Shown here: positions 1-64,000 of the stretch, one piece after another | Layout: each line of letters opens with the position of its first letter | How positions within the stretch are numbered: the stretch's first letter is position 1 | From: Escherichia coli | GTDB lineage: Bacteria > Pseudomonadota > Gammaproteobacteria > Enterobacterales > Enterobacteriaceae | Assembly (NCBI RefSeq): GCF_013122565.1 | Contig: NZ_CP053258.1 | DNA: 64,000 bases | Reading direction: 5' to 3' (one strand) | Made by a program: the position numbers and the translations under genes | Notes under the pieces: generated by a model | Told to the model about the DNA's origin: nothing | What the model saw: the letters and a program-made list of their open reading frames with translations, nothing else | The model's database searches: none

Positions 1-39
1 AAAAATGACCAGATATCCGTCGCAAAGAGTTTGTCTCAT
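1..39 (-). CDS. hyfC: hydrogenase-4 subunit C, first 13 codons only (gene runs off the window start)
   Basis: ATG at 37..39 on minus strand shortly after hyfB stop; reads MRQTLCDGYLVIF; operon context hyfA-hyfB-hyfC. Confidence 0.45.
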   Translation of the reverse strand, partial: MRQTLCDGYLVIF

Positions 40-49
40 GGTGATTTCC

Positions 50-2068
50 TTAGACGGCAATAGCGATTAGCAGCACAACCAGTGCGGTAACCACATACAG
101 GCAATAGAGACGAAAGTCGCCGCTTTGCAGATGCTGTATTTCTTTGGCCAGCCGTTGGGTGGCGCTCACGATGGGGCGGATCACCCGCTCATCCCAGAAG
201 GGTTCTGTGCTCTGAGCCCTGGCGGTGACGTGCGCAAGACCTTTATTTAGCCTCAGCGTAGGGTCGAGCTGTTGTCGTAGACGGAATAGCGCAGAAAAGA
301 CCACACGCAGCGGCTGCATCACGCCATTGCCTGACGGAGCCATCGCGTTTTCCCAGCTGTAGCCGCATGCCCAGGCATCTCCTGTGTGACGAAACGCTGC
401 GCGGCGCGAACGACACCACAGCCAGTAAAGGCCAGGCAGCAAAGGCATCGCCAGTAGTAACAGCAACAGTAATAAGGGGGTGACCTGTGTATGAAACGTG
501 CCGGGTACAAGCGCCATTCCGCTGGCGACAGTGACGGGAGGGGTATCGGTAAACGCATGGGCAATATGCATTATCTTCGGTGCCAGCCAACTGGCACTAA
601 GCGCAATTAATACGCAGAGTGCCGCGAGCAGTAGCATGGCGACGATCATCGTATTTGGCACTTCCTGTGCCTCTTCAGCGTGTGTACTGCGCGGCGCACC
701 ACAGAAAGTAATACCGTACATTTTGACGAAGCACATTACTGCCAGCCCACCAGTGACTGCCAGCATCACCATAGCAATAGGGCCCGCAAGTTGTAGCGCT
801 ACGGCTTCCACACGACTTAGTGAGAACAGCGACTGCCAGGTGTACCATTCGCTGATAAAACCATTCAGCGGAGGAATGGCTGATATCGCGAGGCAACCAA
901 TCAGGCATGCTGCGGCTGTCCACGGCATCCGTTTTGCCAGTGCCCCCATTTTTTCCATGTCGTGGGTATGCAAACGCGAAATAATCGCACCCGCGCCGAG
1001 AAATAGCAGCCCTTTGAACAGCGCATGGTTGAGCAGATGAAACAGCGCGCCGAGCAGTCCAACCACGGTGAGCAGCGGGTCGTGCAGTGACAGACCAATC
1101 ATCGCCACACCGACCGCCAGCAAAATAATGCCGACGTTTTCGACGGTACTCCAGGCCAGCAGCCGTTTGATATCCTGTTCCGCCAGCGCATATAGCACGC
1201 CCAGGAGCGCGGAGATTGTGCCGATCGCCATCACCAGAATGCCCCACCACAGAGGCAAACCCGTTTGCGCCAGCAGATCCATCGCTACTTTCAGGATGCC
1301 GAAAATACCGATTTTGACCATTACACCAGACATCAACGCCGAAGCGTGCGATGGTGCGGCAGGGTGAGCGCGCGGCAACCAGCTGTGCAACGGCATCATC
1401 CCGGCTTTCGCGCCAAAACCGAAAAAGGCCAGCAGGAATACCGCCGACGCCAGCCCCGGAGAAAGTGAAAGCGTGCGGAAACTGGCAAAATCGAGGCTGC
1501 CGCTTTCGCGCCCCATCAGCAAGAAGGCGATCATAATCAGCACCGATCCGGCGTGGGCGATAAAAAAGTAGAGCATGCCAGCGTTGATTGACGTTTTATC
1601 CTGCCTGGCAATGACCAGAAACCAGGAAGACAGCGACATCATTTCAAACAGCACGATGAACCAAAAAGCGTTGTCCATCACCAGCAGGGCAACCATCGAT
1701 GCGATGAAAATATTCATAAAGAAGCCCATCGCCGCCGCGCCTTTGCCCTCGTATTCGCGCATATAAGTCAATGAATAGAGCGAACAAACTACCACTAGCA
1801 AGGAGATAACCAGCACCATAAATGCCGAGAGGCTATCTATTCGCAGAGTTAAATCGGCAAAGTCAAAAGGGGTGGCAAAACGGGCGACTAAAGTTACGCC
1901 TCCATGTAATTGCGTAATTCCGCTGATGATGCCAATCACGCCGCCCACCAGCGATGTGATGCCGGAAAGCTTAATAGCCAGTCTGTCCAGACCGAGTAAA
2001 AACAGCGAAGCCAGACTGGCAAACAGATAGAGGATCAGCGACCAGGTTAATAATTGCAGGGCATCCAT
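50..2068 (-). CDS. hyfB: hydrogenase-4 subunit B (NuoL/ND5-like membrane subunit)
   Basis: 672-aa ORF, highly hydrophobic polytopic protein, N-term MDALQLLTWSLILYLF; follows hyfA with 1-nt overlap. Confidence 0.92.
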   Translation of the reverse strand: MDALQLLTWSLILYLFASLASLFLLGLDRLAIKLSGITSLVGGVIGIISGITQLHGGVTLVARFATPFDFADLTLRIDSLSAFMVLVISLLVVVCSLYSLTYMREYEGKGAAAMGFFMNIFIASMVALLVMDNAFWFIVLFEMMSLSSWFLVIARQDKTSINAGMLYFFIAHAGSVLIMIAFLLMGRESGSLDFASFRTLSLSPGLASAVFLLAFFGFGAKAGMMPLHSWLPRAHPAAPSHASALMSGVMVKIGIFGILKVAMDLLAQTGLPLWWGILVMAIGTISALLGVLYALAEQDIKRLLAWSTVENVGIILLAVGVAMIGLSLHDPLLTVVGLLGALFHLLNHALFKGLLFLGAGAIISRLHTHDMEKMGALAKRMPWTAAACLIGCLAISAIPPLNGFISEWYTWQSLFSLSRVEAVALQLAGPIAMVMLAVTGGLAVMCFVKMYGITFCGAPRSTHAEEAQEVPNTMIVAMLLLAALCVLIALSASWLAPKIMHIAHAFTDTPPVTVASGMALVPGTFHTQVTPLLLLLLLLAMPLLPGLYWLWCRSRRAAFRHTGDAWACGYSWENAMAPSGNGVMQPLRVVFSALFRLRQQLDPTLRLNKGLAHVTARAQSTEPFWDERVIRPIVSATQRLAKEIQHLQSGDFRLYCLYVVTALVVLLIAIAV

Positions 2069-2685
2069 TAGCGTTGCTCCTGAGTGAGGGAAAGGGGATC
2101 CTCCCCGCCATTGGCAAACCAGCTTGCGGCAAGGCGCTGTTTTTCTTTCATCTGACGTTGCAGGCTATCGTCGGTGATCAGCCGTAACGCCTGATTCGGG
2201 CAAGCGCGAACGCAGGCCGGACCTTCTGGCAAGAAATCACACAGGTCGCATTTCACCGCGACGGTCTGGACACCCGGTTCCCAGCGCAGCAAAGCATGTT
2301 GTGTTGGCGCGTTTTCTTCGCCGTCTTTGAGTGAGCCTTCAGCCTGAAAAACATATTGCGCAGGGGCATTCACCGGACGGCTTCCTGAAGCGCTGATTGC
2401 GCCAAATGGGCAGACCACGGCGCAAAGCTTGCAGCCAATACAGAGGCTTTCGTTGAGTTGGATCGCATCATCCCTCTGGGAGATGGCATTGACCGGGCAG
2501 ACCTGCAGGCAAGGGGCTTCCTCACAGTGATGACACACGACAGGGGCAGTGAGTGTTGACGTCTTCGCCAGGGCCAGGCGCGGGTGTTGCTGTAAACCTT
2601 GCGTTTTATGCACGTCCGAACAGGCAGCGAGACAGGTATTACATCCTGTACACCACAGTGGTTCGGCCACCACAAAGCGGTTCAT
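2068..2685 (-). CDS. hyfA: hydrogenase-4 component A, 4Fe-4S ferredoxin-type subunit
   Basis: 205 aa from internal ATG (MNRFVVAEPLWCTGCNTC); multiple CxxCxxCxxxCP ferredoxin motifs; ORF-track N-terminal extension rejected. Confidence 0.88.
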   Translation of the reverse strand: MNRFVVAEPLWCTGCNTCLAACSDVHKTQGLQQHPRLALAKTSTLTAPVVCHHCEEAPCLQVCPVNAISQRDDAIQLNESLCIGCKLCAVVCPFGAISASGSRPVNAPAQYVFQAEGSLKDGEENAPTQHALLRWEPGVQTVAVKCDLCDFLPEGPACVRACPNQALRLITDDSLQRQMKEKQRLAASWFANGGEDPLSLTQEQR

Positions 2686-2730
2686 GTCGGCTCCTTGAAA
2701 ATGATATGAAACATTGCATTGCATTTCATA

Positions 2731-2748
2731 TTGCATAAAGGATGCCAG
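2731..2748 (-). promoter_or_regulatory. candidate sigma-54 (-24/-12) promoter for hyf operon
   Basis: minus strand reads CTGGCATCCTTTATGCAA (GG-N10-GC spacing) about 45 nt upstream of hyfA ATG; hyf operon is known to be sigma-54 dependent. Confidence 0.5.
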
Positions 2749-2942
2749 TCTGATTAATTTAATATATTCAATAAGTTATGAATTAACTGGATTCTGAACG
2801 GTACAAAAATGATGGTCATTAACGTTCAGCAAAAAATGGATTCGACACCCGTGTCGCAGGGGAAAGCGAGAATGTGATCTTGATCACGATAAGTGAAGTG
2901 TGCTGACCGCAAGCGCAGCCAGCACGGAATGGAGCAAAGTAA

Positions 2943-3413
2943 TCAGGCGTGTTCTTTCAGCCAGTTCAGCACAACGTCGTGGTGATTACTGGTTTTGAAA
3001 TCGTCAAAGACATGTTCGATTTTGCCATCAGCGTCAATCAGGAAGCTGATGCGATGAATACCATCGTAGGTTTTGCCCATGAAGGACTTTTCCCCCCAGA
3101 CGCCGAATTGCTCGCACACCTGGTGGTCTTCATCAGACAGGAGCGTAAAGTTAAGCAGCTCTTTTTCCGCAAAACGGGAGAGTTTTTCGGGTTTATCGGT
3201 GCTGATACCCAGCACATCAACGCCCGCTTTTTTCAACTCATCCATGTTATCGCGTAAGCCGCAGGCCTGTACGGTACAGCCGGGGGTCATGGCTTTCGGG
3301 TAGAAATAAACCAGAACACGCTGTCCCTGGAAGTCGGTCAAATTAACTTGTTCTCCGTCTTGATCCGGCAAGCTAAATTTCGGTGCGATATCACCGGCTT
3401 TCAGTGGATTCAT
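2943..3413 (-). CDS. bcp: thiol peroxidase Bcp (peroxiredoxin, bacterioferritin comigratory protein)
   Basis: 156 aa, MNPLKAGDIAPKFSLPDQDGE..., peroxiredoxin PGCT motif; start overlaps gcvR stop (TAATG). Confidence 0.95.
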   Translation of the reverse strand: MNPLKAGDIAPKFSLPDQDGEQVNLTDFQGQRVLVYFYPKAMTPGCTVQACGLRDNMDELKKAGVDVLGISTDKPEKLSRFAEKELLNFTLLSDEDHQVCEQFGVWGEKSFMGKTYDGIHRISFLIDADGKIEHVFDDFKTSNHHDVVLNWLKEHA

Positions 3414-3985
3414 TACTTAACTCCATCCTGTTCATCATGTTGGGAATAATTGACGACGTTAATACTGCCTTGTGCATTGAGTTCTGTACATAGGGCTTTG
3501 AACGCTTGCTCAATATTTGCTGCGTCCGCAGATGCGGGGCTGTGGGCAGTAATCTGAATATGCAACTGCGCAGCCCGTTCATTTTCAGCAGGTTGTGTGC
3601 GCGACACCAGCTCCGCAATGTTCATATGATGCGCGTCGAAAAGTGCTGTGAAGCGTTCAATTAAATGCGGGGAGTCTGCAACATCGACCTGAACCCAGAC
3701 AGATGCTGGCATTGGCGGACGCGGACGCGCCGTCGTGCGCTTCATCACGATTAAAAGATCCAGTTCGGCACCTTTCAACGGTAACGTTGATTCAATCAGA
3801 GTAATGGCATTCCATGAACCGGAAAGCAGCATGATAAACGTGAACTCTTCTCCCAGCATCGCCAGGCGACTGTCTTCAATATTACAGCCGCAACTACTGA
3901 CATGACGGGTGATGGTGTTCACAATTCCAGGGCGATCGGCACCCAACGCAGTGATCACCAGATAATGTTGCGATGACAGTGTCAA
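3413..3985 (-). CDS. gcvR: glycine cleavage system transcriptional repressor GcvR
   Basis: 190 aa from TTG start reading MTLSSQHYLVITALGADRPGIV (ACT-domain protein); ORF-track upstream extension rejected. Confidence 0.85.
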   Translation of the reverse strand: MTLSSQHYLVITALGADRPGIVNTITRHVSSCGCNIEDSRLAMLGEEFTFIMLLSGSWNAITLIESTLPLKGAELDLLIVMKRTTARPRPPMPASVWVQVDVADSPHLIERFTALFDAHHMNIAELVSRTQPAENERAAQLHIQITAHSPASADAANIEQAFKALCTELNAQGSINVVNYSQHDEQDGVK

Positions 3986-4130
3986 ACTGGTTATTCCTTT
4001 AAGGGGTGAGTTGTTCTTAAGGAAAGCATAAAAAAAACATGCATACAACAATCAGAACGGTTCTGTCTGCTTGCTTTTAATGCCATACCAAACGTACCAT
4101 TGAGACACTTGTTTGCACAGAGGATGGCCC

Positions 4131-5009
4131 ATGTTCACGGGAAGTATTGTCGCGATTGTTACTCCGATGGATGAAAAAGGTAATGTCTGTCGGGCTAGCT
4201 TGAAAAAACTGATTGATTATCATGTCGCCAGCGGTACTTCGGCGATCGTTTCTGTTGGCACCACTGGCGAGTCCGCTACCTTAAATCATGACGAACATGC
4301 TGATGTGGTGATGATGACGCTGGAGCTGGCTGACGGGCGCATTCCGGTGATTGCCGGAACCGGCGCTAACGCTACTGCGGAAGCCATTAGCCTGACGCAG
4401 CGCTTCAATGACAGCGGTATCGTCGGCTGCCTGACGGTAACCCCTTACTACAATCGTCCGTCGCAAGAAGGTTTGTATCAGCATTTCAAAGCCATCGCTG
4501 AGCATACTGACCTGCCGCAAATTCTGTATAATGTGCCGTCCCGTACTGGCTGCGATCTGCTCCCGGAAACGGTGGGCCGTCTGGCGAAAGTAAAAAATAT
4601 TATCGGAATCAAAGAGGCAACAGGGAACTTAACGCGTGTAAACCAGATCAAAGAGCTGGTTTCAGATGATTTTGTTCTGCTGAGCGGCGATGATGCGAGC
4701 GCGCTGGACTTCATGCAATTAGGCGGTCATGGGGTTATTTCCGTTACGGCTAACGTCGCAGCGCGTGATATGGCCCAGATGTGCAAACTGGCAGCAGAAG
4801 GGCATTTTGCCGAGGCACGCGTTATTAATCAGCGTCTGATGCCATTACACAACAAACTATTTGTCGAACCCAATCCAATCCCGGTGAAATGGGCATGTAA
4901 GGAACTGGGTCTTGTGGCGACCGATACGCTGCGCCTGCCAATGACACCAATCACCGACAGTGGTCGTGAGACGGTCAGAGCGGCGCTTAAGCATGCCGGT
5001 TTGCTGTAA
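4131..5009 (+). CDS. dapA: 4-hydroxy-tetrahydrodipicolinate synthase
   Basis: 292 aa from [19 protein letters not shown]...; ORF-track start 4113 is a 6-codon extension. Confidence 0.95.
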
Positions 5010-5025
5010 AGTTTAGGGAGATTTG

Positions 5026-6060
5026 ATGGCTTACTCTGTTCAAAAGTCGCGCCTGGCAAAGGTTGCGGGTGTTTCGCTTGTTTTATTGCTCGCTGCCTGT
5101 AGTTCTGACTCACGCTATAAGCGTCAGGTCAGTGGTGATGAAGCCTACCTGGAAGCGGCACCGCTTGCGGAGCTTCATGCCCCGGCTGGAATGATTTTGC
5201 CGGTGACCTCCGGTGATTATGCAATCCCGGTGACCAACGGTAGTGGTGCTGTCGGTAAGGCGCTGGACATTCGTCCACCAGCCCAGCCGCTGGCACTGGT
5301 TTCTGGCGCGCGTACCCAGTTCACGGGCGATACCGCTTCATTGCTGGTGGAAAATGGTCGTGGCAATACTCTGTGGCCGCAGGTGGTTAGCGTGCTGCAG
5401 GCGAAAAACTACACCATCACCCAACGTGATGATGCTGGTCAGACACTGACCACCGATTGGGTACAATGGAACCGTCTGGACGAAGACGAGCAGTATCGTG
5501 GTCGTTATCAAATCTCTGTTAAGCCGCAGGGTTATCAGCAGGCGGTTACGGTTAAACTGCTGAACCTGGAACAGGCGGGCAAACCGGTTGCAGACGCGGC
5601 TTCCATGCAGCGTTACAGCACGGAGATGATGAACGTTATTTCCGCCGGTCTGGATAAATCTGCCACTGACGCCGCGAACGCTGCGCAAAATCGTGCCTCC
5701 ACCACTATGGACGTACAAAGTGCAGCTGATGACACCGGTTTACCAATGCTGGTCGTACGCGGGCCGTTCAATGTGGTTTGGCAACGTCTGCCAGCGGCGC
5801 TGGAAAAAGTGGGCATGAAAGTGACCGACAGCACCCGTTCGCAGGGCAACATGGCCGTAACTTATAAGCCGCTGTCTGACAGCGACTGGCAGGAACTGGG
5901 CGCGAGCGATCCAGGCCTGGCATCCGGTGACTATAAACTGCAGGTTGGCGATTTAGATAACCGCAGCAGCCTACAGTTCATCGATCCGAAAGGTCATACT
6001 CTGACTCAGAGTCAGAACGACGCGCTGGTATCTGTCTTCCAGGCTGCGTTTAGCAAGTAA
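5026..6060 (+). CDS. bamC: outer membrane protein assembly factor BamC (lipoprotein NlpB)
   Basis: 344 aa, [27 protein letters not shown] lipoprotein signal with lipobox LAAC. Confidence 0.93.
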
Positions 6061-6066
6061 AAATAC

Positions 6067-6098
6067 AGGGCTGGAATCATCCGGCCCTTTTTTCTGAT
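6067..6098 (+). terminator. rho-independent terminator after bamC
   Basis: GGGCUGG-loop-CCGGCCC hairpin followed by TTTTTTCT immediately after bamC stop. Confidence 0.55.
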
Positions 6099-6103
6099 AT
6101 GAT

Positions 6104-6119
6104 ACGCAAACGTGTGCGT
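6104..6119. promoter_or_regulatory. PurR operator (PUR box) upstream of purC
   Basis: ACGCAAACGTGTGCGT, near-perfect match to the 16-bp PurR palindrome ACGCAAACGTTTGCGT. Confidence 0.7.
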
Positions 6120-6162
6120 CGGCAGGAAAACGCGATTTTAGCGGTAATTCGCACGAAATTTG

Positions 6163-6222
<60 letters not shown>

Positions 6223-6272
6223 CAGACAGCAAGAGATTTTAAAACGTTAATTCACACCCAGGAGTGATAAAG

Positions 6273-6986
6273 ATGCAAAAGCAAGCTGAGTTGTATCGTG
6301 GTAAAGCGAAAACCGTATACAGCACGGAAAACCCGGACCTGTTGGTGCTCGAATTCCGCAATGATACGTCAGCAGGGGATGGCGCGCGCATTGAGCAGTT
6401 TGATCGCAAAGGTATGGTGAACAACAAGTTCAACTACTTCATTATGAGCAAACTGGCTGAAGCGGGTATCCCGACTCAAATGGAGCGTCTGCTCTCCGAT
6501 ACCGAATGTCTGGTGAAAAAGCTGGATATGGTACCGGTTGAGTGTGTCGTGCGTAACCGTGCTGCGGGCTCTCTGGTGAAACGTCTTGGAATCGAAGAAG
6601 GTATTGAGCTGAACCCGCCGCTGTTCGATCTGTTTCTGAAAAACGACGCCATGCACGATCCGATGGTCAACGAATCTTACTGCGAAACCTTTGGCTGGGT
6701 AAGCAAAGAGAACCTGGCGCGTATGAAAGAGCTGACCTACAAAGCGAATGACGTGCTGAAAAAACTGTTCGATGATGCTGGTCTGATTCTGGTCGACTTC
6801 AAGCTGGAATTTGGTCTGTACAAAGGCGAAGTGGTACTGGGTGATGAGTTCTCCCCGGACGGTAGCCGCCTGTGGGACAAAGAAACGCTGGAGAAAATGG
6901 ACAAAGACCGTTTCCGCCAGAGCCTCGGTGGCCTGATCGAAGCCTATGAAGCCGTCGCCCGCCGCCTGGGTGTACAGCTGGACTGA
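6273..6986 (+). CDS. purC: phosphoribosylaminoimidazole-succinocarboxamide (SAICAR) synthase
   Basis: 237 aa from [28 protein letters not shown]. Confidence 0.95.
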
Positions 6987-7153
6987 TTTTTCTGTTCATC
7001 ATCTTGCCGTGCAGCTGGCACGGCAAGACAACCGCTCTCGGAAGATGTGCATTGAACGCTCATTCCTCCGCCATTTCATCCCGCTTTCCTGTGGTAATCT
7101 TCCTCTGAACCACCTACGATCATTTCTATAATGAATATATTGTTGAGGTATCT

Positions 7154-8017
7154 ATGCGTTGGCAAGGGCGACGTGAAAGTGACAATGTTGAAGACAGGCG
7201 CAACAGCTCTGGTGGTCCGTCTATGGGCGGTCCCGGTTTTCGCCTGCCGAGCGGTAAAGGCGGGCTGATTTTACTGATAGTCGTGCTGGTTGCAGGCTAC
7301 TATGGCGTTGATTTAACCGGGTTGATGACCGGACAGCCGGTTTCCCAACAGCAATCAACGCGGTCAATTAGCCCAAATGAAGACGAAGCTGCAAAATTCA
7401 CCTCGGTGATTCTGGCAACCACGGAAGACACCTGGGGACAACAGTTCGAAAAGATGGGTAAGACCTATCAGCAACCGAAGCTGGTCATGTACCGTGGAAT
7501 GACGCGCACCGGATGCGGGGCGGGCCAGTCCATTATGGGGCCGTTCTATTGCCCGGCGGATGGCACGGTTTATATCGATCTCTCCTTCTATGATGACATG
7601 AAAGACAAACTTGGCGCGGATGGCGATTTTGCCCAGGGGTACGTTATCGCCCATGAGGTCGGTCATCATGTGCAGAAACTGTTAGGCATCGAGCCGAAAG
7701 TTCGTCAACTGCAACAAAACGCGACGCAGGCGGAAGTAAACCGCTTATCTGTGCGTATGGAACTCCAGGCCGACTGTTTTGCCGGTGTCTGGGGGCATAG
7801 TATGCAGCAGCAAGGCGTTCTGGAAACCGGCGATCTGGAAGAGGCGCTGAACGCGGCGCAGGCCATCGGCGATGACCGTTTACAACAGCAAAGTCAGGGG
7901 CGAGTAGTACCAGACAGTTTCACTCATGGCACTTCTCAGCAACGCTACAGCTGGTTTAAACGTGGTTTCGACAGCGGCGATCCGGCACAATGCAATACTT
8001 TTGGTAAAAGCATTTAA
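7154..8017 (+). CDS. ypfJ: putative zinc metallopeptidase-like protein YpfJ
   Basis: 287 aa, one N-terminal TM segment, HEVGHH (HExxH) motif. Confidence 0.88.
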
Positions 8018-8031
8018 CTTCCGGGGCAGGG

Positions 8032-10047
8032 ATGGCTGAACTGACTGCGCTTCACACATTAACAGCGCAAATGAAACGTGAAGGGATCCGCCGCTTGCTG
8101 GTGTTGAGCGGGGAAGAGGGTTGGTGTTTTGATCATGCGCTTAAGTTGCGTGATGCCTTACCTGGCGACTGGCTGTGGATTTCGCCGCAGCCAGATGCTG
8201 AAAACCACTGTTTACCCTCGGCGCTACAAACTTTACTTGGGCGCGAGTTCCGGCATGCGGTATTCGACGCCCGCCACGGCTTTGATGCCGCTGCCTTTGC
8301 GGCACTTAGCGGAACGTTGAAAGCGGGAAGTTGGCTGGTTTTGTTACTCCCTGTATGGGAAGAGTGGGAAAACCAACCTGATGCCGACTCGCTGCGCTGG
8401 AGTGATTGCCCTGACCCTATTGCGACGCCGCATTTTGTCCAGCATCTCAAACGCGTACTTACGGCGGATAACGACGCTATTCTCTGGCGGCAAAACCAGC
8501 CGTTCTCGTTGGCGCATTTTACTCCCCGTACTGACTGGCACCCCGCGACCGGCACACCACAACCAGAACAACAGCAACTCTTACAGCAGTTACTGACCAT
8601 GCCGCCGGGCGTGGCAGCGGTAACTGCTGCGCGTGGGCGCGGTAAATCGGCGTTGGCAGGGCAACTCATTTCTCGTATTGCGGGCAGTGCGATTGTCACC
8701 GCGCCCGCAAAAGCGGCAACGGATGTACTGGCACAATTTGCGGGCGAGAAGTTTCGCTTTATTGCACCGGATGCCTTGTTAGCCAGCGATGAGCAAGCCG
8801 ACTGGCTGGTGGTCGATGAAGCCGCAGCCATACCTGCGCCGTTGTTGCATCAACTGGTATCGCATTTTCCTCGAACGTTGTTAACCACTACGGTGCAGGG
8901 CTACGAAGGCACCGGACGTGGTTTTTTGCTGAAATTTTGCGCTCGCTTTCCACATTTACACCGTTTTGAACTGCAACAGCCGATCCGCTGGGCACAGGGA
9001 TGCCCGCTGGAAAAAATGGTTAGTGAGGCACTGGTTTTTGACGATGAAAACTTCACCCATACACCACAAGGCAATATTGTCATTTCCGCATTTGAACAGA
9101 CGTTATGGCGAATCGAGCCAGAAACGCCGTTAAAGGTTTATCAGTTATTGTCTGGTGCGCACTACCGGACTTCGCCGCTGGATTTACGCCGCATGATGGA
9201 TGCACCAGGGCAACATTTTTTACAGGCGGCTGGCGACAACGAGATTGCCGGGGCGCTGTGGCTGGTGGATGAGGGGGGATTATCTCAACAACTCAGTCAG
9301 GCGGTATGGGCAGGTTTTCGTCGCCCTCGGGGTAATCTGGTGGCCCAGTCGCTGGCGGCGCACGGTAGCAATCCACTGGCGGCGACATTGCGTGGACGAC
9401 GGGTCAGCCGGATAGCAGTTCATCCGGCTCGTCAGCGGGAAGGCACAGGGCGGCAACTTATTGCTGGTGCTTTGCAATATACGCAAGACCTCGACTATCT
9501 TTCGGTAAGTTTTGGTTACACCGGGGAGTTATGGCGTTTCTGGCAACGCTGCGGTTTTGTGCTGGTGCGAATGGGTAATCATCGTGAAGCCAGCAGCGGT
9601 TGCTATACGGCGATGGCGCTGTTACCGATGAGTGATGCGGGTAAACAGCTGGCTGAACGTGAGCATTACCGTTTACGTCGCGATGCGCAAGCTCTCGCAA
9701 AGTGGAATGGCGAAACGCTTCCTGTTGATCCACTAAACGATGCCGTCCTTTCTGACGACGACTGGCTTGAACTGGCCGGTTTTGCTTTCGCTCATCGTCC
9801 GCTATTAACATCGTTAGGTTGCTTATTGCGTCTGCTACAAACCAGTGAACTGGCATTACCGGCGCTGCGTGGGCGTTTACAGAAAAACGCCAGTGACGCG
9901 CAGTTATGTACCACACTTAAACTTTCAGGCCGCAAGATGTTACTGGTCCGTCAGCGGGAAGAGGCCGCGCAGGCGCTGTTCGCACTTAATGATGTTCGCA
10001 CTGAGCGTCTGCGCGATCGCATAACGCAATGGCAATTTTTTCACTGA
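8032..10047 (+). CDS. tmcA: tRNA(Met) cytidine acetyltransferase TmcA
   Basis: 671 aa, MAELTALHTLTAQMKREGIRRLLVLSGEEGW; helicase-like N-domain plus GNAT-like C-domain. Confidence 0.92.
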   Translation: MAELTALHTLTAQMKREGIRRLLVLSGEEGWCFDHALKLRDALPGDWLWISPQPDAENHCLPSALQTLLGREFRHAVFDARHGFDAAAFAALSGTLKAGSWLVLLLPVWEEWENQPDADSLRWSDCPDPIATPHFVQHLKRVLTADNDAILWRQNQPFSLAHFTPRTDWHPATGTPQPEQQQLLQQLLTMPPGVAAVTAARGRGKSALAGQLISRIAGSAIVTAPAKAATDVLAQFAGEKFRFIAPDALLASDEQADWLVVDEAAAIPAPLLHQLVSHFPRTLLTTTVQGYEGTGRGFLLKFCARFPHLHRFELQQPIRWAQGCPLEKMVSEALVFDDENFTHTPQGNIVISAFEQTLWRIEPETPLKVYQLLSGAHYRTSPLDLRRMMDAPGQHFLQAAGDNEIAGALWLVDEGGLSQQLSQAVWAGFRRPRGNLVAQSLAAHGSNPLAATLRGRRVSRIAVHPARQREGTGRQLIAGALQYTQDLDYLSVSFGYTGELWRFWQRCGFVLVRMGNHREASSGCYTAMALLPMSDAGKQLAEREHYRLRRDAQALAKWNGETLPVDPLNDAVLSDDDWLELAGFAFAHRPLLTSLGCLLRLLQTSELALPALRGRLQKNASDAQLCTTLKLSGRKMLLVRQREEAAQALFALNDVRTERLRDRITQWQFFH

Positions 10048-10120
10048 CTCCTTCAATTTTCTCCCATGGTCATTGTGAGTCAGCGGCGTAAAATTAATGA
10101 CATCAGTTAAGGAGTTCGCC

Positions 10121-10819
10121 ATGAAACATGACCATTTTGTTGTTCAAAGCCCGGATAAACCTGCGCAACAGTTGTTACTGCTTTTCCACGGTGTCGGGGA
10201 TAACCCGGTGGCAATGGGGGAAATAGGCAGTTGGTTTGCGCCGCTATTTCCTGATGCGCTGGTGGTGAGTGTCGGAGGCGCGGAGCCGAGCGGTAATCCG
10301 GCGGGGCGTCAGTGGTTTTCGGTGCAGGGTATTACGGAAGATAATCGCCAGGCGCGTGTGGATGCCATCATGCCGACGTTTATTGAAACGGTGCGCTACT
10401 GGCAGAAACAGAGCGGAGTAGGGGCTAACGCCACGGCGCTAATCGGTTTCTCTCAAGGCGCGATTATGGCGCTGGAGAGCATTAAAGCCGAACCGGGCCT
10501 TGCCTCACGCGTCATTGCCTTTAACGGACGCTATGCGAGCCTGCCGGAAACCGCGTCTACAGCCACGACAATTCACCTGATTCATGGTGGTGAAGATCCG
10601 GTTATCGATCTGGCGCATGCGGTTGCGGCGCAGGAAGCGTTAATCAGTGCCGGTGGTGACGTGACGCTGGATATCGTGGAGGATTTAGGCCATGCGATCG
10701 ACAATCGCAGTATGCAATTTGCCCTGGATCACTTGCGTTATACCATTCCGAAACATTATTTCGACGAAGCGCTAAGTGGCGGTAAGCCTGGCGATGATGA
10801 TGTGATTGAAATGATGTAA
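10121..10819 (+). CDS. ypfH: esterase YpfH (alpha/beta hydrolase)
   Basis: 232 aa from MKHDHFVVQSPDKPAQQLLLLFHGVGDN; GFSQG serine-hydrolase motif. Confidence 0.88.
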   Translation: MKHDHFVVQSPDKPAQQLLLLFHGVGDNPVAMGEIGSWFAPLFPDALVVSVGGAEPSGNPAGRQWFSVQGITEDNRQARVDAIMPTFIETVRYWQKQSGVGANATALIGFSQGAIMALESIKAEPGLASRVIAFNGRYASLPETASTATTIHLIHGGEDPVIDLAHAVAAQEALISAGGDVTLDIVEDLGHAIDNRSMQFALDHLRYTIPKHYFDEALSGGKPGDDDVIEMM

Positions 10820-10823
10820 TAAT

Positions 10824-10894
10824 AGCCGGGTAGGCCTGATAAGACCGTATCAGGCATCATGGCCGGATGCGGCGTTAACGCCTTATCCGGCCAC
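10824..10894. repeat. REP/BIME element between convergent ypfH and ypfN
   Basis: GCCGGGTAGGCCTGATAAGAC...GCCGGATGCGGCGTTAACGCCTTATCCGGCC. Confidence 0.8.
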
Positions 10895-10899
10895 TTAGC

Positions 10900-11100
10900 T
10901 TACTTCTTCGGTTGATCCTTTTTCGGCCAGTCGTCGTCATCGTCCCACTTATCGTTGAAATCACGATGCGGGGGAAGCTCCGGCTTGTTGGCGAGAAATT
11001 TCTTATGGTCGACGCGCTTGAGATCTTTAATCACGTTCAGCAGGACGCCTACCAAAAAGACAATCACCAGAATCCACCAATATTTAGCCAGCCAGTCCAT
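10900..11100 (-). CDS. ypfN: small membrane protein YpfN (UPF0370)
   Basis: 66 aa from [22 protein letters not shown], single TM, acidic C-terminus. Confidence 0.85.
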
Positions 11101-11127
11101 GCTTATTTCCTCTTGCAGAACCACTCA

Positions 11128-12255
11128 TCAGGCGACGAGCTGTTCCATGATACGTTGATACATACGGGCAAGTAGCTGCAGGTCGGCAGCGTTCACACAT
11201 TCATTAATTTTATGAATAGTGGCATTGACCGGCCCGAGTTCCACCACCTGCGCCCCCATGCGAGCAATAAAGCGCCCGTCGGACGTTCCGCCTGTGGTCA
11301 GTAGCTGCGGTTTAATTTCATTATAGTGCTCAACCGCGTTAACGACCGCATCCACCAGTTTACCGCGCGCGGTCAAAAATGGCTGCCCGGAAAGCCACCA
11401 ATCCACCGTATAGCGCAGTTGATGTTTTTCAAGCAGGGCAAGCACCTGCGCTTTGATCATCTCATCAGTCAGTTCGGTGCTGAAGCGGAAGTTAAACTGC
11501 ACAAACAGTTCACCCGGAATAACGTTGTTACTGCCCGTTCCCGCCTGAATATTGGCAATCTGCATACTGGTCGCCGGGAAGAATTCATTGCCCTGATCCC
11601 ACTCAATAGCCACTAATTCATTAAGGAAAGGTGCTGCGCGATGTACCGGATTGTCAGCCAGATGTGGGTAGGCCACATGCCCCTGCACGCCATGAATGGT
11701 AAGGTTGCAGGTTAATGATCCGCGACGACCATTTTTCACCACATCACCTACCACTTCGATACTCGACGGTTCGCCGACCAGGCAGTAATCGAGACGCTCA
11801 TTACGCGCCATTAACGCTTCGACGACTTTTACCGTACCGTTGTGGGCACTGGCTTCTTCATCAGAAGTGATCAGAAATGCCAGTCGCCCCGTATGGTTGG
11901 GATGTTGTGCGACAAAACGTTCTGCCGCTACCACCATCGCCGCCAGCGAGCCTTTCATATCTGCCGCACCGCGCCCGAATAACATGCCGTCACGAATGGT
12001 TGGTTCAAACGGCGGATTGATCCAACGGTCGGCGTCGCCAGGCGGCACCACGTCGGTATGCCCGGCAAAGGCTAACGTTTCACCCTGCCCACGCCATGCC
12101 CAAAAATTCTGCGTATCGGCAAAGTCCATGCGTTCAACGGTAAAACCGATCGCCTGCAAACGTTCAATCAACAAAGCCTGGCATCCTGCGTCATCAGGAC
12201 TCAGGGAAGGGCGGCGAATAAGCTGTTGTGTCAGCTCAATAACCGGGCACGACAT
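11128..12255 (-). CDS. dapE: succinyl-diaminopimelate desuccinylase
   Basis: 375 aa, [27 protein letters not shown]20 peptidase family. Confidence 0.95.
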
Positions 12256-12258
12256 AGA

Positions 12259-12633
<375 letters not shown>

Positions 12634-12995
12634 TTATGAGAATAAATACTCATTTAAGAGTGAAAACATTTTGCCTGCAAATGATTATCAGGAAATATAA
12701 CATTATCGAAGTATTCAAATTAACAACTATTAAATAATATTAAACATTTTTAACGTAAACATTAAGAATATTCATCTTGTTATCTGTCTGTATTTTAACC
12801 AGAATTAAATAAGTATTAGATGCCGTATGAATATCTCGAAATGTTGCTGTGTATCACATACAAATCATCACCGCAGGACCATAGTATTTACATAAGGTTT
12901 GTCCCCCGGAGGTAGTCATCGCAGCAATCGAGTAAATTAGCTTCACCACGGTATATTGTTTCCGTAGAATACCCATAATTATAAGAGAGGTTGTT

Positions 12996-13055
12996 ATGAT
13001 TGAACGTGAACTGGGGAACTGGAAAGACTTTATCGAAGTTATGCTTCGTAAGTAA
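12996..13055 (+). CDS. ypfM: 19-codon small protein YpfM
   Basis: ATG preceded by AGAGAGG Shine-Dalgarno; encodes MIERELGNWKDFIEVMLRK; terminator downstream. Confidence 0.6.
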   Translation: MIERELGNWKDFIEVMLRK

Positions 13056-13115
13056 TTCCTGAGACAAAGTACAAACAGCAAGAACCCGCTGAGCAGGTTC
13101 TTAATCGGAAAGTTG

Positions 13116-13148
13116 AAAAAGGCGACACATTGGCATGTCGCCTTTTTT
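13116..13148. terminator. bidirectional rho-independent terminator (ypfM / acrD)
   Basis: AAAAA-GGCGACA-loop-TGTCGCC-TTTTTT lying between ypfM stop and acrD stop. Confidence 0.75.
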
Positions 13149-13153
13149 ATTGC

Positions 13154-16100
13154 TTATTCCGGGCGCGGCTTCAGCGGGAAGCGGCGGCGCACCAGCACAA
13201 AGAACAGCGGCACGAAGTAAATAGCCAGAATAGTAGCCGAAATCATCCCGCCCATTACGCCAGTACCCACCGCATGCTGACCACCGGAACCGGCACCCGT
13301 GCTGGTTGCCATTGGCAATACGCCGAAGATAAATGCCAGCGAGGTCATCAGAATCGGGCGTAAACGCTGACGGCAGGCGTGGAGCGTCGCTTCAAACAGG
13401 TCGTGGCCTTTTTGGTTCATCTCGTTAGCAAACTCGACGATCAGGATGGCGTTTTTCGCCGATAAACCAATGACCGTTAACAGGCCCACCTGGAAGTAAA
13501 CGTCGTTTTCCAGCCCGCGCATCCAGGTTGCCAGCAGCGCGCCGATAACCCCCAGCGGCACGACCAACATTACCGAGAACGGCACCGACCAGCTTTCATA
13601 CAATGCCGCCAGACACAGGAATACCACCAGCAAGGAAATGGCGTACAGCGCCGGAGCCTGCGCGCCGGAAAGCCGCTCCTGATACGACATCGCCGTCCAC
13701 TCCAGACCAAAGCCGTTTGGCAACTGCTTCACTAACGATTCCATAATATCCATCGCCGTACCGGTACTGACCCCCGGTGCGGCTTCCCCAACAATCTCAA
13801 CCGCAGAATAACCGTTATAGCGTTCCAGACGCGGCGAGCCTGTCTCCCAGCGTGAGGTCGCGAAAGCAGAGAAGGGCACCATGCCGCCATCTTTATTTCG
13901 GACATACCAGAGATTGATGTCATCTGGCAGCATGCGATACGGCGCAGCTGCCTGCACATAGACTTTCTTCACGCGACCGCGATCCATAAAGTCATTCACA
14001 TAGCTCGAACCCCAGGCGGTTTGCAGTGTGTCGTTAATATCGTCGATAGCAACGCCCAGCGCCTGAGCTTTACGCTGGTCGATATCAATCTGCAACTGCG
14101 GACTGTCGTCGAGGCCGTTATGGCGCACACGGGTTAGCTCCGGGTTTTCCGCCGCCAGCGCCAGCAACTGGTTACGTGCTGCCATCAGCGCATCGTGACC
14201 TGCTCCAGCGTGGTCCTGCAACTCCATATCAAAACCTGCAGAACTACCAAGACCGCTAATTGCTGGCGGGCTGCTGGCGATAACGCGAGCTTCTTTAATT
14301 TGGTTAAACGCCTTTGTTGCACGCTCGATAATGGCAAACGAGGTGCCGGTCTTACTGTCGCGTTCGCTCCAGTCTTTCAGGCGGATAAACATTCGCGCCA
14401 CGTTTTGCCCGTTGCCCCCAGGGCCAGAGCCAACGGTGGCAAACACCGACATGATGTTGTCTTTTTCATGGGTGAAGTAATATTTCTCGATTTGCTCAAC
14501 GACTTTCAGGGTCTGTTGTTGGGTTGAACCGCTGGGCAATTGTACCGAGGTAGTAAACATGCCACGGTCTTCCAGCGGTAAGAACGACGTCGGCAAACGC
14601 AGGAACAGGAACACCATGCCGCCAAGCAGCAGGACATAAATCACAATCCAGCGCAGGCTACGGTGGAGAATTTTCGCCACCCCTTTTTCGTAGCGTTCGG
14701 CGTTGCGGTTAAACATCTGGTTAAACCAGGCAAAAAAGCCTTTTTGCCCGTGATGCTCACCTTTTTTCAGTGGCTTAAGTAGCGTGGCACACAGAGCCGG
14801 AGTGAGGATCATCGCTACCAGTACTGACAGCACCATCGCCGCAACAATGGTAATAGAGAACTGGCGATAGATGGCACCGGTGGTGCCGCCGAAGAAGGCC
14901 ATTGGTACAAATACCGCCGAAAGCACCATCGCAATCCCGACCAGTGCCCCCTGGATCTGCCCCATCGATTTACGTGTGGCTTCGCGAGGAGTGAGTCCTT
15001 CCTCACTCATAATACGTTCGACGTTTTCCACCACCACGATGGCATCATCCACCAGCAGACCGATCGCCAGCACCATCGCGAACATGGTTAAGGTGTTGAC
15101 GCTGTAACCGAAGGCGTAAAGTACGGAGAAGGTTCCCATCAACACCACCGGCACGGCGATAGTGGGTATCAGCGTGGCGCGGAAGTTTTGCAGGAACAGA
15201 TACATAACGAGGAAAACCAGAGCGATAGCTTCCAGCAGCGTTTTCACCACGTCTTCAATGGAGGCTTTAACAAACGAGGTGGTTTCATATGCCACCTTGT
15301 ATTCCAGTCCGTGCGGGAAATACTGCGCCAGCTCGTCGAGACGATTGAGCACCAGCTCCGCTGTCGCCATTTCGTTAGCGCCGGAGGCCAGTTTTACCCC
15401 CAGCCCGGAGGCTGGCTTACCATTGAAGCGGCTAAGATAATCGTATTTCTCCGCCCCCATTTCGACGGTGGCGACATCGCCCAGCCTTACCTCTGAGCCG
15501 TCCTGATTCACCCGCAAGGTGATATCGCGGAACTGTTCTGGTGTTTGCAGCAGTGACTGGGCGTTAATGGTGGCGTTGAGCGCCTGCTTATCGACGGAAG
15601 GTGTACCCCCAAGTTGTCCAACCGCAATCTGCGCGTTCTGTGACTCAATGGCATCAGTGACATCTTTAGCCGTCATCTGGAAACTGTTGAGTTTCGCCGG
15701 GTCCAGCCAGATACGCATGGAATATTGCGAACCATAGGCATCGATATCCCCGACGCCATTCACGCGGCTTAACGGGTCCTGAATATTACTGGCAACATAA
15801 TCAGCAATATCCTGTTTATCCATCGAACCATCGGTAGAGACGAAGGCAATGGTCAGAATGTTGGTATCGCCGGTTTTACGCACCGTCACGCCCTGATTTT
15901 GCACCGCCTGCGGTAACTTTCGCATGGCTGATTGCAGCTGGTTTTGTACTTGCTGCACGGCTTCGTCCGGATCGGTGCCTGCTTTAAAACTTAAAGTGAC
16001 AGATGCCTGACCGGTGCCACTGCTCTGAGATGACATATACATGAGATTATCGAGGCCGGTCATATTTTGCTCGATAACCTGGGTCACGGTGTTTTCCAGC

Positions 16101-16267
16101 GTCTGGGCCGATGCGCCGGGATAGTTAGCGGTCACTCGCACATTCGGTGGCGCGAGATCGGGGTATTGTTCAACGGGCAATGAAAAAATCGCCAGGGTAC
16201 CTGTCAGACACAACAGGATTGCCAGCACCCAGGCAAAAATGGGGCGATCAATAAAGAAATTCGCCAT
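13154..16267 (-). CDS. acrD: RND-family aminoglycoside/multidrug efflux pump AcrD
   Basis: 1037 aa, [21 protein letters not shown], 12-TM RND transporter architecture. Confidence 0.96.
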
Positions 16268-16337
16268 TAAAAGAGGACCTCGTGTTTCTGCGTATCGTTG
16301 TAGGCTTGACTTGCTTCACTGTAGCGGCAAGGTACGA

Positions 16338-16356
16338 GCCAATCGTGGAGAAAAAA
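16338..16356 (-). promoter_or_regulatory. BaeR box upstream of acrD
   Basis: minus strand TTTTTTCTCCACGATTGGC matches BaeR consensus TTTTTCTCCATDATTGGC; about 75 nt upstream of acrD ATG. Confidence 0.6.
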
Positions 16357-16430
16357 AGGAGTTAATGTAAATTATCATGCCCTTTTATACTGAACCTTAA
16401 GTGCAAGTATTCTTTGGTCAGTAGGAGGCA

Positions 16431-18131
16431 TTACATCAACTGACTTTCCTCACCCTCCGCAGAGCGAAAGCTAATACTCACTAACGTGCCGCCGCCGGAA
16501 GGTTGTGAAAAAGTCAGCGTCCCACCTAGCCGTTCCGCGCGTTCGCGCATGATATTCAGACCATAATGACCTTCGGGTTCTTTCGGTTCACCGATACCAA
16601 TCCCGTTATCACGGATATAAACCGTGTGATTGCCGTCCGGCGCGGTGACGCAGCTAACGGCGATTTCGCTGGCGTTGGCGTGCTTCATCGCATTCAGCAC
16701 CGCTTCGCGAATAATTTGCAACAAATGCACCTGCATTTGCGCATCCAGTGCCAGGGTTGGCAGACGGCAGTCGAGGGTCAGTTTGGCGCTGGTTTGATTT
16801 TGTAACGTATCCAGCATTTCCCTCAACGCGGAGGGGAGATCCGCCTGCTGCAGCGTCAGGCGGAAAGTAGTCAACAGCTCGCGTAACTGCCGATAAGCAT
16901 CATTCAACGCCTGGGAAAAATCGGCCATGATACTTTGTGCGGTGGCGTTATCTTCCGGTATCGAACGCTTCAGTAACGTCAACTGGATACGTAAGTAAGA
17001 AAGTACCTGAGCCAGCGAGTCGTGCAGTTCGCGGGCGATGGTCGCACGTTCTTCCATCAACAATAACTGCTGAAAATGCTTCTGCGCCTGATTAAAGTAC
17101 AAACCGCGTCCCAGCATCGATGAAACACTGTTAAGCAGCGGTTCTGATGAGGAAACGTGACTATTTTGCCAGTGCAGTTCACCGTAAACCGTCTCTTGCA
17201 TTGTCACCGGTAAAATCTGCATCGGCAATTCCGGGTTTGGTTGCCCTTCGCTAATCCGCCAGTTTTCACCGACATTTAACTCCAGATATTCAGCCGCTTC
17301 ATTGTCGCGAACAATCTGCAAAATATGGCGGAAACAATGCACATCAATCTGGCTGGTGTTCAGCGCCTGCGAACATTGATACAACACCTCCAGACGACGC
17401 TTGGCCTCGTGGAGATCGCGAGTTTTTTCTTCTACCGACGCCTCCAGCGAACGGTACAATTTATGTAGCTCGCTCGACATCTGGTTAAAGGTTTTTGCAA
17501 GCAGGCCAAGCTCATTCGGCAGGCTGGTATCCAGCGGTGGCGAGTCGAACTGCCCGTGTTCAATACGCTGACTGGCGGTAACCAGCTGATTCAGCGGGGC
17601 AACCACCTGATGGCGTATGCGGCGCAAAGTAAAAAAGACCAGCGTGAAAATACCGATGCCGCCAGCCAGGGAAATCGCCACCACCAGCAGCATTTTGCGT
17701 TCAGCGTAGTGCTGTAAAGCCAGCACGAACAGGTCTATCTGATTAACATAATTATTAATATTGGCCTGATACCACGGCAAATCACCCTTGCTGAGCCGAT
17801 TATTCATCTCCAGCCAGTTGGCATTCAGATGCGCATAGCGGGTTTTTACTGCTTCTGGCACATACCAGACGTTGAGATTGGTTAATACTGGTGAATGCAG
17901 TGCCTGCTGAAATAACTGGCGATGTGCATTGAGTTGTGGACTGCCACTTTGCAAGTCGTAGCCCAGGCGGTAACTCTGCATACGCAGCGATCCGGCAATA
18001 TTGATAGCCTCAGCGTCGCGCAAACTGCTCGCCAGAGTTAGCAGAGCGATACCCGTGGAAAGAATCGACAGCAGCACAATGTAAAAAAAGGCCCGGGCCA
18101 GACTGGCCGAGACGGGTCGTTTAACAATCAC
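16431..18131 (-). CDS. narQ: nitrate/nitrite sensor histidine kinase NarQ
   Basis: 566 aa from GTG start (MIVKRPVSASLARAFFYIVLL); HAMP plus HisKA_3 plus ATPase domains. Confidence 0.92.
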   Translation of the reverse strand: MIVKRPVSASLARAFFYIVLLSILSTGIALLTLASSLRDAEAINIAGSLRMQSYRLGYDLQSGSPQLNAHRQLFQQALHSPVLTNLNVWYVPEAVKTRYAHLNANWLEMNNRLSKGDLPWYQANINNYVNQIDLFVLALQHYAERKMLLVVAISLAGGIGIFTLVFFTLRRIRHQVVAPLNQLVTASQRIEHGQFDSPPLDTSLPNELGLLAKTFNQMSSELHKLYRSLEASVEEKTRDLHEAKRRLEVLYQCSQALNTSQIDVHCFRHILQIVRDNEAAEYLELNVGENWRISEGQPNPELPMQILPVTMQETVYGELHWQNSHVSSSEPLLNSVSSMLGRGLYFNQAQKHFQQLLLMEERATIARELHDSLAQVLSYLRIQLTLLKRSIPEDNATAQSIMADFSQALNDAYRQLRELLTTFRLTLQQADLPSALREMLDTLQNQTSAKLTLDCRLPTLALDAQMQVHLLQIIREAVLNAMKHANASEIAVSCVTAPDGNHTVYIRDNGIGIGEPKEPEGHYGLNIMRERAERLGGTLTFSQPSGGGTLVSISFRSAEGEESQLM

Positions 18132-18336
18132 ACGCGTCTTCTCCACAAAAAATCATTAATGTTCCAGTTCGCTGAAACGCAATTTAGTCAGTGATGGGAT
18201 TATTTGATCTGCCACAGTTTATAGCGAAATAGTTACTTATTCTGGGCACATGAACATTGCCGATTCCCCTGTAAGTCGGGTAATAACAACACTCATATAA
18301 AGAATAAGGTTTTTACAACCAAAAAAGAAGGTCGTT

Positions 18337-20316
18337 ATGAATCGTTTTATTATGGCCAACAGTCAGCAATGTCTGGGTTGTCATGCTTGTGAAATCGCCT
18401 GTGTCATGGCTCACAATGATGAGCAACATGTCCTGAGCCAACACCATTTTCATCCCCGAATTACGGTTATCAAACATCAACAGCAACGTAGTGCAGTGAC
18501 CTGTCACCATTGTGAAGATGCGCCCTGCGCCCGTAGCTGCCCTAATGGCGCAATCAGCCACGTTGATGACAGCATTCAGGTCAATCAGCAAAAGTGTATT
18601 GGCTGTAAATCCTGCGTGGTGGCCTGTCCGTTTGGTACGATGCAAATCGTCCTGACACCCGTCGCGGCAGGAAAAGTAAAAGCCACGGCGCATAAATGCG
18701 ACCTTTGTGCAGGGCGCGAAAACGGTCCTGCCTGTGTTGAGAATTGCCCGGCGGACGCGCTGCAGCTGGTCACTGACGTCGCACTCTCCGGCATGGCGAA
18801 ATCCCGCCGCTTGCGCACCGCACGTCAGGAGCATCAACCGTGGCATGCCAGTACCGCTGCACAAGAAATGCCGGTAATGAGTAAAGTCGAACAAATGCAG
18901 GCAACGCCCGCGCGTGGCGAGCCGGATAAACTGGCGATTGAAGCGCGCAAAACCGGTTTTGATGAAATTTATCTGCCATTTCGCGCCGACCAGGCACAAC
19001 GGGAAGCCTCGCGCTGCCTTAAGTGCGGCGAGCACAGCGTTTGTGAATGGACCTGCCCGCTGCATAACCATATTCCGCAGTGGATTGAACTGGTGAAAGC
19101 CGGAAACATCGACGCCGCCGTCGAGCTTTCTCACCAGACCAACACCCTGCCGGAAATTACCGGACGCGTTTGTCCGCAAGACCGTTTGTGTGAAGGTGCC
19201 TGTACTATTCGCGATGAGCACGGCGCGGTAACTATCGGCAACATTGAACGCTATATTTCAGATCAGGCGTTGGCGAAAGGTTGGCGTCCTGACTTAAGTC
19301 ATGTCACCAAAGTGGACAAGCGGGTGGCGATTATCGGGGCAGGTCCGGCAGGGCTGGCCTGTGCGGATGTTCTGACCCGCAATGGCGTGGCGGTGACGGT
19401 GTACGATCGCCATCCAGAAATCGGTGGCTTGCTCACTTTCGGCATTCCTTCTTTCAAACTGGATAAATCCCTGCTGGCACGCCGTCGGGAAATCTTCAGC
19501 GCGATGGGGATTCACTTCGAACTCAATTGTGAAGTGGGTAAAGATGTCTCTTTGGATTCGCTTTTGGAACAATACGACGCGGTCTTCGTTGGCGTAGGCA
19601 CTTACCGTTCCATGAAAGCGGGTTTACCCAATGAAGATGCGCCGGGCGTTTATGACGCGCTGCCGTTCCTCATTGCCAACACTAAACAGGTGATGGGGCT
19701 CGAAGAGCTACCGGAAGAGCCGTTTATCAATACCGCCGGACTTAACGTCGTGGTACTGGGCGGCGGCGACACCGCGATGGACTGTGTGCGTACTGCGCTG
19801 CGCCACGGCGCGAGTAACGTCACCTGCGCTTATCGTCGTGATGAAGCTAACATGCCAGGCTCGAAGAAAGAAGTGAAGAACGCCCGCGAAGAGGGGGCCA
19901 ACTTCGAATTTAACGTCCAGCCGGTGGCGCTTGAGCTGAATGAACAAGGTCACGTCTGCGGGATTCGTTTCCTGCGCACGCGTCTTGGCGAGCCGGATGC
20001 CCAGGGGCGTCGGCGTCCAGTGCCGGTGGAAGGCAGTGAATTTGTCATGCCAGCCGACGCGGTGATTATGGCGTTTGGCTTCAATCCGCACGGGATGCCG
20101 TGGCTGGAGTCGCACGGTGTAACGGTAGACAAATGGGGCCGCATCATCGCGGATGTGGAAAGCCAGTACCGTTACCAGACCACCAATCCGAAAATCTTCG
20201 CCGGTGGCGACGCCGTGCGTGGTGCGGATCTGGTGGTTACCGCAATGGCAGAAGGACGTCATGCGGCACAGGGGATTATTGACTGGCTGGGGGTAAAATC
20301 AGTCAAATCTCACTGA
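18337..20316 (+). CDS. aegA: Fe-S / NAD(P)H-dependent oxidoreductase AegA (GltD-like)
   Basis: 659 aa; N-terminal 4Fe-4S ferredoxin motifs (CxxCxxCxxxCP repeated), C-terminal Rossmann VAIIGAGPAGL. Confidence 0.93.
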   Translation: MNRFIMANSQQCLGCHACEIACVMAHNDEQHVLSQHHFHPRITVIKHQQQRSAVTCHHCEDAPCARSCPNGAISHVDDSIQVNQQKCIGCKSCVVACPFGTMQIVLTPVAAGKVKATAHKCDLCAGRENGPACVENCPADALQLVTDVALSGMAKSRRLRTARQEHQPWHASTAAQEMPVMSKVEQMQATPARGEPDKLAIEARKTGFDEIYLPFRADQAQREASRCLKCGEHSVCEWTCPLHNHIPQWIELVKAGNIDAAVELSHQTNTLPEITGRVCPQDRLCEGACTIRDEHGAVTIGNIERYISDQALAKGWRPDLSHVTKVDKRVAIIGAGPAGLACADVLTRNGVAVTVYDRHPEIGGLLTFGIPSFKLDKSLLARRREIFSAMGIHFELNCEVGKDVSLDSLLEQYDAVFVGVGTYRSMKAGLPNEDAPGVYDALPFLIANTKQVMGLEELPEEPFINTAGLNVVVLGGGDTAMDCVRTALRHGASNVTCAYRRDEANMPGSKKEVKNAREEGANFEFNVQPVALELNEQGHVCGIRFLRTRLGEPDAQGRRRPVPVEGSEFVMPADAVIMAFGFNPHGMPWLESHGVTVDKWGRIIADVESQYRYQTTNPKIFAGGDAVRGADLVVTAMAEGRHAAQGIIDWLGVKSVKSH

Positions 20317-20383
20317 TAGCCTGCGCAGACAAACCCGACTTCACAGCGTAAGATAATTGTTCATTTCGCGCTGTGGAGTCGGT

Positions 20384-20959
20384 ATGACGCAACAAATCAC
20401 CCTCATTAAAGACAAAATTCTCTCCGATAACTATTTCACCCTGCACAACATTACCTACGATCTCACGCGCAAAGATGGCGAAGTTATCCGCCATAAACGT
20501 GAAGTTTACGATCGCGGTAATGGTGCGACGATCCTCCTGTACAACGCGAAGAAAAAGACCGTGGTTCTGATTCGTCAGTTCCGTGTCGCTACCTGGGTTA
20601 ATGGCAATGAAAGCGGGCTGCTGATTGAAACCTGCGCCGGGCTGCTGGATAACGACGAACCGGAAGTGTGCATTCGCAAAGAAGCGATTGAAGAGACGGG
20701 CTATGAAGTGGGCGAAGTGCGCAAATTATTTGAACTGTATATGTCGCCTGGCGGTGTGACTGAGCTAATCCACTTTTTTATCGCCGAATACAGTGACAAT
20801 CAGCGCGCTAACGCCGGTGGCGGTGTCGAAGATGAAGATATTGAAGTGCTCGAGCTGCCGTTCAGCCAGGCGCTGGAGATGATCAAAACCGGCGAGATAC
20901 GTGACGGTAAGACGGTGTTATTGCTTAACTATTTGCAAATGTCACATTTAATGGACTGA
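20384..20959 (+). CDS. nudK: GDP-mannose pyrophosphatase NudK (Nudix hydrolase)
   Basis: 191 aa from [21 protein letters not shown]; Nudix box region; ORF-track extension rejected. Confidence 0.9.
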
Positions 20960-21084
20960 AAAATAACAATAATATTTCGTTGTTTATTATTGGCTCAATC
21001 CGACAAATCCGATTGAGCCGCGCTACCTGCGCAACGAAGATACGACTTGTGCTGTTTGTTTGAACTTCTGGGGTCGTACCGTCC

Positions 21085-22128
21085 ATGCGCTATCGCATTT
21101 TCCTTCTCTTTTTTTTCGCTTTGTTGCCGACGTCTTTGGTGTGGGCGGCACCAGCGCAACGGGCGTTTTCCGACTGGCAGGTCACCTGTAATAACCAAAA
21201 CTTCTGCGTGGCGCGTAATACGGGCGATCATAATGGACTGGTGATGACCCTGAGCCGCAGCGCCGGGGCGCATACCGATGCCGTTTTACGTATTGAGCGC
21301 GGCGGGTTGAAGTCGCCGGATGCGTCTGAAGGGGAAATTGCGCCACGGCTGCTGTTAGATGGCGAGCCGTTGGCGTTAAGTGGTGACAAGTGGCGGATTT
21401 CACCATGGTTACTAGTAACCGATGATACGGCAACCATCACCGCGTTTTTGCAGCTGATTCAGGAAGGGAAGGCAATCACCTTACGCGATGGCGATCAGAC
21501 CATTTCTCTGAGTGGCTTAAAAGCAGCGTTGTTGTTTATTGATGCTCAGCAAAAGCGCGTTGGCAGTGAAACCGCGTGGATCAAGAAAGGGGACGAACCG
21601 CCGCTCAGCGTACCGCCCGCGCCTGCGCTGAAAGAGGTCGCGGTGGTTAATCCAACGCCGACACCACTCTCACTCGAAGAACGTAACGATTTGCTGGATT
21701 ATGGAAACTGGCGGATGAATGGTCTGCGCTGCTCGCTTGATCCATTGCGTCGAGAGGTGAATGTCACTGCGCTGACTGATGATAAAGCGCTGATGATGAT
21801 TAGCTGTGAGGCAGGGGCCTATAACACCATTGATTTGGCATGGATTGTGTCGCGTAAAAAGCCGCTGGCCTCGCGCCCGGTTCGGTTGCGTTTGCCGTTC
21901 AACAACGGTCAGGAGACGAATGAACTGGAACTGATGAACGCAACATTTGATGAGAAATCGCGTGAGCTGGTGACCTTAGCGAAAGGGCGCGGATTAAGCG
22001 ATTGTGGCATTCAGGCGCGCTGGCGCTTTGACGGTCAGCGTTTTCGCCTGGTGCGTTACGCCGCAGAACCCACCTGCGATAACTGGCATGGGCCAGACGC
22101 CTGGCCCACGCTGTGGATCACCCGTTAA
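21085..22128 (+). CDS. ypfG: DUF1176 periplasmic protein YpfG
   Basis: 347 aa, signal peptide MRYRIFLLFFFALLPTSLVWA. Confidence 0.88.
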   Translation: MRYRIFLLFFFALLPTSLVWAAPAQRAFSDWQVTCNNQNFCVARNTGDHNGLVMTLSRSAGAHTDAVLRIERGGLKSPDASEGEIAPRLLLDGEPLALSGDKWRISPWLLVTDDTATITAFLQLIQEGKAITLRDGDQTISLSGLKAALLFIDAQQKRVGSETAWIKKGDEPPLSVPPAPALKEVAVVNPTPTPLSLEERNDLLDYGNWRMNGLRCSLDPLRREVNVTALTDDKALMMISCEAGAYNTIDLAWIVSRKKPLASRPVRLRLPFNNGQETNELELMNATFDEKSRELVTLAKGRGLSDCGIQARWRFDGQRFRLVRYAAEPTCDNWHGPDAWPTLWITR

Positions 22129-22146
22129 ACAAAATAGCGGGGACAT

Positions 22147-22218
22147 GTAGACCGGATAAGACGCTGTAGGCCGGATAAGACGCGTCAGCGTCGCATCCGG
22201 CAATCAGCATCCGGCGAT
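22147..22218. repeat. REP/BIME element between ypfG and tktB
   Basis: CCGGATAAGACGCTGTAGGCCGGATAAGACGCG...CGCATCCGGC. Confidence 0.8.
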
Positions 22219-22223
22219 CACCA

Positions 22224-24227
22224 TCAGGCACCTTTCACTCCCAGCACCTTATGCGCTTTTGCCACAATATTCTCGGCGGTAAAGCCAAAGAACGGGAACA
22301 GCTTATCGGCCGGAGCAGATTCCCCGTAACCCGTCATCCCGACAATTGCCCCTTTCAGACCAACATATTTGTACCAGTAATCGGCGATGCCCGCTTCTAC
22401 CGCCACGCGAGCCGCAACGTTAGAAGGCAACACCGACTCCCGATATTCCTCATCCTGGGCGTCGAAAATATCGGTCGAGGGCAGGGAAACCACGCGAACA
22501 TTGCGACCTTCTCCCGCTAATTTCTCCGCCGCTTGCAGGGTGATTTCCATCTCTGAACCGGTGGCAATCAGAATAATATCCGGCTTGCCGCCGCTGTCTT
22601 TCAGCACATAACCGCCACGAGCAATCTCTTTAACCTGATCCGGCGTACGTTCTACCTGTGCCAGATTCTGCCTGGAGAGGATCAGTGCTGTCGGTCCGTT
22701 GTGGCGCTCAACCGCCAGCTTCCAGCCAACCGCCGCTTCCACCTGATCGCACGGTCGCCAGGTGCTGAAATTTGGCGTTAAGCGCAGACTAGCCAGTTGC
22801 TCAACAGCCTGGTGCGTCGGACCATCTTCGCCCAGACCAATTGAGTCGTGGGTATAAACCATAATCTGCCGCGCTTTCATCAGTGCCGCCATCCGCGCTG
22901 CGTTACGGGCGTATTCAACAAACATCAGGAACGTCGCGGTATACGGCACAAAGCCGCCGTGGTGCGCAATGCCGTTGGCGATAGCGGTCATGCCAAATTC
23001 ACGCACCCCGTAGTGAATGTAGTTGCCCGCCGGATCTTCCTTCAGCGAAACAGAACCTTTCCAGATGGTCAGGTTGCTGGGAGCCAGATCCGCCGAACCG
23101 CCGAGCAACTCAGGCAGCATCGGCCCGTAAGCGTTAAGCGTATTTTGCGAAGCCTTACGGGTAGCAATTTTCGCCGGATTTGCCTGTAACTCATTGATAT
23201 ATTTCTGAGTCGTTTTCTCCCAGTCCTTCGGTAAACCACCGCTCATCCGACGGGTAAACTCTTCTGCCAGTTGCGGATGGGCCTTTTTATAGGCGGCAAA
23301 CTTCTCATTCCAGCTCTGCTGCGCTTTTTCGCCTTTTTCGCGGGCATCCCAGGCGTGATAAATCTCTTTAGGGATCTCAAATGGCGGATGGTGCCAGCCC
23401 AGTTTTTGCCGTGCCAGCGCCACTTCTTCTTCCCCCAGCGGTGCGCCGTGCGCCTCTTCCTTACCTGCTTTATTCGGCGAACCAAAGCCAATCACCGTAC
23501 GGCAGATAATCAGCGACGGCTTATCTTTCACGCTTTGCGCTTCAAGGATCGCTTCCTTCACCGCCTGCGGATCGTGACCGTCGATTTCATGGATCACATG
23601 CCAGTGATAGGCTTCAAAACGTTTTGCCGTATCGTCGGTAAACCAGCCTTCGGTTTCTCCATCAATCGAAATACCGTTGTGATCGTAAAAACCAATCAGC
23701 TTGCCCAGTCCCAGCGTGCCCGCCAGCGAACAGACTTCGTGGGAAATACCTTCCATCAGGCAGCCGTCGCCCATAAACACATAGGTGAAGTGATCGACAA
23801 TTTCATGATCTGGCTGGTTAAACTGCGCCGCCAGCGTACGCTCTGCTATCGCCAGCCCGACGGCGTTCGCCAAACCTTGTCCAAGTGGACCGGTGGTGGT
23901 TTCAACACCAGGCGTATAGCCGATTTCCGGGTGGCCTGGGGTTTTTGAATGCAACTGACGGAAGTTCTTCAGTTCTTCCAGCGGCAGGTCGTAACCGGTC
24001 AGATGCAGCAAACTGTAGAGCAGCATCGACGCGTGACCGTTGGAAAGAATAAAGCGGTCGCGATCATACCAGGTTGGGTCGGTAGGATTATGTTTAAGAA
24101 AATCGTTCCACAGCACTTCGGCAATATCAGCCATGCCCATCGGCGCGCCGGGATGACCAGAATTGGCTTTTTGTACCGCATCCATACTGAGTGCGCGAAT
24201 CGCATTGGCAAGGTCTTTTCGGGACAT
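22224..24227 (-). CDS. tktB: transketolase 2
   Basis: 667 aa from [31 protein letters not shown]; ORF-track 21-codon extension rejected. Confidence 0.95.
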
Positions 24228-24246
24228 ATAACACTCCGTGGCTGGT

Positions 24247-25197
24247 TTATAGTTTGGCGGCAAGAAGATCTTCCAGTTTGCGTTGATCAACGGCGAACAG
24301 ACGAATGCCTTCAGACAGTTTTTCTACCGCCATCGCATCCTGATTGTGCTCCCAACGGAACTCCGCTTCGCTCATGGGAGCTGGGCGTGGGAACGTCTGA
24401 GAAGGTGGGATTAATTTACGTACCACTGGCGAAACTTTTTCCTGCAGCTCCTTCAGCAAATTCGGTGCGATAGTCAGTCGATCGCAGCCGGTTAAGGCGA
24501 GGATTTGTTCGGTGCGACGGAAGCTCGCGCCCATCACAATGGTTTCATAGTGGTGTTGCTTATAGTAGTCGTAGATATTGCGCACCGATTTAACGCCCGG
24601 ATCTTCTTCCACCACATACGGGTCCATCGGCTTGCGTGCCTGATACCAGTCATAAATACGCCCGACAAACGGCGAAATCAGAAAAACGCCCGCTTCTGCA
24701 CAGGCCCGCGCCTGGGCAAAAGAAAACAGCAGCGTCAGGTTGCAGTTAATACCTTCTTTTTCCAGCTCTTCGGCCGCGCGAATTCCTTCCCAGGTCGAAG
24801 CCAGTTTGATCAAAATGCGTGATTTCTCAACGCCTTGTTGCTGATACAAGTCCACCAGATGGCGCGCCTTCTCAATACTCTTTTCTTTATCAAAAGAGAG
24901 GCGTGCATCAACTTCTGTTGACACGCGACCGGGTACGATTTTGAGAATTTCAGCACCGAAATTGACTGCCAGTTTGTCACACGCTGCGACCACCTGTTGT
25001 TCCTGGGTCTTGCCATTTTTTTTACCCCAGGCGATAGCATCGTCTATTAAATGCTCATATTGTGATAATCCGGCAGCCTTGAGTAACAGCGAAGGATTGG
25101 TGGTGGCATCCTGGGGATGATAATGGCGAATGGACTCAATATCGCCGCTGTCTGCCACGACAGTGGTGAACTGTTTGATGCCGTCTAACTCGTTCAT
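24247..25197 (-). CDS. talA: transaldolase A
   Basis: 316 aa, [23 protein letters not shown]. Confidence 0.95.
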
Positions 25198-25485
25198 AGG
25201 AAATACTCCTTGAAAAGTAAAGTGTTAGATGAGTGCGTTAATTCACACTTCTGAGAAATTTCGCTAAACGCATCAAAAAAGCATAGCAGACAGGCATGGT
25301 ATTGCTGGATTAAGCAGGTAACATCAGTGTTATAGGATTATTACCAAAACATTATATTAATGGTGAGAGTTTGGACTTGCTCAAAGTCTGTAGACTCCGG
25401 CAAGGTAATAATGTGCGCCACGTTGTGGGCAGGGGCTGTGGCCCACACACTTTATTTGTGAACGTTACGTGAAAGGAACAACCAA

Positions 25486-27765
25486 ATGGATGACCAGTTA
25501 AAACAAAGTGCACTTGATTTCCATGAATTTCCAGTTCCAGGGAAAATCCAGGTTTCTCCAACCAAGCCTCTGGCAACGCAGCGCGATCTGGCGCTGGCCT
25601 ACTCACCAGGCGTTGCCGCACCTTGTCTTGAAATCGAAAAAGACCCGTTAAAAGCCTACAAATATACCGCGCGCGGTAACCTGGTGGCGGTGATCTCTAA
25701 CGGTACGGCGGTGCTGGGGTTAGGCAACATTGGCGCGCTGGCAGGCAAACCGGTGATGGAAGGCAAGGGCGTTCTGTTTAAGAAATTCGCCGGGATTGAT
25801 GTATTTGACATTGAAGTCGATGAACTCGACCCGGACAAATTTATTGAAGTCGTCGCTGCGCTCGAACCGACCTTCGGCGGAATCAACCTCGAAGACATTA
25901 AAGCGCCAGAATGTTTCTATATTGAACAGAAACTGCGCGAGCGGATGAATATTCCGGTATTCCACGACGATCAGCACGGCACGGCAATCATCAGCACTGC
26001 CGCCATCCTCAACGGCTTGCGCGTGGTGGAGAAAAACATCTCCGACGTGCGGATGGTGGTTTCCGGCGCGGGTGCCGCAGCAATCGCCTGTATGAACCTG
26101 CTGGTCGCGCTGGGGCTGCAAAAACATAACATCGTGGTTTGCGATTCAAAAGGCGTTATCTATCAGGGCCGTGAGCCAAACATGGCGGAAACCAAAGCCG
26201 CATATGCGGTGGTGGATGACGGTAAACGTACCCTCGATGATGTAATTGAAGGTGCGGATATTTTCCTCGGCTGTTCCGGCCCGAAAGTGCTGACCCAGGA
26301 AATGGTGAAGAAAATGGCTCGGGCACCAATGATCCTGGCGCTGGCGAATCCGGAACCGGAAATTCTGCCGCCGCTGGCGAAAGAAGTGCGTCCGGATGCC
26401 ATCATTTGCACCGGTCGTTCTGACTATCCAAACCAGGTCAACAACGTCCTTTGCTTCCCGTTTATCTTCCGTGGCGCGCTGGACGTTGGCGCAACGGCTA
26501 TCAATGAAGAGATGAAACTGGCGGCAGTACGCGCGATTGCGGAACTGGCCCACGCCGAACAGAGCGAAGTGGTGGCTTCTGCGTATGGCGATCAGGATCT
26601 TAGCTTTGGCCCTGAATACATCATTCCAAAACCGTTCGATCCGCGCTTGATCGTTAAGATCGCTCCTGCGGTCGCGAAAGCGGCGATGGAGTCGGGCGTG
26701 GCGACGCGTCCGATTGCTGATTTCGACGTCTACATCGACAAGCTGACTGAGTTCGTTTACAAAACCAACCTGTTTATGAAGCCGATTTTCTCCCAGGCTC
26801 GCAAAGCGCCGAAGCGCGTAGTTCTGCCGGAAGGGGAAGAGGCGCGCGTTCTGCATGCCACTCAGGAACTGGTAACGCTGGGACTGGCGAAACCGATCCT
26901 TATCGGTCGTCCGAACGTGATCGAAATGCGCATTCAGAAACTGGGCTTGCAGATCAAAGCGGGCGTTGATTTTGAGATCGTCAATAACGAATCCGATCCG
27001 CGCTTTAAAGAGTACTGGACCGAATACTTCCAGATCATGAAGCGTCGCGGCGTCACTCAGGAACAGGCGCAGCGGGCGCTGATCAGTAACCCGACAGTGA
27101 TCGGCGCGATCATGGTTCAGCGTGGCGAAGCCGATGCAATGATTTGCGGTACGGTGGGTGATTATCATGAACATTTTAGCGTGGTGAAAAATGTCTTTGG
27201 TTATCGCGATGGCGTTCACACCGCAGGTGCCATGAACGCGCTGCTGCTGCCGAGTGGTAACACCTTTATTGCCGATACATATGTTAATGATGAACCGGAT
27301 GCAGAAGAGCTGGCGGAGATCACCTTGATGGCGGCAGAAACTGTCCGTCGTTTTGGTATTGAGCCGCGTGTTGCTCTGTTGTCGCACTCCAACTTTGGTT
27401 CTTCTGACTGCCCGTCGTCGAGCAAAATGCGTCAGGCGCTGGAACTGGTCAGGGATAGTGCGCCAGATCTGATGATTGATGGTGAAATGCACGGCGATGC
27501 AGCGCTGGTGGAAGCGATTCGCAATGACCGTATGCCGGACAGCCCTTTGAAAGGTTCCGCCAATATTCTGGTAATGCCAAACATGGAAGCTGCCCGCATT
27601 AGTTACAACTTACTGCGCGTTTCCAGCTCGGAAGGTGTGACTGTCGGTCCGGTGCTGATGGGCGTGGCGAAACCGGTTCACGTGTTAACGCCGATCGCAT
27701 CGGTACGTCGTATCGTCAACATGGTGGCGCTGGCCGTGGTTGAAGCGCAAACCCAACCGCTGTAA
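25486..27765 (+). CDS. maeB: NADP-dependent malic enzyme (malic enzyme plus phosphotransacetylase-like domain)
   Basis: 759 aa, [27 protein letters not shown]. Confidence 0.96.
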
Positions 27766-27784
27766 TTCTTTTTTAACTCTCACG

Positions 27785-27815
27785 CTTACCCTGAATATTC
27801 AGGGTAAGCGGTTTA
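27785..27815 (+). terminator. hairpin terminator candidate after maeB
   Basis: GCTTACCCTG-AATATT-CAGGGTAAGC perfect 10-bp stem followed by GGTTT. Confidence 0.5.
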
Positions 27816-28055
27816 GCTGCAATATATTAGTAAAGCTTATTACTGAGTTTACGAATAATAAAAAAAGCAATATAAAATATCTCGATATTATTTTATTTAT
27901 ATTCATGCGTCGCATATGAAAGTTTATTCATAACAGTAAATATCTCTCCATTCTTAGTGATCTACCTCACCTTTTAAACGTGCTTGCCGAATTTTGTTAT
28001 TTACTCTGACGAAAAATTGTCACGATACACGAAAGTTTTTCACAGGCGGCGACTC

Positions 28056-28391
28056 ATGGATAAAGAACGCATCATTCAGGAATTTGTGCCCGGCAAACAG
28101 GTCACACTGGCGCATCTCATCGCGCATCCCGGCGAGGAACTGGCGAAGAAAATCGGCGTTCCGGATGCTGGCGCAATCGGCATTATGACGTTAACTCCTG
28201 GCGAAACGGCGATGATCGCCGGTGATTTAGCACTGAAAGCCGCCGATGTGCATATCGGTTTTCTCGACCGTTTTAGCGGCGCGCTGGTGATTTATGGCTC
28301 GGTGGGTGCAGTAGAAGAAGCGTTATCACAAACCGTCAGTGGTTTAGGTCGCTTATTAAATTATACGCTTTGTGAAATGACCAAAAGTTAA
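28056..28391 (+). CDS. eutS: ethanolamine-utilisation microcompartment shell protein EutS (permuted BMC domain)
   Basis: 111 aa from [26 protein letters not shown]. Confidence 0.9.
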
Positions 28392-28403
28392 TACGAGGCA
28401 TTC

Positions 28404-28883
28404 ATGAAACGAATTGCGTTTGTGGGTACCGTCGGGGCAGGGAAAACAACGTTATTTAATGCGTTGCAGGGGAATTATACCCTCGCCAGAAAAACACAGG
28501 CCGTGGAATTTAATGATAAGGGCGATATTGATACGCCGGGTGAATATTTTAGCCATCCCCGCTGGTATCACGCCTTAATTACCACGCTACAGGATGTGGA
28601 CATGCTGATCTATGTCCACGGCGCGAATGACCCGGAAAGTCGGTTGCCTGCCGGGTTGCTGGATATTGGCGTCAGCAAACGGCAAATCGCCGTCATCAGT
28701 AAAACGGACATGCCAGATGCTGACGTCGCCGCAACGCGAAAGTTATTGCTTGAGACGGGCTTCGAAGAGCCGATTTTCGAGCTAAACAGCCACGACCCGC
28801 AAAGCGTGCAGCAACTGGTGGATTATCTGGCATCTCTCACCAAACAGGAGGAAGCAGGTGAAAAAACTCATCACAGCGAATGA
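28404..28883 (+). CDS. eutP: ethanolamine-utilisation protein EutP (P-loop GTPase-like acetate kinase)
   Basis: 159 aa, MKRIAFVGTVGAGKTTLFNAL Walker A. Confidence 0.92.
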   Translation: MKRIAFVGTVGAGKTTLFNALQGNYTLARKTQAVEFNDKGDIDTPGEYFSHPRWYHALITTLQDVDMLIYVHGANDPESRLPAGLLDIGVSKRQIAVISKTDMPDADVAATRKLLLETGFEEPIFELNSHDPQSVQQLVDYLASLTKQEEAGEKTHHSE

Positions 28884-29547
28884 TATTCGTGAAGCACACG
28901 CGCGTGGCGAACAGGCAATGTCCGTGGTTCTGCGCGCCAGCATTATTACCCCGGAAGCCCGTGAAGTGGCGGACCTGCTGGGTTTTACCATCACTGAATG
29001 CGAGGAATCGACACCAGCAACGGTATCTGTGCCCGTAGAGAAAACCGAAAGCCAGCGCATCCGCGAAACCATCATTGCCCAGCTGCCGGAAGGCCAGTTT
29101 ACCGAAAGCCTGGTCGCGCAGTTGATGGAAAAAGTGATGAAGGAAAAACAGTCGCTGGAGCAGGGTGCAATGCAGCCGAGCTTTAAATCGGTGACCGGCA
29201 AAGGCGGCATCAAAGTTATTGATGGTAGCAGCGTCAAGTTTGGTCGCTTTGATGGCGCACAACCGCATTGCGTGGGCTTGACTGATCTTGTGACCGGAGA
29301 CGACGGCAGCAGCATGGCCGCCGGTTTTATGCAGTGGGACAACGCCTTCTTCCCGTGGACCCTGAACTACGACGAAATCGACATGGTGCTGGAAGGGGAG
29401 CTGCATGTTCGCCACGAAGGCGAAACCATGATCGCCAAAGCAGGCGACGTGATGTTTATCCCGAAAGGCTCCAGCATCGAATTTGGTACGACATCCAGCG
29501 TGAAATTCCTGTATGTCGCCTGGCCGGCTAACTGGCAATCCCTATGA
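28858..29547 (+). CDS. eutQ: ethanolamine-utilisation protein EutQ (cupin-type acetate kinase)
   Basis: 229 aa, MKKLITANDIREAHARGEQAMSVVL; overlaps eutP by 26 nt. Confidence 0.9.
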   Translation: MKKLITANDIREAHARGEQAMSVVLRASIITPEAREVADLLGFTITECEESTPATVSVPVEKTESQRIRETIIAQLPEGQFTESLVAQLMEKVMKEKQSLEQGAMQPSFKSVTGKGGIKVIDGSSVKFGRFDGAQPHCVGLTDLVTGDDGSSMAAGFMQWDNAFFPWTLNYDEIDMVLEGELHVRHEGETMIAKAGDVMFIPKGSSIEFGTTSSVKFLYVAWPANWQSL

Positions 29548-30347
29548 AAGATTTCATCACCGAAGCATGGCTAAGAGCGAACCATACGCTCAGCGAAGGC
29601 GCAGAGATCCATCTCCCTGCGGACAGTCGCCTGACGCCCTCTGCCCGGGAGTTGCTGGAAAGCCGCCATCTGCGCATCAAGTTTATTGACGAGCAGGGCC
29701 GCCTGTTTGTTGACGATGAACAGCAGCAGCCGCAGCCCGTTCATGGGCTGACCAGTAGCGATGAACATCCGCAGGCGTGCTGCGAACTGTGCCGCCAGCC
29801 GGTGGCAAAAAAGCCGGATACGCTGACTCACCTGTCGGCGGAAAAAATGGTCGCCAAAAGCGATCCGCGCCTGGGTTTTCGCGCGGTTCTCGACAGCACC
29901 ATTGCGCTGGCAGTGTGGCTGCAAATTGAACTGGCAGAACCGTGGCAGCCATGGCTGGCGGACATCCGCTCGCGTCTTGGCAACATTATGCGTGCCGATG
30001 CGCTGGGGGAACCGTTGGGCTGCCAGGCGATTGTCGGGCTTTCTGACGAAGATCTGCATCGGCTTTCTCACCAGCCGCTGCGCTATCTCGACCACGATCA
30101 TCTGGTGCCGGAAGCCAGCCACGGGCGCGATGCTGCGTTGCTGAATCTGCTACGCACCAAAGTGCGGGAAACCGAAACCGTAGCGGCGCAGGTGTTTATC
30201 ACCCGCAGCTTTGAAGTATTACGCCCGGACATCTTGCAGGCGCTGAACCGCCTTTCGAGCACGGTCTACGTGATGATGATCCTGAGCGTAACGAAGCAGC
30301 CGCTAACGGTGAAGCAGATCCAACAACGACTGGGGGAAACGCAATGA
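29544..30347 (+). CDS. eutT: ethanolamine-utilisation cobalamin adenosyltransferase EutT
   Basis: 267 aa, [32 protein letters not shown]; ATGA overlap with eutQ. Confidence 0.92.
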
Positions 30348-31360
30348 TTATTGAACGTTGTCGTGAACTGGCGTTGCGAGCGCCCGCCAGAGTGGTTTTT
30401 CCGGATGCGTTAGATCAACGTGTGCTGAAAGCTGCGCAATATTTACATCAACAAGGTCTGGCAACGCCCATTCTGGTCGCTAATCCGTTTGAACTTCGTC
30501 AGTTTGCGCTCAGTCATGGCGTAGCGATGGACGGGCTACAGGTGATTGATCCGCATGGCAACCTCGCAATGCGGGAAGAATTTGCTCATCGCTGGCTGGC
30601 CCGCGCGGGCGAAAAAACGCCGCCGGATGCGCTGGAAAAACTTACCGATCCGCTGATGTTCGCCGCCGCAATGGTCAGCGCCGGTAAAGCGGATGTCTGT
30701 ATCGCGGGCAATCTCTCTTCCACGGCGAATGTGCTGCGTGCCGGATTACGCATTATTGGCTTGCAGCCAGGCTGTAAAACGCTCTCATCCATTTTCCTGA
30801 TGCTGCCACAGTACAGCGGTCCGGCGTTGGGTTTTGCCGATTGCAGCGTGGTGCCACAGCCGACGGCGGCACAACTGGCGGATATCGCGCTTGCCAGCGC
30901 CGAAACCTGGCAGGCCATCACCGGAGAAGAACCGCGCGTGGCGATGCTGTCGTTTTCCAGCAATGGTAGCGCCCGTCACCCCTGCGTTGCCAACGTCCAG
31001 CAGGCGACAGAAATCGTCCGTGAGCGCGCACCAAAGCTGGTTGTCGATGGCGAGTTGCAGTTTGACGCCGCCTTCGTGCCGGAAGTGGCGGCGCAAAAAG
31101 CGCCTGCCAGCCCGCTACAAGGCAAAGCCAATGTGATGGTTTTTCCGTCGCTGGAGGCAGGAAATATTGGCTACAAAATCGCACAACGACTCGGCGGATA
31201 TCGTGCCGTCGGGCCATTGATACAAGGGCTTGCCGCGCCGATGCACGATCTCTCTCGTGGTTGTAGCGTGCAGGAAATTATCGAGCTGGCGCTGGTGGCA
31301 GCTGTGCCGCGTCAGACAGAAGTGAACCGCGAAAGCAGTTTACAAACACTGGTTGAATGA
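30344..31360 (+). CDS. eutD: phosphotransacetylase EutD (EutI)
   Basis: 338 aa, [34 protein letters not shown]. Confidence 0.93.
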
Positions 31361-31398
31361 ACGGTCCCGTTCTGGACCCTGATAAAGAGGAAAGCACA

Positions 31399-31692
31399 AT
31401 GGAAGCATTAGGAATGATCGAAACCCGGGGCCTGGTTGCACTGATTGAGGCTTCTGACGCGATGGTGAAAGCTGCGCGCGTCAAGCTGGTTGGTGTTAAG
31501 CAGATTGGCGGCGGCCTGTGTACTGCCATGGTTCGTGGTGATGTTGCAGCCTGTAAAGCAGCGACCGATGCCGGTGCCGCAGCGGCACAGCGTATCGGCG
31601 AGCTGGTATCTGTACACGTTATCCCGCGTCCGCACGGCGACCTGGAAGAAGTGTTCCCGATCGGCCTGAAAGGCGATAGCAGCAACCTGTAA
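31399..31692 (+). CDS. eutM: microcompartment major shell protein EutM (BMC-H)
   Basis: 97 aa from [28 protein letters not shown]. Confidence 0.93.
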
Positions 31693-31798
31693 TCACCCTG
31701 TGTGACGTCGATTCGGGCGTCACGCTCTCTCATTTTTCATTTTACCTTCCGCGGAGGGTAGGGGGAGCTTTTACCTGAAATACGCCACGGAGGCGGGT

Positions 31799-32086
31799 AT
31801 GAAACTGGCAGTCGTCACTGGACAAATTGTTTGTACCGTACGCCATCACGGACTGGCGCATGACAAATTGCTGATGGTGGAAATGATTGATCCACAAGGT
31901 AATCCTGACGGGCAATGCGCCGTCGCCATCGACAATATTGGCGCGGGAACCGGGGAGTGGGTGTTGCTGGTGAGTGGCAGTTCTGCCCGCCAGGCGCATA
32001 AAAGCGAAACGTCACCGGTCGATCTGTGCGTGATTGGCATCGTCGATGAGGTGGTGTCTGGCGGTCAGGTAATTTTCCACAAATAA
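31799..32086 (+). CDS. eutN: microcompartment vertex protein EutN (BMC-P)
   Basis: 95 aa, MKLAVVTGQIVCTVRHHGL. Confidence 0.92.
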   Translation: MKLAVVTGQIVCTVRHHGLAHDKLLMVEMIDPQGNPDGQCAVAIDNIGAGTGEWVLLVSGSSARQAHKSETSPVDLCVIGIVDEVVSGGQVIFHK

Positions 32087-32097
32087 GGCAGAACATC

Positions 32098-33501
32098 ATG
32101 AATCAACAGGATATTGAACAGGTGGTGAAAGCGGTACTGCTGAAAATGCAAAGCAGTGACACGCCGCCCGCCGCCGTTCATGAGATGGGCGTTTTCGCGT
32201 CCCTGGATGACGCCGTTGCGGCAGCCAAAATTGCCCAGCAAGGGTTAAAGAGCGTGGCAATGCGCCAGTTAGCCATTGCTGCCATTCGTGAAGCAGGCGA
32301 AAAACACGCCAGAGATTTAGCGGAACTTGCCGTCAGTGAAACCGGTATGGGCCGCGTTGAAGATAAATTTGCCAAAAACGTCGCTCAGGCGCGCGGCACG
32401 CCAGGCGTTGAGTGCCTCTCTCCGCAGGTGCTGACCGGTGACAACGGCCTGACTTTAATTGAAAACGCGCCCTGGGGCGTGGTGGCTTCGGTAACGCCGT
32501 CCACAAACCCGGCGGCAACCGTAATTAACAACGCCATCAGCCTGATTGCCGCGGGCAACAGCGTCATTTTTGCCCCGCATCCGGCGGCGAAAAAAGTCTC
32601 CCAGCGGGCGATCACGCTGCTCAACCAGGCGATTGTTGTCGCAGGCGGGCCGGAAAACTTACTGGTTACTGTGGCAAATCCGGATATCGAAACCGCGCAA
32701 CGTTTGTTCAAGTTTCCGGGCATCGGCCTTCTGGTGGTGACCGGCGGCGAAGCGGTAGTCGAAGCGGCGCGTAAACACACCAATAAACGTCTGATTGCCG
32801 CAGGCGCTGGCAACCCGCCGGTAGTGGTGGATGAAACCGCTGACCTCGCCCGTGCTGCTCAGTCCATCGTCAAAGGCGCGTCTTTCGATAACAACATCAT
32901 TTGTGCCGACGAAAAGGTACTGATTGTTGTTGATAGCGTAGCCGATGAACTGATGCGTCTGATGGAAGGCCAGCACGCGGTGAAACTGACCGCCGAGCAG
33001 GCGCAGCAGCTGCAACCGGTGTTGCTGAAAAATATCGACGAGCGCGGAAAAGGTACCGTCAGCCGTGACTGGGTTGGTCGCGATGCGGCGAAAATCGCGG
33101 CGGCAATCGGCCTGAACGTGCCGCAAGAAACGCGTTTGCTGTTTGTGGAAACCACCGCAGAACATCCGTTTGCTGTGACTGAACTGATGATGCCGGTGCT
33201 GCCCGTCGTGCGCGTCGCCAACGTGGCGGATGCCATTGCGCTGGCGGTGAAACTGGAGGGCGGTTGCCACCACACGGCGGCAATGCACTCGCGCAACATC
33301 GAAAACATGAACCAGATGGCGAACGCCATTGATACCAGCATTTTCGTTAAGAACGGACCGTGCATTGCCGGGCTGGGGCTGGGCGGGGAAGGCTGGACCA
33401 CCATGACCATCACCACGCCAACCGGTGAAGGGGTAACCAGCGCGCGGACGTTTGTCCGTCTGCGTCGCTGTGTATTAGTCGATGCGTTTCGCATTGTTTA
33501 A
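32098..33501 (+). CDS. eutE: CoA-acylating acetaldehyde dehydrogenase EutE
   Basis: 467 aa, MNQQDIEQVVKAVLLKMQSSDTPPAAVHEMGVF. Confidence 0.95.
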   Translation: MNQQDIEQVVKAVLLKMQSSDTPPAAVHEMGVFASLDDAVAAAKIAQQGLKSVAMRQLAIAAIREAGEKHARDLAELAVSETGMGRVEDKFAKNVAQARGTPGVECLSPQVLTGDNGLTLIENAPWGVVASVTPSTNPAATVINNAISLIAAGNSVIFAPHPAAKKVSQRAITLLNQAIVVAGGPENLLVTVANPDIETAQRLFKFPGIGLLVVTGGEAVVEAARKHTNKRLIAAGAGNPPVVVDETADLARAAQSIVKGASFDNNIICADEKVLIVVDSVADELMRLMEGQHAVKLTAEQAQQLQPVLLKNIDERGKGTVSRDWVGRDAAKIAAAIGLNVPQETRLLFVETTAEHPFAVTELMMPVLPVVRVANVADAIALAVKLEGGCHHTAAMHSRNIENMNQMANAIDTSIFVKNGPCIAGLGLGGEGWTTMTITTPTGEGVTSARTFVRLRRCVLVDAFRIV

Positions 33502-33511
33502 GGAGTAACCG

Positions 33512-34348
33512 ATGGCGCATGACGAACAATGGCTCACCCCACGTCTGCACATAGCGGCAACGCTGTGTAACCAGACGCCCGCCGCGACGGAATCCCCGCT
33601 GTGGCTGGGGGTGGATCTGGGCACCTGCGATGTGGTGTCGATGGTTGTCGACCACGACGGTCAGCCGGTGGCGGTATGCCTCGACTGGGCCGATGTGGTC
33701 CGCGACGGCATCGTCTGGGATTTCTTCGGTGCGGTCACCATTGTTCGTCGCCATCTCGACACCCTTGAGCAGCAATTCGGTCGCCGTTTTAGCCATGCGG
33801 CGACTTCATTTCCTCCGGGTACGGACCCGCGTATTTCCATCAACGTGCTGGAATCAGCCGGACTGGAAGTGAGCCATGTGCTGGATGAGCCAACCGCAGT
33901 CGCGGATCTGCTGCAACTGGATAACGCCGGTGTAGTGGATATCGGCGGCGGCACCACCGGCATTGCCATCGTGAAAAAGGGCAAGGTGACGTACTCGGCG
34001 GATGAAGCCACTGGCGGACATCACATCTCTCTGACTCTCGCCGGAAATCGTCGTATTTCGCTGGAAGAGGCGGAGCAGTACAAGCGCGGTCATGGTGAAG
34101 AGATTTGGCCCGCGGTGAAACCGGTGTACGAAAAAATGGCGGACATTGTCGCCCGGCATATTGAAGGGCAGGGCATTACTGATTTATGGCTGGCGGGCGG
34201 CTCCTGTATGCAACCGGGCGTGGCGGAACTGTTTAGCAAACAATTCCCGGCATTACAGGTGCATTTACCGCAGCACAGTTTGTTTATGACCCCGCTGGCG
34301 ATCGCCAGTAGTGGGCGAGAGAAAGCGGAGGGGATCTATGCAAAATGA
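33512..34348 (+). CDS. eutJ: ethanolamine-utilisation chaperone-like protein EutJ (actin/Hsp70 fold)
   Basis: 278 aa, MAHDEQWLTPRLHIAATLCNQ. Confidence 0.93.
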   Translation: MAHDEQWLTPRLHIAATLCNQTPAATESPLWLGVDLGTCDVVSMVVDHDGQPVAVCLDWADVVRDGIVWDFFGAVTIVRRHLDTLEQQFGRRFSHAATSFPPGTDPRISINVLESAGLEVSHVLDEPTAVADLLQLDNAGVVDIGGGTTGIAIVKKGKVTYSADEATGGHHISLTLAGNRRISLEEAEQYKRGHGEEIWPAVKPVYEKMADIVARHIEGQGITDLWLAGGSCMQPGVAELFSKQFPALQVHLPQHSLFMTPLAIASSGREKAEGIYAK

Positions 34349-35525
34349 ATTGCAGACCGCGCTCTTTCAGGCGTTCGATACCCTGAATCTGCAACGGGTA
34401 AAAACATTTAGCGTTCCACCGATGACGCTTTGCGGTCCGGGCGCGGTGAGCAGTTGTGGGCAGCAAGCGCAAACGCGTGGGCTGAAACATCTGTTCGTGA
34501 TGGCAGACAGCTTTTTGCATCAGGCGGGGATGACCGCCGGGCTGACGCGCAGCCTGGCCGTTAAAGGTATCGCCATGACGCTCTGGCCATGTCCGGTGGG
34601 CGAACCATGCATCACCGACGTATGTGCAGCCGTGGCGCAGCTGCGTGAATCAGGCTGTGACGGGGTGATCGCGTTTGGCGGCGGCTCGGTGCTGGATGCG
34701 GCGAAAGCCGTGGCGTTGCTGGTGACGAACCCCGATAGCACGCTGGCGGAAATGTCAGAAACCAGCGTTCTGCAACCGCGCCTGCCGTTGATTGCCATTC
34801 CAACGACCGCCGGAACCGGCTCTGAAACCACCAACGTAACGGTGATTATCGACGCGGTGAGCGAGCGCAAGCAGGTGTTAGCCCATGCCTCGCTGATGCC
34901 GGATGTGGCGATCCTCGACGCCGCATTGACCGAAGGTGTGCCGTCGCATGTCACGGCGATGACCGGTATCGACGCGTTAACTCATGCCATTGAAGCGTAC
35001 AGCGCGCTGAACGCCACACCGTTTACCGACAGTCTGGCGATTGGCGCTATTGCGATGATTGGCAAATCGCTGCCGAAAGCGGTGGGCTACGGTCACGACC
35101 TTGCCGCGCGCGAGAGCATGTTGCTGGCTTCATGTATGGCGGGAATGGCGTTTTCCAGTGCGGGGCTTGGGGTATGCCACGCGATGGCGCATCAGCCGGG
35201 GGCGGCGCTGCATATTCCGCACGGTCTGGCGAACGCCATGCTACTGCCAACGGTGATGGAGTTTAACCGGATGGTCTGTCGCGAACGCTTTAGTCAGATT
35301 GGTCGGGCACTGCGAACTAAAAAATCCGACGATCGTGACGCTATTAACGCGGTAAGTGAGTTGATTGCGGAGGTCGGGATCAACAAGCGGCTGGCAGACG
35401 TGGGCGCAACCACCGGACATTACGGCGCATGGGCGCAGGCCGCGCTGGAAGATATTTGTCTGCGCAGCAACCCGCGTACCGCCAGCCTGGAACAGATTGT
35501 CGGCCTGTACGCAGCGGCGCAATAA
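34338..35525 (+). CDS. eutG: iron-containing alcohol dehydrogenase EutG
   Basis: 395 aa from MQNELQTALFQAFDTLNLQRVKTF; overlaps eutJ 3' end. Confidence 0.9.
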   Translation: MQNELQTALFQAFDTLNLQRVKTFSVPPMTLCGPGAVSSCGQQAQTRGLKHLFVMADSFLHQAGMTAGLTRSLAVKGIAMTLWPCPVGEPCITDVCAAVAQLRESGCDGVIAFGGGSVLDAAKAVALLVTNPDSTLAEMSETSVLQPRLPLIAIPTTAGTGSETTNVTVIIDAVSERKQVLAHASLMPDVAILDAALTEGVPSHVTAMTGIDALTHAIEAYSALNATPFTDSLAIGAIAMIGKSLPKAVGYGHDLAARESMLLASCMAGMAFSSAGLGVCHAMAHQPGAALHIPHGLANAMLLPTVMEFNRMVCRERFSQIGRALRTKKSDDRDAINAVSELIAEVGINKRLADVGATTGHYGAWAQAALEDICLRSNPRTASLEQIVGLYAAAQ

Positions 35526-35526
35526 A

Positions 35527-35611
<85 letters not shown>

Positions 35612-35641
35612 ATAAATAACAACTAACAGGGAGTAAAGGCG

Positions 35642-36868
35642 ATGGGAATTAACGAAATCATCATGTACATCATGATGTTCTTTATGCTGATAGCTGCCGT
35701 AGACAGGATCCTGTCGCAGTTCGGCGGTTCTGCTCGTTTCCTCGGTAAGTTCGGTAAAAGTATCGAAGGATCAGGCGGTCAGTTCGAAGAAGGCTTTATG
35801 GCAATGGGCGCTCTGGGTCTGGCGATGGTCGGTATGACCGCGCTGGCACCGGTACTGGCTCACGTACTCGGGCCGGTAATTATCCCGGTTTACGAAATGC
35901 TCGGCGCAAACCCGTCAATGTTCGCCGGAACGCTGCTGGCGTGCGATATGGGCGGCTTCTTCCTCGCCAAAGAGCTGGCGGGCGGCGACGTAGCAGCGTG
36001 GCTATACTCTGGGTTAATTCTCGGGTCGATGATGGGGCCAACGATTGTGTTTTCCATTCCGGTGGCGCTCGGCATTATCGAACCTTCTGACCGTCGTTAT
36101 CTGGCGCTCGGCGTGCTGGCGGGCATTGTGACCATTCCGATTGGTTGTATCGCTGGTGGTCTGGTAGCTATGTACTCCGGTGTTCAGATCAACGGCCAGC
36201 CGGTGGAATTCACTTTCGCCCTGATCCTGATGAACATGATCCCGGTGATCATTGTTGCGATTCTGGTGGCGCTGGGGCTGAAATTCATCCCGGAAAAAAT
36301 GATCAACGGCTTCCAGATCTTCGCCAAATTCCTCGTTGCATTGATCACCCTCGGTCTTGCCGCTGCGGTAGTGAAATTCCTGCTTGGCTGGGAACTGATC
36401 CCCGGTCTGGATCCTATCTTTATGGCCCCTGGCGATAAACCCGGTGAGGTGATGCGCGCCATTGAAGTTATCGGTTCTATCTCCTGCGTGCTGTTAGGGG
36501 CGTATCCGATGGTGCTGCTGCTGACCCGTTGGTTTGAAAAACCGCTGATGAGCGTCGGTAAAGTGCTGAATATGAACAACATCGCGGCAGCCGGCATGGT
36601 GGCAACGCTTGCCAACAACATCCCGATGTTCGGCATGATGAAGCAGATGGATACCCGCGGCAAAGTCATCAACTGCGCCTTCGCCGTTTCCGCTGCTTTC
36701 GCCCTGGGCGACCACTTAGGCTTCGCCGCTGCCAACATGAACGCCATGATTTTCCCGATGATTGTCGGCAAGTTGATCGGCGGCGTAACGGCGATTGGCG
36801 TGGCGATGATGCTGGTGCCAAAAGAAGACGCGACCGCGGCTAAAACCGAAGCGGAGGCACAATCGTGA
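35642..36868 (+). CDS. eutH: ethanolamine permease EutH
   Basis: 408 aa, MGINEIIMYIMMFFMLIAAVDRIL, polytopic membrane protein. Confidence 0.95.
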   Translation: MGINEIIMYIMMFFMLIAAVDRILSQFGGSARFLGKFGKSIEGSGGQFEEGFMAMGALGLAMVGMTALAPVLAHVLGPVIIPVYEMLGANPSMFAGTLLACDMGGFFLAKELAGGDVAAWLYSGLILGSMMGPTIVFSIPVALGIIEPSDRRYLALGVLAGIVTIPIGCIAGGLVAMYSGVQINGQPVEFTFALILMNMIPVIIVAILVALGLKFIPEKMINGFQIFAKFLVALITLGLAAAVVKFLLGWELIPGLDPIFMAPGDKPGEVMRAIEVIGSISCVLLGAYPMVLLLTRWFEKPLMSVGKVLNMNNIAAAGMVATLANNIPMFGMMKQMDTRGKVINCAFAVSAAFALGDHLGFAAANMNAMIFPMIVGKLIGGVTAIGVAMMLVPKEDATAAKTEAEAQS

Positions 36869-38268
36869 ACACTCGCCAGCTACTGAGCGTCGGTATCGAT
36901 ATCGGCACTACCACCACCCAGGTGATCTTCTCCCACCTGGAGCTGGTTAACCGTGCGGCGGTGTCGCAGGTGCCGCGCTACGAATTCATCAAACGCGAAA
37001 TTAGCTGGCAAAGCCCGGTGTTCTTTACCCCTGTCGATAAACAGGGTGGTTTAAAAGAAGCGGAACTGAAAACCTTAATCCTCGAGCAATATCAGGCTGC
37101 GGGCATTGCGCCGGAAAGCGTTGATTCTGGTGCCATCATCATCACCGGTGAAAGCGCGAAAACCCGCAATGCTCGCCCGGCGGTGATGGCGCTCTCCCGG
37201 TCGCTGGGCGATTTTGTCGTCGCCAGCGCCGGGCCGCATCTCGAATCCGTGATCGCCGGTCACGGTGCCGGGGCGCAAACCCTTTCTGAACAACGGCTGT
37301 GTCGGGTCCTGAATATCGATATCGGCGGTGGCACCGCGAACTACGCCCTGTTCGATGCCGGAAAAATCAGCGGTACTGCCTGCCTCAACGTCGGCGGTCG
37401 CCTGCTGGAAACCGACAGCCAGGGGCGCGTGGTTTACGCTCATAAACCGGGGCAGATGATTGTGGATGAGTGCTTCGGCGCAGGCACCGACGCCCGTTCG
37501 CTGACCGGCGCGCAGCTGGTGCAGGTTACCCGGCGGATGGCAGAGCTGATTGTCGAAGTGATTGACGGAACGCTTTCGCCGCTCGCGCAGGCATTAATGC
37601 AAACCGGTTTGCTGCCCGCAGGTGTTACGCCCGAAATCATTACGCTTTCTGGCGGCGTGGGCGAATGTTATCGCCACCAGCCCGCCGACCCGTTCTGTTT
37701 TGCCGATATTGGCCCGCTGCTGGCAACGGCGCTGCATGACCATCCGCGCCTGCGTGAGATGAACGTGCAGTTTCCGGCGCAAACCGTGCGTGCCACGGTG
37801 ATTGGCGCGGGGGCACATACCCTTTCGCTCTCTGGCAGCACAATCTGGCTTGAGGGCGTACAACTGCCGCTGCGCAATTTGCCGGTGGCGATCCCGATTG
37901 ATGAAACGGATCTGGTGGGTGCCTGGCAACAGGCGCTGATTCAGCTGGATCTTGATCCCAAAACTGACGCGTACGTGCTGGCGCTTCCCGCCTCGCTGCC
38001 TGTGCGTTACGCCGCGGTACTGACGGTCATCAACGCGTTGGTCGATTTCGTCGCGCGTTTTCCGAATCCGCATCCCCTGCTGGTGGTGGCCGGGCAGGAC
38101 TTTGGTAAAGCTCTGGGCATGTTGTTGCGCCCACAGCTACAACAACTCCCGTTGGCAGTCATTGACGAAGTGATTGTCCGCGCGGGGGACTATATCGACA
38201 TTGGTACGCCTCTTTTTGGCGGATCGGTTGTGCCGGTGACGGTGAAATCACTCGCATTTCCTTCCTGA
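36865..38268 (+). CDS. eutA: ethanolamine ammonia-lyase reactivating factor EutA
   Basis: 467 aa, MNTRQLLSVGIDIGTTTTQVIFSHLEL. Confidence 0.95.
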   Translation: MNTRQLLSVGIDIGTTTTQVIFSHLELVNRAAVSQVPRYEFIKREISWQSPVFFTPVDKQGGLKEAELKTLILEQYQAAGIAPESVDSGAIIITGESAKTRNARPAVMALSRSLGDFVVASAGPHLESVIAGHGAGAQTLSEQRLCRVLNIDIGGGTANYALFDAGKISGTACLNVGGRLLETDSQGRVVYAHKPGQMIVDECFGAGTDARSLTGAQLVQVTRRMAELIVEVIDGTLSPLAQALMQTGLLPAGVTPEIITLSGGVGECYRHQPADPFCFADIGPLLATALHDHPRLREMNVQFPAQTVRATVIGAGAHTLSLSGSTIWLEGVQLPLRNLPVAIPIDETDLVGAWQQALIQLDLDPKTDAYVLALPASLPVRYAAVLTVINALVDFVARFPNPHPLLVVAGQDFGKALGMLLRPQLQQLPLAVIDEVIVRAGDYIDIGTPLFGGSVVPVTVKSLAFPS

Positions 38269-38279
38269 GGGAACGACTT

Positions 38280-39641
38280 ATGAAACTAAAGACCACATTG
38301 TTCGGCAATGTATATCAGTTTAAGGATGTAAAAGAGGTGCTGGCTAAAGCCAACGAACTGCGTTCGGGGGATGTGCTGGCGGGCGTCGCAGCGGCAAGCT
38401 CACAGGAGCGCGTGGCGGCAAAGCAGGTGTTGTCGGAAATGACCGTAGCGGACATCCGCAATAATCCGGTGATTGCCTATGAAGATGACTGCGTGACGCG
38501 GCTGATTCAGGACGATGTTAACGAAACGGCCTACAACCAGATTAAAAACTGGAGCATCAGCGAACTGCGTGAGTATGTGCTGAGCGATGAAACCAGCGTG
38601 GACGACATTGCCTTTACCCGCAAAGGGCTGACCTCGGAAGTGGTCGCGGCGGTAGCGAAGATTTGCTCCAACGCGGACCTGATTTACGGCGCGAAGAAAA
38701 TGCCGGTAATCAAAAAGGCCAATACCACCATCGGTATTCCGGGCACCTTCAGCGCCCGTTTGCAGCCAAATGACACCCGTGACGACGTGCAAAGTATCGC
38801 CGCGCAAATCTACGAAGGGCTTTCCTTCGGGGTGGGCGATGCGGTGATCGGCGTTAACCCGGTGACTGACGACGTGGAAAACTTAAGCCGCGTGCTGGAC
38901 ACCATCTATGGCGTGATCGACAAATTCAACATCCCAACTCAGGGCTGCGTACTGGCGCACGTCACCACCCAGATCGAAGCGATTCGTCGCGGCGCGCCTG
39001 GCGGACTGATTTTCCAGAGTATCTGTGGCAGCGAAAAAGGGCTGAAAGAGTTTGGCGTGGAACTGGCGATGCTCGACGAAGCGCGCGCAGTGGGTGCAGA
39101 GTTCAACCGTATCGCCGGGGAAAACTGCCTCTACTTCGAAACCGGACAAGGTTCAGCGCTATCCGCTGGCGCTAACTTCGGCGCAGACCAGGTGACGATG
39201 GAAGCACGTAACTATGGGCTGGCGCGTCATTACGATCCGTTTATCGTCAACACCGTGGTCGGCTTTATTGGGCCGGAGTATCTCTACAACGACCGCCAGA
39301 TTATCCGTGCGGGCTTAGAAGATCACTTTATGGGCAAGCTGAGCGGCATCTCTATGGGCTGTGACTGCTGTTACACCAACCACGCTGACGCTGACCAGAA
39401 CCTCAACGAAAACCTGATGATCCTGCTCGCCACCGCAGGCTGCAACTACATCATGGGGATGCCGCTGGGTGATGACATCATGCTCAACTACCAGACCACC
39501 GCATTCCACGATACCGCCACTGTGCGTCAGTTACTCAACCTGCGCCCGTCACCGGAGTTTGAACGCTGGCTGGAAAGCATGGGCATTATGGCAAACGGTC
39601 GCCTGACCAAACGGGCGGGCGATCCGTCACTGTTCTTCTGA
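38280..39641 (+). CDS. eutB: ethanolamine ammonia-lyase large subunit EutB
   Basis: 453 aa, MKLKTTLFGNVYQFKDVKEVLAKANELRSGD; directly follows eutA. Confidence 0.96.
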   Translation: MKLKTTLFGNVYQFKDVKEVLAKANELRSGDVLAGVAAASSQERVAAKQVLSEMTVADIRNNPVIAYEDDCVTRLIQDDVNETAYNQIKNWSISELREYVLSDETSVDDIAFTRKGLTSEVVAAVAKICSNADLIYGAKKMPVIKKANTTIGIPGTFSARLQPNDTRDDVQSIAAQIYEGLSFGVGDAVIGVNPVTDDVENLSRVLDTIYGVIDKFNIPTQGCVLAHVTTQIEAIRRGAPGGLIFQSICGSEKGLKEFGVELAMLDEARAVGAEFNRIAGENCLYFETGQGSALSAGANFGADQVTMEARNYGLARHYDPFIVNTVVGFIGPEYLYNDRQIIRAGLEDHFMGKLSGISMGCDCCYTNHADADQNLNENLMILLATAGCNYIMGMPLGDDIMLNYQTTAFHDTATVRQLLNLRPSPEFERWLESMGIMANGRLTKRAGDPSLFF

Positions 39642-39661
39642 TGACGCGGAGATAACACATC

Positions 39662-40549
39662 ATGGATCAAAAACAGATTGAAGAAATTGTACGCAGCGTG
39701 ATGGCGTCAATGGGACAAGCGGCCCCCGCGCCGTCAGAAGCAAAGTGCGCCACTACCACCTGTGCGGCACCGGTGACCTCGGAAAGCTGCGCGCTGGATT
39801 TAGGTTCTGCGGAAGCAAAAGCGTGGATTGGTGTTGAAAACCCGCATCGCGCAGACGTATTAACAGAACTGCGCCGCAGCACCGTGGCCCGCGTTTGTAC
39901 CGGTCGTGCCGGTCCGCGTCCGCGTACCCAGGCGTTGCTGCGTTTCCTGGCCGATCACTCTCGTTCGAAAGATACCGTACTTAAAGAAGTGCCGGAAGAG
40001 TGGGTGAAAGCGCAGGGCTTGCTGGAAGTCCGCTCCGAAATTAGCGACAAAAATCTCTACCTGACTCGCCCGGATATGGGCCGCCGCCTGTGTGCAGAAG
40101 CTGTTGAAGCGCTGAAAGCACAGTGTGTTGCTAATCCGGACGTACAGGTCGTTATTTCTGATGGCCTGTCAACTGATGCCATCACCGTGAACTACGAAGA
40201 GATCCTGCCGCCGCTGATGGCGGGCCTGAAACAGGCCGGGCTGAAAGTCGGTACACCATTCTTTGTTCGTTATGGTCGCGTGAAGATTGAAGATCAGATC
40301 GGTGAGATCCTCGGCGCGAAAGTAGTGATCCTGCTGGTGGGCGAACGTCCGGGGTTGGGTCAGTCAGAAAGCCTCTCCTGCTACGCCGTTTACTCGCCGC
40401 GTATGGCGACCACCGTTGAGGCCGATCGCACCTGTATCTCTAACATTCACCAGGGCGGCACGCCGCCGGTTGAAGCCGCAGCCGTCATTGTGGATTTGGC
40501 GAAACGTATGCTGGAGCAGAAAGCATCCGGCATCAACATGACCCGATAA
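39662..40549 (+). CDS. eutC: ethanolamine ammonia-lyase small subunit EutC
   Basis: 295 aa, [24 protein letters not shown]. Confidence 0.95.
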
Positions 40550-40558
40550 GGAGGCATC

Positions 40559-41218
40559 ATGCCAGCTTTAGATTTGATTCGACCGTCTGTCACCGCTATG
40601 CGGGTGATTGCCTCCGTTAACGCCGATTTTGCGCGTGAACTGAAATTGCCGCCGCATATTCGTAGCCTCGGTCTGATTTCTGCTGATTCCGATGACGTCA
40701 CCTACATTGCCGCTGATGAAGCGACCAAGCAGGCGATGGTGGAAGTGGTGTATGGCCGCTCGCTGTATGCGGGCGCTGCACACGGCCCGTCACCGACTGC
40801 CGGTGAAGTGCTGATTATGCTTGGTGGGCCAAACCCGGCGGAAGTGCGTGCAGGTCTGGATGCGATGGTTGCGCATATTGAAAATGGCGCTGCTTTCCAG
40901 TGGGCTAATGATGCGCAAGATACGGCATTCCTGGCACATGTGGTTTCGCGTACCGGTTCTTATCTTTCATCAACCGCCGGGATCACGCTTGGCGATCCGA
41001 TGGCGTATCTGGTGGCACCGCCGCTGGAAGCGACCTACGGCATTGATGCAGCGTTGAAATCTGCCGACGTACAGCTGGTGACCTATGTCCCGCCACCGTC
41101 TGAAACTAACTACTCGGCAGCATTTTTAACCGGTAGCCAGGCAGCGTGTAAAGCGGCCTGTAACGCCTTTACCGATGCAGTGCTGGAAATCGCGCGTAAT
41201 CCAATCCAGCGTGCGTAA
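40559..41218 (+). CDS. eutL: microcompartment shell protein EutL (tandem BMC domain, trimer)
   Basis: 219 aa, [31 protein letters not shown]. Confidence 0.95.
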
Positions 41219-41230
41219 TGGAGGTTGCCG

Positions 41231-41731
41231 ATGATCAATGCACTGGGATTGCTGGAAGTGGACGGCATGGTCGCTGCGATAGATGCAGCGGATGCCATGC
41301 TCAAAGCAGCTAACGTTCGTCTGCTCAGTCACGAAGTGCTTGACCCTGGTCGCTTAACGCTGGTGGTGGAAGGCGATCTGGCGGCGTGTCGTGCTGCGCT
41401 GGACGCAGGTTGTGCTGCCGCGATGCGTACCGGGCGTGTCATCAGCCGCAAGGAGATCGGTCGGCCAGACGATGACACCCAGTGGCTGGTTACTGGCTTT
41501 AACCGCCAGCCGAAGCAACCCGTAAAGGAACCCGACGCGCCAGTTATCGTCGCGGAATCTGCTGACGAGTTGTTGGCGCTGTTAACATCAGTACGTCAGG
41601 GAATGACGGCAGGAGAAGTGGCTGCCCACTTTGGCTGGCCGCTGGAAAAAGCCAGAAATGCGCTCGAACAGCTCTTTTCTGCAGGGACGTTACGTAAACG
41701 CAGTAGTCGTTATCGTCTCAAGCCCCATTAA
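41231..41731 (+). CDS. eutK: microcompartment shell protein EutK (BMC domain plus C-terminal nucleic-acid-binding-like domain)
   Basis: 166 aa from MINALGLLEVDGMVAAIDAADAMLKAANV. Confidence 0.9.
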   Translation: MINALGLLEVDGMVAAIDAADAMLKAANVRLLSHEVLDPGRLTLVVEGDLAACRAALDAGCAAAMRTGRVISRKEIGRPDDDTQWLVTGFNRQPKQPVKEPDAPVIVAESADELLALLTSVRQGMTAGEVAAHFGWPLEKARNALEQLFSAGTLRKRSSRYRLKPH

Positions 41732-41776
41732 CCTGTCGGAGGTGCCGGGTGTCCTACAACACCCGGCATTAACATC

Positions 41777-42829
41777 ATGAAAAAGACCCGTACAGCCAAT
41801 TTGCACCATCTTTATCATGAACCCTTACCCGAAAACCTGAAGCTCACGCCGAAGGTCGAAGTGGATAATGTTCATCAACGACAGACAACGGATGTCTATG
41901 AACATGCTTTAACGATTACCGCCTGGCAGCAGATTTACGATCAGCTGCATCCGGGCAAGTTTCATGGTGAATTTACGGAAATTCTACTCGATGATATTCA
42001 GGTTTTTCGTGAATACACCGGTCTGGCGCTGCGTCAGTCGTGCCTGGTCTGGCCGAACTCGTTCTGGTTTGGCATTCCGGCGACGCGCGGTGAGCAGGGA
42101 TTTATCGGTTCGCAATGTCTGGGAAGCGCAGAAATAGCGACGCGCCCCGGTGGCACTGAGTTTGAATTAAGTACGCCGGACGATTACACGATCCTGGGCG
42201 TAGTGCTTTCTGAAGATGTCATCACCCGTCAGGCTAACTTTTTGCATAATCCGGATCGGGTATTACATATGCTGCGTAGCCAGTCGGCGCTGGAAGTGAA
42301 AGAGCAGCATAAAGCCGCGCTGTGGGGCTTTGTCCAACAGGCGCTGGCGACGTTTTGCGAGAACCCGGAAAATCTCCATCAGCCTGCAGTGCGAAAAGTG
42401 CTGGGGGATAATTTGCTCATGGCGATGGGGGCGATGCTGGAAGAAGCGCAACCAATGGTGACGGCGGAAAGCATCAGTCATCAGAGTTACCGTAGATTAC
42501 TTTCCCGCGCCCGTGAATATGTGCTGGAAAACATGTCCGAACCGGTGACGGTGCTGGATTTGTGTAATCAACTGCATGTCAGCCGCCGCACGCTACAAAA
42601 CGCGTTTCACGCTATTTTAGGCATTGGCCCGAACGCGTGGCTGAAACGCATTCGCCTGAACGCCGTACGCCGCGAACTGATAAGCCCGTGGTCGCAAAGC
42701 ACAACGGTAAAAGACGCCGCCATGCAGTGGGGATTCTGGCATCTGGGGCAATTTGCCACGGATTACCAGCAGCTGTTTTCCGAGAAGCCGTCGTTGACGT
42801 TGCATCAGCGGATGCGGGAATGGGGGTGA
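41777..42829 (+). CDS. eutR: AraC-family transcriptional activator of the eut operon EutR
   Basis: 350 aa, [26 protein letters not shown]; C-terminal AraC HTH. Confidence 0.93.
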
Positions 42830-42834
42830 GGGGG

Positions 42835-43737
<903 letters not shown>

Positions 43738-44607
43738 TTATCGCTTTTTCGAATGTGCTTTCTGGTTGTCGAACCAGTGGAAATAACTGATCACGCCTTC
43801 AGCAATCGCTGTGGCGATTTTCTGACGAAACGCCGCCGTGCCTAACAGTCGCTCTTCTTCCGGGTTGGTGATAAACGAGGTTTCCACCAGCACCGAAGGA
43901 ACCGACGGCGATTTCAACACCACAAACGCGGCTTGTTCGGTGTTGCGGCTGTGCAGTTTATGCACCGGCTTAATCTTCTTCAGAATATGCGAGCCAAGCG
44001 TCAGACTGTTTTTAATAGTATCGGTTTGCACCAAATCAAACAGCACTTGTTGCAATAGGTGATCCTTGTCAGTTGCCTTTTTACCGGCAACTTCATCAGC
44101 GCGGTTTTCGCGTTCAGACAGGTACTTCGCCATTGCGCTACTTGCCCCACGGTTAGAAAGGGCAAAAACCGAAGCGCCTGCTGCTTTTGGGTTAGTAAAA
44201 CCGTCGGCGTGAATTGACATAAACAGATCTGCTCGATGCTTATGGGCGATTTCAACACGATCGTAAAGGGGGATAAACGTATCGCCAGAACGCGTTAAAC
44301 GTGCATCAATGCCGTGATTGCGCAAAATGGAACGAACATTTTTGGCGATCGCCAGCACCACATGTTTTTCTTTCGAACCGTTGCGGCCAATCGCTCCGGT
44401 ATCAATCCCGCCATGACCAGGATCGAGAACGACTATCCGTTTGCTCCCGGCTTTTTTGGCTTTCGGCTTACTGTGTCCGTTGCTGGTTTTTAAAGGTTCG
44501 TCTTTGGCGATGGCTTGCGACATTCCTGACAACGTCAGGGCAGCCAAACCGGCTTTCAGCACCTGGCGGCGCGAAGTGAGTGTTTTTAGTGGTTTAAAAG
44601 TGCTCAT
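43738..44607 (-). CDS. amiA: N-acetylmuramoyl-L-alanine amidase AmiA
   Basis: 289 aa, MSTFKPLKTLTSRRQVLKAGLAALTLSGMSQA twin-arginine signal. Confidence 0.95.
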   Translation of the reverse strand: MSTFKPLKTLTSRRQVLKAGLAALTLSGMSQAIAKDEPLKTSNGHSKPKAKKAGSKRIVVLDPGHGGIDTGAIGRNGSKEKHVVLAIAKNVRSILRNHGIDARLTRSGDTFIPLYDRVEIAHKHRADLFMSIHADGFTNPKAAGASVFALSNRGASSAMAKYLSERENRADEVAGKKATDKDHLLQQVLFDLVQTDTIKNSLTLGSHILKKIKPVHKLHSRNTEQAAFVVLKSPSVPSVLVETSFITNPEEERLLGTAAFRQKIATAIAEGVISYFHWFDNQKAHSKKR

Positions 44608-44820
44608 ACGGCCTGAGTTGTAATAATAAAGTTCCAGATGTTATATCGTATCGCGTAATCCGTTACGACGGTTTGATGTTGAGAATTGTTTTACTTTTCA
44701 TTTCAATAGTTGACAACTCCCCATTATGCCACTTTTTCAACCTATTTTCGTCAGATATTGGCTAATTCGACCGTTCACGCCATAATCAGCCTTTTAACCC
44801 GCAAAAAGGTAACGAATACC

Positions 44821-45246
44821 ATGGAGATACGCGTATTTCGCCAGGAAGATTTCGAAGAGGTCATCACCCTTTGGGAACGTTGCGACTTGCTGCGTCCGTG
44901 GAACGATCCGGAAATGGACATCGAGCGTAAGATGAACCATGACGTCAGTTTGTTTTTGGTCGCTGAGGTGAACGGTGAAGTGGTCGGAACGGTGATGGGC
45001 GGTTATGACGGGCATCGCGGGTCTGCTTATTATCTTGGCGTGCATCCAGAGTTTCGTGGGCGTGGGATTGCCAATGCGTTGCTTAACCGGCTGGAGAAAA
45101 AGCTGATTGCTCGCGGCTGCCCGAAAATTCAGATCAACGTGCCGGAAGATAACGACATGGTGCTCGGAATGTATGAACGCCTGGGATATGAACACGCCGA
45201 CGTGCTGAGTCTGGGTAAGCGTTTGATTGAAGATGAAGAGTACTGA
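44821..45246 (+). CDS. ypeA: GNAT-family acetyltransferase YpeA
   Basis: 141 aa from [29 protein letters not shown]; ORF-track 37-codon extension rejected. Confidence 0.88.
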
Positions 45247-45682
45247 GTTTCATCCTGTCCATTATGATGCGCACGGTCGCCTGCGTTTACCCTTGCTCTT
45301 CTGGCTTGTGCTATTGCTTCAGGCGCGAACCTGGGTGCTGTTTGTCATTGCCGGTGCGTCGCGCGAGCAGGGTACTGCGCTGCTAAATCTGTTTTATCCC
45401 GATCACGATAATTTCTGGCTGGGGCTGATTCCTGGCATTCCGGCGGTGCTGGCGTTTTTGTTGAGCGGTCGGCGGGCTACGTTTCCTCGCACCTGGCGTG
45501 TACTCTATTTTCTGTTGCTGTTGGCGCAGGTGGTTTTACTTTGCTGGCAACCGTGGCTGTGGCTGAACGGTGAATCCGTTAGCGGTATCGGTCTGGCGCT
45601 GGTAGTGGCGGATATTGTGGCGTTAATCTGGCTGCTGACCAATCGACGTTTACGCGCTTGTTTTAATGAAGAAAAAGAATAA
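45233..45682 (+). CDS. yfeZ: inner-membrane protein YfeZ (DUF2919)
   Basis: 149 aa from [29 protein letters not shown]. Confidence 0.85.
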
Positions 45683-45703
45683 CGCAGAGGTGCGCTTTGT
45701 TTA

Positions 45704-45803
45704 TGCCGGATGCGGCGTGAACGCCTTATCCGGCCTACAAAACATCGAAAATTCAATATATTGCAGGAGAAAGTAGGCCTGATAAGCGTAGCGCATCAGG
45801 CAA
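45704..45803. repeat. REP/BIME element (two PUs with linker) after yfeZ
   Basis: GCCGGATGCGGCGTGAACGCCTTATCCGGCCTAC ... linker AATTCAATATATTGCAG ... GTAGGCCTGATAAGCGTAGCGCATCAGGC. Confidence 0.85.
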
Positions 45804-45888
45804 TTTTGTGTTTGTCATCAACCTTTAACGGCACTTTTTGGTGAATTTGAACTCCAAGCAACGTTATTGAATAACCAAAGGAAGTGAC

Positions 45889-46464
45889 ATGAAATCGCTG
45901 CGTTTAATGTTATGCGCTATGCCGTTGATGCTGACCGGCTGTTCCACGATGTCGTCAGTTAACTGGTCTGCCGCTAACCCGTGGAACTGGTTTGGGTCGT
46001 CCACCAAAGTGAGCGAGCAGGGCGTTGGTGAATTAACGGCGTCCACACCACTGCAAGAACAAGCCATTGCCGATGCGCTTGATGGCGATTATCGCCTGCG
46101 CAGCGGAATGAAAACCGCGAACGGCAACGTGGTGCGCTTTTTTGAAGTGATGAAGGGCGACAACGTGGCGATGGTGATTAACGGCGATCAAGGCACGATC
46201 AGTCGCATTGACGTGCTGGATAGCGATATTCCTGCTGACACCGGTGTTAAAATCGGTACACCGTTTAGCGACCTTTACAGCAAAGCATTTGGCAATTGCC
46301 AAAAAGCTGATGGTGATGATAATCGTGCCGTCGAATGTAAAGCCGAAGGCAGTCAACATATTAGCTACCAGTTCAGCGGGGAATGGAGTGGTCCTGAAGG
46401 GTTAATGCCTTCGGACGATACCCTGAAAAACTGGAAAGTCAGTAAAATTATCTGGCGGCGTTAA
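45889..46464 (+). CDS. yfeY: lipoprotein YfeY (DUF1131)
   Basis: 191 aa, MKSLRLMLCAMPLMLTGCS lipobox. Confidence 0.9.
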   Translation: MKSLRLMLCAMPLMLTGCSTMSSVNWSAANPWNWFGSSTKVSEQGVGELTASTPLQEQAIADALDGDYRLRSGMKTANGNVVRFFEVMKGDNVAMVINGDQGTISRIDVLDSDIPADTGVKIGTPFSDLYSKAFGNCQKADGDDNRAVECKAEGSQHISYQFSGEWSGPEGLMPSDDTLKNWKVSKIIWRR

Positions 46465-46475
46465 TTTGCGTCTGA

Positions 46476-47459
<984 letters not shown>

Positions 47460-47516
47460 GCGTTTCTGATTCGATGATGAAAGGCCAGGCAGTAACATTA
47501 CTGACTGGCCTTTTTA

Positions 47517-48818
47517 TTACTGCTTTAACGCCGCATATACCTGATCAACAACCCAACCATAAGTTGCAATCGGCAACTGACCGCTTTCGAACATATTGGG
47601 ATTTTTTTGTGGATCGGCAACGGGTGAATGTGGCTTGTTGCTTAACATCACAATCGCCATATGATTCACCGGATCGATAACGGTTACCGTCCCGGTCCAA
47701 CCTGTGTGACCGTAGGTTTGCGGGCTTGCCAGCGTGCCAAACGTCGGCGTCATGGTGGCATTACCATTCACGCGCCAGCCGAGGCCAAAAGTGGCATCTT
47801 CCTTAGAGCTGGTGGTGAACATCTTCACCGTTTCCGCACTGAACAGCTGCACATCGCCATAGCCACCGCCGTTCAGCATCGTTTGCATTAACACCGCAAT
47901 ATCGCCGGTATTGGAAAACAAACCTGCGTGCCCGGAAACGCCGCCCATCGAATAAAAGGCTTTTTCATCGTGCACCTGACCCCAGAGAGTGGAGGTGCGG
48001 ATATTCGGGAAGTGGATCACGCCATCGCGGGTATTGCCGTTCAATTCTGTGGCGGCAATTTGTTGCGGTTTAAAGCCTTTCAGTAGCGGATTAAACACCG
48101 TATGCGTCAGACCGAGCGGGCGATAAATCGACTCTTCAACATAGCGGTCAAGCGGCTGACCGGTGACCGACTCGACGATAAATCCAAGCAGCATATAATC
48201 GACATCACTGTAAATATGCTTGCTGCCGGGCTGATACTCCAGCGGCGTGCGCTTGATCATCTCCAGCGTCTGGCCTTTATCCTGGGAATATAACGCGCCC
48301 GCGACCGCTTTATTCGGGTATTGCGGGTCCGCCGGGAAACCGCCGCTGTGATGCAGCAGATCAGAAATCCGCAGGGTGTTTTTGCCTTTAATCGCATCGT
48401 TCGCGCCATCGGCAAATCCCGGAATATATTTCGCAATCAGATCGTCAGGATGCAGCTTGCCTTCGCTCATTAGCTTTTGCAGAGCGAAGTTAGTGGCGTA
48501 CATCTTGGTGTTTGAGGCTAGATCATACAGCGTCCCGGTGGTGGCTTTTACCGGCTGCGCCATCAATACGCTGCCATCGTACTTTTTCGCCGCGCCCCAG
48601 GCTTTGCGATACACAATCTGATTATCTTTAATAATCAGCAGGTTTACGCCGGGATAACCGGCATCAACTTGCTGGCTTATCCAGCGATCCATCTGGTTAA
48701 GCCGTTCGACGTTGAACCCTGCTTTCTCTGGCGAACTTTCTGTCAGAACAGGGTATTTTGCGGCGCTGACGCTACAACTAACAGCCAGCAGAGAAAGATA
48801 GAGCATTGTCCGTTTCAT
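47517..48818 (-). CDS. yfeW: penicillin-binding protein 4B / beta-lactamase-family protein YfeW
   Basis: about 433 aa from MKRTMLYLSLLAVSCSVSA signal peptide; SxxK motif (SNTK); exact start codon uncertain. Confidence 0.85.
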   Translation of the reverse strand: MKRTMLYLSLLAVSCSVSAAKYPVLTESSPEKAGFNVERLNQMDRWISQQVDAGYPGVNLLIIKDNQIVYRKAWGAAKKYDGSVLMAQPVKATTGTLYDLASNTKMYATNFALQKLMSEGKLHPDDLIAKYIPGFADGANDAIKGKNTLRISDLLHHSGGFPADPQYPNKAVAGALYSQDKGQTLEMIKRTPLEYQPGSKHIYSDVDYMLLGFIVESVTGQPLDRYVEESIYRPLGLTHTVFNPLLKGFKPQQIAATELNGNTRDGVIHFPNIRTSTLWGQVHDEKAFYSMGGVSGHAGLFSNTGDIAVLMQTMLNGGGYGDVQLFSAETVKMFTTSSKEDATFGLGWRVNGNATMTPTFGTLASPQTYGHTGWTGTVTVIDPVNHMAIVMLSNKPHSPVADPQKNPNMFESGQLPIATYGWVVDQVYAALKQ

Positions 48819-48822
48819 AATA

Positions 48823-50247
<1,425 letters not shown>

Positions 50248-50250
50248 GGG

Positions 50251-51147
50251 TTATTCCTTGTCTAAAACCTGACGAATAAAGCCGCCGTGTTGATCCAGGC
50301 GTTTTTTAGCTTCTGCTGCATCGAGATTTTTCAGCACCATCACAATGGCCGTTTTACAGTTGCGCTCGCAGGCAATTAACGCCGCTTCCGCTTGCTCTGC
50401 GCTACATCCGGTAGCGTTTTTGACGATATTGACCTGGCGCACGTGCAGTTTTTCGTTGGTGGCGACCACATCGACCATCAGGTTGCCGAACACTTTGCCG
50501 GATTTAATCATCAGCCCGGTGGAGAGCATATTGAGCACCAGTTTCTGCGCTGTGCCTGCTTTCATTCGCGAAGAACCAGTGACCACTTCGGCACCTACAA
50601 TCGGTGTAATGGCAAACTCGGCGGTGGTTGAAACGGCACTCCCCGGATTACAGGAAATTCCCACTGTGCGGCAGCCGAGCTGGCGTGCGTATTCCAGTCC
50701 GGCAATTACATACGGCGTGCGACCACTGGCCGCAATACCAACCACCACATCCTGCGCGGTTAAACCGATGTTTTTCAGATCGTTAACGCCGCCTTCCCGG
50801 CTATCTTCCGCGCCTTCCACCGCGTGCTGAATGGCATATTCGCCGCCAGCAATTAATCCAACTACCAGGCCTGGTTTCACGCCGTAGGTGGGCGGACATT
50901 CGCTGGCATCCAGAATCCCCAGACGACCGGATGTTCCCGCACCGAGATAAATCAGACGACCGCCGCCGCTTACCTGGGCGTGGATAACATCGATCGCCGC
51001 GGCGATATCCGGCAGGACGCGCTCAACAGCAAGCGGTACGGCTTTATCTTCATCGTTGATAATCCGGCACATTTCCAGCGTCGATACGCGGTCAATTTCA
51101 GCCGAAGCGGCGTTTGAGCCTTCAGTAATCATCTTTTCAAGTTGCAT
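50251..51147 (-). CDS. murQ: N-acetylmuramic acid 6-phosphate etherase
   Basis: 298 aa, [34 protein letters not shown] domain. Confidence 0.95.
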
Positions 51148-51250
51148 CGGTGGTGACCTTACTATTTACGATCAAATAATTGCAGATGTATGGAATCATA
51201 TATCCCGAATTGACAGACTTAAAGGAATCATTGAGTCTACACTCGCAGAG

Positions 51251-51266
51251 TGTGAAGAGCGTCATA
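51251..51266. promoter_or_regulatory. CRP-like site in murQ-murR divergent control region
   Basis: TGTGA-AGAGCG-TCATA (consensus TGTGA-N6-TCACA). Confidence 0.45.
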
Positions 51267-51310
51267 AGAACTTAAGCGGAATTTATGCTGCCAGCCCAGG
51301 AGAGTGGAAG

Positions 51311-52168
51311 ATGTTGTACCTGACGAAAATACGCAATGCGGAAAGTGAATTTACCGGGAACGAGCAAAAAATTGCTGACTTTCTGCGGGCCAACGTGAGT
51401 GAGCTGAAATCCGTCTCTTCTCGCAAGATGGCGAAACAGCTCGGCATCAGCCAGTCGAGTATTGTGAAGTTTGCCCAGAAGCTCGGCGCTCAAGGTTTTA
51501 CCGAATTGCGTATGGCGTTAATTGGCGAATACAGTGCCAGCCGGGAGAAAACGAATGCCACGGCGCTGCACCTGCACAGTTCGATTACCAGTGATGATTC
51601 GCTGGAAGTGATTGCCCGCAAACTGAATCGCGAAAAAGAGCTGGCGCTGGAGCAAACCTGCGCGTTGTTCGACTACGCACGGCTGCAAAAAATCATTGAT
51701 GTCATCAGTAAAGCGCAATTTATCCAGATAACGGGCCTGGGCGGATCGGCGCTGGTGGGGCGCGATCTGTCGTTCAAACTGATGAAAATTGGATATCGCG
51801 TGGCCTGCGAAGCCGACACGCACGTACAAGCCACCGTTTCCCAGGCGTTGAAAAAAGGCGATGTACAAATCGCTATCTCTTACAGCGGCAGTAAAAAAGA
51901 GATTGTCTTGTGCGCAGAAGCGGCACGAAAGCAGGGGGCAACGGTGATTGCCATTACTTCTCTGGCTGACTCTCCGCTGCGGCGGCTGGCGCATTTCACG
52001 CTCGATACCGTTTCCGGTGAAACCGAATGGCGTAGCTCGTCGATGTCTACCCGCACGGCGCAAAATTCTGTTACCGATTTACTGTTTGTTGGTCTTGTGC
52101 AACTCAATGATGTGGAGTCATTGAAAATGATTCAGCGCAGCAGTGAGCTAACACAACGCCTGAAATGA
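51311..52168 (+). CDS. murR: RpiR/SIS-family transcriptional repressor MurR
   Basis: 285 aa from [25 protein letters not shown]; HTH plus SIS domain; 370-aa ORF-track version overlaps murQ and is rejected. Confidence 0.9.
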
Positions 52169-52296
52169 TGCATAAAGCAGCGACTGGATTGAGATTTTCC
52201 TGAATTAGTGAGCTGATCCGCAGCAATATTTTGTTTATCCTGTATTTTCAGAGGGAATGGAGTGTAACGCTCTGTATTAACAAGGAGAGCATTAAA

Positions 52297-53088
52297 ATGG
52301 GTAAACTCACGGGCAAGACAGCACTGATTACGGGCGCATTGCAGGGAATTGGCGAAGGAATTGCCAGAACTTTTGCGCGTCATGGCGCAAACCTAATCTT
52401 GCTGGATATCTCCCCTGAGATCGAAAAGCTGGCGGACGAACTGTGTGGTCGTGGTCATCGCTGTACGGCGGTTGTCGCCGATGTGCGTGACCCGGCGTCG
52501 GTAGCCGCAGCTATCAAACGCGCGAAGGAAAAAGAAGGGCGCATTGATATCCTGGTGAATAACGCAGGCGTTTGTCGTCTGGGCAGTTTCCTCGATATGA
52601 GCGATGAAGATCGCGATTTCCATATTGATATCAATATTAAAGGCGTATGGAACGTCACGAAGGCGGTGCTGCCGGAGATGATTGCGCGCAAAGATGGTCG
52701 CATTGTGATGATGTCTTCGGTCACTGGCGATATGGTGGCCGATCCGGGTGAAACGGCGTACGCGTTAACGAAAGCGGCAATTGTTGGCCTGACTAAATCG
52801 CTGGCGGTAGAGTACGCGCAGTCGGGGATTCGCGTTAACGCCATCTGCCCGGGATACGTCCGCACGCCAATGGCGGAAAGCATTGCCCGCCAGTCGAACC
52901 CGGAAGATCCAGAATCGGTGCTGACTGAAATGGCGAAAGCAATCCCGCTGCGTCGCCTCGCCGATCCGCTGGAAGTTGGCGAACTGGCGGCCTTCCTCGC
53001 ATCGGATGAATCCAGCTATTTAACCGGTACACAGAATGTGATTGATGGCGGCAGCACACTGCCAGAGACGGTTAGCGTCGGTATCTGA
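52297..53088 (+). CDS. ucpA: short-chain dehydrogenase/reductase UcpA
   Basis: 263 aa from MGKLTGKTALITGALQGIGEGIA (TGxxxGxG). Confidence 0.9.
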   Translation: MGKLTGKTALITGALQGIGEGIARTFARHGANLILLDISPEIEKLADELCGRGHRCTAVVADVRDPASVAAAIKRAKEKEGRIDILVNNAGVCRLGSFLDMSDEDRDFHIDINIKGVWNVTKAVLPEMIARKDGRIVMMSSVTGDMVADPGETAYALTKAAIVGLTKSLAVEYAQSGIRVNAICPGYVRTPMAESIARQSNPEDPESVLTEMAKAIPLRRLADPLEVGELAAFLASDESSYLTGTQNVIDGGSTLPETVSVGI

Positions 53089-53391
53089 TTCACTTCTGTT
53101 TCCTCCCTGCATTTGTGGGGAGGATTTCGTCTTGAACTACGTTCACCAGGCTATTTTATTTGTCATTTTGGCCCCGGGCAGTGCTCGAAATCCTCACGTA
53201 CTATGTGTACGCCCCGGTTTCTCCGCGCTGTTCGTGTCCAAACTGACTGCAACAATTACGCCTGTTGAACCAAGTTCTTATTCCCTTTTCAACTTCCAAA
53301 TCACCAAACGGTATATAAAACCGTTACTCCTTTCACGTCCGTTATAAATATGATGGCTATTAGAAAGTCATTAAATTTATAAGGGTGCGCA

Positions 53392-54408
53392 ATGGCCGTT
53401 AACTTACTGAAAAAGAACTCACTCGCGCTGGTCGCTTCTCTGCTGCTGGCGGGCCATGTACAGGCAACGGAACTGCTGAACAGTTCTTATGACGTCTCCC
53501 GCGAGCTGTTTGCCGCCCTGAACCCGCCGTTTGAACAGCAATGGGCCAAAGATAATGGCGGCGACAAACTGACGATAAAACAATCTCATGCCGGGTCATC
53601 AAAACAGGCGCTGGCAATTTTGCAGGGCTTAAAAGCCGACGTTGTCACTTATAACCAGGTGACCGACGTACAAATTCTGCACGATAAAGGCAAGCTTATC
53701 CCGGCGGACTGGCAGTCGCGCCTGCCGAATAATAGCTCGCCGTTCTACTCCACCATGGGCTTCCTGGTGCGTAAGGGCAACCCGAAGAATATCCACGACT
53801 GGAACGACCTGGTGCGCTCCGACGTGAAGCTGATTTTCCCGAACCCGAAAACGTCGGGTAACGCGCGTTACACCTATTTAGCCGCGTGGGGCGCAGCGGA
53901 TAAAGCTGACGGTGGCGACAAAGCCAAAACCGAACAGTTTATGACCCAGTTCCTGAAAAACGTTGAAGTGTTCGATACCGGCGGTCGTGGCGCGACCACC
54001 ACTTTTGCCGAGCGCGGCCTGGGCGATGTGCTGATCAGCTTCGAGTCGGAAGTGAACAACATCCGCAAACAGTATGAAGCGCAGGGCTTTGAAGTGGTGA
54101 TTCCGAAAACCAACATTCTGGCGGAATTCCCGGTGGCGTGGGTTGATAAAAACGTGCAGGCCAACGGTACGGAAAAAGCCGCCAAAGCCTACCTGAACTG
54201 GCTCTACAGCCCGCAGGCGCAAACCATTATCACCGACTATTACTACCGCGTGAATAACCCGGAAGTCATGGACAAACTGAAAGATAAATTCCCGCAGACC
54301 GAGCTGTTCCGCGTGGAAGACAAATTTGGCTCCTGGCCGGAAGTGATGAAAACCCACTTCACCAGCGGCGGCGAGTTAGACAAGCTGTTAGCGGCGGGGC
54401 GTAATTAA
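53392..54408 (+). CDS. cysP: thiosulfate/sulfate-binding periplasmic protein CysP
   Basis: 338 aa, [25 protein letters not shown] signal peptide. Confidence 0.95.
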
Positions 54409-55241
54409 TGTTTGCAGTTTCTTCAAGACGCGTGCTGCCGGGCTTTACTTTAAGCCTTGGCACCAGTCTGCTGTTTGTGTGCCTGATATTGCTGCTGCCG
54501 CTCTCTGCGCTGGTGATGCAGCTTTCTGAGATGAGCTGGGCGCAGTACTGGGAGGTGATCACCAACCCGCAGGTGGTCGCGGCCTACAAAGTGACGCTGC
54601 TGTCGGCGTTTGTGGCATCGATTTTTAACGGCGTTTTCGGTCTGCTGATGGCGTGGATCTTAACCCGCTATCGCTTTCCGGGTCGCACGCTGCTTGATGC
54701 GCTGATGGATTTACCCTTTGCGCTGCCAACGGCAGTCGCCGGTTTAACGCTGGCCTCGCTCTTTTCCGTAAACGGTTTTTACGGTGAATGGCTGGCGAAG
54801 TTTGATATCAAAGTCACCTATACCTGGCTTGGTATTGCGGTGGCGATGGCCTTTACCAGCATTCCGTTTGTGGTGCGTACCGTGCAGCCGGTGCTGGAAG
54901 AGTTAGGCCCGGAATATGAAGAAGCGGCAGAAACGCTCGGTGCAACGCGCTGGCAGAGTTTCTGCAAAGTGGTGCTGCCGGAACTTTCTCCGGCGCTGGT
55001 GGCGGGCGTGGCGTTGTCGTTTACCCGTAGTCTTGGTGAGTTTGGCGCGGTGATTTTTATCGCCGGGAACATCGCCTGGAAGACGGAAGTGACGTCGCTG
55101 ATGATTTTTGTGCGCTTGCAGGAGTTTGATTACCCGGCGGCGAGTGCGATTGCTTCGGTGATCCTCGCGGCATCTCTGCTGCTGCTGTTCTCAATTAACA
55201 CTCTGCAAAGTCGCTTTGGTCGGCGTGTGGTAGGTCATTAA
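54408..55241 (+). CDS. cysU: sulfate/thiosulfate ABC transporter permease CysU (CysT)
   Basis: 277 aa, [24 protein letters not shown]. Confidence 0.95.
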   Translation: MFAVSSRRVLPGFTLSLGTSLLFVCLILLLPLSALVMQLSEMSWAQYWEVITNPQVVAAYKVTLLSAFVASIFNGVFGLLMAWILTRYRFPGRTLLDALMDLPFALPTAVAGLTLASLFSVNGFYGEWLAKFDIKVTYTWLGIAVAMAFTSIPFVVRTVQPVLEELGPEYEEAAETLGATRWQSFCKVVLPELSPALVAGVALSFTRSLGEFGAVIFIAGNIAWKTEVTSLMIFVRLQEFDYPAASAIASVILAASLLLLFSINTLQSRFGRRVVGH

Positions 55242-56116
55242 TGGCGGAAGTTACCCAATTGAAGCGTTATGACGCGCGCCCGATTAACTGGGGCAAATGG
55301 TTTCTGATTGGCATCGGGATGCTGGTATCGGCGTTCATCCTGCTGGTGCCGATGATTTACATCTTCGTGCAGGCGTTCAGCAAAGGGCTGATGCCGGTTT
55401 TACAGAATCTGGCCGACCCGGACATGCTGCACGCCATCTGGCTGACGGTGATGATTGCGCTGATTGCCGTACCGGTAAACCTGGTGTTCGGTATTCTGCT
55501 GGCCTGGCTGGTGACGCGCTTTAACTTCCCCGGACGCCAGTTACTGCTGACGCTACTGGACATTCCTTTTGCCGTGTCACCGGTGGTTGCCGGTCTGGTG
55601 TATCTGCTGTTCTACGGCTCCAACGGCCCGCTCGGCGGCTGGCTGGATGAACATAATCTGCAAATTATGTTCTCCTGGCCCGGAATGGTGCTGGTCACGA
55701 TCTTCGTGACGTGTCCGTTTGTGGTGCGCGAACTGGTGCCGGTGATGTTAAGCCAGGGCAGCCAGGAAGACGAAGCGGCGATTTTGCTTGGCGCATCCGG
55801 CTGGCAGATGTTCCGCCGTGTCACATTGCCGAACATCCGCTGGGCGCTGCTTTATGGCGTAGTGCTGACCAACGCCCGCGCGATTGGCGAGTTTGGCGCG
55901 GTATCGGTGGTTTCCGGCTCGATTCGTGGCGAAACACTTTCGCTGCCGTTACAGATTGAATTGCTGGAGCAGGACTACAACACCGTCGGCTCCTTTACCG
56001 CCGCCGCGTTGTTGACGCTGATGGCGATTATCACCCTGTTTTTAAAGAGTATGTTGCAGTGGCGCCTGGAGAATCAGGAAAAACGCGCACAGCAGGAGGA
56101 ACATCATGAGCATTGA
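55241..56116 (+). CDS. cysW: sulfate/thiosulfate ABC transporter permease CysW
   Basis: 291 aa, [26 protein letters not shown]. Confidence 0.95.
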
Positions 56117-57203
56117 GATTGCCAATATTAAGAAGTCTTTTGGTCGCACCCAGGTGCTGAACGATATCTCACTGGATATTCCTTCAGGTCAGATGGTCGC
56201 GTTGCTGGGGCCGTCTGGTTCCGGGAAAACCACGCTGCTGCGCATTATTGCCGGGCTGGAGCATCAAACCAGTGGGCATATTCGCTTTCACGGTACCGAC
56301 GTCAGCCGTCTGCACGCGAGGGACCGCAAGGTCGGTTTCGTGTTCCAGCATTACGCGCTGTTCCGTCATATGACGGTGTTCGACAATATCGCTTTTGGTC
56401 TGACGGTGCTGCCGCGTCGCGAGCGCCCGAATGCCGCGGCGATCAAAGCGAAAGTGACAAAATTGCTGGAAATGGTCCAGCTTGCTCATCTGGCGGATCG
56501 TTATCCGGCACAGCTTTCCGGCGGCCAGAAACAGCGCGTGGCGCTGGCGCGCGCGCTGGCTGTGGAACCGCAAATTCTGCTGCTTGATGAACCGTTTGGC
56601 GCGCTGGATGCGCAGGTGCGTAAAGAGCTGCGTCGCTGGCTGCGTCAACTGCATGAAGAGCTGAAATTCACCAGCGTGTTTGTGACCCACGACCAGGAAG
56701 AGGCGACCGAAGTAGCCGATCGTGTAGTGGTGATGAGCCAGGGCAATATTGAACAGGCTGATGCGCCGGATCAGGTATGGCGCGAACCAGCGACCCGTTT
56801 TGTACTCGAATTTATGGGCGAAGTGAACCGCCTGCAGGGAACCATTCGAGGCGGGCAGTTCCACGTCGGCGCACATCGCTGGCCGCTGGGCTACACACCT
56901 GCTTATCAGGGGCCGGTGGATCTCTTCCTGCGCCCGTGGGAAGTGGATATCAGCCGCCGTACCAGCCTCGATTCGCCGCTGCCGGTACAGGTACTGGAAG
57001 CCAGCCCGAAAGGTCACTACACCCAATTAGTGGTGCAGCCGCTGGGGTGGTACAACGAACCGCTGACGGTCGTGATGCATGGCGACGATGCCCCGCAGCG
57101 TGGCGAGCGTTTATTCGTTGGTCTGCAACATGCGCGGCTGTATAACGGCGACGAGCGTATCGAAACCCGAGATGAGGAACTTGCTCTCGCACAAAGCGCC
57201 TGA
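56106..57203 (+). CDS. cysA: sulfate/thiosulfate ABC transporter ATP-binding protein CysA
   Basis: 365 aa, [43 protein letters not shown] Walker A. Confidence 0.95.
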
Positions 57204-57224
57204 TAGGTTGAGTGAATGTTAAAC

Positions 57225-57258
57225 GCCCGGAGGCGCTTCCAGCGATCCGGGTTTTTTA
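57225..57258 (+). terminator. hairpin plus T-run after cysA
   Basis: CCCGGAGGCGCTTCCAGCGATCCGGG followed by TTTTTT. Confidence 0.55.
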
Positions 57259-57277
57259 ATGGCAAGGTTTGTAACCT

Positions 57278-57315
57278 GTAGGCCTGATAAGACGCGCAAG
57301 CGTCGCATAAGGCAA
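57278..57315. repeat. REP-like palindromic unit just upstream of cysM
   Basis: GTAGGCCTGATAAGACGCGCAAGCGTCGCATAAGGC. Confidence 0.7.
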
Positions 57316-57336
57316 CACCACGTATGGACAGAGATC

Positions 57337-58248
57337 GTGAGTACATTAGAACAAACAATAGGCAATACGCCTCTGGTGAAGTTGCAGCGAATGGGGCCGA
57401 ATAACGGCAGTGAAGTGTGGTTAAAACTGGAAGGCAATAACCCGGCAGGTTCGGTGAAAGATCGTGCGGCGCTTTCGATGATCGTCGAGGCGGAAAAGCG
57501 CGGGGAAATTAAACCGGGTGATGTGTTAATCGAAGCCACCAGTGGTAACACCGGCATTGCGCTGGCAATGATTGCCGCGCTTAAAGGCTATCGCATGAAA
57601 TTGCTGATGCCCGACAACATGAGCCAGGAACGCCGTGCGGCGATGCGTGCTTATGGTGCGGAACTGATTCTTGTCACCAAAGAGCAGGGCATGGAAGGTG
57701 CGCGCGATCTGGCGCTGGAGATGGCGAATCGTGGTGAAGGAAAGCTGCTCGATCAGTTCAATAATCCCGATAACCCTTATGCGCATTACACCACCACCGG
57801 GCCGGAAATCTGGCAGCAGACTGGCGGGCGCATTACCCATTTTGTCTCCAGCATGGGAACAACCGGTACTATCACCGGCGTTTCACGCTTTATGCGCGAA
57901 CAATCCAAACCGGTGACCATTGTTGGCCTGCAGCCGGAAGAGGGTAGCAGCATTCCCGGCATTCGCCGCTGGCCTGCGGAATATCTGCCGGGGATTTTCA
58001 ACGCTTCTCTGGTGGATGAGGTGCTGGATATTCATCAGCGCGATGCGGAAAACACCATGCGCGAACTGGCAGTGCGGGAAGGAATATTCTGTGGCGTCAG
58101 CTCCGGCGGCGCGGTTGCCGGAGCATTGCGGGTGGCAAAAGCTAACCCTGGTGCGGTGGTGGTAGCGATCATCTGCGATCGTGGCGATCGCTACCTCTCC
58201 ACCGGAGTGTTTGGGGAAGAGCATTTTAGCCAGGGAGCGGGGATTTAA
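57337..58248 (+). CDS. cysM: cysteine synthase B (O-acetylserine sulfhydrylase B)
   Basis: 303 aa from GTG start reading MSTLEQTIGNTPLVKLQRMGP; PLP enzyme. Confidence 0.93.
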   Translation: MSTLEQTIGNTPLVKLQRMGPNNGSEVWLKLEGNNPAGSVKDRAALSMIVEAEKRGEIKPGDVLIEATSGNTGIALAMIAALKGYRMKLLMPDNMSQERRAAMRAYGAELILVTKEQGMEGARDLALEMANRGEGKLLDQFNNPDNPYAHYTTTGPEIWQQTGGRITHFVSSMGTTGTITGVSRFMREQSKPVTIVGLQPEEGSSIPGIRRWPAEYLPGIFNASLVDEVLDIHQRDAENTMRELAVREGIFCGVSSGGAVAGALRVAKANPGAVVVAIICDRGDRYLSTGVFGEEHFSQGAGI

Positions 58249-58277
58249 GGATTAATAGCATTGGAGACTGATGACAA

Positions 58278-58371
58278 ACGCAAAACTGCCTGATGTGCCA
58301 CGCTTATCAGGCCTACAAGGTTTCTGCAATATATTGAATTAGCACGATTTTGTAGGCCGGATAAGGCGTTT
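58278..58371. repeat. BIME: intact PU plus left half of a second PU that is split by the IS
   Basis: TGCCTGATGTGCCACGCTTATCAGGCCTAC ... CTGCAATATATTGAATT ... GTAGGCCGGATAAGGCGTTT. Confidence 0.8.
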
Positions 58372-59277
<906 letters not shown>

Positions 59278-59778
59278 TTTCCAGGAGATGCTCCTGCATG
59301 GCTTTCAGATATGCATTTTCTGCGCGAAGATAACGCAGCTCATTCTTCATCTCTTCCGGCGTCATGTTTGCCTCGTTTTCATGGGTATCATCAGAACGGG
59401 TCATGCTTTTCTCCTTCCTGCGCCTGATAAAGGCCTCATTACCAGATTTGCGGTAGCCTTTTATCCAGTTTTTAACCATGTTGTGGCTGGGAATGTTAAA
59501 CCGGGCAGCTACCCGGGGTAGAGACTCAGAATGCCCGAGAGCATAAAGAACCACGCAAAGTTTATCTTCAGGAGAATAGCTACGCTTGTGTCTGCAATCC
59601 AGTGCCTGAGGACCGTGAAGAAGAAAAAGATTAATCCAGTGTGAGAGGCTGGTGTGAGAAAGTTGAAAGAGTTTTGCCGTAGAAAGGATGCCTGCATGAC
59701 CGGCCAGGTAATGATTTACAGCGGCAAGTTTTACTTCAAATGAATGTTTCATAAACTGCACCTTCAGATGTCAGATTA

Positions 59779-59803
59779 TGTCCAACATTTGGGGTGCAGT
59801 TCA
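59779..59803. repeat. IS terminal inverted repeat (orfA-proximal end)
   Basis: reverse complement TGAACTGCACCCCAAATGTTGGACA. Confidence 0.8.
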
Positions 59804-59822
59804 GTTTACGCCGCATCCGGCA
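59804..59822. repeat. right half of REP palindromic unit split by the IS (includes GTTT direct repeat)
   Basis: GTTTACGCCGCATCCGGCA; with 58350..58371 reconstitutes GTAGGCCGGATAAGGCGTTTACGCCGCATCCGGCA. Confidence 0.8.
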
Positions 59823-59872
59823 TAAACAAAGCGCACTTTGTCAACAGTTGTTGCTGCCGACAAATGCAGTAT

Positions 59873-60607
59873 TTAATTTTCGTGAGGAAAAGCCGTAAGG
59901 TCATCAATCATTTTTTGAAGTATTGGTGAGTCCTGACCGTCACCCCATTGAAGAATTTTTGCGGTAAGCTGATGACGTTCTAGCGCATTGAGTCCCATCT
60001 TTTTAAGTTTAAGGGAGATTTTACCCATGACTTTAATCTGACCGAATGCAGTTGCGTAGGTAATCATATTGCTCTGGATAGTGCTCATTTCATCGACTAG
60101 TAATTGCGCACGAACATCCTCTTCAAGAATACTGTCCATAGCGATGTATTTCATACCCCACATAGTTTCAATTAACATTTGAGGGAAATCAGCACAGTCC
60201 AGATCCGGCTCTTTACGGAGGCTATTTTCAAGAACGTTTAGAGCATCAGCACCTTCATCGCTGCCAAAAGGAGATTCTTCATCCCAGCAACACATATAAA
60301 GTGGATCAGTAAAATGGCACTGGAAGTTTGGGTGTGACGTTTTAACATGTAACCCAATTTCTTCATCATCAAAATAGTAGCGATCCATGAAGTTAAACTT
60401 TGGATCTTCTTGATATCCTTTTTTCATTTTTGCGGCAATCAATTTACTGGCTTCTTTCAGACACTGTTCTTCATTATCGAATTCTTTTGTATGGAATTTA
60501 CCAATACTACCTACCTTGCCATAGTTGACAGCTAAACTATCCCCTTCGTAATCTATCCACCAAAATTTATTCGATTTTTCATCGTGATAAATAAAGCATT
60601 TTTTCAT
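59873..60607 (-). CDS. yfeS: WGR-like domain protein YfeS
   Basis: 244 aa, MKKCFIYHDEKSNKFWWIDYEGDSLAVNYGKVGSIGKF. Confidence 0.88.
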   Translation of the reverse strand: MKKCFIYHDEKSNKFWWIDYEGDSLAVNYGKVGSIGKFHTKEFDNEEQCLKEASKLIAAKMKKGYQEDPKFNFMDRYYFDDEEIGLHVKTSHPNFQCHFTDPLYMCCWDEESPFGSDEGADALNVLENSLRKEPDLDCADFPQMLIETMWGMKYIAMDSILEEDVRAQLLVDEMSTIQSNMITYATAFGQIKVMGKISLKLKKMGLNALERHQLTAKILQWGDGQDSPILQKMIDDLTAFPHEN

Positions 60608-60639
60608 GTTACCTCCTGTAAATGCCTTACCAAAGCGGA

Positions 60640-61105
<466 letters not shown>

Positions 61106-61118
61106 GAGAAAAAATTAA

Positions 61119-61970
61119 ATGAGTAGTTTGTTGTTGTTTAACGATAAGAGTAGGGCGCTGCAGGCGGATATCGTCGCCGTGCAGTCGCAGGTAGTGTACG
61201 GCAGCGTAGGCAACAGCATTGCAGTGCCTGCTATAAAACAGAACGGCCTGAATGTCTTTGCCGTGCCGACGGTATTGCTGAGCAATACACCGCATTATGA
61301 CACTTTCTACGGTGGTGCGATTCCGGACGACTGGTTTAGCGGCTATTTGCGTGCGCTTCAGGAGCGTGATGCGCTGCGCCAACTTCGTGCTGTAACCACG
61401 GGCTATATGGGAACGGCATCGCAAATCAAAATCCTTGCCGAGTGGCTGACTGCGCTACGCAAAGACCATCCTGACCTATTGATCATGGTCGATCCGGTGA
61501 TTGGCGATATTGATAGCGGAATTTATGTCAAACCTGACCTTCCCGAGGCGTATCGACAATATTTACTGCCGCTGGCGCAGGGAATTACCCCCAATATCTT
61601 TGAGCTGGAAATCCTGACCGGTAAAAATTGCCGCGATCTCGACAGTGCCATTGCTGCCGCAAAAAGTCTGCTTTCAGACACATTAAAATGGGTGGTGATT
61701 ACCAGCGCCTCCGGTAATGAAGAAAATCAGGAGATGCAGGTGGTGGTGGTCACTGCCGACAGCGTGAATGTCATTTCCCATTCACGGGTAAAAACCGACC
61801 TGAAAGGGACTGGCGACCTGTTTTGTGCTCAGCTTATCAGTGGTTTGCTGAAAGGGAAGGCATTAAACGATGCGGTGCACCGCGCGGGGTTGCGCGTACT
61901 GGAAGTGATGCGCTACACCCAGCAGCATGAGAGCGATGAATTGATTTTGCCGCTGCTGGCGGAAGCATAA
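61119..61970 (+). CDS. pdxK: pyridoxal/pyridoxine/pyridoxamine kinase
   Basis: 283 aa, [35 protein letters not shown]. Confidence 0.95.
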
Positions 61971-61999
61971 AAAAATGGCGCCGATGGGCGCCATTTTTC
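61970..61999. terminator. bidirectional rho-independent terminator (pdxK / crr)
   Basis: AAAAA-ATGGCGCC-GATG-GGCGCCAT-TTTTT. Confidence 0.8.
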
Positions 62000-62012
62000 A
62001 CTGCGGCAAGAA

Positions 62013-62522
62013 TTACTTCTTGATGCGGATAACCGGGGTTTCACCCACAGTCACGCTACCGGACAGTTTGATCAGTTCTTTGATTTCGTCCATGTTGGAG
62101 ATAACAACCGGAGTCAGGGTAGACTTGGCTTTCTCTTCCAGCAGCGGCAGATCAAATTCAATGACAGTATCGCCAACTTTCACGCGCTGACCTTCTTCAG
62201 CAATACGCTTGAAGCCTTCGCCTTTCAGTTCAACGGTGTCGATACCGAAGTGGACGAACAGTTCAACGCCGCTATCAGATTCGATAGAGAATGCGTGGTT
62301 GGTTTCAAAGATTTTACCAATGGTGCCGTCTACAGGCGCGACCATTTTGTTACCCGTTGGTTTGATAGCAATACCATCACCAACGATTTTTTCCGCAAAA
62401 ACGACATCCGGCACGTCTTCGATATTGACGATCTCGCCAGAGAGCGGAGCAATGATCTCAATAGTTCCGGTATCCTTCTTGTCGTCGGAAACCAGAGATT
62501 TCAGTTTATCGAACAAACCCAT
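62013..62522 (-). CDS. crr: PTS glucose-specific EIIA component (EIIA-Glc)
   Basis: 169 aa, [39 protein letters not shown]. Confidence 0.96.
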
Positions 62523-62562
62523 GATCTTCTCCTAAGCAGTAAATTGGGCCGCATCTCGTGGA

Positions 62563-64000
62563 TTAGCAGATTGTTTTTTCTTCAATGAACTTGTTAACCA
62601 GCGTCATTAACTCGTCCGTTGTCGGTTGAGCAAGAGCCTGCTCTGCTAACACCTTCGCATCTTCGAAGTTCGTGTTACGGATAATCTTCTTAATGCGCGG
62701 GATAGAAATGGCGCTCATAGAGAATTCGTCCAGACCCATCCCCAGCAACAGAAGTGTAGCACGTTCATCGCCAGCAAGCTCACCACACATGCCAGTCCAT
62801 TTGCCTTCAGCATGAGAAGCATCAATAACTTGCTTGATCAAGTTCAGCACGGACGGTGACATTGGCTGGTAAAGGTGTGAAATCATATCATTACCACGGT
62901 CAACTGCCAGAGTGTACTGCGTTAAATCATTGGTGCCGATACTAAAGAAATCAACTTCTTTGGCTAAATGACGTGCAATTGTTGCGGCAGCCGGTGTTTC
63001 CACCATTACGCCGATTTCAATTGACTCGTCAAACGCTTTACCTTCGTCGCGCAGTTCCTGTTTGTAGATTTCAATCTCTTTGCGCAGTGTACGCACTTCT
63101 TCAACAGAGATGATCATCGGGAACATAATGCGCAATTTACCGAAAGCCGAGGCACGCAGGATAGCGCGGAGCTGATCGCGCAGGATCTCTTTACGATCCA
63201 TCGCGATACGGATAGCGCGCCAGCCGAGGAACGGGTTCTCTTCTTTCGGGAAGTTCATGTATGGCAGCTCTTTGTCGCCGCCGATGTCCATGGTACGAAC
63301 GATAACCGCCTGCGAGCCACACGCTTCAGCCACTGCTTTGTAAGCAGCAAACTGTTCTTCTTCAGTGGGCAGCGCGTCGCGGTCCATGAACAGGAACTCA
63401 GTACGATACAGACCAACGCCTTCAGCGCCGTTACGCTCTGCACCTTCAACGTCACGAACCGTACCAATGTTTGCGCACACTTCTACCTGGTGACCGTCCA
63501 GCGTAATAGCTGGCAGATCTTTCAGTTTAGCAAGCTCTGCTTTTTCAGAAGCCACTTGCTCCTGAACAGCGCGCATTTTATCAATAACTTCGTTGGTTGG
63601 ATTGACGTAAACCTGATTATTTACGGCATCCAGAATCAGATAGTCGTCATTTTTCACCTGAGAGGTGACGCTACCGGTACCCACGATAGCAGGCAGTTCC
63701 AGAGAACGCGCCATGATAGAGGTGTGGGAAGTACGGCCACCCGCGTCGGTGATGAAACCCAGCACCTTCTTCAGGTTCAGCTGTGCGGTTTCGGACGGCG
63801 TCAGGTCAGCGGCAACCAGAATGACTTCATCCTGAATGGCGCTCAGGTCGATAATCTTCAGGCCCAGGATGTTGCGCAGCAGGCGCTTACCGATATCACG
63901 TACGTCAGCCGCACGTTCTTTCAGGTATTCATCATCCAACTCTTCCAGGGCAGAAGCCTGACCTTCGATAACTTCATGAGCAGCTGCGTCAGCTGTCATG
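62563..64000 (-). CDS. ptsI: PTS enzyme I (phosphoenolpyruvate-protein phosphotransferase), 3' portion; 5' end beyond window
   Basis: C-terminal 479 codons ending ...[11 protein letters not shown]; PEP-utilising enzyme motifs. Confidence 0.95.

Follow-up and report, generated by a model that had tools for sequence, protein, structure and literature searches.

The hydrogenase-4 (formate hydrogenlyase-2) operon of Escherichia coli, hyf, is reportedly expressed in a sigma-54- and FhlA-dependent manner and is said to be induced by formate at low pH, with primer extension reportedly placing the transcription start 30 nt upstream of hyfA. The operon also encodes an activator of its own, HyfR, which is said to bind the hyf promoter region and which, when plasmid-borne, reportedly induces hyf about 1000-fold; expression in the wild type is reportedly due to FhlA, not to chromosomal HyfR. 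At the level of binding, the K-12 hyfA promoter, hyfAp, was recovered by ChIP-seq as site OS23 (ATGGCATCCTTTATGCA; FAT 16, PSSM 10.5, start predicted 31 nt ahead of hyfA; PMC4591121, Table 1), where it carries the flag 'C' for sites experimentally confirmed in EcoCyc (PMC4591121). When purified RpoN holoenzyme was used in genomic SELEX, the peak over the bcp/hyfA spacer reached 92% with the holoenzyme alone and 100%, the highest, in the presence of NtrC (PMC8743547). Related operons are regulated similarly in other organisms: hyf promoter activity in Proteus mirabilis falls in both rpoN and fhlA mutants (PMC7658346), and deletion of hyfR in Pectobacterium atrosepticum leaves very low FHL-2 activity (PMC7384014). 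In laboratory E. coli, hyf has been termed silent or poorly expressed (a 'silent operon' in the title of Self et al. 2004, cited in PMC7654741), and replacing the hyf promoter with the hyc or T5 promoter still gave no Hyd-4 hydrogen production (PMC7654741). A bound promoter at this locus therefore need not give meaningful output.

We compared with these systems a candidate -24/-12 element upstream of hyfA in a 64,000-nt stretch of E. coli DNA, hereafter the window. The gene content is as the initial annotation gave it, with only hyfA, hyfB and the beginning of hyfC present: hyfC starts at position 39 and contributes 13 codons (MRQTLCDGYLVIF), and hyfD-J, hyfR and focB lie beyond the window edge. 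Matching E. coli DNA carries bcp and hyfA in its RefSeq annotation. HyfA reached no NCBIfam model at its cut-off, and the identity of hyfA therefore rests on its 99% identity to the K-12 protein and on the RefSeq annotation. The spacer that separates bcp from hyfA measures 257 nt and contains the element, on the hyfA strand. Read as the reverse complement, positions 2748..2731 give CTGGCATCCTTTATGCAA, in which exactly 10 nt separate GG from GC, as had been claimed for the minus strand and as is characteristic of a sigma-54 (RpoN) -24/-12 promoter. The 3' end of this 18-mer is 45 nt from the hyfA ATG (2685-2683), which agrees with the earlier figure of about 45 nt, and the 17-mer used for scoring ends 46 nt before it. 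The element is thus intergenic, points toward the gene and stands close enough to it for a short leader. Its core, TGGCAT-CCTTT-ATGCA, departs from the consensus TGGCAC-N5-TTGCW at two positions, both conservatively (T for C and A for T). The features of the region are collected in Table 1.

Table 1. Genes and sequence features around the hyfA promoter. Coordinates are window positions; negative and positive numbers in the last column are relative to the predicted transcription start where they denote promoter positions.
Feature	Position	Strand	Detail
hyfB	50..2068	minus	NCBIfam 'hydrogenase 4 subunit B', 974 bits (cut-off 667)
hyfA coding sequence, 205 aa, 4Fe-4S ferredoxin-type subunit of hydrogenase 4	2068..2685	minus	202/205 (99%) identical to K-12 HyfA
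hyfA Shine-Dalgarno sequence AAGGAG	2691..2696	minus	Invariant in five-genome alignment
ATGCA-ATGCA-ATG, 5-bp tandem duplication relative to K-12	2712..2724	minus	Placeable at +6..+10 (alignment with MG1655)
Predicted transcription start	2720..2721 (+1 at about 2721)	minus	12 nt past the C of the -12 GC
Sigma-54 -24/-12 element CTGGCATCCTTTATGCA	2732..2748	minus	GG 2746-2745 = -25/-24; GC 2734-2733 = -13/-12
IHF-like site ATTCAATAAGTTA (1 mismatch to WATCAANNNNTTR)	2766..2778	plus	-57..-45
Conserved block TGACCATCATTTTTG (also given as TGACCATCAYTTTTG), candidate FhlA/HyfR enhancer	2804..2818	minus	-97..-83
Conserved block CGACACGGGTGTCG (CGACAC-N3-TGYCG), candidate FhlA/HyfR enhancer	2843..2856	minus	-135..-122
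CRP-like site CGTGATCAAGATCACA (1 mismatch to TGTGA-N6-TCACA)	2873..2888	minus	Centred at -159.5
11-bp G+C-rich hairpin GUGCUGGCUGC-GCUU-GCGGUCAGCAC	2900..2925	minus	Just past the bcp stop codon
bcp	2943..3413	minus	NCBIfam 'thioredoxin-dependent thiol peroxidase', 310 bits (cut-off 140)

The element agrees with OS23 at 16 of 17 bases and is orthologous to K-12 hyfAp, an already known feature. For that ortholog, binding of sigma-54 has been demonstrated in vivo and in vitro; for the element in the window, the sequence, position, orientation and conservation described here would point to the same role. Scoring with a sigma-54 position weight matrix bore this assignment out. The matrix was built from 134 high-stringency E. 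coli ChIP-seq sites with hyfA excluded (Bonocora et al. 2015, PMC4591121, Tables 1 and 2), and the element obtained 16.42 bits, the top score of all 128,000 window positions and one above the 75th percentile (15.8) of the 134 training sites themselves. Taken over the whole window, a score of this size is less striking: it was attained in 111 of 300 dinucleotide-preserving shuffles (37%), and the degenerate consensus TGGCAYN5WTGCW, whose single match in the window is the hyfA element, has an expectation of 0.62 in shuffled sequence and occurred at least once in 47 of 100 shuffles. Since so many shuffles match the consensus or reach the score, the motif by itself lacks significance at the scale of the window. 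Sites this good are expected only about 0.0009 times on the hyfA-directed strand of the 257-nt spacer. What is significant is therefore position together with orientation, the motif alone across 64 kb being weakly above chance.

A second, cross-species matrix (the Barrios matrix as printed in PMC7658346) gave the element 12.22 bits and rank third in the window; with that rank, and with shuffles easily exceeding it, we do not claim window-wide significance. In 298 of 300 dinucleotide-preserving shuffles the top Barrios score exceeds the window's own best, 12.96 bits, the mean maximum of the shuffles being 15.7, and strong sigma-54-like words may accordingly be depleted in the real sequence. Other high-scoring sigma-54-like 17-mers of the window lie at 49660-49676 (minus strand, 15.5 bits), 54950-54966 (plus strand, 15.0 bits) and 53248-53264 (minus strand, 13.7 bits), and the window's other high-scoring 17-mers have no exact-sequence match in the Bonocora 2015 supplements. 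The window also holds the counterpart of a published antisense sigma-54 site within narQ (IA19 of PMC4591121, ACGGTACAATTTATGCA), which reads ACGGTACAATTTATGTA here at 17451-17467 on the plus strand; its critical -12 GC is changed to GT, and its matrix score falls from 14.9 to 10.2 bits.

We then considered how widely the element is conserved. Within the species, the region is present in 4297 complete E. coli genomes; 3735 of them share an identical 60-nt sequence from TGG to the hyfA ATG, and the other 562 differ by about 1 nt. The hyfA promoter region itself (2686-2765) was found in 4297 of 5426 complete E. coli genomes and some part of a 901-nt bcp-hyfA query in 5424, so that the hyfA-proximal region is absent from about 21% of complete E. 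coli genomes. Over the larger segment 1-24000 of the window, the best identity among these 5426 genomes is only 98.8% over 24 kb, although the segment is colinear, which indicates an Escherichia or Shigella lineage with no near relative in this set.

Beyond the species, we used as an independent, unbiased test a sample of one genome per GTDB species in which genes were recognised solely by the coding pattern MNRFV(V/I/M)A(D/E) at the gene start. This yielded at least 120 loci, with no Escherichia record among the matches listed. The 200 nt upstream of each locus were scored, and a gene was called HyfA-like if it was full-length and scored 185 bits or more against the HyfA of the window. Among the matches listed, 40 of 54 HyfA-like genes are preceded on the sense strand by a sigma-54 site scoring 12 bits or more, at distances of 38-88 nt from the ATG (median 44), and the TGG and TGC are invariant in all 40 sites. 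The antisense strand of the same 200 nt reached 12 bits in none of the 54 HyfA-like genes among the matches listed, nor did the first 200 nt of their coding sequences (0/54). The element is thus conserved at orthologous loci, as a sigma-54 promoter should be. A published survey is in keeping with this: its S5 Table lists the hyfA upstream regions of Yokenella, Pectobacterium, Dickeya, Brenneria and Proteus with PSSM scores of 11.4-12.6, and genera that have no hyf with background scores.

The same sample contained genes for HydN-like ferredoxins of about 180 aa. Eleven such loci among the matches listed (L006, L017, L019, L037, L072, L085, L091, L096, L098, L109 and L116), from Serratia, Brenneria, Hafnia, Sodalis, Acerihabitans, Paludibacterium and other genera, have sigma-54 sites of 13-17 bits at 70-94 nt before the ATG, in agreement with the known sigma-54 promoter of E. 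coli hydN.

The spacer upstream of the element was aligned across five genomes: the window, K-12, Klebsiella indica, Citrobacter sp. R56 and the metagenome-assembled genome CTSoil_132 (unclassified Proteobacteria). HyfA is 62-69% identical to the window's across the three non-Escherichia genomes, with 62% in CTSoil_132. The alignment, together with pattern searches, revealed conserved islands at fixed distances from the -24 element, and these include sites that we regard as candidates for binding by IHF, an enhancer-binding activator and CRP. Nearest to the promoter is the IHF-like site. In Citrobacter sp. R56, Klebsiella indica, Morganella and strain RIT691, an exact IHF consensus occupies the corresponding position, -29/-30 relative to the 17-mer; among the matches listed, 8 of 41 loci have the exact consensus within that 55-nt zone and none has it in the other 160 nt. 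Farther upstream are two blocks that are candidate FhlA/HyfR enhancer elements. At the proximal one, the window shares TGACCATCA with K. indica, Citrobacter sp. R56 and CTSoil_132, its offset from the 17-mer being -69 to -71, and the block resembles GATGACATCGTTTTT in the upstream region of K-12 hydN. At the distal one, which is also a terminator-like hairpin followed by a T-run, CGACA-N4-TGYCG stands at -107/-108 from the 17-mer in five genera, Atlantibacter included; Brenneria and Hafnia have it at -98 and -122. TGTCG/CGACA words recur upstream of K-12 hyc-hyp, fdhF and hydN, as do TGAC(A)TC words. At the offset of the CRP-like site, Citrobacter sp. R56 has TGTGACTAATATCACA, with no mismatch, and CTSoil_132 has TTTGAAGTCGATCACA, with one.

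The two candidate enhancer blocks score at most 5 bits with the published 13-site FhlA matrix (PMC7658346), which is too weak a tool for assigning an FhlA site. Because the scores of this matrix in the spacer are weak, the enhancer assignment is founded on conservation and position. The best match of the FhlA matrix in the spacer, TGATCAAGATCACA (10.3 bits, rank 32 in the window), was set aside as an FhlA site and is better read as a CRP-type palindrome. We found no base-resolution definition of the HyfR/FhlA, IHF or CRP sites of hyf in the literature examined. An Rfam search of the bcp-hyfA spacer returned no family. The sequence from 2830 to 2945 folds with -35.2 kcal/mol (z-score -3.8), and the G+C-rich hairpin next to bcp is probably the bcp 3' end or a terminator.

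Taken together, these observations make it very probable that the element is the sigma-54-dependent promoter of hyfABCDEFGHIJR-focB, the hydrogenase-4/formate hydrogenlyase-2 operon. The initial annotation had described formate/HyfR-dependent sigma-54 transcription; the sigma-54 promoter stands, as the ortholog of K-12 hyfAp, and the regulatory wording proved too narrow, FhlA reportedly being a documented activator as well. As FhlA is said to account for wild-type expression, 'formate/FhlA- and HyfR-dependent' is the more accurate description. In the mechanism that we propose, sigma-54 RNA polymerase would engage the GG (-24) and GC (-12) at 2746-2733 and form a stable closed complex that does not start transcription unaided. 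An AAA+ enhancer-binding activator, either FhlA with formate or the operon's own HyfR, would bind upstream, the candidates being the blocks at about -135..-122 and -97..-83, and bending of the DNA at the IHF-like site near -50 would bring it to the polymerase, where hydrolysis of ATP by the activator would open the promoter. Transcription in this strain is predicted from the spacing to start near 2721, about 12 nt past the C at -12, so that hyfA would be preceded by a leader of 36 nt with a strong Shine-Dalgarno sequence. Catabolite control might be added through the CRP-like site at -159.5.

The leader itself has a peculiarity of this strain. Compared with K-12, whose 5' UTR measures 31 nt, the 5-bp tandem duplication gives one of 36 nt and leaves -27..+5 untouched. 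It was found in none of the 4296 complete E. coli genomes holding the region (best match 75/80), and eight contigs that encode an identical HyfA have a spacer of 252 nt, not 257 nt. A perfect 8-nt inverted repeat, ATATGAAA...TTTCATAT, occupies 2731..2704 and spans -10 to +18; owing to the duplication, its arms are 12 nt apart here as against 7 nt in K-12. We considered the palindrome ATATGAAA-N12-TTTCATAT as an operator and dropped this reading because, in the five-genome alignment, its conservation does not extend outside Escherichia.

Could the element be a sigma-54 site that is never productively activated, either as the poised or decaying site of a silent operon or as a chance match, with hyfA effectively untranscribed from it? 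Many E. coli sigma-54 sites are bound without known output (PMC4591121), and hyf is called a 'silent operon' in the title of Self et al. 2004; however, the K-12 promoter is experimentally confirmed according to EcoCyc, and the Proteus hyf promoter depends on both rpoN and fhlA (PMC7658346). Although motifs of equal strength arise in 37% of shuffled windows and the region is absent from about 21% of complete E. coli genomes, the element and its upstream blocks keep fixed positions across genera. The private 5-bp insertion lies beside the start site in this strain, but it does not alter -27..+5. We therefore regard this explanation as very improbable. Still less credible is that hyfA is transcribed mainly from the one sigma-70-like match (ATGAAA-17-TATCAT, 2729..2701; 9/12), which overlaps the start region, or by read-through from bcp, 257 nt upstream on the same strand, with the -24/-12 match incidental: that match is weak and no better than chance, 0.5 such matches being expected when the region is shuffled, and the five-genome alignment shows no conservation of its hexamers. 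The conserved feature is the sigma-54 element. Against dependence on read-through stand two hairpins downstream of bcp, the first with 11 G+C-rich pairs (2925..2900) and the second terminator-like with a T-run (2856..2843).

With the element read as the sigma-54 promoter of hyf, its value is mainly one of correct annotation: it marks the start of the hydrogenase-4/formate hydrogenlyase-2 operon and would explain the dependence of that operon on sigma-54 and a formate-sensing activator. The new details, namely the private 5-bp leader duplication and the -27 substitution, are at the level of the strain. The comparative footprint of the upstream blocks could guide the mapping of the HyfR/FhlA, IHF and CRP sites. 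More speculatively, and with a good deal of doubt, one might propose that the duplication (+6..+10) and the A-to-C change at -27 alter the near-silent hyf output in this lineage, and that the fixed-offset blocks (the CRP-like site at -159.5, CGACAC-N3-TGYCG and TGACCATCAYTTTTG) constitute an unmapped set of HyfR/FhlA and CRP operators. If the fixed-offset blocks were indeed hyf operators, the HyfR site would be distinct from the classical FhlA site.

How, then, does this locus compare with the described systems? It shares with K-12 hyfAp the bcp-hyfA spacer, the orientation, the core TGGCATCCTTTATGCA, the whole of -26 to +5 and identical upstream blocks. It differs at -27 (2748), where the window has C and K-12 has A, a change toward the consensus that accompanies scores of 16.42 and 15.17 bits, respectively, and by three further substitutions farther upstream in the spacer. 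The hyf operons (FHL-2) of Proteus mirabilis and Pectobacterium atrosepticum likewise have a sigma-54 element upstream of hyfA, and among the matches listed in the GTDB species sample the Proteus and Pectobacterium sites have scores of 14-19 bits and precede the ATG by 40-65 nt. Their cores, however, are nearer to ...GGCA(T/C)G-N4-(A/T)TGCT, and the upstream blocks common to Escherichia, Citrobacter and Klebsiella indica were not found in these operons by exact pattern. The promoters of the FhlA regulon (hycAp, hypAp, fdhFp and hydNp) resemble that of hyf in several respects: a -24/-12 element precedes the first gene by 20-41 nt, enhancer and promoter are separated by A+T-rich DNA, and the upstream regions are rich in TGTCG/CGACA and TGAC(A)TC words. 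They share with it, according to the literature, control by formate and FhlA. The hyf promoter is set apart from them by a core (TGGCAT...ATGCA) in which T replaces the C of position -21 and A the T of position -15, by upstream blocks that score poorly with the 13-site FhlA matrix, by the CRP-like site at -159.5, and by a dedicated additional activator, HyfR.

Follow-up and report, generated by a model that had tools for sequence, protein, structure and literature searches.

The E. coli genes gcvR, narQ and cysM are all annotated with start codons other than ATG, and each has some earlier record. For gcvR, Ghrist and Stauffer (J Bacteriol 1998) reportedly determined the UUG start, together with a nearby transcription start, by experiment. 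The narQ site has been dissected too: the codon annotated as its start forms the 3' GUG in a GUGUGA motif, in which an out-of-frame 5' GUG and the UGA directly behind it make up a start-stop ORF (PMC9841429; NAR 2022). In the same study, luciferase reporters carrying the K-12 narQ site showed that both GUGs initiate, that an A4 to G change lowers expression from the 3' GUG ~5-fold, and that reporter output is 7-8-fold higher when the construct offers one unambiguous GUG (PMC9841429). As for cysM, it is one of the 50 GTG starts which, along with 10 TTG starts, have been proteomically confirmed in E. coli by TRAINSPOTTER (PMC13245402). Across annotated prokaryotic starts, GUG accounts for ~14% and UUG for ~4%, giving ~18% together (PMC9841429, introduction). 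Compared with near-cognate initiation in bacteria generally, the starts described here show no difference in kind; the one thing that sets gcvR apart is a rare UUG that does not vary among 80 species.

The window and its non-ATG starts

The window, by which we mean the whole 64,000-nucleotide stretch analysed, is a piece of non-K-12 E. coli chromosome that nearly every complete E. coli genome matches at 95-100% identity, and its orientation is antiparallel to MG1655 at ~2.536-2.604 Mb. RefSeq names the three genes here gcvR, narQ and cysM, and they are recognisable as the K-12 orthologues: the first 150 nt of each are 98.7-100% identical to K-12, gene order is collinear, and the neighbourhoods are kept (bcp-gcvR/dapA, acrD-narQ/aegA and cysPUWA-cysM). 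In near-identical E. coli genomes, the PGAP/RefSeq coding sequences start at what corresponds to window positions 3985 (gcvR), 18131 (narQ) and 57337 (cysM), and in MG1655 (NC_000913.3) the genes occupy 2599906-2600478, 2585731-2587431 and 2538672-2539583, respectively. The start codons of MG1655 gcvR (b2479), narQ (b2469) and cysM (b2421) are the same TTG, GTG and GTG, and the protein lengths are equal at 190, 566 and 303 aa. The window sequence is exactly that of K-12 from -80 to +30 at gcvR and from -60 to +30 at narQ, whilst 3 of the 60 bases upstream of cysM differ, as does CysM residue 22 (N in the window, D in K-12; PNNG versus PDNG).

A first-pass annotation, made from the sequence alone, had placed the N-termini MTLSSQ, MIVKRPV and MSTLEQ on TTG or GTG codons, and had regarded the in-frame upstream extensions of its ORF track as probably untranslated. 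Direct reading and the six-frame ORF list agree on those codons, and the inferred starts coincide with both RefSeq/PGAP and the curated MG1655 annotation. The upstream extensions do exist, at 22 codons for gcvR, 5 for narQ and 26 for cysM; that they are probably untranslated is likewise borne out by the evidence given below, such that this reading of all three starts is supported. Strands were not given in that annotation; since gcvR and narQ are minus-strand genes, the plus-strand letters at their starts are CAA and CAC.

Mapping the MG1655 annotation onto the window yields non-ATG starts at 5 of 60 genes, namely TTG at gcvR and GTG at narQ, eutQ, eutA and cysM. The idea that the window holds an unusual cluster of such starts is rejected, as 5/60 falls below the ~18% seen genome-wide. 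The earlier list of non-ATG starts was incomplete, for it omitted eutQ, eutA and a strain-specific case at yfeK:

28858-28860, plus strand: eutQ GTG start (MG1655 annotation and window agree)
36865-36867, plus strand: eutA GTG start (MG1655 annotation and window agree)
61012-61014, minus strand: yfeK GTG start (K-12 has ATG)

The GTG and ATG alleles of yfeK share the same AAGGA Shine-Dalgarno sequence and encode the same 124-aa protein, and in an ETEC genome with the same allele the GTG is the start that RefSeq assigns to yfeK; the difference is a start-codon polymorphism within the species. A start of another kind is recorded for murQ, whose start region lies at ~51130-51147 (minus strand) in the window: TRAINSPOTTER lists for K-12 an alternative start that lies 5 codons 3' of the annotated ATG, with the peptide MITEGSNTASAEIDR and no Ribo-seq support (PMC13245402, Table S1 row 526). 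In the eut region, the cryptic prophage CPZ-55, which in K-12 covers 6.8 kb (2558691-2565480) and interrupts the eut operon, is absent at window ~38270, and eutA (start 36865) directly precedes eutB (start 38280).

The gcvR and narQ starts

At gcvR, the letters at 3985..3983 on the minus strand read TTG, followed by ACA CTG TCA TCG CAA (T L S S Q). The features of the locus are:

3413..3985, minus strand: gcvR coding sequence, 190 aa plus stop (ORF list, RefSeq, MG1655)
3983..3985, minus strand: gcvR TTG initiation codon (direct reading, RefSeq, MG1655, 80/80 loci)
3994..3998, minus strand: gcvR Shine-Dalgarno sequence AGGAA, 8-9 nt 5' of the TTG (invariant in 80/80 loci)
3986..4051, minus strand: in-frame upstream stretch of 22 codons from TTG 4051, read as 5' UTR/promoter DNA

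The longest mechanical ORF begins instead at TTG 4051, giving 212 rather than 190 aa, with 22 added codons that translate as MLYACFFYAFLKNNSPLKGITS. We surveyed gcvR with one genome per species, which gave 80 Enterobacteriaceae loci at 85-99% protein identity. The aligned start is TTG in all 80 species, a count that is not circular, since a back-translated M would demand ATG and the loci must therefore have been picked up via internal peptide patterns. The AGGAA at -13..-9 is likewise unchanged in every one of the 80 loci. Column entropy across the same alignment shows a typical coding pattern from codon 2 onward (0.28/0.13/1.05 for the three codon positions), versus no codon periodicity in the 24 nt 5' of the TTG (0.63/0.68/0.75). 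Furthermore, 29 of the 80 loci, among them Enterobacter, Kluyvera, Leclercia, Lelliottia and Franconibacter, carry an in-frame stop 8-12 codons upstream with no ATG, GTG or TTG in between, leaving the TTG as the sole available start in those species.

Within Escherichia itself, the stretch also changes frame. A run of C residues lies between the gcvR promoter region and the Shine-Dalgarno sequence, directly 5' of the latter (4004-4007, minus strand). It counts 4 C in the window, as in K-12, whilst representatives of other E. coli lineages have 5 and E. albertii has 8, such that the frame of the supposed extension shifts with the length of the run. The duplex with the 16S 3' end is also far stronger at the annotated codon (-5.6 kcal/mol) than at the upstream TTGs (-1.6 kcal/mol), against a background mean of -2.7 kcal/mol. 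Considering this comparison across genomes, the stretch upstream of gcvR is best read as noncoding 5' UTR/promoter DNA. A full-text literature search for gcvR together with UUG found no paper.

At narQ, 18131..18129 on the minus strand reads GTG, followed by ATT GTT AAA CGA CCC GTC (I V K R P V), and the features are:

16431..18131, minus strand: narQ coding sequence, 566 aa plus stop (ORF list, RefSeq, MG1655)
18129..18131, minus strand: narQ GTG initiation codon, the 3' GUG of GUGUGA (reading, RefSeq, MG1655, 6 species)
18128..18133, minus strand: GTGTGA start-stop site (direct reading; identical to K-12)
18141..18144, minus strand: narQ Shine-Dalgarno sequence GGAG (duplex energy; Table 3 of PMC9841429)
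18132..18146, minus strand: in-frame upstream stretch of 5 codons from GTG 18146, this GTG lying within GUGGAG

Here the longest mechanical ORF begins at GTG 18146 and gains only five codons, MEKTR (571 versus 566 aa). The annotated GTG was found in all six species compared (E. coli, Salmonella enterica, E. fergusonii, C. amalonaticus, C. koseri and C. rodentium), whilst an in-frame start at -5 is absent from all five species other than E. coli, three of which have no upstream in-frame start at all before a stop. The upstream GTG of E. coli forms the first three bases of GUGGAG, and thus overlaps the GGAG Shine-Dalgarno sequence itself. This GGAG pairs at -6.4 kcal/mol with a spacing of ~8-9 nt to the annotated GTG; for the upstream GTG, the best match reaches only -3.3 kcal/mol at a distance of 15 nt, and none is usable.

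The window has the same GGAG-N9-GUGUGA (18144..18128, minus strand) as the site studied with reporters, without any difference in E. coli: two GUGs 2 nt apart, with an A at +4 that creates a UGA immediately after the 5' GUG. Those reporters place initiation at GUGUG (PMC9841429), and together with the comparison among species they argue that the five-codon extension is probably untranslated. Among the five species other than E. coli, the GUGUGA context occurs in C. amalonaticus only, and not in Salmonella, E. fergusonii, C. koseri or C. rodentium; from these sequences the motif looks lineage-specific, with the GTG itself conserved. In E. fergusonii, an in-frame ATG stands two codons 5' of the conserved GTG (ATG CGA GTG), and one database NarQ product begins MRVIVKRPV (570 aa); use of this ATG is doubtful, as no more than 3 nt separate it from GGAG.

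cysM and the cysA-cysM spacer

cysM is read from the plus strand, where 57337..57339 is GTG, followed by AGT ACA TTA GAA CAA (S T L E Q). The gene and the spacer that separates it from cysA comprise the following:

57337..58248, plus strand: cysM coding sequence, 303 aa plus stop (ORF list, RefSeq, MG1655)
57337..57339, plus strand: cysM GTG initiation codon (reading, RefSeq, MG1655, 8/8 sequences, published peptides)
57259..57336, plus strand: in-frame upstream stretch of 26 codons from ATG 57259, read as intergenic
57225..57257, plus strand: terminator-like hairpin and T-run 3' of cysA (fold of -17.4 kcal/mol, ViennaRNA; inverted repeat)
57282..57308, plus strand: REP-type repeat within the putative cysM extension (second copy in the window; hairpin fold)

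N-terminal proteomics had been proposed as a check on the starts, and for cysM the answer is already published: TRAINSPOTTER reports the N-terminal peptides MSTLEQTIGNTPLVKLQR and STLEQTIGNTPLVKLQR (PMC13245402, Table S1 rows 521-522), in forms that both retain and lack the initiator Met (MSTLEQ… and STLEQ…). That table assigns the site to the database starts (GTG at 2539583..2539581), records support for it from both Ribo-RET and INRI, and lists no further cysM site 5' of it, even though the search covered a six-frame database (PMC13245402). The peptides thus lie at the GTG, with none from the extension.

The GTG is present in 8/8 sequences, namely the window, K-12 and six other loci (Cronobacter sakazakii, Atlantibacter, Enterobacter sp., Pluralibacter gergoviae and two more enterobacterial loci), and JGI CysM records give V as the first residue, which implies a GTG codon. 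Upstream of cysM in Cronobacter and in the P0131 locus, there is a stop at -4 and no alternative start. CysM homologues of 303-304 aa all start at the same aligned residue, M[SNKT]TL, bearing in mind that N-termini which databases take from gene callers do not count as independent evidence. Shine-Dalgarno energy was rejected as a means of discriminating between the candidate starts of cysM, as both score equally: only GGA/GAG is available, at -3.0 kcal/mol for the GTG versus -3.2 for the upstream ATG, with the background mean at -2.7.

The longest mechanical ORF, from ATG 57259, would give 329 rather than 303 aa, the 26 added codons translating as MARFVTCRPDKTRKRRIRQHHVWTEI. This ATG starts 2 nt past the T-run of the hairpin that follows cysA, whose inverted repeat pairs 57221-57231 with 57246-57256, and the frame then passes through the REP-type repeat. 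REP elements are extragenic, multicopy, imperfect palindromes of ~30-35 nt, and the repeat fits this description: a second copy lies downstream of ypfG at 22170-22196 (plus strand) with 3 mismatches, where 0 would be expected by chance, and an 801-bp query that includes the cysM repeat has matches at up to 15 places in an E. coli genome, the median being 4. Some E. coli strains do not have the upstream ATG at all, as seen from the gene-caller products P0123 and P0124; extended CysM products called in other strains are of differing lengths and do without this ATG (…SGFFLWQGFVTCRS… and …SGLFNGKVVTCRP…, for example). The stretch upstream of cysM is therefore best read as intergenic and noncoding. 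Consensus scans for sigma-70 promoters and intrinsic terminators around all three starts yielded nothing useful; the hairpin behind cysA has a structured loop that fails the terminator scan, and was recovered by folding and by the inverted-repeat search.

In several genera, a GC-rich hairpin with a T-run, either a cysA terminator or REP-like, ends ~15-20 nt before the cysM GTG, so close that almost no Shine-Dalgarno sequence is left. The position of cysM behind a terminator raises the question of how it is transcribed and translated.

On the other side of the gene, ~1.6 kb between cysM and yfeS (58249-59872) is not found in K-12, and contains two ORFs:

59761..59231, minus strand: ORF with HTH_28/HTH_Tnp_1, in the insert downstream of cysM
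59126..58404, minus strand: ORF with HTH_21, rve and rve_2, in the insert downstream of cysM

This two-ORF insert has the layout of an IS3-family insertion sequence.

Alternative starts and possible limits on expression

Taken together, we hold that gcvR, narQ and cysM use three ordinary near-cognate starts and that the in-frame stretches upstream of them are untranslated leader or intergenic DNA, a reading to which we give a probability of roughly 0.93. On this model, fMet-tRNA(fMet) would decode UUG at gcvR and GUG at narQ and cysM as the first Met, to give MTLSSQ…, MIVKRPV… and MSTLEQ…. The 30S subunit would be placed by the Shine-Dalgarno sequences AGGAA at gcvR and GGAG at narQ, each 8-9 nt 5' of its start codon, that of cysM being weak. 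All three genes have the near-cognate codon at residue 1, as is characteristic of Shine-Dalgarno-led near-cognate starts; the Shine-Dalgarno sequence expected 5-10 nt upstream is present at gcvR (-5.6) and narQ (-6.4), whilst at cysM (-3.0) it is no better than background. At narQ, published reporters show that the out-of-frame 5' GUG of the start-stop ORF competes with the annotated 3' GUG. For GcvR and NarQ, the argument that these are the probable starts rests on conservation and Shine-Dalgarno geometry, plus the reporters for narQ, the comparison covering five other species for narQ and six other loci for cysM. No N-terminal or start-site record for GcvR or NarQ was found in the supplements of TRAINSPOTTER, TetRP, INRI-seq or Giess et al., and the TetRP, INRI-seq, Giess et al. 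and Salmonella riboproteogenomics supplements contain no start-site record for any of the three genes; the sole match in those four is cysM in the INRI-seq PNA off-target table.

Perhaps the upstream codons (TTG 4051/4048, GTG 18146 and ATG 57259) are used as well, producing a minor N-terminally extended proteoform. The upstream frames of all three genes are open in E. coli, where upstream alternative starts do occur (17 uTISs in TRAINSPOTTER; PMC13245402), and conservation alone is compatible with a low level of such use. At cysM, the upstream codon is moreover a strong ATG whose Shine-Dalgarno score equals that of the GTG, and some gene callers do emit extended CysM products. However, the six-frame search of TRAINSPOTTER lists no uTIS for cysM, whose upstream ATG sits between a terminator T-run and a REP palindrome; the upstream GTG of narQ is buried in the Shine-Dalgarno sequence and lacks one of its own; and the extensions vary in sequence, frame and start codon both within Escherichia and across genera. 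We consider an extended proteoform very improbable. Scarcely credible is the opposite case, in which the true starts are internal ATG or GTG codons downstream and the annotated N-termini are over-extended: annotation of non-ATG starts is more error-prone, and the version suffix of MG1655 GcvR (NP_416974.4) suggests a revised protein record, but no downstream start-like codon of gcvR is conserved among the 80 loci (the first is codon 9, 10, 14, 22, 29, 41 or 43, depending on the species) and coding periodicity begins at codon 2, the cysM peptides start at the GTG and largely refute this reading for that gene, and the homologues of NarQ, like those of CysM, share one aligned first residue.

With the annotated codons as the preferred starts, there is nothing new in the sites as such, since reference annotation or published work already covers all three, and they make no open question testable. 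Their value lies in quality control, as a longest-ORF track over-extends gcvR, narQ and cysM, and the right starts matter for N-terminal tagging, for the definition of promoters and UTRs, and for keeping spurious extended proteins out of databases, which already contain several such CysM products.

Near-cognate start codons initiate less efficiently than AUG, and the three starts would thus probably help to hold two regulators, GcvR and NarQ, and a minor cysteine synthase, CysM, at low levels. This inferred step agrees with a gcvR UUG that never varies among the species surveyed, and with the reporter results for narQ. One could go further, and posit that these weak starts are selected expression-limiting devices and not neutral accidents, an idea that for gcvR has reportedly been published at least in part by Ghrist and Stauffer in 1998. 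At gcvR, the UUG and the spacing of its AGGAA are fixed in 80 species, in a setting where neighbouring synonymous sites have substantially diverged. We regard this candidate as tentative, at slightly short of even odds, though its implications can be stated: selection would hold GcvR low relative to its partner GcvA, and cysM, with a GUG start and almost no Shine-Dalgarno sequence, and placed directly behind the cysA terminator hairpin in several genera, would need read-through of that terminator for CysM to be synthesised.

Follow-up and report, generated by a model that had tools for sequence, protein, structure and literature searches.

ypfM of Escherichia coli: an annotated and experimentally detected 19-codon gene in the yffB-acrD spacer

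The small-protein gene ypfM of Escherichia coli was reportedly predicted in 2001. Among small proteins linked to efflux pumps, AcrZ consists of 49 aa that form a transmembrane helix, and its gene is not located beside acrB. In the RefSeq annotation of E. coli K-12, ypfM is b4606 (NC_000913.3:2590807-2590866, minus strand), and its product is labelled 'uncharacterized protein YpfM'. The published work mentioning ypfM that was found by literature search assigns no function to it.

The orthologous locus of Salmonella, also between acrD and yffB, is known as STnc250. The STnc250 RNA contains the ypfM ORF (Sittka et al. 2008, PMC2515195). In Northern blots, it was a stable, growth-phase-dependent RNA of about 220 nt. 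Upon co-immunoprecipitation with Hfq it gave 24 cDNA reads against 6 in the control, i.e., a 4-fold enrichment. The family name hints at a non-coding small RNA, whereas the discoverers concluded that STnc250 is a small mRNA gene (PMC2515195).

Expression of the peptide in E. coli has been followed at two levels. In a proteomic study of 2025 (PMC12529367), intact YpfM was detected by top-down mass spectrometry with 100% coverage in the N-formyl (fMet) form. The same study detected YpfM by DIA and by PRM, the latter alongside MntS in low-Mn2+ minimal medium, and mentions an earlier detection by Schmidt et al. In a ribosome profiling study of 2023 (PMC10746267, Table S8), ypfM is listed among the 'previously known sORFs' with quantified ribosome footprints. 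The log2 fold change of these footprints was +0.63 at pH 5.8 relative to pH 7.6. In a later sheet of the table, in a comparison taken here as acid stress, the footprint value was -2.5 (padj 7e-20) while the mRNA was unchanged. Since ribosome occupancy decreases about 5.7-fold with no change in mRNA, translational control is implied, and the expression of ypfM appears to be controlled partly at translation. According to this literature, the ypfM ORF is translated and the 19-aa peptide accumulates.

Reading frame and transcription unit

The stretch of E. coli DNA considered here, referred to as the window, comprises 64,000 nt of contig NZ_CP053258.1. At 12996..13055 on the plus strand it carries an ORF with ATG at 12996 and 19 sense codons followed by TAA (ATG ATT GAA CGT GAA CTG GGG AAC TGG AAA GAC TTT ATC GAA GTT ATG CTT CGT AAG TAA), with the product MIERELGNWKDFIEVMLRK. 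The 60 nt of this ORF are identical to K-12 b4606 and to the K-12 ypfM sequence printed in Table S8 of PMC10746267. RefSeq annotates 'protein YpfM' at this site of the window. The peptide matches the NCBIfam model NF033843 (small_YpfM, equivalog) at profile positions 1-19 of 19 with 59.2 bits (cutoff 33, E=2.4e-16). Pfam searched with the peptide gave no family, and PDB sequences gave no match at E<=10. The locus is ypfM, an already known, annotated and experimentally detected small-protein gene of E. coli, as the original prediction had supposed in giving this name to the 19-codon ORF at 12996. Its coding sequence is supported by direct reading, RefSeq, NF033843, conservation, and published mass spectrometry and Ribo-seq; ribosome profiling had been suggested beforehand as a check on the ORF, and the published footprints on ypfM answer it. 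We consider ypfM to be a stand-alone monocistronic small-protein gene with a probability of about 0.9.

Within E. coli, the locus is almost universal. The 538-nt yffB-acrD spacer is 100% identical to that of strain MEW. Of 5426 complete E. coli genomes, 5425 contain this spacer, and RefSeq annotates ypfM within it. The 83 nt comprising the 5' UTR and the ypfM ORF were found in 5424 of these 5426 genomes, with at least 99% identity in 4784 records. In one complete genome of the 5426, that of E. coli Res13-Sevr-PER06-05-b-A (NZ_CP062815.1; L083, 2548..3300), IS1A is inserted inside ypfM after query base 47, at about codon 9, which makes this strain a natural knockout. In the PGAP annotation of the same strain, a chimeric product at the far junction of IS1 is still named 'protein YpfM' (WP_195686594.1).

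The gene lies between two genes of the opposite strand. On one side it is flanked by the divergent yffB (12259..12615, minus strand), encoding an ArsC-family reductase and followed by dapE; on the other side, by the convergent acrD (13154..16267, minus strand), an ORF of 1037 aa. The same layout is seen in 71 other species. Immediately past dapE, another annotated gene for a small protein, ypfN (66 aa, YpfN family), is found at about 10900..11100 on the minus strand, the coordinates being converted from L001 785..985. Downstream of dapE in Escherichia albertii (L003, 4766..4846), there is a match of 82 bits to the Rfam family naRNA4, a nucleoid-associated ncRNA derived from REP elements.

A short ORF preceded by a Shine-Dalgarno-like motif is in itself a common pattern. 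The window contains 24 ATG ORFs of 10-50 codons with such a motif, and block shuffles contain about 72. The pattern is not rare, and the reality of the ypfM ORF must therefore be judged on other evidence; it stands above chance because of its conservation and the experimental data.

The transcription unit is compact. A consensus scan finds a sigma-70 promoter TTCACC-17-TAGAAT at 12942..12970 on the plus strand, with the -35 hexamer at 12942..12947 and the -10 hexamer at 12965..12970. The same sequence is given as the ypfM promoter in the genomic SELEX study of Shimada 2014 (PMC3946193). Judging by the spacing from these hexamers, transcription would start near 12977 and leave a 5' UTR of about 19 nt. 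The Shine-Dalgarno sequence AAGAGAGG is read at 12983..12990, 5 nt before the ATG; the AGAGAGG noticed earlier ahead of the start codon is the part of it at 12984..12990. Downstream of the ORF, a 3'-UTR hairpin AAGAACCCGCTGAGCAGGTTCTT (13079..13103) precedes an intrinsic terminator at 13114..13149, in which a G+C-rich hairpin is preceded by an A5 run and followed by a T6 run. The terminator scan flags this element on the plus strand only; on the minus strand, the stem followed by TTTTTCAACTTT was read directly. A distance of 5 nt separates the end of the terminator from the acrD stop codon (13154..13156, minus strand). Because of this distance and of the runs on both sides of the stem, it can, as far as its sequence goes, end both convergent genes, ypfM and acrD. 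The hairpin followed by a bidirectional terminator, as first described for this site, is thus present in the sequence.

The promoter at 12942..12970 would drive a transcript of about 175 nt consisting of a short 5' UTR, a strong Shine-Dalgarno sequence, the 19-codon ORF and a 3' UTR of about 95 nt reaching to the terminator common to acrD. For the predicted transcript of 178 nt, a folding energy of -48 kcal/mol is obtained (z = -2.7 vs shuffles), most of it from the two 3' hairpins. Initiation at this proximal promoter predicts 150-175 nt, less than the roughly 220 nt of the Salmonella RNA.

Upstream of the ypfM promoter, three conserved blocks, namely TGTTGC (12842..12847), TCACAT (12854..12859) and ACCATAGT (12878..12885), sit between the divergent ypfM and yffB promoters. 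They are about 80-99% conserved across Enterobacteriaceae, while their surroundings are not. A second sigma-70 promoter formed by these blocks was rejected, the TCACA-CATAGT spacing being 20-21 nt; CRP, Zur, MntR and sigma-54 sites were rejected as well, the blocks giving no fit to their consensus sequences. With transcription beginning directly behind CATAGT, the RNA would measure about 230-260 nt and come nearer to the 220-nt band of Salmonella. The yffB-proximal part of the spacer (12600..12900) is very AT-rich, with 23-31% G+C compared to about 55% in the flanking genes, and Shimada 2014 (PMC3946193) marks H-NS in the ypfM/yffB spacer. That study also predicts a yffB promoter TTCATA-16-TTTAAT, which was found by reading on the minus strand at 12831..12804. 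With the promoter at this position, yffB-dapE would have a 5' UTR of about 180 nt, which is unusually long.

Conservation and coding selection

Conservation was followed in 80 loci from different Enterobacterales species. The loci were fetched via the neighbouring protein YffB, so that the sample was not chosen for ypfM. A YpfM-like 19-mer was found in 74 of the 80 loci, always upstream of yffB and on the opposite strand. Its score was 66-100, against 30 or less for the second-best 19-mer in the same loci. The range extends from Escherichia, Citrobacter, Klebsiella, Enterobacter and Kosakonia to Yersinia, Erwinia and Dickeya; conservation of the peptide in other Enterobacteriaceae had been proposed as a check on the ORF.

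In the 73 sequences with enough flank for counting, the start codon is invariably ATG. The stop is at codon 20 in 71 of the 73 and is variously TAA (46), TGA (22) or TAG (3). The sequence TAAGAGAGG ahead of the ATG is nearly invariant in the same loci. The terminator is found in 71 of 73 orthologous tails, with the end of the T-run at a median of 96 nt past the stop codon; both its stem and its T-run are conserved. The promoter hexamers are kept across genera, G-TA(G/T)AAT in more than 70 species, whereas the 17-nt spacer between them is not. The hairpin at 13079..13103 is specific to E. coli and close relatives: identity there is low, and upstream of the terminator only 14 of 71 orthologous 3' UTRs reach -8 kcal/mol or better. 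Even Dickeya and Yersinia carry a near-consensus -10, a Shine-Dalgarno sequence, 19 or 20 codons and a terminator at this locus. Taken together, the -35 and -10 hexamers, the Shine-Dalgarno sequence, the ORF and the terminator stem are retained and the promoter spacer and 3' UTR are free to vary, which is the profile that would be expected of a small gene.

Within the ORF, variation follows the codons. Of the 16 degenerate codons, 15 show third-position variation among 53 distinct ORF sequences, and the mean entropy is 0.69 at position 3 against 0.20 at positions 1 and 2 (Mann-Whitney p=8e-5). At Leu6 and Leu17, CTN and TTR codons are interchangeable among orthologues. In the ypfM frame, pS is 0.45 and pN is 0.065 (pN/pS 0.144), by pairwise Nei-Gojobori counts that ignore kinship and take pairs that are not phylogenetically independent. 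Four of the other five frames give pN/pS of 1.6-2.0, a large contrast to the ypfM frame; the antisense frame that shares wobble positions with ypfM gives 0.32. This substitution pattern indicates that purifying selection across Enterobacterales acts on the amino acid sequence and is not limited to the RNA. The synonymous/nonsynonymous pattern on which the coding claim had been staked is that of a coding sequence.

Codons 5, 7, 8 and 10 (13008..13025) are quiet at synonymous sites, while other ypfM codons vary freely: GAA is found in 53 of 53 sequences, GGG in 47 of 51 with Gly, AAC in 46 of 46 with Asn and AAA in 52 of 53. In this small sample, codon preference or a constraint at the RNA level could account for it. 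A 20-aa ORF with TTG start at 13000..13062 (plus strand, frame +2) was rejected, having stop codons in every other species.

Alternative readings of the locus

Besides the small-protein gene, the locus could be read as an RNA regulator. The Rfam family RF01409 (STnc250, Hfq-binding RNA) matches the 3' part of the ypfM mRNA at 13035..13154 on the plus strand. The model spans the last six codons, the 3' UTR and the terminator. In the window the match has 37.5 bits (E=7.6e-6), below the gathering score of 42. At the orthologous site, scores of 94, 82, 50, 44 and 43 bits are obtained in Citrobacter, Yokenella and E. albertii, all of them above the threshold; the 94 and 82 bits belong to Citrobacter and the 43 bits to E. 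albertii. It follows that the window locus is orthologous to STnc250. The lower E. coli score is due to a longer 3'-UTR insert: at one gap of the model E. coli has 37 nt with a hairpin of its own, compared to 13 nt. Matches to CsrC and Ysr186 at 13115..13148 were rejected, as they cover the terminator only and are far below threshold.

It is unlikely that ypfM is a dual-function RNA in which the peptide regulates a larger protein (possibly AcrD, YffB/DapE or a factor of low-Mn2+ or acid conditions) while the Hfq-associated mRNA takes part in small-RNA regulation. The evidence for such a combination consists of gene linkage, the 4-fold Hfq enrichment and condition-dependent translation. Quite unlikely is the broader proposal that the locus is mainly or additionally a base-pairing, Hfq-dependent sRNA, with an ORF that either is incidental or forms, in the manner of SgrS/SgrT, half of a dual-function RNA. 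It can draw on the RF01409 match with its above-threshold scores in neighbouring genera, on the Salmonella co-immunoprecipitation (24 vs 6 reads, PMC2515195) and on a transcript that is short, stable and ended by a terminator. However, a purely non-coding sRNA is excluded because of coding selection, stop codon turnover at a fixed position and a peptide detected by mass spectrometry. In addition, conservation within the unit is lowest between 13056 and about 13113, where the hairpin is not kept; in the orthologous loci, no conserved single-stranded seed was found outside the coding constraint, the conserved non-coding stretches being the Shine-Dalgarno region and the terminator. The Hfq enrichment is modest and based on few reads, the publications found on ypfM name no target mRNAs, and STnc250 was reclassified as a small mRNA by its finders (PMC2515195). 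Given this modest association in Salmonella, the ypfM mRNA may instead be a target of small-RNA regulation.

A further proposal, by analogy with AcrZ-AcrB, would make YpfM a subunit accessory to AcrD, the RND efflux pump encoded next to it, or a regulator of this pump; this is very unlikely. The linkage of the two genes does speak for it. In 71 loci ypfM is convergent to acrD at a median of 111 nt from the acrD end, with the terminator common to both, and the five informative loci with no acrD beside yffB lack ypfM too; in locus L075 the absence of ypfM is at a contig edge and is uninformative. Yet such joint absence is equally explained by replacement of one DNA segment, and convergent genes are not co-transcribed. 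In Dickeya, ypfM is found beside yffB with no acrD nearby, the neighbours being cspE and crcB. The peptide also has no transmembrane segment (GRAVY -0.43, 8 of 19 residues charged).

Several of the variant loci have features of their own. In Dickeya oryzae (L080, 1194..1255 and 1723..2088), ypfM is followed by a cspA-family gene with a match to the cspA thermoregulator (119 bits), and crcB lies behind a fluoride riboswitch match (50.7 bits). Locus L051, where acrD and ypfM are missing, contains two paralogous ORFs (598..960 and 2320..2664) on either side of a putative membrane protein; both begin with MPNIKDLNFDEIALVSGG, which resembles the double-glycine leader of microcins. In locus L068, which likewise lacks acrD and ypfM upstream of yffB, the space at 300..2911 is occupied by three paralogous ORFs in tandem, each of about 270 aa.

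It is highly improbable that ypfM is a regulatory leader or upstream ORF for which the act of translation matters and the peptide does not. Very short length and a strong Shine-Dalgarno sequence are indeed shared with leader peptides, and translation efficiency shifts under acid stress. But such a role fails because nothing to be regulated lies downstream on the ypfM strand, where the conserved terminator is followed by the 3' end of the convergent acrD. The strongly conserved amino acid sequence, with 9 of 19 positions invariant, and accumulation of the peptide to levels sufficient for intact detection by mass spectrometry also argue against it.

That the real gene is the 75-aa antisense ORF with TTG start at 12854..13081 (minus strand), with ypfM conservation as a by-product, can be given practically no weight: its frame is stop-free over the 57-nt overlap in all 62 distinct sequences with a pN/pS of 0.32, but both are expected from the wobble positions that the two frames share (12998 is a third codon position in each), and ypfM has half this ratio and 22 distinct peptides where the antisense frame has 34. 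From start to stop, this ORF spans ypfM in only 46 of 73 species, its length ranging from 0 to 118 aa, and beyond the overlap it consists of poorly conserved sequence. It has no RefSeq annotation and would need transcription against the ypfM promoter. These comparisons indicate that it is spurious, a shadow of ypfM, in agreement with the first impression of it.

The peptide and comparison with known systems

With ypfM read as a small-protein gene, the conservation of the peptide bears on its possible action. Nine of the 19 positions are invariant from Escherichia to Dickeya: across 23 peptide variants, these are M1, E5, W9, K10, F12, I13, M16, L17 and R18. Nearly invariant are I2, G7, D11, E14 and K19, the last changed in one of the 23 variants. 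Replacements fall almost entirely at the hypervariable positions 4 and 15, both on the polar face of a predicted helix. The peptide has four positive and four negative charges and is net neutral. Because YpfM is too polar and too short, it would not span the membrane.

The helix itself is predicted from sequence periodicity. The hydrophobic moment peaks at exactly 100 degrees (muH 0.546), a value reached by 2.9% of shuffles. The hydrophobic face would consist of I2, L6, W9, F12, I13, M16 and L17. G7 may introduce a kink, and the conserved Gly7-Asn8 could break the helix. The hydrophobic face together with a few of the charges would contact something specific. At slightly under even odds, YpfM is a soluble amphipathic alpha-helix that docks on a larger protein partner, as other bacterial microproteins do.

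The gene is already annotated as b4606, has its own NCBIfam model and has been detected by Northern blot, mass spectrometry and ribosome profiling. It can therefore serve as a positive control, being a genuine 19-codon gene that ordinary ORF finders miss and that was recognised here from sequence alone. YpfM is among the shortest conserved and abundantly detected proteins of E. coli. Mutagenesis and the search for partners could start from the conservation map, with the invariant hydrophobic face, E5, K10, R18 and the nearly invariant K19 on one side and the free positions 4 and 15 on the other.

Compared with K-12 YpfM (b4606, YP_001165325.1; NF033843), the window shows no differing feature: the 60 nt, the peptide, the position between acrD and yffB, the promoter, the Shine-Dalgarno sequence and the terminator are all the same, the window being simply another E. 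coli strain. Other soluble or dual-function microproteins of enterobacteria, such as MntS (42 aa) and SgrT/SgrS, may offer analogies. They share with ypfM a short length, a transcript of their own and conservation confined to enterobacteria, and the presumed action is the binding of a larger protein. YpfM differs from MntS and SgrT in having no sequence similarity to them and half their size, and, unlike SgrS, the ypfM RNA has no conserved non-coding seed region. AcrZ resembles YpfM as a small protein tied to an RND pump, ypfM being the conserved neighbour of the RND pump gene acrD. Unlike AcrZ, YpfM is hydrophilic and amphipathic, has 19 aa and no transmembrane helix, and is kept in Dickeya with no acrD as its neighbour.

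What the first reader, a model, noticed from the sequence alone, without database searches (positions are those of the whole stretch)
16338..16356. BaeR-box upstream of acrD
The minus strand reads TTTTTTCTCCACGATTGGC, matching the BaeR consensus TTTTTCTCCATDATTGGC, about 75 nt upstream of the acrD start. This fits envelope-stress (BaeSR) induction of this RND pump.
Basis: partly seen in the sequence, partly recalled or inferred. Interest (0 to 1): 0.2.

Follow-up and report, generated by a model that had tools for sequence, protein, structure and literature searches.

The report
Known BaeR box upstream of acrD
This is the already published binding site through which the E. coli envelope-stress regulator BaeR switches on the AcrD drug-efflux pump; it is real and deeply conserved, but it is one of the three sites the consensus was built from, so it is not new.

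Summary
TTTTTTCTCCACGATTGGC lies at 16356..16338 on the minus strand, in the narQ-acrD intergenic region of an E. coli chromosome, with 70 nt between the box and the acrD ATG at 16267. It is not a chance match: 0 of 100 shuffles reach one mismatch or fewer. TTTTTCTCCATDATTGGC is exactly the column consensus of the K-12 spy, mdtA and acrD sites, so this site helped define it.

Independent evidence still supports the site. A consensus from spy and mdtA alone finds only this site in 64 kb. All 80 acrD orthologues examined across Enterobacterales keep the core TCTCCACGWTT on the same strand. A second TTTCTCC half-site lies 11 bp upstream, and a TA(C/A)AGT -10-like hexamer keeps a fixed distance downstream. 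The published 3' GGC is not conserved.

In K-12, acrD falls about 7.5-fold in a baeR deletion under ethanol stress. The same study saw no BaeR ChIP-exo peak at acrD, so direct binding in vivo is disputed.

The most likely mechanism is that phospho-BaeR binds tandem repeats that take the place of a -35 element. This is already known and of low interest. A conserved block just upstream of the box has no identified binder.

The parts
16338..16355 (-).
   Evidence: The surrounding ~165 nt are identical to K-12 MG1655. A PWM built from 73 non-Escherichia orthologue sites scores it 28.7 bits, against 12.9 for the next best hit in the window.
16341..16351 (-). Conserved core of the box, TCTCCACGATT (promoter-proximal BaeR half-site). 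The 3' GGC at 16340..16338 is not conserved across species.
   Evidence: The core or a variant differing by one or two bases is present on the same strand upstream of acrD in 80 of 80 orthologue loci. Mean information is 1.84 bits per position in the core and 0.65 in GGC.
16358..16364 (-). Upstream half-site TAACTCC, one helical turn (11 bp) from the core TTTCTCC. It is degenerate in E. coli, where only CTCC (16361..16358) is kept.
   Evidence: The half-site PWM TTTCTCC scores positively at only one other shift within +/-40 bp, which is -11 (mean 6.55 bits, above 5 bits in 80% of 80 species). The E. coli copy scores -0.9 bits, and mdtA has TTCCTCC at -10 (9.2 bits). CTCC lies exactly 11 bp upstream in 58 of 76 species.
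16362..16381 (-). Distal conserved block GCATGATAATTTACATTAAC, which is not part of the published box. Its binder is unresolved: a third BaeR contact, CpxR, or a Fur-like site.
   Evidence: Information content is comparable to the box in both the close and the distant species groups. It matches 13 of 19 positions of the Fur consensus, which 14 of 300 shuffles also reach. There is no convincing CpxR GTAAA-N5-GTAAA match.
16318..16323 (-). Predicted -10 hexamer TACAGT, 14 nt downstream of the 18-mer. No -35-like hexamer is present, and the box occupies about -44..-27. This is inferred and not mapped.
   Evidence: TACAGT or TAAAGT is conserved at the same offset from the box (+28..+33) both in 59 species with the box about 70 nt from the ATG and in 17 species with it 95-289 nt away (1.71 and 1.60 bits per position). 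The simple sigma-70 scan finds no canonical promoter in the intergenic region.
16268..16311 (-). Predicted 5' UTR of about 44 nt, with a predicted TSS near 16311 and a GAGG Shine-Dalgarno sequence. This is inferred.
   Evidence: Derived from the position of the conserved -10-like hexamer. The ACGAGG block before the ATG is conserved. No experimental TSS was found in the held literature.
13154..16267 (-). acrD coding sequence (1037 aa), the regulated gene
16431..18146 (-). narQ (3' end at 16431), the upstream neighbour. No terminator-like hairpin lies between narQ and the box.

Best explanation
The sequence is the operator of the acrD promoter for BaeR, the OmpR/PhoB-family response regulator of the BaeSR envelope-stress system. 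Shown here: the site is a non-random, species-wide and order-wide conserved element. It shares its core with the boxes of the two other classic BaeR targets, spy and mdtA. It is organised as two TTTCTCC-type half-sites 11 bp apart, at a fixed distance from a conserved -10-like hexamer. Shown in the literature: acrD transcription depends on BaeR under inducing conditions. Inferred: on envelope stress (indole, ethanol, tungstate, Cu/Zn), BaeS phosphorylates BaeR. A head-to-tail BaeR dimer then binds the tandem repeats spanning roughly -55 to -27, where they replace the missing -35 hexamer. The dimer recruits sigma-70 RNA polymerase to an otherwise weak promoter (-10 TACAGT, no -35, no extended -10), in the manner of PhoB at pho boxes. 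CpxR is reported to enhance this activation only when BaeR is present. It or another factor may use the conserved block immediately upstream.
For: The sequence and its position are confirmed. The non-circular motif test gives a unique hit with 0.03 expected. The 60-nt promoter segment is at least 99% identical in 5315 of 5400 E. coli records. The core is present upstream of acrD in 80 of 80 Enterobacterales orthologues, on the same strand, whereas control regions match no better than 4-8 mismatches. A PWM from non-Escherichia acrD sites recovers the K-12 spy box (18.3 bits, next best -1.8) and the mdtA box. The tandem half-site at -11 is conserved. The box-to-(-10) spacing is kept even where the UTR length differs by more than 200 nt. 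BaeR ChIP-exo peaks coincide with the same motif at mdtA and flank it at spy. acrD falls 7.5-fold in a baeR deletion under ethanol stress. An acrD promoter-lux reporter needs baeS and baeR to respond to indole (PMC4780735). Purified BaeR shifts the E. amylovora acrD upstream fragment, and BaeR overexpression raises acrD 3.8-fold (PMC3915751). acrD is listed among the reported BaeR binding sites. From my own memory, with the paper not held here: Hirakawa et al. 2005, Mol Microbiol 55:1113, reported that BaeR and CpxR bind different sequences of the acrD promoter directly.
Against: ChIP-exo with 8-myc-tagged BaeR in MG1655 (5% ethanol, 30 min) reported 21 peaks, including spy and mdtA, but none near the acrD box. 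The authors classed acrD as indirectly regulated. acrD was also not in the BaeR iModulon. The Erwinia EMSA gave a smear rather than a discrete complex. The TSS, and therefore the class-II geometry, is inferred only from conservation, and no mapped TSS could be retrieved. In E. coli itself the upstream half-site is degenerate, which could mean lower affinity. The primary E. coli binding papers could not be read here.
Confidence: 0.85

Rival explanations
1. The conserved element is a real regulatory site, but BaeR does not occupy it in vivo. BaeR would then act on acrD indirectly, through another regulator or a stress-dependent change, and a different protein would bind the box, for example another OmpR-family regulator or CpxR.
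For: No BaeR ChIP-exo peak was found at acrD, while spy and mdtA were detected in the same experiment. Of the differentially expressed genes, 194 are shared between the baeR and cpxR deletions, and acrD also drops 1.9 log2 in the cpxR deletion. The BaeS H250A mutation only partly reduces the acrD promoter response.
Against: The core is the same motif that lies under or between the BaeR ChIP-exo peaks at mdtA and spy. EMSA shows BaeR binding to the orthologous Erwinia fragment. CpxR's effect on acrD is reported to depend strictly on BaeR. No CpxR consensus overlaps the box. A negative ChIP-exo result under one condition with a tagged protein is weak evidence for a low-occupancy site.
Confidence: 0.1
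2. The conservation reflects core promoter function rather than activator binding, for example a -35, UP-like or spacer element, or an A/T-tract that shapes the DNA. On this view the resemblance to the spy and mdtA boxes is incidental.
For: The box overlaps the position where a -35 element would lie relative to the conserved TACAGT. It contains a T7 tract.
Against: The core TCTCCACG bears no resemblance to TTGACA. The same 15 of 18 bases recur in two non-homologous BaeR-dependent promoters at different distances from their start codons. The 11-bp tandem repeat is typical of response-regulator operators. Basal expression does not depend on BaeR, while induced expression does.
Confidence: 0.03
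3. The match is a chance occurrence with no function.
For: With three mismatches allowed, 14 of 100 shuffles give at least one hit in 64 kb.
Against: The real site has one mismatch, which 0 of 100 shuffles reach, with an expectation of 2e-4. It is conserved in 80 of 80 orthologous promoters.
Confidence: 0.01

Closest known systems
BaeR box of the E. coli K-12 acrD promoter (Nishino, Honda & Yamaguchi 2005 consensus TTTTTCTCCATDATTGGC; RegulonDB BaeR-acrD interaction)
   Same: It is the same sequence. The 165 nt upstream of acrD in the window are identical to MG1655, and the site supplies the 'G' within the degenerate 'D' of the consensus.
   Different: Nothing differs at the site itself. The cross-species analysis refines the description. 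The conserved unit is TTTCTCCACGWTT plus a second half-site 11 bp upstream. The 3' GGC and the outer 5' T bases of the 18-mer are specific to E. coli and its close relatives.
BaeR boxes of spy (TTTTTCTCCATAATTGGC) and mdtA (TTTTTCTCCCTTATTGGC)
   Same: 15 of 18 positions are identical in all three boxes. mdtA also has a second half-site one turn (10 bp) upstream.
   Different: Both are occupied by BaeR in ChIP-exo, whereas acrD is not detected. Positions 10-12 are ACG in acrD, and this state is conserved in orthologues. The boxes end 139 nt (spy) and 53 nt (mdtA) before the start codon, against 70 nt for acrD.
PhoB pho boxes and OmpR operator sites (OmpR/PhoB-family tandem direct repeats that overlap or replace the -35 element)
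   Same: Two direct-repeat half-sites lie about one helical turn apart, immediately upstream of a -10 hexamer in a promoter that lacks a -35. The family comparison itself rests on established knowledge.
   Different: The half-site sequence differs (TTTCTCC). The geometry relative to the TSS is inferred here and not mapped.
BaeR site upstream of Erwinia amylovora acrD (Pletzer & Weingart 2014)
   Same: It is an orthologous promoter. The published motif TTCTTCACGATTACTGGC contains the same core (TCTTCACGATT) that I find in Erwiniaceae loci. BaeR binding was shown by EMSA.
   Different: The site lies 148-166 nt from the start codon, so the UTR is longer. The authors' register is shifted 2 nt relative to the cross-species alignment.

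Membership tests
BaeR regulon operator (BaeR box) | Sequence match to the BaeR box motif that is significantly above background | tested here: met
   17 of 18 positions match the published consensus, which 0 of 100 shuffles reach. 16 of 18 match a consensus built without acrD, where it is the unique hit with 0.03 expected. The PWM score is 28.7 bits, against a window mean of -45 and sd of 12.
BaeR regulon operator (BaeR box) | Located in the promoter region, in sense orientation, of a gene whose transcription depends on BaeR | tested here: met
   The position is shown. Dependence comes from the literature: acrD log2FC is -2.91 in the baeR deletion with ethanol, and reporter data agree.
BaeR regulon operator (BaeR box) | Physical binding of BaeR to this DNA | not testable with these tools
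   The literature is mixed. The site is listed as a reported binding site, and EMSA is positive for the Erwinia orthologue. ChIP-exo is negative in MG1655 under ethanol. The primary E. coli gel-shift paper is not held.
BaeR regulon operator (BaeR box) | Evolutionary conservation of the site in orthologous promoters (phylogenetic footprint) | tested here: met
   80 of 80 orthologues keep the core on the same strand. The core carries 1.84 bits per position, against 0.2-0.8 in the flanking intergenic sequence.
BaeR regulon operator (BaeR box) | Loss of induction when the box is mutated | not tested
   This needs an experiment, and no such mutant was found in the held literature.
OmpR/PhoB-type class II activator site | Tandem direct-repeat half-sites with a period of about 10-11 bp | tested here: met
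   The half-site PWM is positive only at shifts 0 and -11, and mdtA has a copy at -10. The upstream copy is weak in E. coli itself.
OmpR/PhoB-type class II activator site | The site overlaps or abuts the -35 region of the regulated promoter, which requires a known TSS | tested here: inconclusive
   A conserved -10-like TACAGT lies 14 nt downstream and no -35 is present. The TSS is not experimentally known to me.
CpxR box (GTAAA-N5-GTAAA) in the acrD promoter | Match to the tandem GTAAA consensus | tested here: not met
   The best hit has 3 of 10 specified bases mismatched and lies elsewhere in the intergenic region, which is no better than shuffles.
Fur box (for the distal conserved block) | Match to GATAATGATAATCATTATC above background | tested here: inconclusive
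   13 of 19 positions match in E. coli, and 14 of 300 shuffles do as well. By eye, 14 of 19 match in the multi-species consensus. I found no literature support for Fur control of acrD.

The most novel reading that the evidence does not exclude
The acrD promoter is a composite operator. The published 18-mer covers only the promoter-proximal BaeR half-site. The equally conserved 20-nt block just upstream (16381..16362, a GATAAT-N4-ATTAWC imperfect palindrome) would be the site of a second, so far unassigned regulator that gates BaeR activation. That regulator could be CpxR acting through a non-canonical site, or an iron-responsive Fur-like repressor, which would link AcrD's role in enterobactin export to iron status. 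Such gating could also explain why BaeR occupancy at acrD is condition-dependent and was missed by ChIP-exo.
Probability: 0.25. Interest if true: 0.35.

Novelty: already known. Interest (0 to 1): 0.1.

Why it matters
BaeSR-driven AcrD overproduction contributes to beta-lactam, temocillin, novobiocin and metal or tungstate tolerance in Enterobacterales. This operator is therefore the cis element through which baeS gain-of-function mutations raise efflux. As a finding it only re-identifies a textbook site.

The comparative analysis adds three modest points. First, the 18-mer consensus in use is over-fitted to three E. coli sequences: its 3' GGC is not conserved, and the real unit is a tandem TTTCTCC repeat. 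That matters for anyone scanning other genomes with the 18-mer. Second, deep conservation argues against the ChIP-exo-based reclassification of acrD as an indirect target. Third, a conserved neighbouring block has no assigned binder.

Tried and rejected
1. The simple sigma-70 and terminator scan of 16150..16550 found nothing. There is no canonical promoter and no narQ terminator that involves the T7 run.
2. No Rfam family matches 16150..16550 on either strand at E<=1, so this is not a known RNA element.
3. The CpxR consensus scan was no better than shuffles. I could not locate the CpxR site reported in the literature.
4. The Fur-box comparison for the distal block is marginal at 13 of 19. Literature searches for Fur control of acrD found nothing.
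5. I tried to read the primary papers: Nishino 2005 (PMC1063996, PMID 15716448), Nishino 2007 (PMC2168627) and Leblanc 2011 (PMC3133272). None is held.
6. I looked for an experimental acrD TSS. The Cappable-seq GTF is truncated when stored, and the ROSE supplement has no acrD entry.
7. The runner-up PWM hits in the window, at 48867 and 26315, lie inside long ORFs and were dismissed as chance.
8. The Yamamoto TCTNCANAA nonamer is too short to be informative in a 163-nt region, because most shuffles reach one mismatch or fewer.

Full report
**1. What is in the sequence**

Reading 16700..16000 on the minus strand shows the end of a histidine-kinase ORF with its stop at 16431. A 163-nt intergenic region follows, and then an ATG at 16267 opens a 1037-aa ORF (13154..16267). 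The 18-nt published consensus aligns to 16355..16338 with one mismatch. Seventy nucleotides separate the box from the start codon.

A 301-nt query across the region matches 5424 of 5426 complete E. coli genomes, where the flanking genes are annotated narQ and acrD. The ORF product matches the NCBIfam AcrD equivalog at 2264.8 bits, above the 1854 cut-off. The 165 nt upstream of acrD are identical to K-12 MG1655. No Rfam family, canonical sigma-70 promoter or intrinsic terminator is detected in the intergenic region.

**2. Is it more than chance, and is the argument circular?**

At one mismatch or fewer, no shuffle of the window produces a hit (0 of 100). The analytic expectation is 2e-4 per window and 0.015 per genome.

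I then fetched the K-12 spy and mdtA promoters. Their boxes are TTTTTCTCCATAATTGGC and TTTTTCTCCCTTATTGGC. Column by column, these two plus the acrD site give exactly TTTTTCTCC-A-T-D-ATTGGC. The degenerate D stands for A in spy, T in mdtA and G in acrD. The consensus is attributed to Nishino et al. 2005.

A non-circular version of the test uses a consensus from spy and mdtA only. Allowing two mismatches or fewer, it still finds this site and nothing else in 64 kb, with 0.03 expected.

**3. Independent evidence from conservation**

Within E. coli, the 60 nt at 16326..16385 are at least 99% identical in 5315 of 5400 records.

A scan of species-representative genomes with the first 300 aa of AcrD returned 80 orthologue loci with at least 80% amino-acid identity. 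They come from Escherichia, Citrobacter, Salmonella, Klebsiella, Enterobacter, Kosakonia, Cedecea, Buttiauxella, Erwinia, Pantoea, Yersinia and Serratia. Every one carries TCTCCACGWTT, or a variant differing by one or two bases, on the coding strand upstream of acrD. Control segments of the same loci match the consensus no better than 4-8 mismatches.

In 59 species the core ends 70-77 nt before the ATG. In 17 species, mostly Erwiniaceae and Yersiniaceae, it lies 95-289 nt away. A box-anchored information profile shows four conserved elements in both groups:
- a distal block, GATAATTTACATT;
- a CTCC exactly 11 bp upstream of the core CTCC;
- the core itself, at 1.84 bits per position;
- a TACAGT or TAAAGT hexamer at offsets +28..+33.

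The 3' GGC of the published 18-mer is poorly conserved (0.65 bits).

A half-site PWM (TTTCTCC) is positive at only one other shift within +/-40 bp, which is -11. There the mean is 6.55 bits, and 80% of species score above 5 bits. E. coli's own upstream copy has decayed to TAACTCC. mdtA has TTCCTCC at -10.

A PWM built only from non-Escherichia acrD sites picks out the K-12 spy box (18.3 bits, next best -1.8) and the mdtA box. In the window it scores the acrD site at 28.7 bits, against 12.9 for the runner-up, and the runner-ups lie inside long ORFs.

**4. What the literature says**

- acrD, spy and mdtABCD-baeSR form the core BaeR regulon.
- acrD is one of four reported BaeR binding sites in E. 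coli, and CpxR's effect on it is strictly BaeR-dependent.
- In MG1655, acrD drops by log2 2.91 in a baeR deletion under 5% ethanol but is unchanged without stress. It drops by log2 1.88 in a cpxR deletion.
- An acrD promoter-lux fusion needs baeS and baeR to respond to indole.
- In Erwinia amylovora, purified BaeR shifts the acrD upstream fragment, though as a smear, and BaeR overexpression raises acrD 3.8-fold.
- baeS alterations that raise acrD are linked to temocillin resistance.

Against direct binding, the same MG1655 study reported 21 BaeR ChIP-exo peaks. One peak contains the mdtA box (2153931-2153967 against the box at 2153945-62). Two peaks flank the spy box. None lies near the acrD box (K-12 2587507-24), and the authors called acrD an indirect target.

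The primary E. coli binding papers are not held. My recollection that Hirakawa et al. 2005 showed direct BaeR and CpxR binding to the acrD promoter is from memory only.

**5. Most likely mechanism**

The shown steps are the conserved tandem-repeat operator, its fixed register to a conserved -10-like hexamer, and BaeR-dependent induction.

The inferred steps are as follows. Phospho-BaeR is an OmpR/PhoB-family winged-helix regulator. It binds head-to-tail to the two half-sites, which would span about -55..-27 if TACAGT (16323..16318) is the -10. There it substitutes for the missing -35 and recruits sigma-70 RNA polymerase, as PhoB does at pho boxes. The TSS would lie near 16311, giving a 5' UTR of about 44 nt.

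The weak upstream half-site in E. coli and the ACG variant may lower affinity. Together with the single condition tested and the tagged protein, this is a plausible reason for the negative ChIP-exo result. I put direct BaeR action at about 0.85. The indirect alternative gets about 0.1, and the core-promoter-only and chance explanations together get less than 0.05.

**6. Comparison with the known, and novelty**

This is the known BaeR box of acrD and is already in the literature and in regulon databases. There are three small additions:
- a refined conserved motif with a tandem-repeat architecture;
- a conservation argument against reclassifying acrD as an indirect target;
- an unassigned conserved block upstream of the box.

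For that block, CpxR consensus matching fails, and Fur-box matching is marginal at 13 of 19, which 14 of 300 shuffles also reach. I found no literature linking Fur to acrD.

**7. Verdict**

The site is already known, and I score interest at about 0.1.

Noticed in passing
window 16362..16381 (minus strand GCATGATAATTTACATTAAC): This block lies immediately upstream of the BaeR box. It is as conserved across 76-80 Enterobacterales acrD promoters as the box itself, yet it is not part of the published motif. In most species it reads as an imperfect palindrome, GATAAT-N4-ATTATC. It matches the Fur consensus at 13 of 19 positions and has one GTAAA on the opposite strand. Its binder is unknown.
   Followed up: partly
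L003 (K-12 spy promoter) around 2745..2750 on the minus strand; window 16318..16323: In spy a TACACT hexamer lies exactly 14 nt downstream of the BaeR box. That is the same spacing as TACAGT in acrD. By my reading, the usual spy promoter (TTGACG-16-TAATCT) is about 50 nt further downstream. This could be coincidence or a second, BaeR-proximal start. mdtA does not share the spacing.
   Followed up: no
L002 636..653 (K-12 mdtA promoter): A second BaeR-like site, AATTCCTCCATTTTTCTC, overlaps the published mdtA box 10 bp upstream and scores the same (11.1 bits) with the acrD-orthologue PWM. ChIP-exo peak 2153931-2153967 covers both sites.
   Followed up: partly
L006 compared with window 16300..16365: The GTDB representative E. 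coli genome differs from the window and K-12 at a few promoter positions outside the core, for example ATTATCTCC against ATTAACTCC in the upstream half-site region and CAAGGCATGCC against CAAGTCAAGCC in the predicted 5' UTR. The ATTATC form is the one shared with most other genera.
   Followed up: no
window 16431..16356: No intrinsic-terminator-like hairpin lies between the narQ stop and the acrD promoter, so read-through from narQ into acrD is not excluded by sequence.
   Followed up: partly
PMC3915751 (E. amylovora acrD motif) compared with L064-L084: The published Erwinia motif TTCTTCACGATTACTGGC was aligned to the E. coli 18-mer in a register shifted by 2 nt, apparently to capture a GGC. 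The cross-species alignment places the conserved core as TCTTCACGATT and shows that GGC is not a conserved feature.
   Followed up: partly

Follow-up and report, generated by a model that had tools for sequence, protein, structure and literature searches.

Overlapping genes in bacterial operons

Start/stop overlaps between neighboring genes of an operon have been described in two kinds, short and long. At the short ones a ribosome that terminates on the upstream gene can reinitiate on the downstream gene. The commonest spacings are −4 and −1, and when five native −4 pairs of E. coli were put to the test, four proved to be coupled (PMC6728339). Coupling by reinitiation is efficient at spacings from −4 to +3 nt and drops with longer overlap. 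In one systematic study coupling was nil at −25 nt, a result obtained with synthetic constructs and reported in a review that stresses sequence context (PMC12548453). In E. coli, 707 of 2,987 unidirectional gene pairs (24%) have a spacing of −8 to +6 nt, another 7% fall in a '+10/11 nt' class, and short overlaps are enriched 4.5-fold in pairs that encode heteromeric complexes (PMC10666635).

The long overlaps belong to a phase-1 class (−8, −11, −14 nt, and so on) in which the upstream gene has lost its stop and is read through to a chance stop in the other frame. They persist because shortening to −4 or −1 is impossible, and they are typically without translational coupling (PMC10666635). An overlap between eutP and eutQ was noted in Salmonella enterica LT2 by Yang et al. 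(2025), whose deletion left eutQ codons 1-9 in place on account of their overlap with eutP. The N-terminus of EutQ, in the H1/H2 region, binds the microcompartment shell (PMC12487888).

Here we describe the overlaps of an E. coli segment that contains the eut and cys operons. We read them, with a probability of about 0.8, as ordinary intra-operon overlaps of the two kinds, the short ones competent for reinitiation and most of the long phase-1 ones probably with mainly de novo starts, eutQ being largely independent of eutP termination.

The window and its junctions

The window (the whole stretch of DNA that was analyzed, 64,000 nt) is an Escherichia chromosome segment. It runs from hyfB-hyfA and bcp-gcvR on the minus strand through dapA to maeB, the eut operon, hemF to murR, ucpA and cysPUWAM, and ends toward ptsI. 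The gene map is the RefSeq (PGAP) annotation of E. coli W5-6 transferred to the window, by which 58 genes were mapped. The junctions of that annotation are identical to those of the window and the ORFs at all named junctions are intact. The eut operon is complete, with 17 genes (eutSPQTDMNEJGHABCLKR) on the plus strand at 28056-42829, and cysPUWAM is found at 53392-58248.

Identity to complete E. coli genomes is 97.6-99%. Among 5,426 of these genomes the best identity is at most 97.6-97.7% for the eut (27900-31400) and cys (53000-57300) stretches and 99.0% for the hyf end (1-4200). By nucleotide identity, complete E. coli genomes seem to include no representative of the lineage, or of the recombinant segment, from which the window derives. 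Other features of the segment differ between strains. The eutA and eutB genes are adjacent, with an 11-nt spacer (38268-38280), so there is no prophage downstream of eutA in the window, unlike in E. coli K-12 BW25113 (PMC11334477). The maeB gene (25486-27765) is intact here and is annotated as frameshifted in E. coli W5-6. An IS3-family element, IS1397-type in E. coli annotation, lies between cysM and yfeS (58250-59900) with an orfA/orfB transposase pair (minus-strand ORFs at 59231-59761 and 58404-59126). It is not at the corresponding site in W5-6, and a REP-like inverted repeat (58303-58365) adjoins it. In IS3 elements orfB is normally made via a programmed −1 frameshift in the orfA/orfB overlap, which is another kind of overlap than the start/stop overlaps of the window's operons.

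A preliminary description of this DNA had listed ten start/stop overlaps. All ten are present with the lengths given there, as checked in the sequence, and a close E. coli relative has the same ones in its RefSeq annotation. They are given below with an eleventh; locus counts refer to the orthologous operons compared in a later section.

28858-28883, plus strand: eutP/eutQ overlap, 26 nt (sequence, matched in RefSeq)
29544-29547, plus strand: eutQ/eutT overlap, ATGA (sequence)
30344-30347, plus strand: eutT/eutD overlap, ATGA (sequence; −4 or −11 overlap in 50/51 loci)
34338-34348, plus strand: eutJ/eutG 11-nt overlap ATGCAAAATGA, GGAGG upstream (−11 in 35/46 loci)
36865-36868, plus strand: eutH/eutA overlap, GTGA, 4 nt (−4 in 36/43 loci)
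54406-54410, plus strand: cysP/cysU, TAATG, common base 54408 (sequence)
55239-55243, plus strand: cysU/cysW, TAATG, common base 55241 (sequence)
56106-56116, plus strand: cysW/cysA 11-nt overlap ATGAGCATTGA, AGGAGG upstream (sequence)
3411-3415, minus strand: gcvR stop and bcp start, TAATG, common base 3413 (sequence)
2066-2070, minus strand: hyfA stop and hyfB start, TAATG, common base 2068 (sequence)
45233-45246, plus strand: ypeA/yfeZ 14-nt overlap (RefSeq map; absent from the earlier list)

Two details of the earlier list change. The ATGA motif ascribed to three eut junctions is present at eutQ/eutT and eutT/eutD, but eutH/eutA has GTGA, and the GTG start of eutA is kept throughout Enterobacteriaceae. 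The 1-nt overlap listed as bcp/gcvR exists with the genes in the other order, since transcription runs from gcvR to bcp. Seven junctions carry a short motif, with one or four bases common to two genes on the same strand (eutQ/T, eutT/D, eutH/A, cysP/U, cysU/W, gcvR/bcp and hyfA/B). The 26-nt eutP/eutQ junction has no −4/−1 motif. The longer overlaps all have lengths that are 2 modulo 3: eutP/Q with 26 nt, eutJ/G and cysW/A with 11 nt each, and ypeA/yfeZ with 14 nt. The last is likewise of the phase-1 class, and the Shine-Dalgarno (SD) site of yfeZ is weak (−3.3 kcal/mol).

Frequency of the overlaps

The overlaps had been called extensive. Against chance they do stand out: 7 of the 26 pairs within 30 nt of each other are spaced at exactly −4 or −1 (p = 1.5e−5 under a flat null). 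Against the E. coli genome they do not. A spacing of −8 to +6 nt is found in 11 of the 43 same-strand pairs of the window, which matches the genome-wide 24% (p = 0.44), so the density is ordinary and 'extensive' amounts to normal. The overlaps of the window are real, non-random and wholly typical of E. coli.

Spacers of 9-12 nt separate the genes at six eut junctions (S/P, N/E, E/J, A/B, C/L and L/K, within 28392-41230). This class of +9 to +12 nt, at 6/43 pairs (14%), is in mild excess over the 7% found genome-wide (p = 0.07). The six spacers are highly conserved between genera, e.g., the A/B spacer is 11 nt in 30/42 loci.

Conservation in orthologous operons

A EutQ scan of species-representative genomes yielded 57 eut loci, from Escherichia to Pseudomonas and Telmatospirillum. 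The cross-genus comparison covered the eut and cys junctions, with six other genera for cys. These loci share phylogenetic history and are not independent, and homology to the window served to place their starts. At eutP/Q the genes overlap in 43/56 loci, by 23 nt in 25, by 26 nt in eight and by 4 nt in ten. At eutJ/G they overlap in 38/46 loci, mostly by 11 nt. By contrast, the −4 overlap at eutQ/T is found in only 19/53 loci, and most Citrobacter have a 9-nt spacer there. The proposed check of the overlaps in orthologous operons thus comes out in favor of conservation for most eut and cys junctions and against it for eutQ/eutT. At the seven eut junctions without an overlap in the window, the genes overlap in none or one of the 42-54 loci available for each. 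In the loci aligned here, overlap status is junction-specific and conserved in eut operons.

Some lineages have a spacer between eutP and eutQ. It measures +4 to +15 nt in Serratia, Morganella, Pluralibacter gergoviae and Intestinirhabdus, and within Serratia it is +4 in DD3 and +11 in H1w. A few loci look disrupted or rearranged. In Citrobacter koseri NCTC10786 the spacing is aberrant at nearly all eut junctions. In C. amalonaticus S646 eutP is truncated and lies 168 nt from eutQ. In the Yokenella locus and both Serratia loci, neither eutT nor eutD was matched where it would be expected.

The cys junctions are conserved as well. The layout of 1, 1 and 11 nt (P/U, U/W and W/A) is present in Kosakonia, Franconibacter, Pantoea and Winslowiella, and Buttiauxella and Klebsiella likewise retain the sequences of the cysU/W and cysW/A junctions. 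All six other genera have TAATG or TGATG at cysU/W, and all six have the identical 11-nt motif at cysW/A. Three database proteins of 444-490 aa (P0005, P0007 and P0038) appear as CysW-CysA fusions. The part that links CysW to CysA in them is what the cysA frame encodes ahead of the cysA ATG, and P0007 contains further frame errors. We rejected them as fusions; an indel or an assembly artefact close to the 11-nt overlap is the probable source.

Start codons

The overlaps had also been taken to support the internal start codons chosen for these genes. The starts hold up, on full-length matches to NCBIfam models, conserved N-termini and SD sites. The reasoning does not hold up; it is circular because an overlap exists only after the start has been chosen. 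Each of the ten downstream proteins matches a curated NCBIfam model over its full length, residue 1 falling on model position 1 or 2 (e.g., EutQ residues 1-229 on NF012001 positions 1-233, and EutG residues 1-395 on NF011998 positions 1-395). EutD is an exception, with residue 3 aligned to model position 2. In nine of the ten downstream genes the first start codon of the ORF is the one chosen. In eutG a longer GTG start at 34311 is possible, and the conserved start is the ATG at 34338.

The start of eutQ lies inside eutP, and three features define the overlap:

28846-28851, plus strand: SD site of eutQ, AGGAGG, within eutP and 6 nt upstream of the GTG (anti-SD pairing −10.3 kcal/mol)
28858-28860, plus strand: GTG start of eutQ (model match, conserved N-terminus)
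28881-28883, plus strand: TGA stop of eutP, made by eutQ Asn8-Asp9 (aaTGAt; sequence)

No start codon precedes the GTG at 28858-28860 in its ORF. GTG starts are less common, and there are in-frame candidates at +60 and +66. If eutQ started at one of these, i.e., at the ATG at 28918 or the GTG at 28924, there would be no overlap and the annotated one would be an artefact. The protein argues against this. EutQ residues 1-20 are conserved as protein while the DNA varies synonymously, and the curated EutQ model is matched from position 1. The N-terminus (M/V)KKLITANDIR is kept out to Pseudomonas and the alphaproteobacterium Telmatospirillum, in which eutQ starts with ATG and the junction is different. 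The strong SD site of eutQ is conserved at the correct spacing, and the +60 candidate is absent in several species. In Salmonella the EutQ N-terminal region is functionally required (PMC12487888). We exclude the +60 and +66 starts because of the N-terminal protein conservation, the N-terminus of the distant lineages and the conserved SD site, and consider an annotation artefact extremely improbable. For start-codon evidence on eutP/eutQ, our literature search gave only the remark in PMC12487888.

Short overlaps and reinitiation

From the operon structure, and from junctions that are too short for a promoter or terminator, we infer that the genes of each overlapping pair are on one transcript. 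For short overlaps in general, termination-reinitiation has the best support of any mechanism. At the short overlaps of the window a terminating ribosome would sit on the downstream start and could reinitiate there, and we infer that the downstream gene is translated partly or wholly in this way. Reinitiation would be most likely where the downstream SD site is poor, i.e., at eutT, and less so at cysU and cysW. The SD energies in the window are −10.3 kcal/mol for eutQ, −10.0 for eutG and −10.3 for cysA; they are −6.1 for cysU, −6.2 for cysW and −1.7 for eutT. The SD site of eutT varies with the junction. In the 19 loci with a −4 overlap eutT has no SD site (mean −1.7 kcal/mol), whereas in the 32 loci with a spacer of 4-13 nt it has one (mean −7.7 kcal/mol). 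On this pattern eutQ to eutT is plausibly the best coupling candidate in the window. It is also the cleanest natural test case because the SD site is absent where the genes overlap and present where they are spaced.

Coupling at the −1/−4 junctions is plausible. CysU, CysW and CysA are subunits of one ABC transporter, and cysU/W/A and hyfA/B encode subunits of heteromeric complexes. We found no coupling experiments (reporter or ribosome profiling) on any of the ten pairs in the literature searched, and a search on coupling in cysPUWA gave nothing.

Structure and origin of the eutP/eutQ overlap

The 26-nt overlap consists of eutQ codons 1-8 and two bases of codon 9. In the eutP frame it holds the last eight codons of that gene and the stop (G-E-K-T-H-H-S-E-stop). 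The two frames are conserved very differently. EutQ residues 1-9 are MKKLITAND in 30 of the 33 loci with a 23- or 26-nt overlap, and the synonymous sites of eutQ vary freely (AAA/AAG, CTC/CTT/CTA/TTA, ATC/ATT, ACA/ACC, GCG/GCT/GCC, AAT/AAC). This synonymous variation produces 12 different EutP tails over the 33 loci. The EutP domain (PF10662) covers residues 1-143 of 159, and the overlapping tail is outside it. The SD site of eutQ is conserved in the −23 and −26 lineages (mean −11.0). As far as these comparisons tell, selection at the overlap acts on the EutQ frame only and the EutP tail is unconstrained. The last eight eutP codons would be a tail that runs over the conserved, shell-binding N-terminus of EutQ.

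One synonymous substitution in eutQ separates the two lengths of the overlap. Where Ala7 is GCT and AAC or AAT (Asn8) comes next, as in the −23 lineages, a TAA stop arises for eutP (gcTAAc). With GCG or GCC at Ala7 this stop is gone, and eutP extends by one codon, to the TGA in AAT-GAT. The overlap is 26 nt with TGA here and 23 nt with TAA in Salmonella because Ala7 is GCG in the window instead of GCT. An earlier stop exists in relatives. In Pluralibacter gergoviae and Morganella EutP ends in ...SLDSQ*, 12 nt before eutQ, and where the EutP of P. gergoviae stops, that of the window reads on (...SLTKQ-EEAGEKTHHSE*). The junction thus has the marks of a phase-1 stop loss: a length of 2 modulo 3, an unselected tail, and relatives with an earlier eutP stop. 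In such pairs the upstream gene, with no stop before the downstream start, would read on in the other frame to the first chance stop. In the window's genes there is one off-frame stop per 19 codons or so, and the chance of a stop within nine codons is 0.38, so the 26-nt length carries no signal. The overlap of 23-26 nt is present in at least nine genera of Enterobacteriaceae, including Escherichia, Salmonella, Citrobacter and Klebsiella.

The frame of eutQ is +1 relative to eutP, and the overlap contains an A6 run (GTGAAAAAAC) with an SD site about 11 nt upstream. EutP and EutQ are both annotated as acetate kinases. These features would suit a programmed frameshift on the A-run that yields an EutP-EutQ fusion. 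In Klebsiella and other genera, however, a G interrupts the A-run (AAG AAA), and the −4 or spaced lineages have another frame relationship. EutP is cytosolic and EutQ is encapsulated in the microcompartment (PMC12487888), and no fusion-sized product has been reported. We rejected the frameshift because the A-run is not conserved, and give it a negligible chance.

Translation of eutQ

The overlaps had been called typical of tightly coupled operons. They are typical of operons, but tight coupling is least likely at eutP/eutQ. If all overlaps including this one reflected tight coupling, the ribosome of the upstream gene would pass on to the downstream gene at every junction. Several points agree with this. 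The overlaps are junction-specific and conserved, four of five native −4 pairs of E. coli were coupled in reporter assays (PMC6728339), and short overlaps are enriched 4.5-fold in heteromeric pairs (PMC10666635). Such pairs include cysU/W/A and hyfA/B. EutP/Q, Q/T, T/D, J/G and H/A, on the other hand, are not known to be heteromeric complexes, and the eutQ/eutT overlap occurs in only a minority of loci (19/53). At eutP/eutQ itself several points speak against handover. The longer the overlap, the less coupling there is, with none at −25 nt (PMC12548453), the SD site of eutQ is among the strongest in the window, and several lineages have dropped the overlap with the eutQ start and N-terminus unchanged.

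Protein levels bear on the same question. In E. coli K-12 grown on ethanolamine, EutQ was the most abundant Eut protein by iBAQ (set at 100) and EutP stood at 7 ± 1 (PMC11334477). EutQ at about 14 times EutP could not come from one-for-one reinitiation and would call for independent initiation, though the ratio is also affected by protein stability and iBAQ bias and is still compatible with some coupling. On these grounds tight coupling at the 26-nt eutP/eutQ overlap is improbable, and as an account of all the overlaps we regard it as unlikely.

Translation of eutP might also promote eutQ initiation without reinitiation, by opening an inhibitory mRNA structure. RNA unfolding of this type is established for other gene pairs (PMC12548453), and ribosomes on the 3′ end of eutP must cross the eutQ ribosome binding site (RBS). 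The predicted structure is uninformative on this point. In terms of predicted base-pair probabilities (−18 to +6, 100-nt context, 57 starts), the eutQ RBS has an unpaired probability of 0.47, which is the window average, and overlapping and other starts are alike (0.43 vs 0.48, p = 0.26). EutP is also translated far less than EutQ (PMC11334477), so few eutP ribosomes would be there to unfold anything. We consider this model decidedly unlikely.

A further idea is that the 23-26 nt overlap, the strong SD site and the weak GTG form a selected device that sets the EutQ:EutP ratio and are more than an accident that has been tolerated. Ribosomes at the end of eutP might, for example, briefly block the eutQ start or hand over to it. 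Were this true, the level of EutQ, a shell-cargo linker, would be tied to the flux through the first genes of the operon, and coupling would occur in an overlap so long that none is expected from current models. We see only a very slim chance of it.

In our preferred reading, translation of eutQ would begin at its own AGGAGG-GTG site and depend little on the termination of eutP, and EutQ could then greatly exceed EutP. The genes eutG and cysA, with similarly strong SD sites, are probably initiated mainly de novo as well. This would not extend to yfeZ.

Comparison with described systems

The overlaps of the window all fit described categories; they are already known and nothing in them is new in kind. 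They carry little weight beyond annotation quality, where the present check confirms the start codons of ten genes. A gene overlap is not equal to tight coupling. The short overlaps are reasonable reinitiation candidates, and for eutP/eutQ the better reading is that EutP has a passenger tail over a functionally important N-terminus of EutQ. For engineering of eut and for deletions of eutP or eutQ, it matters that the RBS and first eight codons of eutQ sit within eutP.

The short overlaps compare most directly with the reinitiation pairs at −4 (NTGA) and −1 (TAATG/TGATG), the motifs of which are identical in 7 of the window's 11 overlaps (Huber et al. 2019, PMC6728339, and 2023, PMC10666635; review by Brown and Wade 2025, PMC12548453). 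The window pairs lie inside known operons and their frequency equals the genome-wide figure for E. coli. Huber et al. (2019) tested one hyf pair, hyfHI (PMC6728339), while the pair in the window is hyfAB. Some downstream genes have no SD site (eutT) and others a strong one (eutA), so the pairs probably do not all depend on coupling to the same degree.

The longer overlaps resemble the phase-1 class (PMC10666635). Their lengths of 11, 11, 14 and 26 nt (23 in sister genera) are in phase, the eutP tail is unconstrained, and there are relatives whose eutP stops before eutQ. They differ from that class in their persistence. The 23-26 nt overlap is kept in at least nine genera, and the 11-nt overlaps of cysW/A and eutJ/G are almost invariant. 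Such near-invariance across genera points to a persistence beyond that of a purely transient accident, and the conserved eutP/eutQ overlap could be selected rather than tolerated.

The closest single case is the eutP/eutQ junction of Salmonella enterica LT2 (PMC12487888). It is the same gene pair, with the same GTG start and the same SD site as in the window. It differs in the end of eutP, with an overlap of 23 nt and a TAA stop in LT2 and an overlap of 26 nt and a TGA stop in the window.

Follow-up and report, generated by a model that had tools for sequence, protein, structure and literature searches.

The eutM-eutN spacer of Escherichia coli is an unannotated, single-copy RNA element under selection, of a known general type. 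This untranslated, structured element of 106 nt (positions 31693-31798, + strand, of the 64-kb stretch of DNA that we analyzed, hereafter the window) lies directly between the Eut shell genes of highest and of lowest abundance, and it holds real RNA structure on the sense strand. We propose, with a probability of roughly 45%, that the spacer is a cis-acting intercistronic mRNA element: it would mark off the eutS-eutM segment as a decay barrier, perhaps also as a leaky terminator, and would uncouple eutN translation from that of eutM.

According to the list of open reading frames, the window carries an intact eut operon, eutSPQTDMNEJGHABCLKR, at 27984-42829 on the + strand. The eutM coding sequence (31399-31692, +; 97 amino acids, with its TAA stop at 31690-31692) encodes the major hexameric shell protein; it was identified from the list of open reading frames, its translation, and RefSeq, which annotates K-12-like and O157 genomes with an identical protein. 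The eutN coding sequence (31799-32086, +; 95 amino acids, with its ATG at 31799) encodes the pentameric vertex protein. The original prediction, made from the sequence of the window, had described a 106-nt gap between the two genes, and its coordinates proved exact in both the open reading frame list and RefSeq, where K-12-like and O157:H7 genomes have the same 106-nt gap with no feature inside. The 691-bp eutM-eutN stretch is 99.6% identical to that of O157:H7 genomes, and the spacer alone is 100% identical. A cmscan search of 31000-32500 on both strands gave no Rfam match to the spacer up to E = 10, and we found no literature on it. It had also been claimed that most eut genes overlap or lie about 10 nt apart. 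This is mostly so, with the remaining junctions overlapping or spanning 9-20 nt, but eutM-eutN is not the sole long gap: eutG and eutH are 116 nt apart (35526-35641) and enclose two inverted REP elements (BIME), eutK and eutR are separated by 45 nt that hold the most stable local hairpin of the eut operon, and the eutD-eutM gap is 38 nt.

Folding of the gap, suggested as a check of the original prediction, yielded two stable sense-strand hairpins. The whole spacer folds at -41.4 kcal/mol on the + strand (z = -2.75 versus dinucleotide shuffles), and the fold of the - strand (-29.3 kcal/mol, z = -1.13) is at chance level. Hairpin 1 (31700-31725, +) begins 8 nt past the eutM stop and has a 10-bp stem (31700-31709/31716-31725) with a 6-nt loop, GAUUCG (31710-31715); none of 200 shuffles was as good as its -16.2 kcal/mol (z = -4.4). 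A GTGACG...CGTCAC hairpin had been noticed in the gap, and it is real: GTGACG (31702-31707) pairs with CGTCAC (31718-31723) as the core of this stem. When the eut operon was scanned in sliding windows of 30 nt, hairpin 1 came 6th out of 14,817, and four of the eight most stable 30-nt hairpins in the 14.8-kb operon fall in its three long gaps.

Hairpin 2 is composite (31724-31768, +; -17.9 kcal/mol, z = -3.3) and was likewise matched by 0 of 200 shuffles. The 5' arm of its outer stem, GCUCUCUC (31724-31731, +), pairs with the 3' arm, GGGGGAGC (31761-31768, +), a Shine-Dalgarno-like purine run that is thereby held in duplex; this outer stem was missed in the first reading. Between the stems lies a U-rich, asymmetric internal loop, AUUUUUCAUUU (31732-31742, +), which is unpaired in both the minimum-free-energy and the consensus structures and which contains an O157 versus K-12 difference (A/C) at 31732. 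The inner stem-loop, UACCUUC-CGCG-GAGGGUA (31743-31760, +), comprises 7 bp and a tetraloop (-7.8 kcal/mol alone) and includes, at 31745-31758, the second near-palindrome that had been pointed out, CCTTCCGCGGAGGG. The 5' arm GCUCUCUC is also the U-rich/pyrimidine tract directly after hairpin 1. Hairpin 2 is trailed only by UUUUA. Downstream, a single-stranded linker, UUUUACCUGAAAUACGCCAC (31769-31788, +), is conserved in gaps of the kind found in the window (native-type) and missing in those occupied by REP elements (REP-type); its UA-CUGAA (31772-31779) is invariant, by alignment column, across all native-type gaps. The linker is followed by the eutN Shine-Dalgarno sequence, GGAGG (31789-31793, +), which lies partly inside a small GCC-ACGGA-GGC hairpin (31783-31795).

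The predicted structure was compared with a MAFFT alignment of 22 distinct native-type spacers from five genera. Standard pairs occupy 91.6% of the sequence-by-pair cells, a proportion that falls to 45-58% when the 3' partners are slid by one to three columns. Both-sided changes affect 10 pairs, as many as were seen in 2 of 500 shuffles, the spacer's covariation score was equalled by none of the 500, and RNAalifold independently recovered the same helices. In hairpin 2, three of the eight outer-stem pairs are altered on both sides and two U-G pairs are kept; compensatory changes occur in four of the seven inner-stem pairs (e.g., ACCUUC/GAGGGU, GUUCUC/GAGAGC, and GCCCUC/GAGGGC). Hairpin 1 behaves differently: all 12 stem bases of its core, GUGACG/CGUCAC, are invariant in 22/22 sequences, and seven of its nine pairs never vary, with variation at pair 7 (U-G, C-G, or U-A). 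Its loop ranges from 5 to about 21 nt across genera, and in Yokenella the core reads AUGACG/CGUCAU, a compensatory change. The hairpin around the eutN Shine-Dalgarno sequence (helix 6) is paired in 98.5% of cases and shows one-sided changes only. Three conserved U-G pairs in the spacer would become C-A mismatches if read on the opposite strand; thus, the structure belongs to the eut mRNA.

The spacer is present in 5407 of 5426 complete E. coli genomes, once per genome (median 1) and almost always with at least 95% identity. To follow it further, we used one genome per species with EutN, 48 loci in all. In all 40 Enterobacteriaceae loci carrying both genes, eutM and eutN stand 52-144 nt apart; the distance is 131-211 nt in Pseudomonas and Rhodocyclaceae. 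The gap holds the native two-hairpin module in Escherichia, the Citrobacter freundii group, a second Citrobacter group, Klebsiella spallanzanii, Buttiauxella, and Entomohabitans; Yokenella has kept only its hairpin 1. REP-type gaps occur in Salmonella, most Klebsiella, C. koseri/amalonaticus/sedlakii, Pseudocitrobacter, and Pluralibacter. None of the 15 non-native enterobacterial gaps contains the native module, and 14 of them hold one to three REP elements, variable in number and orientation; conversely, a regex search with mismatches allowed detected no REP consensus in the window gap or in any native-type gap tested. A covariance model of the native module matched solely at the eutM-eutN junction, with 105 bits in the window and scores of 45-112 bits in other genera. 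Conservation across Enterobacteriaceae had been named as another check, and related operons do keep hairpins at this place, either the native module or REP elements; among the lineages sampled, none had a lost or unstructured gap.

Comparison of E. coli with Citrobacter gave identities of 53-55% at the four-fold synonymous sites of eutM, eutN, and eutE, of 73-74% in the spacer, and of 75-89% in the part from hairpin 2 to the Shine-Dalgarno sequence. The corresponding values for E. coli and E. whittamii are 81% at synonymous sites and 98% in the spacer. Escherichia alleles show few spacer differences, which fall in loops or shorten a G-run, and whole-gap z-scores are weak in several Citrobacter (-0.6 to -1.7). 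These sequence comparisons indicate that the spacer is under purifying selection.

Several other identities were considered and rejected. The spacer does not define a repeat family, as it is single-copy in E. coli and its covariance model has no further match in the 64-kb window or in REP-type loci. Nor is it a REP/BIME member: the consensus GCC(G/T)GATG...CTTATC(C/A)GGCCTAC is absent, and there is one copy per genome rather than hundreds. The only small open reading frame in the gap is a 19-codon GTG frame without a Shine-Dalgarno sequence, and indels between species are not multiples of three; a frame ending at the invariant UGA (31776-31778) has no in-frame start upstream. An antisense frame (31733..31278, 151 amino acids) loses its ATG in K-12 and Citrobacter and is therefore spurious. 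Pairing at long range between GUGACG and the CGTCAC that spans eutN codons 5-7 was dismissed because that hexamer is kept equally in REP-type loci and is lost in Buttiauxella despite hairpin 1. A pseudoknot between UUUCA of the internal loop and UGAAA of the linker is 95% paired, but its changes are only wobble-preserving transitions and Buttiauxella has no equivalent; a helix joining CACCC at the 5' end of the spacer with GGGU before the ATG is just 67% paired. The boxA sites of Nus antitermination are single-stranded and GCUCUUUAACAA-like. The E. coli sequence CGCUCUCUCA matches just the first 5-6 bases of such a site and lies in a tract that is paired, with covariation, in hairpin 2; a good boxA (CUCUUUAAC) is found only in Buttiauxella sp. 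B2, and B. noackiae has UUCUUUAAC. The ANTAR (EutV-type) targets of Firmicute eut loci consist of two hairpins that overlap a terminator and whose hexaloops have A in the first and G in the fourth position. Here, the loop of hairpin 1 is GAUUCG in E. coli and an unrelated 5 to about 21 nt elsewhere, and hairpin 2 ends in a tetraloop. CRP and NarL sites were rejected by eye against their consensus sequences. Liang, Rudd, and Deutscher are said to have reported in 2015 that a REP-type hairpin within 15 nt of a stop codon lowers upstream translation. At the eutM-eutN junction, the first hairpin or REP element starts 6 to about 34 nt past the stop, depending on the lineage, and such an effect is thus not a shared property.

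The gap had been proposed to act as a partial terminator or as an RNA processing or stability element. A conserved sense-strand structure and an excess of eutM over eutN RNA agree with this proposal, but the spacer would make a poor intrinsic terminator. Hairpin 1 is a G+C-rich stem-loop (6 of 10 bp are G-C), and the U-rich stretch noted after it is present at 31726-31742. The tail, UCUCUCAUUU, is itself paired as the 5' arm of hairpin 2, and only a lax terminator scan accepts it, with 5 T in 8 at offset 2. Neither the C. freundii group nor any REP-type gap shows the terminator-like pattern, which is thus not conserved, and K-12 Term-seq tables, from cultures with the operon uninduced, list no sense-strand 3' end at the gap. 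At best, the spacer is a leaky terminator, in some lineages.

RNA levels on the two sides of the gap come from a single published dataset, for E. coli LF82 in minimal medium (uninduced) and bile salts (induced). The respective RPKM values are 13/83 for eutT, 108/357 for eutD, 55/177 for eutM, 5/62 for eutN, 14/149 for eutE, 13/147 for eutJ, 35/168 for eutG, and 106/514 for eutH (PMC6379400). RNA thus drops 11-fold from eutM to eutN in uninduced and 2.9-fold in induced cells, and just 3.9-fold and 1.2-fold, respectively, from eutM to eutE. The expected fall in RNA is seen as a 3- to 11-fold excess of eutM over eutN, but eutE recovers. In induced LF82, eutE RNA (149) is close to that of eutM (177), and only the short eutN gene is low (62). 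Other RNA steps in this dataset, from eutG to eutH and from eutK to eutR, match other structured gaps. No promoter-like match in 27700-30400 points to an internal promoter behind the high eutD and eutM RNA. In EHEC, eutM and eutN are induced equally (log2 fold change of 4.37 versus 4.30 and of 4.64 versus 4.47), so there is no sign of condition-specific control at the gap.

Relative iBAQ values in E. coli K-12 are 96 for EutM, 1 for EutN, 27 for EutE, 10 for EutD, 37 for EutB, and 39 for EutL (PMC11334477). EutC is likewise abundant, with EutE, EutB, and EutL. Because proteins from downstream genes are abundant, any attenuation is weak and the spacer is no strong stop. The idea that the gap sets the stoichiometry of the shell proteins finds no support, in that form, in these data: downstream genes are well expressed, and an RNA-level effect of 1.2- to 3-fold (at most about 10-fold) is too small for the gap alone to set a EutM:EutN ratio of roughly 100:1, most of which must be translational. 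Predicted accessibility of the initiation region (0.37 for eutN, 0.63 for eutM, and 0.39 for eutL) fails to track protein levels across the operon.

The spacer has the makings of a decay element, in that a stable, conserved stem-loop separates an upstream segment of higher abundance from a downstream one of lower abundance (in LF82, one dataset). According to our model, a polymerase moving past eutM would leave behind two adjacent stable stem-loops, hairpin 1 and the composite hairpin 2. Once an endonuclease had cut the single-stranded linker downstream, these would halt 3'-to-5' exonucleases, and low-level termination might also take place at them. With 106 structured, untranslated bases ahead, ribosomes leaving eutM would be unable to proceed into eutN, which would rely on its own, partly hairpin-enclosed ribosome-binding site. 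As an outcome, RNAs ending just past eutM would outlive or outnumber the eutN-eutE-eutJ-eutG segment. We infer both the barrier activity and the influence on the eutM:eutN ratio, and the latter is probably modest. That REP elements fill the orthologous site in other genera makes a barrier more plausible. As counterpoints, REP elements settle in any free intergenic gap, and their presence here may be opportunistic; a purely structural role also does not account for the invariant stem sequence of hairpin 1.

The spacer could instead be purely a translational insulator, with hairpins that block scanning and re-initiation after eutM and that sequester Shine-Dalgarno-like runs (GGAGGG and GGGGGAG) and part of the true ribosome-binding site; EutN would then be made at a low, independent rate, with RNA unaffected. 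The ribosome-binding context of eutN, CGGAGGCGGGU-AUG, is conserved in both gap types, its Shine-Dalgarno sequence is enclosed by GCC-ACGGA-GGC in native gaps and by ACCC-ACGGAGGC-GGGU in REP-type gaps, and both decoy runs are paired within hairpin 2. Initiation accessibility of eutN is low for the operon and below that of eutM, and EutN is scarce next to EutM while the adjoining downstream EutE is plentiful, suggesting gene-specific translation. We nevertheless consider this account unlikely. The difference in accessibility is small and out of step with protein levels (compare eutL, at 0.39 with a protein value of 39), and a strong, ideally spaced, and conserved GGAGG, with CGGAGG invariant in both gap types, is odd for a poorly translated gene. 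Insulation also leaves unexplained the RNA step in LF82 and why hairpin 1, distant from the ribosome-binding site, is the most conserved part, and pduN is kept low without any gap. Alternatively, hairpin 1 could be recognized in a sequence-specific manner by a trans-acting factor; an RNase, an RNA-binding regulator (e.g., CsrA, acting with the two CGGAGG motifs), and a Eut protein are candidates, and binding would place the shell genes under regulated, not constitutive, control. From Escherichia to Buttiauxella, all 22 sequences keep GUGACG/CGUCAC unchanged even though synonymous sites are near saturation, and hairpin 2 varies freely over this distance; the UA-CUGAA of the linker is invariant without a structural explanation; and a GGA lies in the loop (ACGGA) of the hairpin around the eutN Shine-Dalgarno sequence, an arrangement that we take to resemble a CsrA site. 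We know of no factor that binds hairpin 1, however, and the compensatory change in Yokenella, the equal induction of eutM and eutN in EHEC, and the use of REP elements by Salmonella, Klebsiella, and others, which do without the motif, make such a site improbable. A broader scheme, in which the structured spacers eutM|N, eutG|H, and eutK|R split the eut mRNA into four expression modules and the GUGACG/CGUCAC stem and UA-CUGAA linker bind a trans-acting factor (an RNase, a global RNA-binding protein, or a Eut protein such as EutK, with its orphan nucleic-acid-binding domain) that feeds shell assembly status back onto shell-gene expression, is more doubtful still, and we regard it as a long shot.

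At the other extreme, the spacer might be a functionless evolutionary seam, with hairpins persisting by chance or hitch-hiking and with a landing pad for REP elements in other lineages. The opportunism of REP elements, their varying number and orientation at this junction, the variable gap length (52-144 nt), the weak whole-gap z-scores in several Citrobacter, and the absence of an equivalent from the pdu operon would all fit. We give little credence to this possibility: the spacer is clearly better conserved than synonymous sites, compensatory changes have preserved the two stems of hairpin 2, genera with synonymous sites near saturation still share the native module, and every sampled lineage keeps a structured gap. 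Least credible, in our judgment, is an antisense product, an RNA initiated within the gap that would carry the reverse complement of hairpin 1 at its 5' end and extend into eutM from the 3' end of that gene. Adams et al. (2021) do list, in their Term-seq tables, a 3' end antisense to eutM, at MG1655 2572217(+), which corresponds by sequence to about 31622 on the - strand of the window, and a good -10 hexamer, TAAAAT, is found on the - strand at 31744-31739. Yet read support for that 3' end is low (946 versus 23,000-105,000 for neighboring entries), there is no -35 element or promoter-like match, and the hexamer is not conserved beyond Escherichia. The U-G pairs that turn into C-A mismatches, the chance-level folding of the - strand, and the loss of the antisense ATG in K-12 also argue against it.

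How microcompartment operons give very unequal amounts of shell proteins (about 100 hexamer subunits per pentamer subunit) from one transcript is a question relevant to the engineering of synthetic compartments. If, as a decay barrier that uncouples the two genes, the element tunes the survival of eutM mRNA or insulates eutN translation, eutM-eutN constructs with and without the spacer should differ in shell composition. The use of the native module or REP elements at the same site, depending on the genus, amounts to a natural experiment that could show whether any stable hairpin would suffice. Because the expected effect is modest and the type of mechanism well known, the value of the element lies chiefly in annotation and as a design rule, not in a new principle.

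Compared with REP/BIME elements, the spacer occupies the same niche, as both are imperfect palindromes in transcribed intergenic spacers and the eutG-eutH gap of this very operon holds two REP elements; unlike them, it has no sequence similarity to the REP consensus and is single-copy and eut-specific. A second parallel is with leaky attenuators inside operons, such as the one between rplL and rpoB and the hairpins that follow genes for major pilins, e.g., papA. There, too, a gene for a major structural subunit is followed by a long structured spacer and then by genes needed less; however, termination or processing is documented in those systems, whereas the eut U-tract is weak and not conserved and the downstream genes are well expressed. 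The papBA case is also summarized by Dar and Sorek (2018; PMC5927463). The pdu operon resembles eut in that it, too, is long and encodes both a major BMC hexamer protein and a EutN/CcmL-type pentamer of low abundance, but in E. coli NT1N34, there is a 4-nt overlap in both pduA/pduB and pduJ/pduK, the pduN-like gene begins 3 nt past pduM, and there is no structured spacer. Since pdu reaches a similar hexamer/pentamer imbalance without a gap, a structured spacer is not a general requirement for shell stoichiometry, and we do not extend our reading to other microcompartment operons. REP elements are classic 3' decay barriers, as at malE-malF. The malE-malF barriers are summarized, and protective 3' structures cataloged, by Dar and Sorek (2018; PMC5927463), whose supplementary tables contain no eut genes. 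The structures in that catalog lie mostly inside the downstream coding sequence and the eut element lies in a dedicated spacer; unlike the malE-malF REP, the E. coli eut element has no GCCGGATG...CTTATCCGG core and is present as a single copy per genome. The two are alike in other respects: stable hairpins conserved between enterobacteria stand directly 3' of the more highly expressed upstream gene of a polycistron, RNA abundance falls across them, and REP elements themselves occupy the orthologous eut position in Salmonella, Klebsiella, and C. koseri.

The eutM-eutN spacer (window 31693-31798) contains two copies of TTTTACCT followed by CGGAGG, at 31740-31758 and 31769-31793. One of them makes up the inner portion of hairpin 2 (31724-31768); the second serves as the genuine leader of eutN, with its ribosome-binding site. 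Given this repetition, hairpin 2 may have arisen by duplication of the ribosome-binding region of eutN. A weak 3' end on the strand antisense to eutM, with 946 reads at MG1655 2572217(+), also appears in published Term-seq tables (Adams et al. 2021, PMC7815308); it maps to about 31622 on the minus strand of the window, inside the 3' end of eutM. A -10-like TAAAAT is found on the minus strand at 31744-31739, in Escherichia only.

Among relatives, the Salmonella spacer consists of 111 to 112 nt of REP sequence (loci L028 and L036). In S. Typhi CT18 and Ty2, eutM has lost its stop and runs on in frame through the spacer, so that a single 690-bp ORF comprising eutM, the spacer, and eutN is annotated (PMC3548604). 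The 3' ends of eutM (loci L003 to L044) revealed that the EutM C terminus correlates with spacer type within the Escherichia-Citrobacter-Klebsiella-Salmonella group: at native-type loci, which carry the two-hairpin module, EutM terminates in ...GDSSNL or GDSNDM, whereas at most REP-type loci it stops two codons sooner, in ...KGDSNI. Native-type Buttiauxella and Yokenella have distinct EutM endings of their own. REP insertion may have remodeled the end of the eutM gene. Unlike in its relatives, both the eutM end and the spacer of K. spallanzanii are of the Escherichia type, which hints at horizontal transfer.

Published per-gene RPKM values of E. coli LF82 (PMC6379400) show RNA rising at several other junctions of the operon. 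From eutT to eutD (29544-31360), RNA rises 8-fold without induction and 4-fold with induction, even though the two genes overlap; a search of 27700-30400 yielded no promoter-like match. This rise could reflect a stabilized eutD-eutM segment with the studied eutM-eutN spacer as its 3' boundary. The eutG-eutH spacer (35526-35641), which at 116 nt is longer than the eutM-eutN gap, is a BIME built from two REP elements in inverted orientation to each other (TGCCGGATGCGACGCATGTCGCGTCTTATCCGGCCTAC and, as partner, GGCGGATAAGGCGTTCACGCCGCATCCGCC) and folds at -45 kcal/mol (z -3.7); RNA rises 3-fold from eutG to eutH in LF82. A 3- to 4-fold rise in the same data accompanies the step from eutK to eutR, the spacer of which (41732-41776) contains GUGCCGGGUGUCCUACAACACCCGGCAU at about 41742-41769, close 5' of the eutR start. 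No other 30-nt local hairpin of the eut operon is as stable (-20.7 kcal/mol). Only 11 nt separate eutA from eutB (38268-38280), so the operon in the window is intact. In K-12 MG1655, this junction is where the CPZ-55 prophage sits.

Three very short contigs, L020 (446 bp), L034 (466 bp), and L045 (269 bp), encode EutN with 87 to 100% identity to the enterobacterial protein, and their assemblies are labeled Gemelliphila, Prolixibacteraceae, and Caballeronia; these contigs are most likely contamination.

Some E. coli strains also have a pdu operon, for example, NT1N34 (L051). Unlike at eutM-eutN, no structured spacer lies beside the shell genes of this operon: pduA/pduB and pduJ/pduK share 4-nt overlaps, and the gene for the EutN-family pentamer starts 3 nt past pduM.
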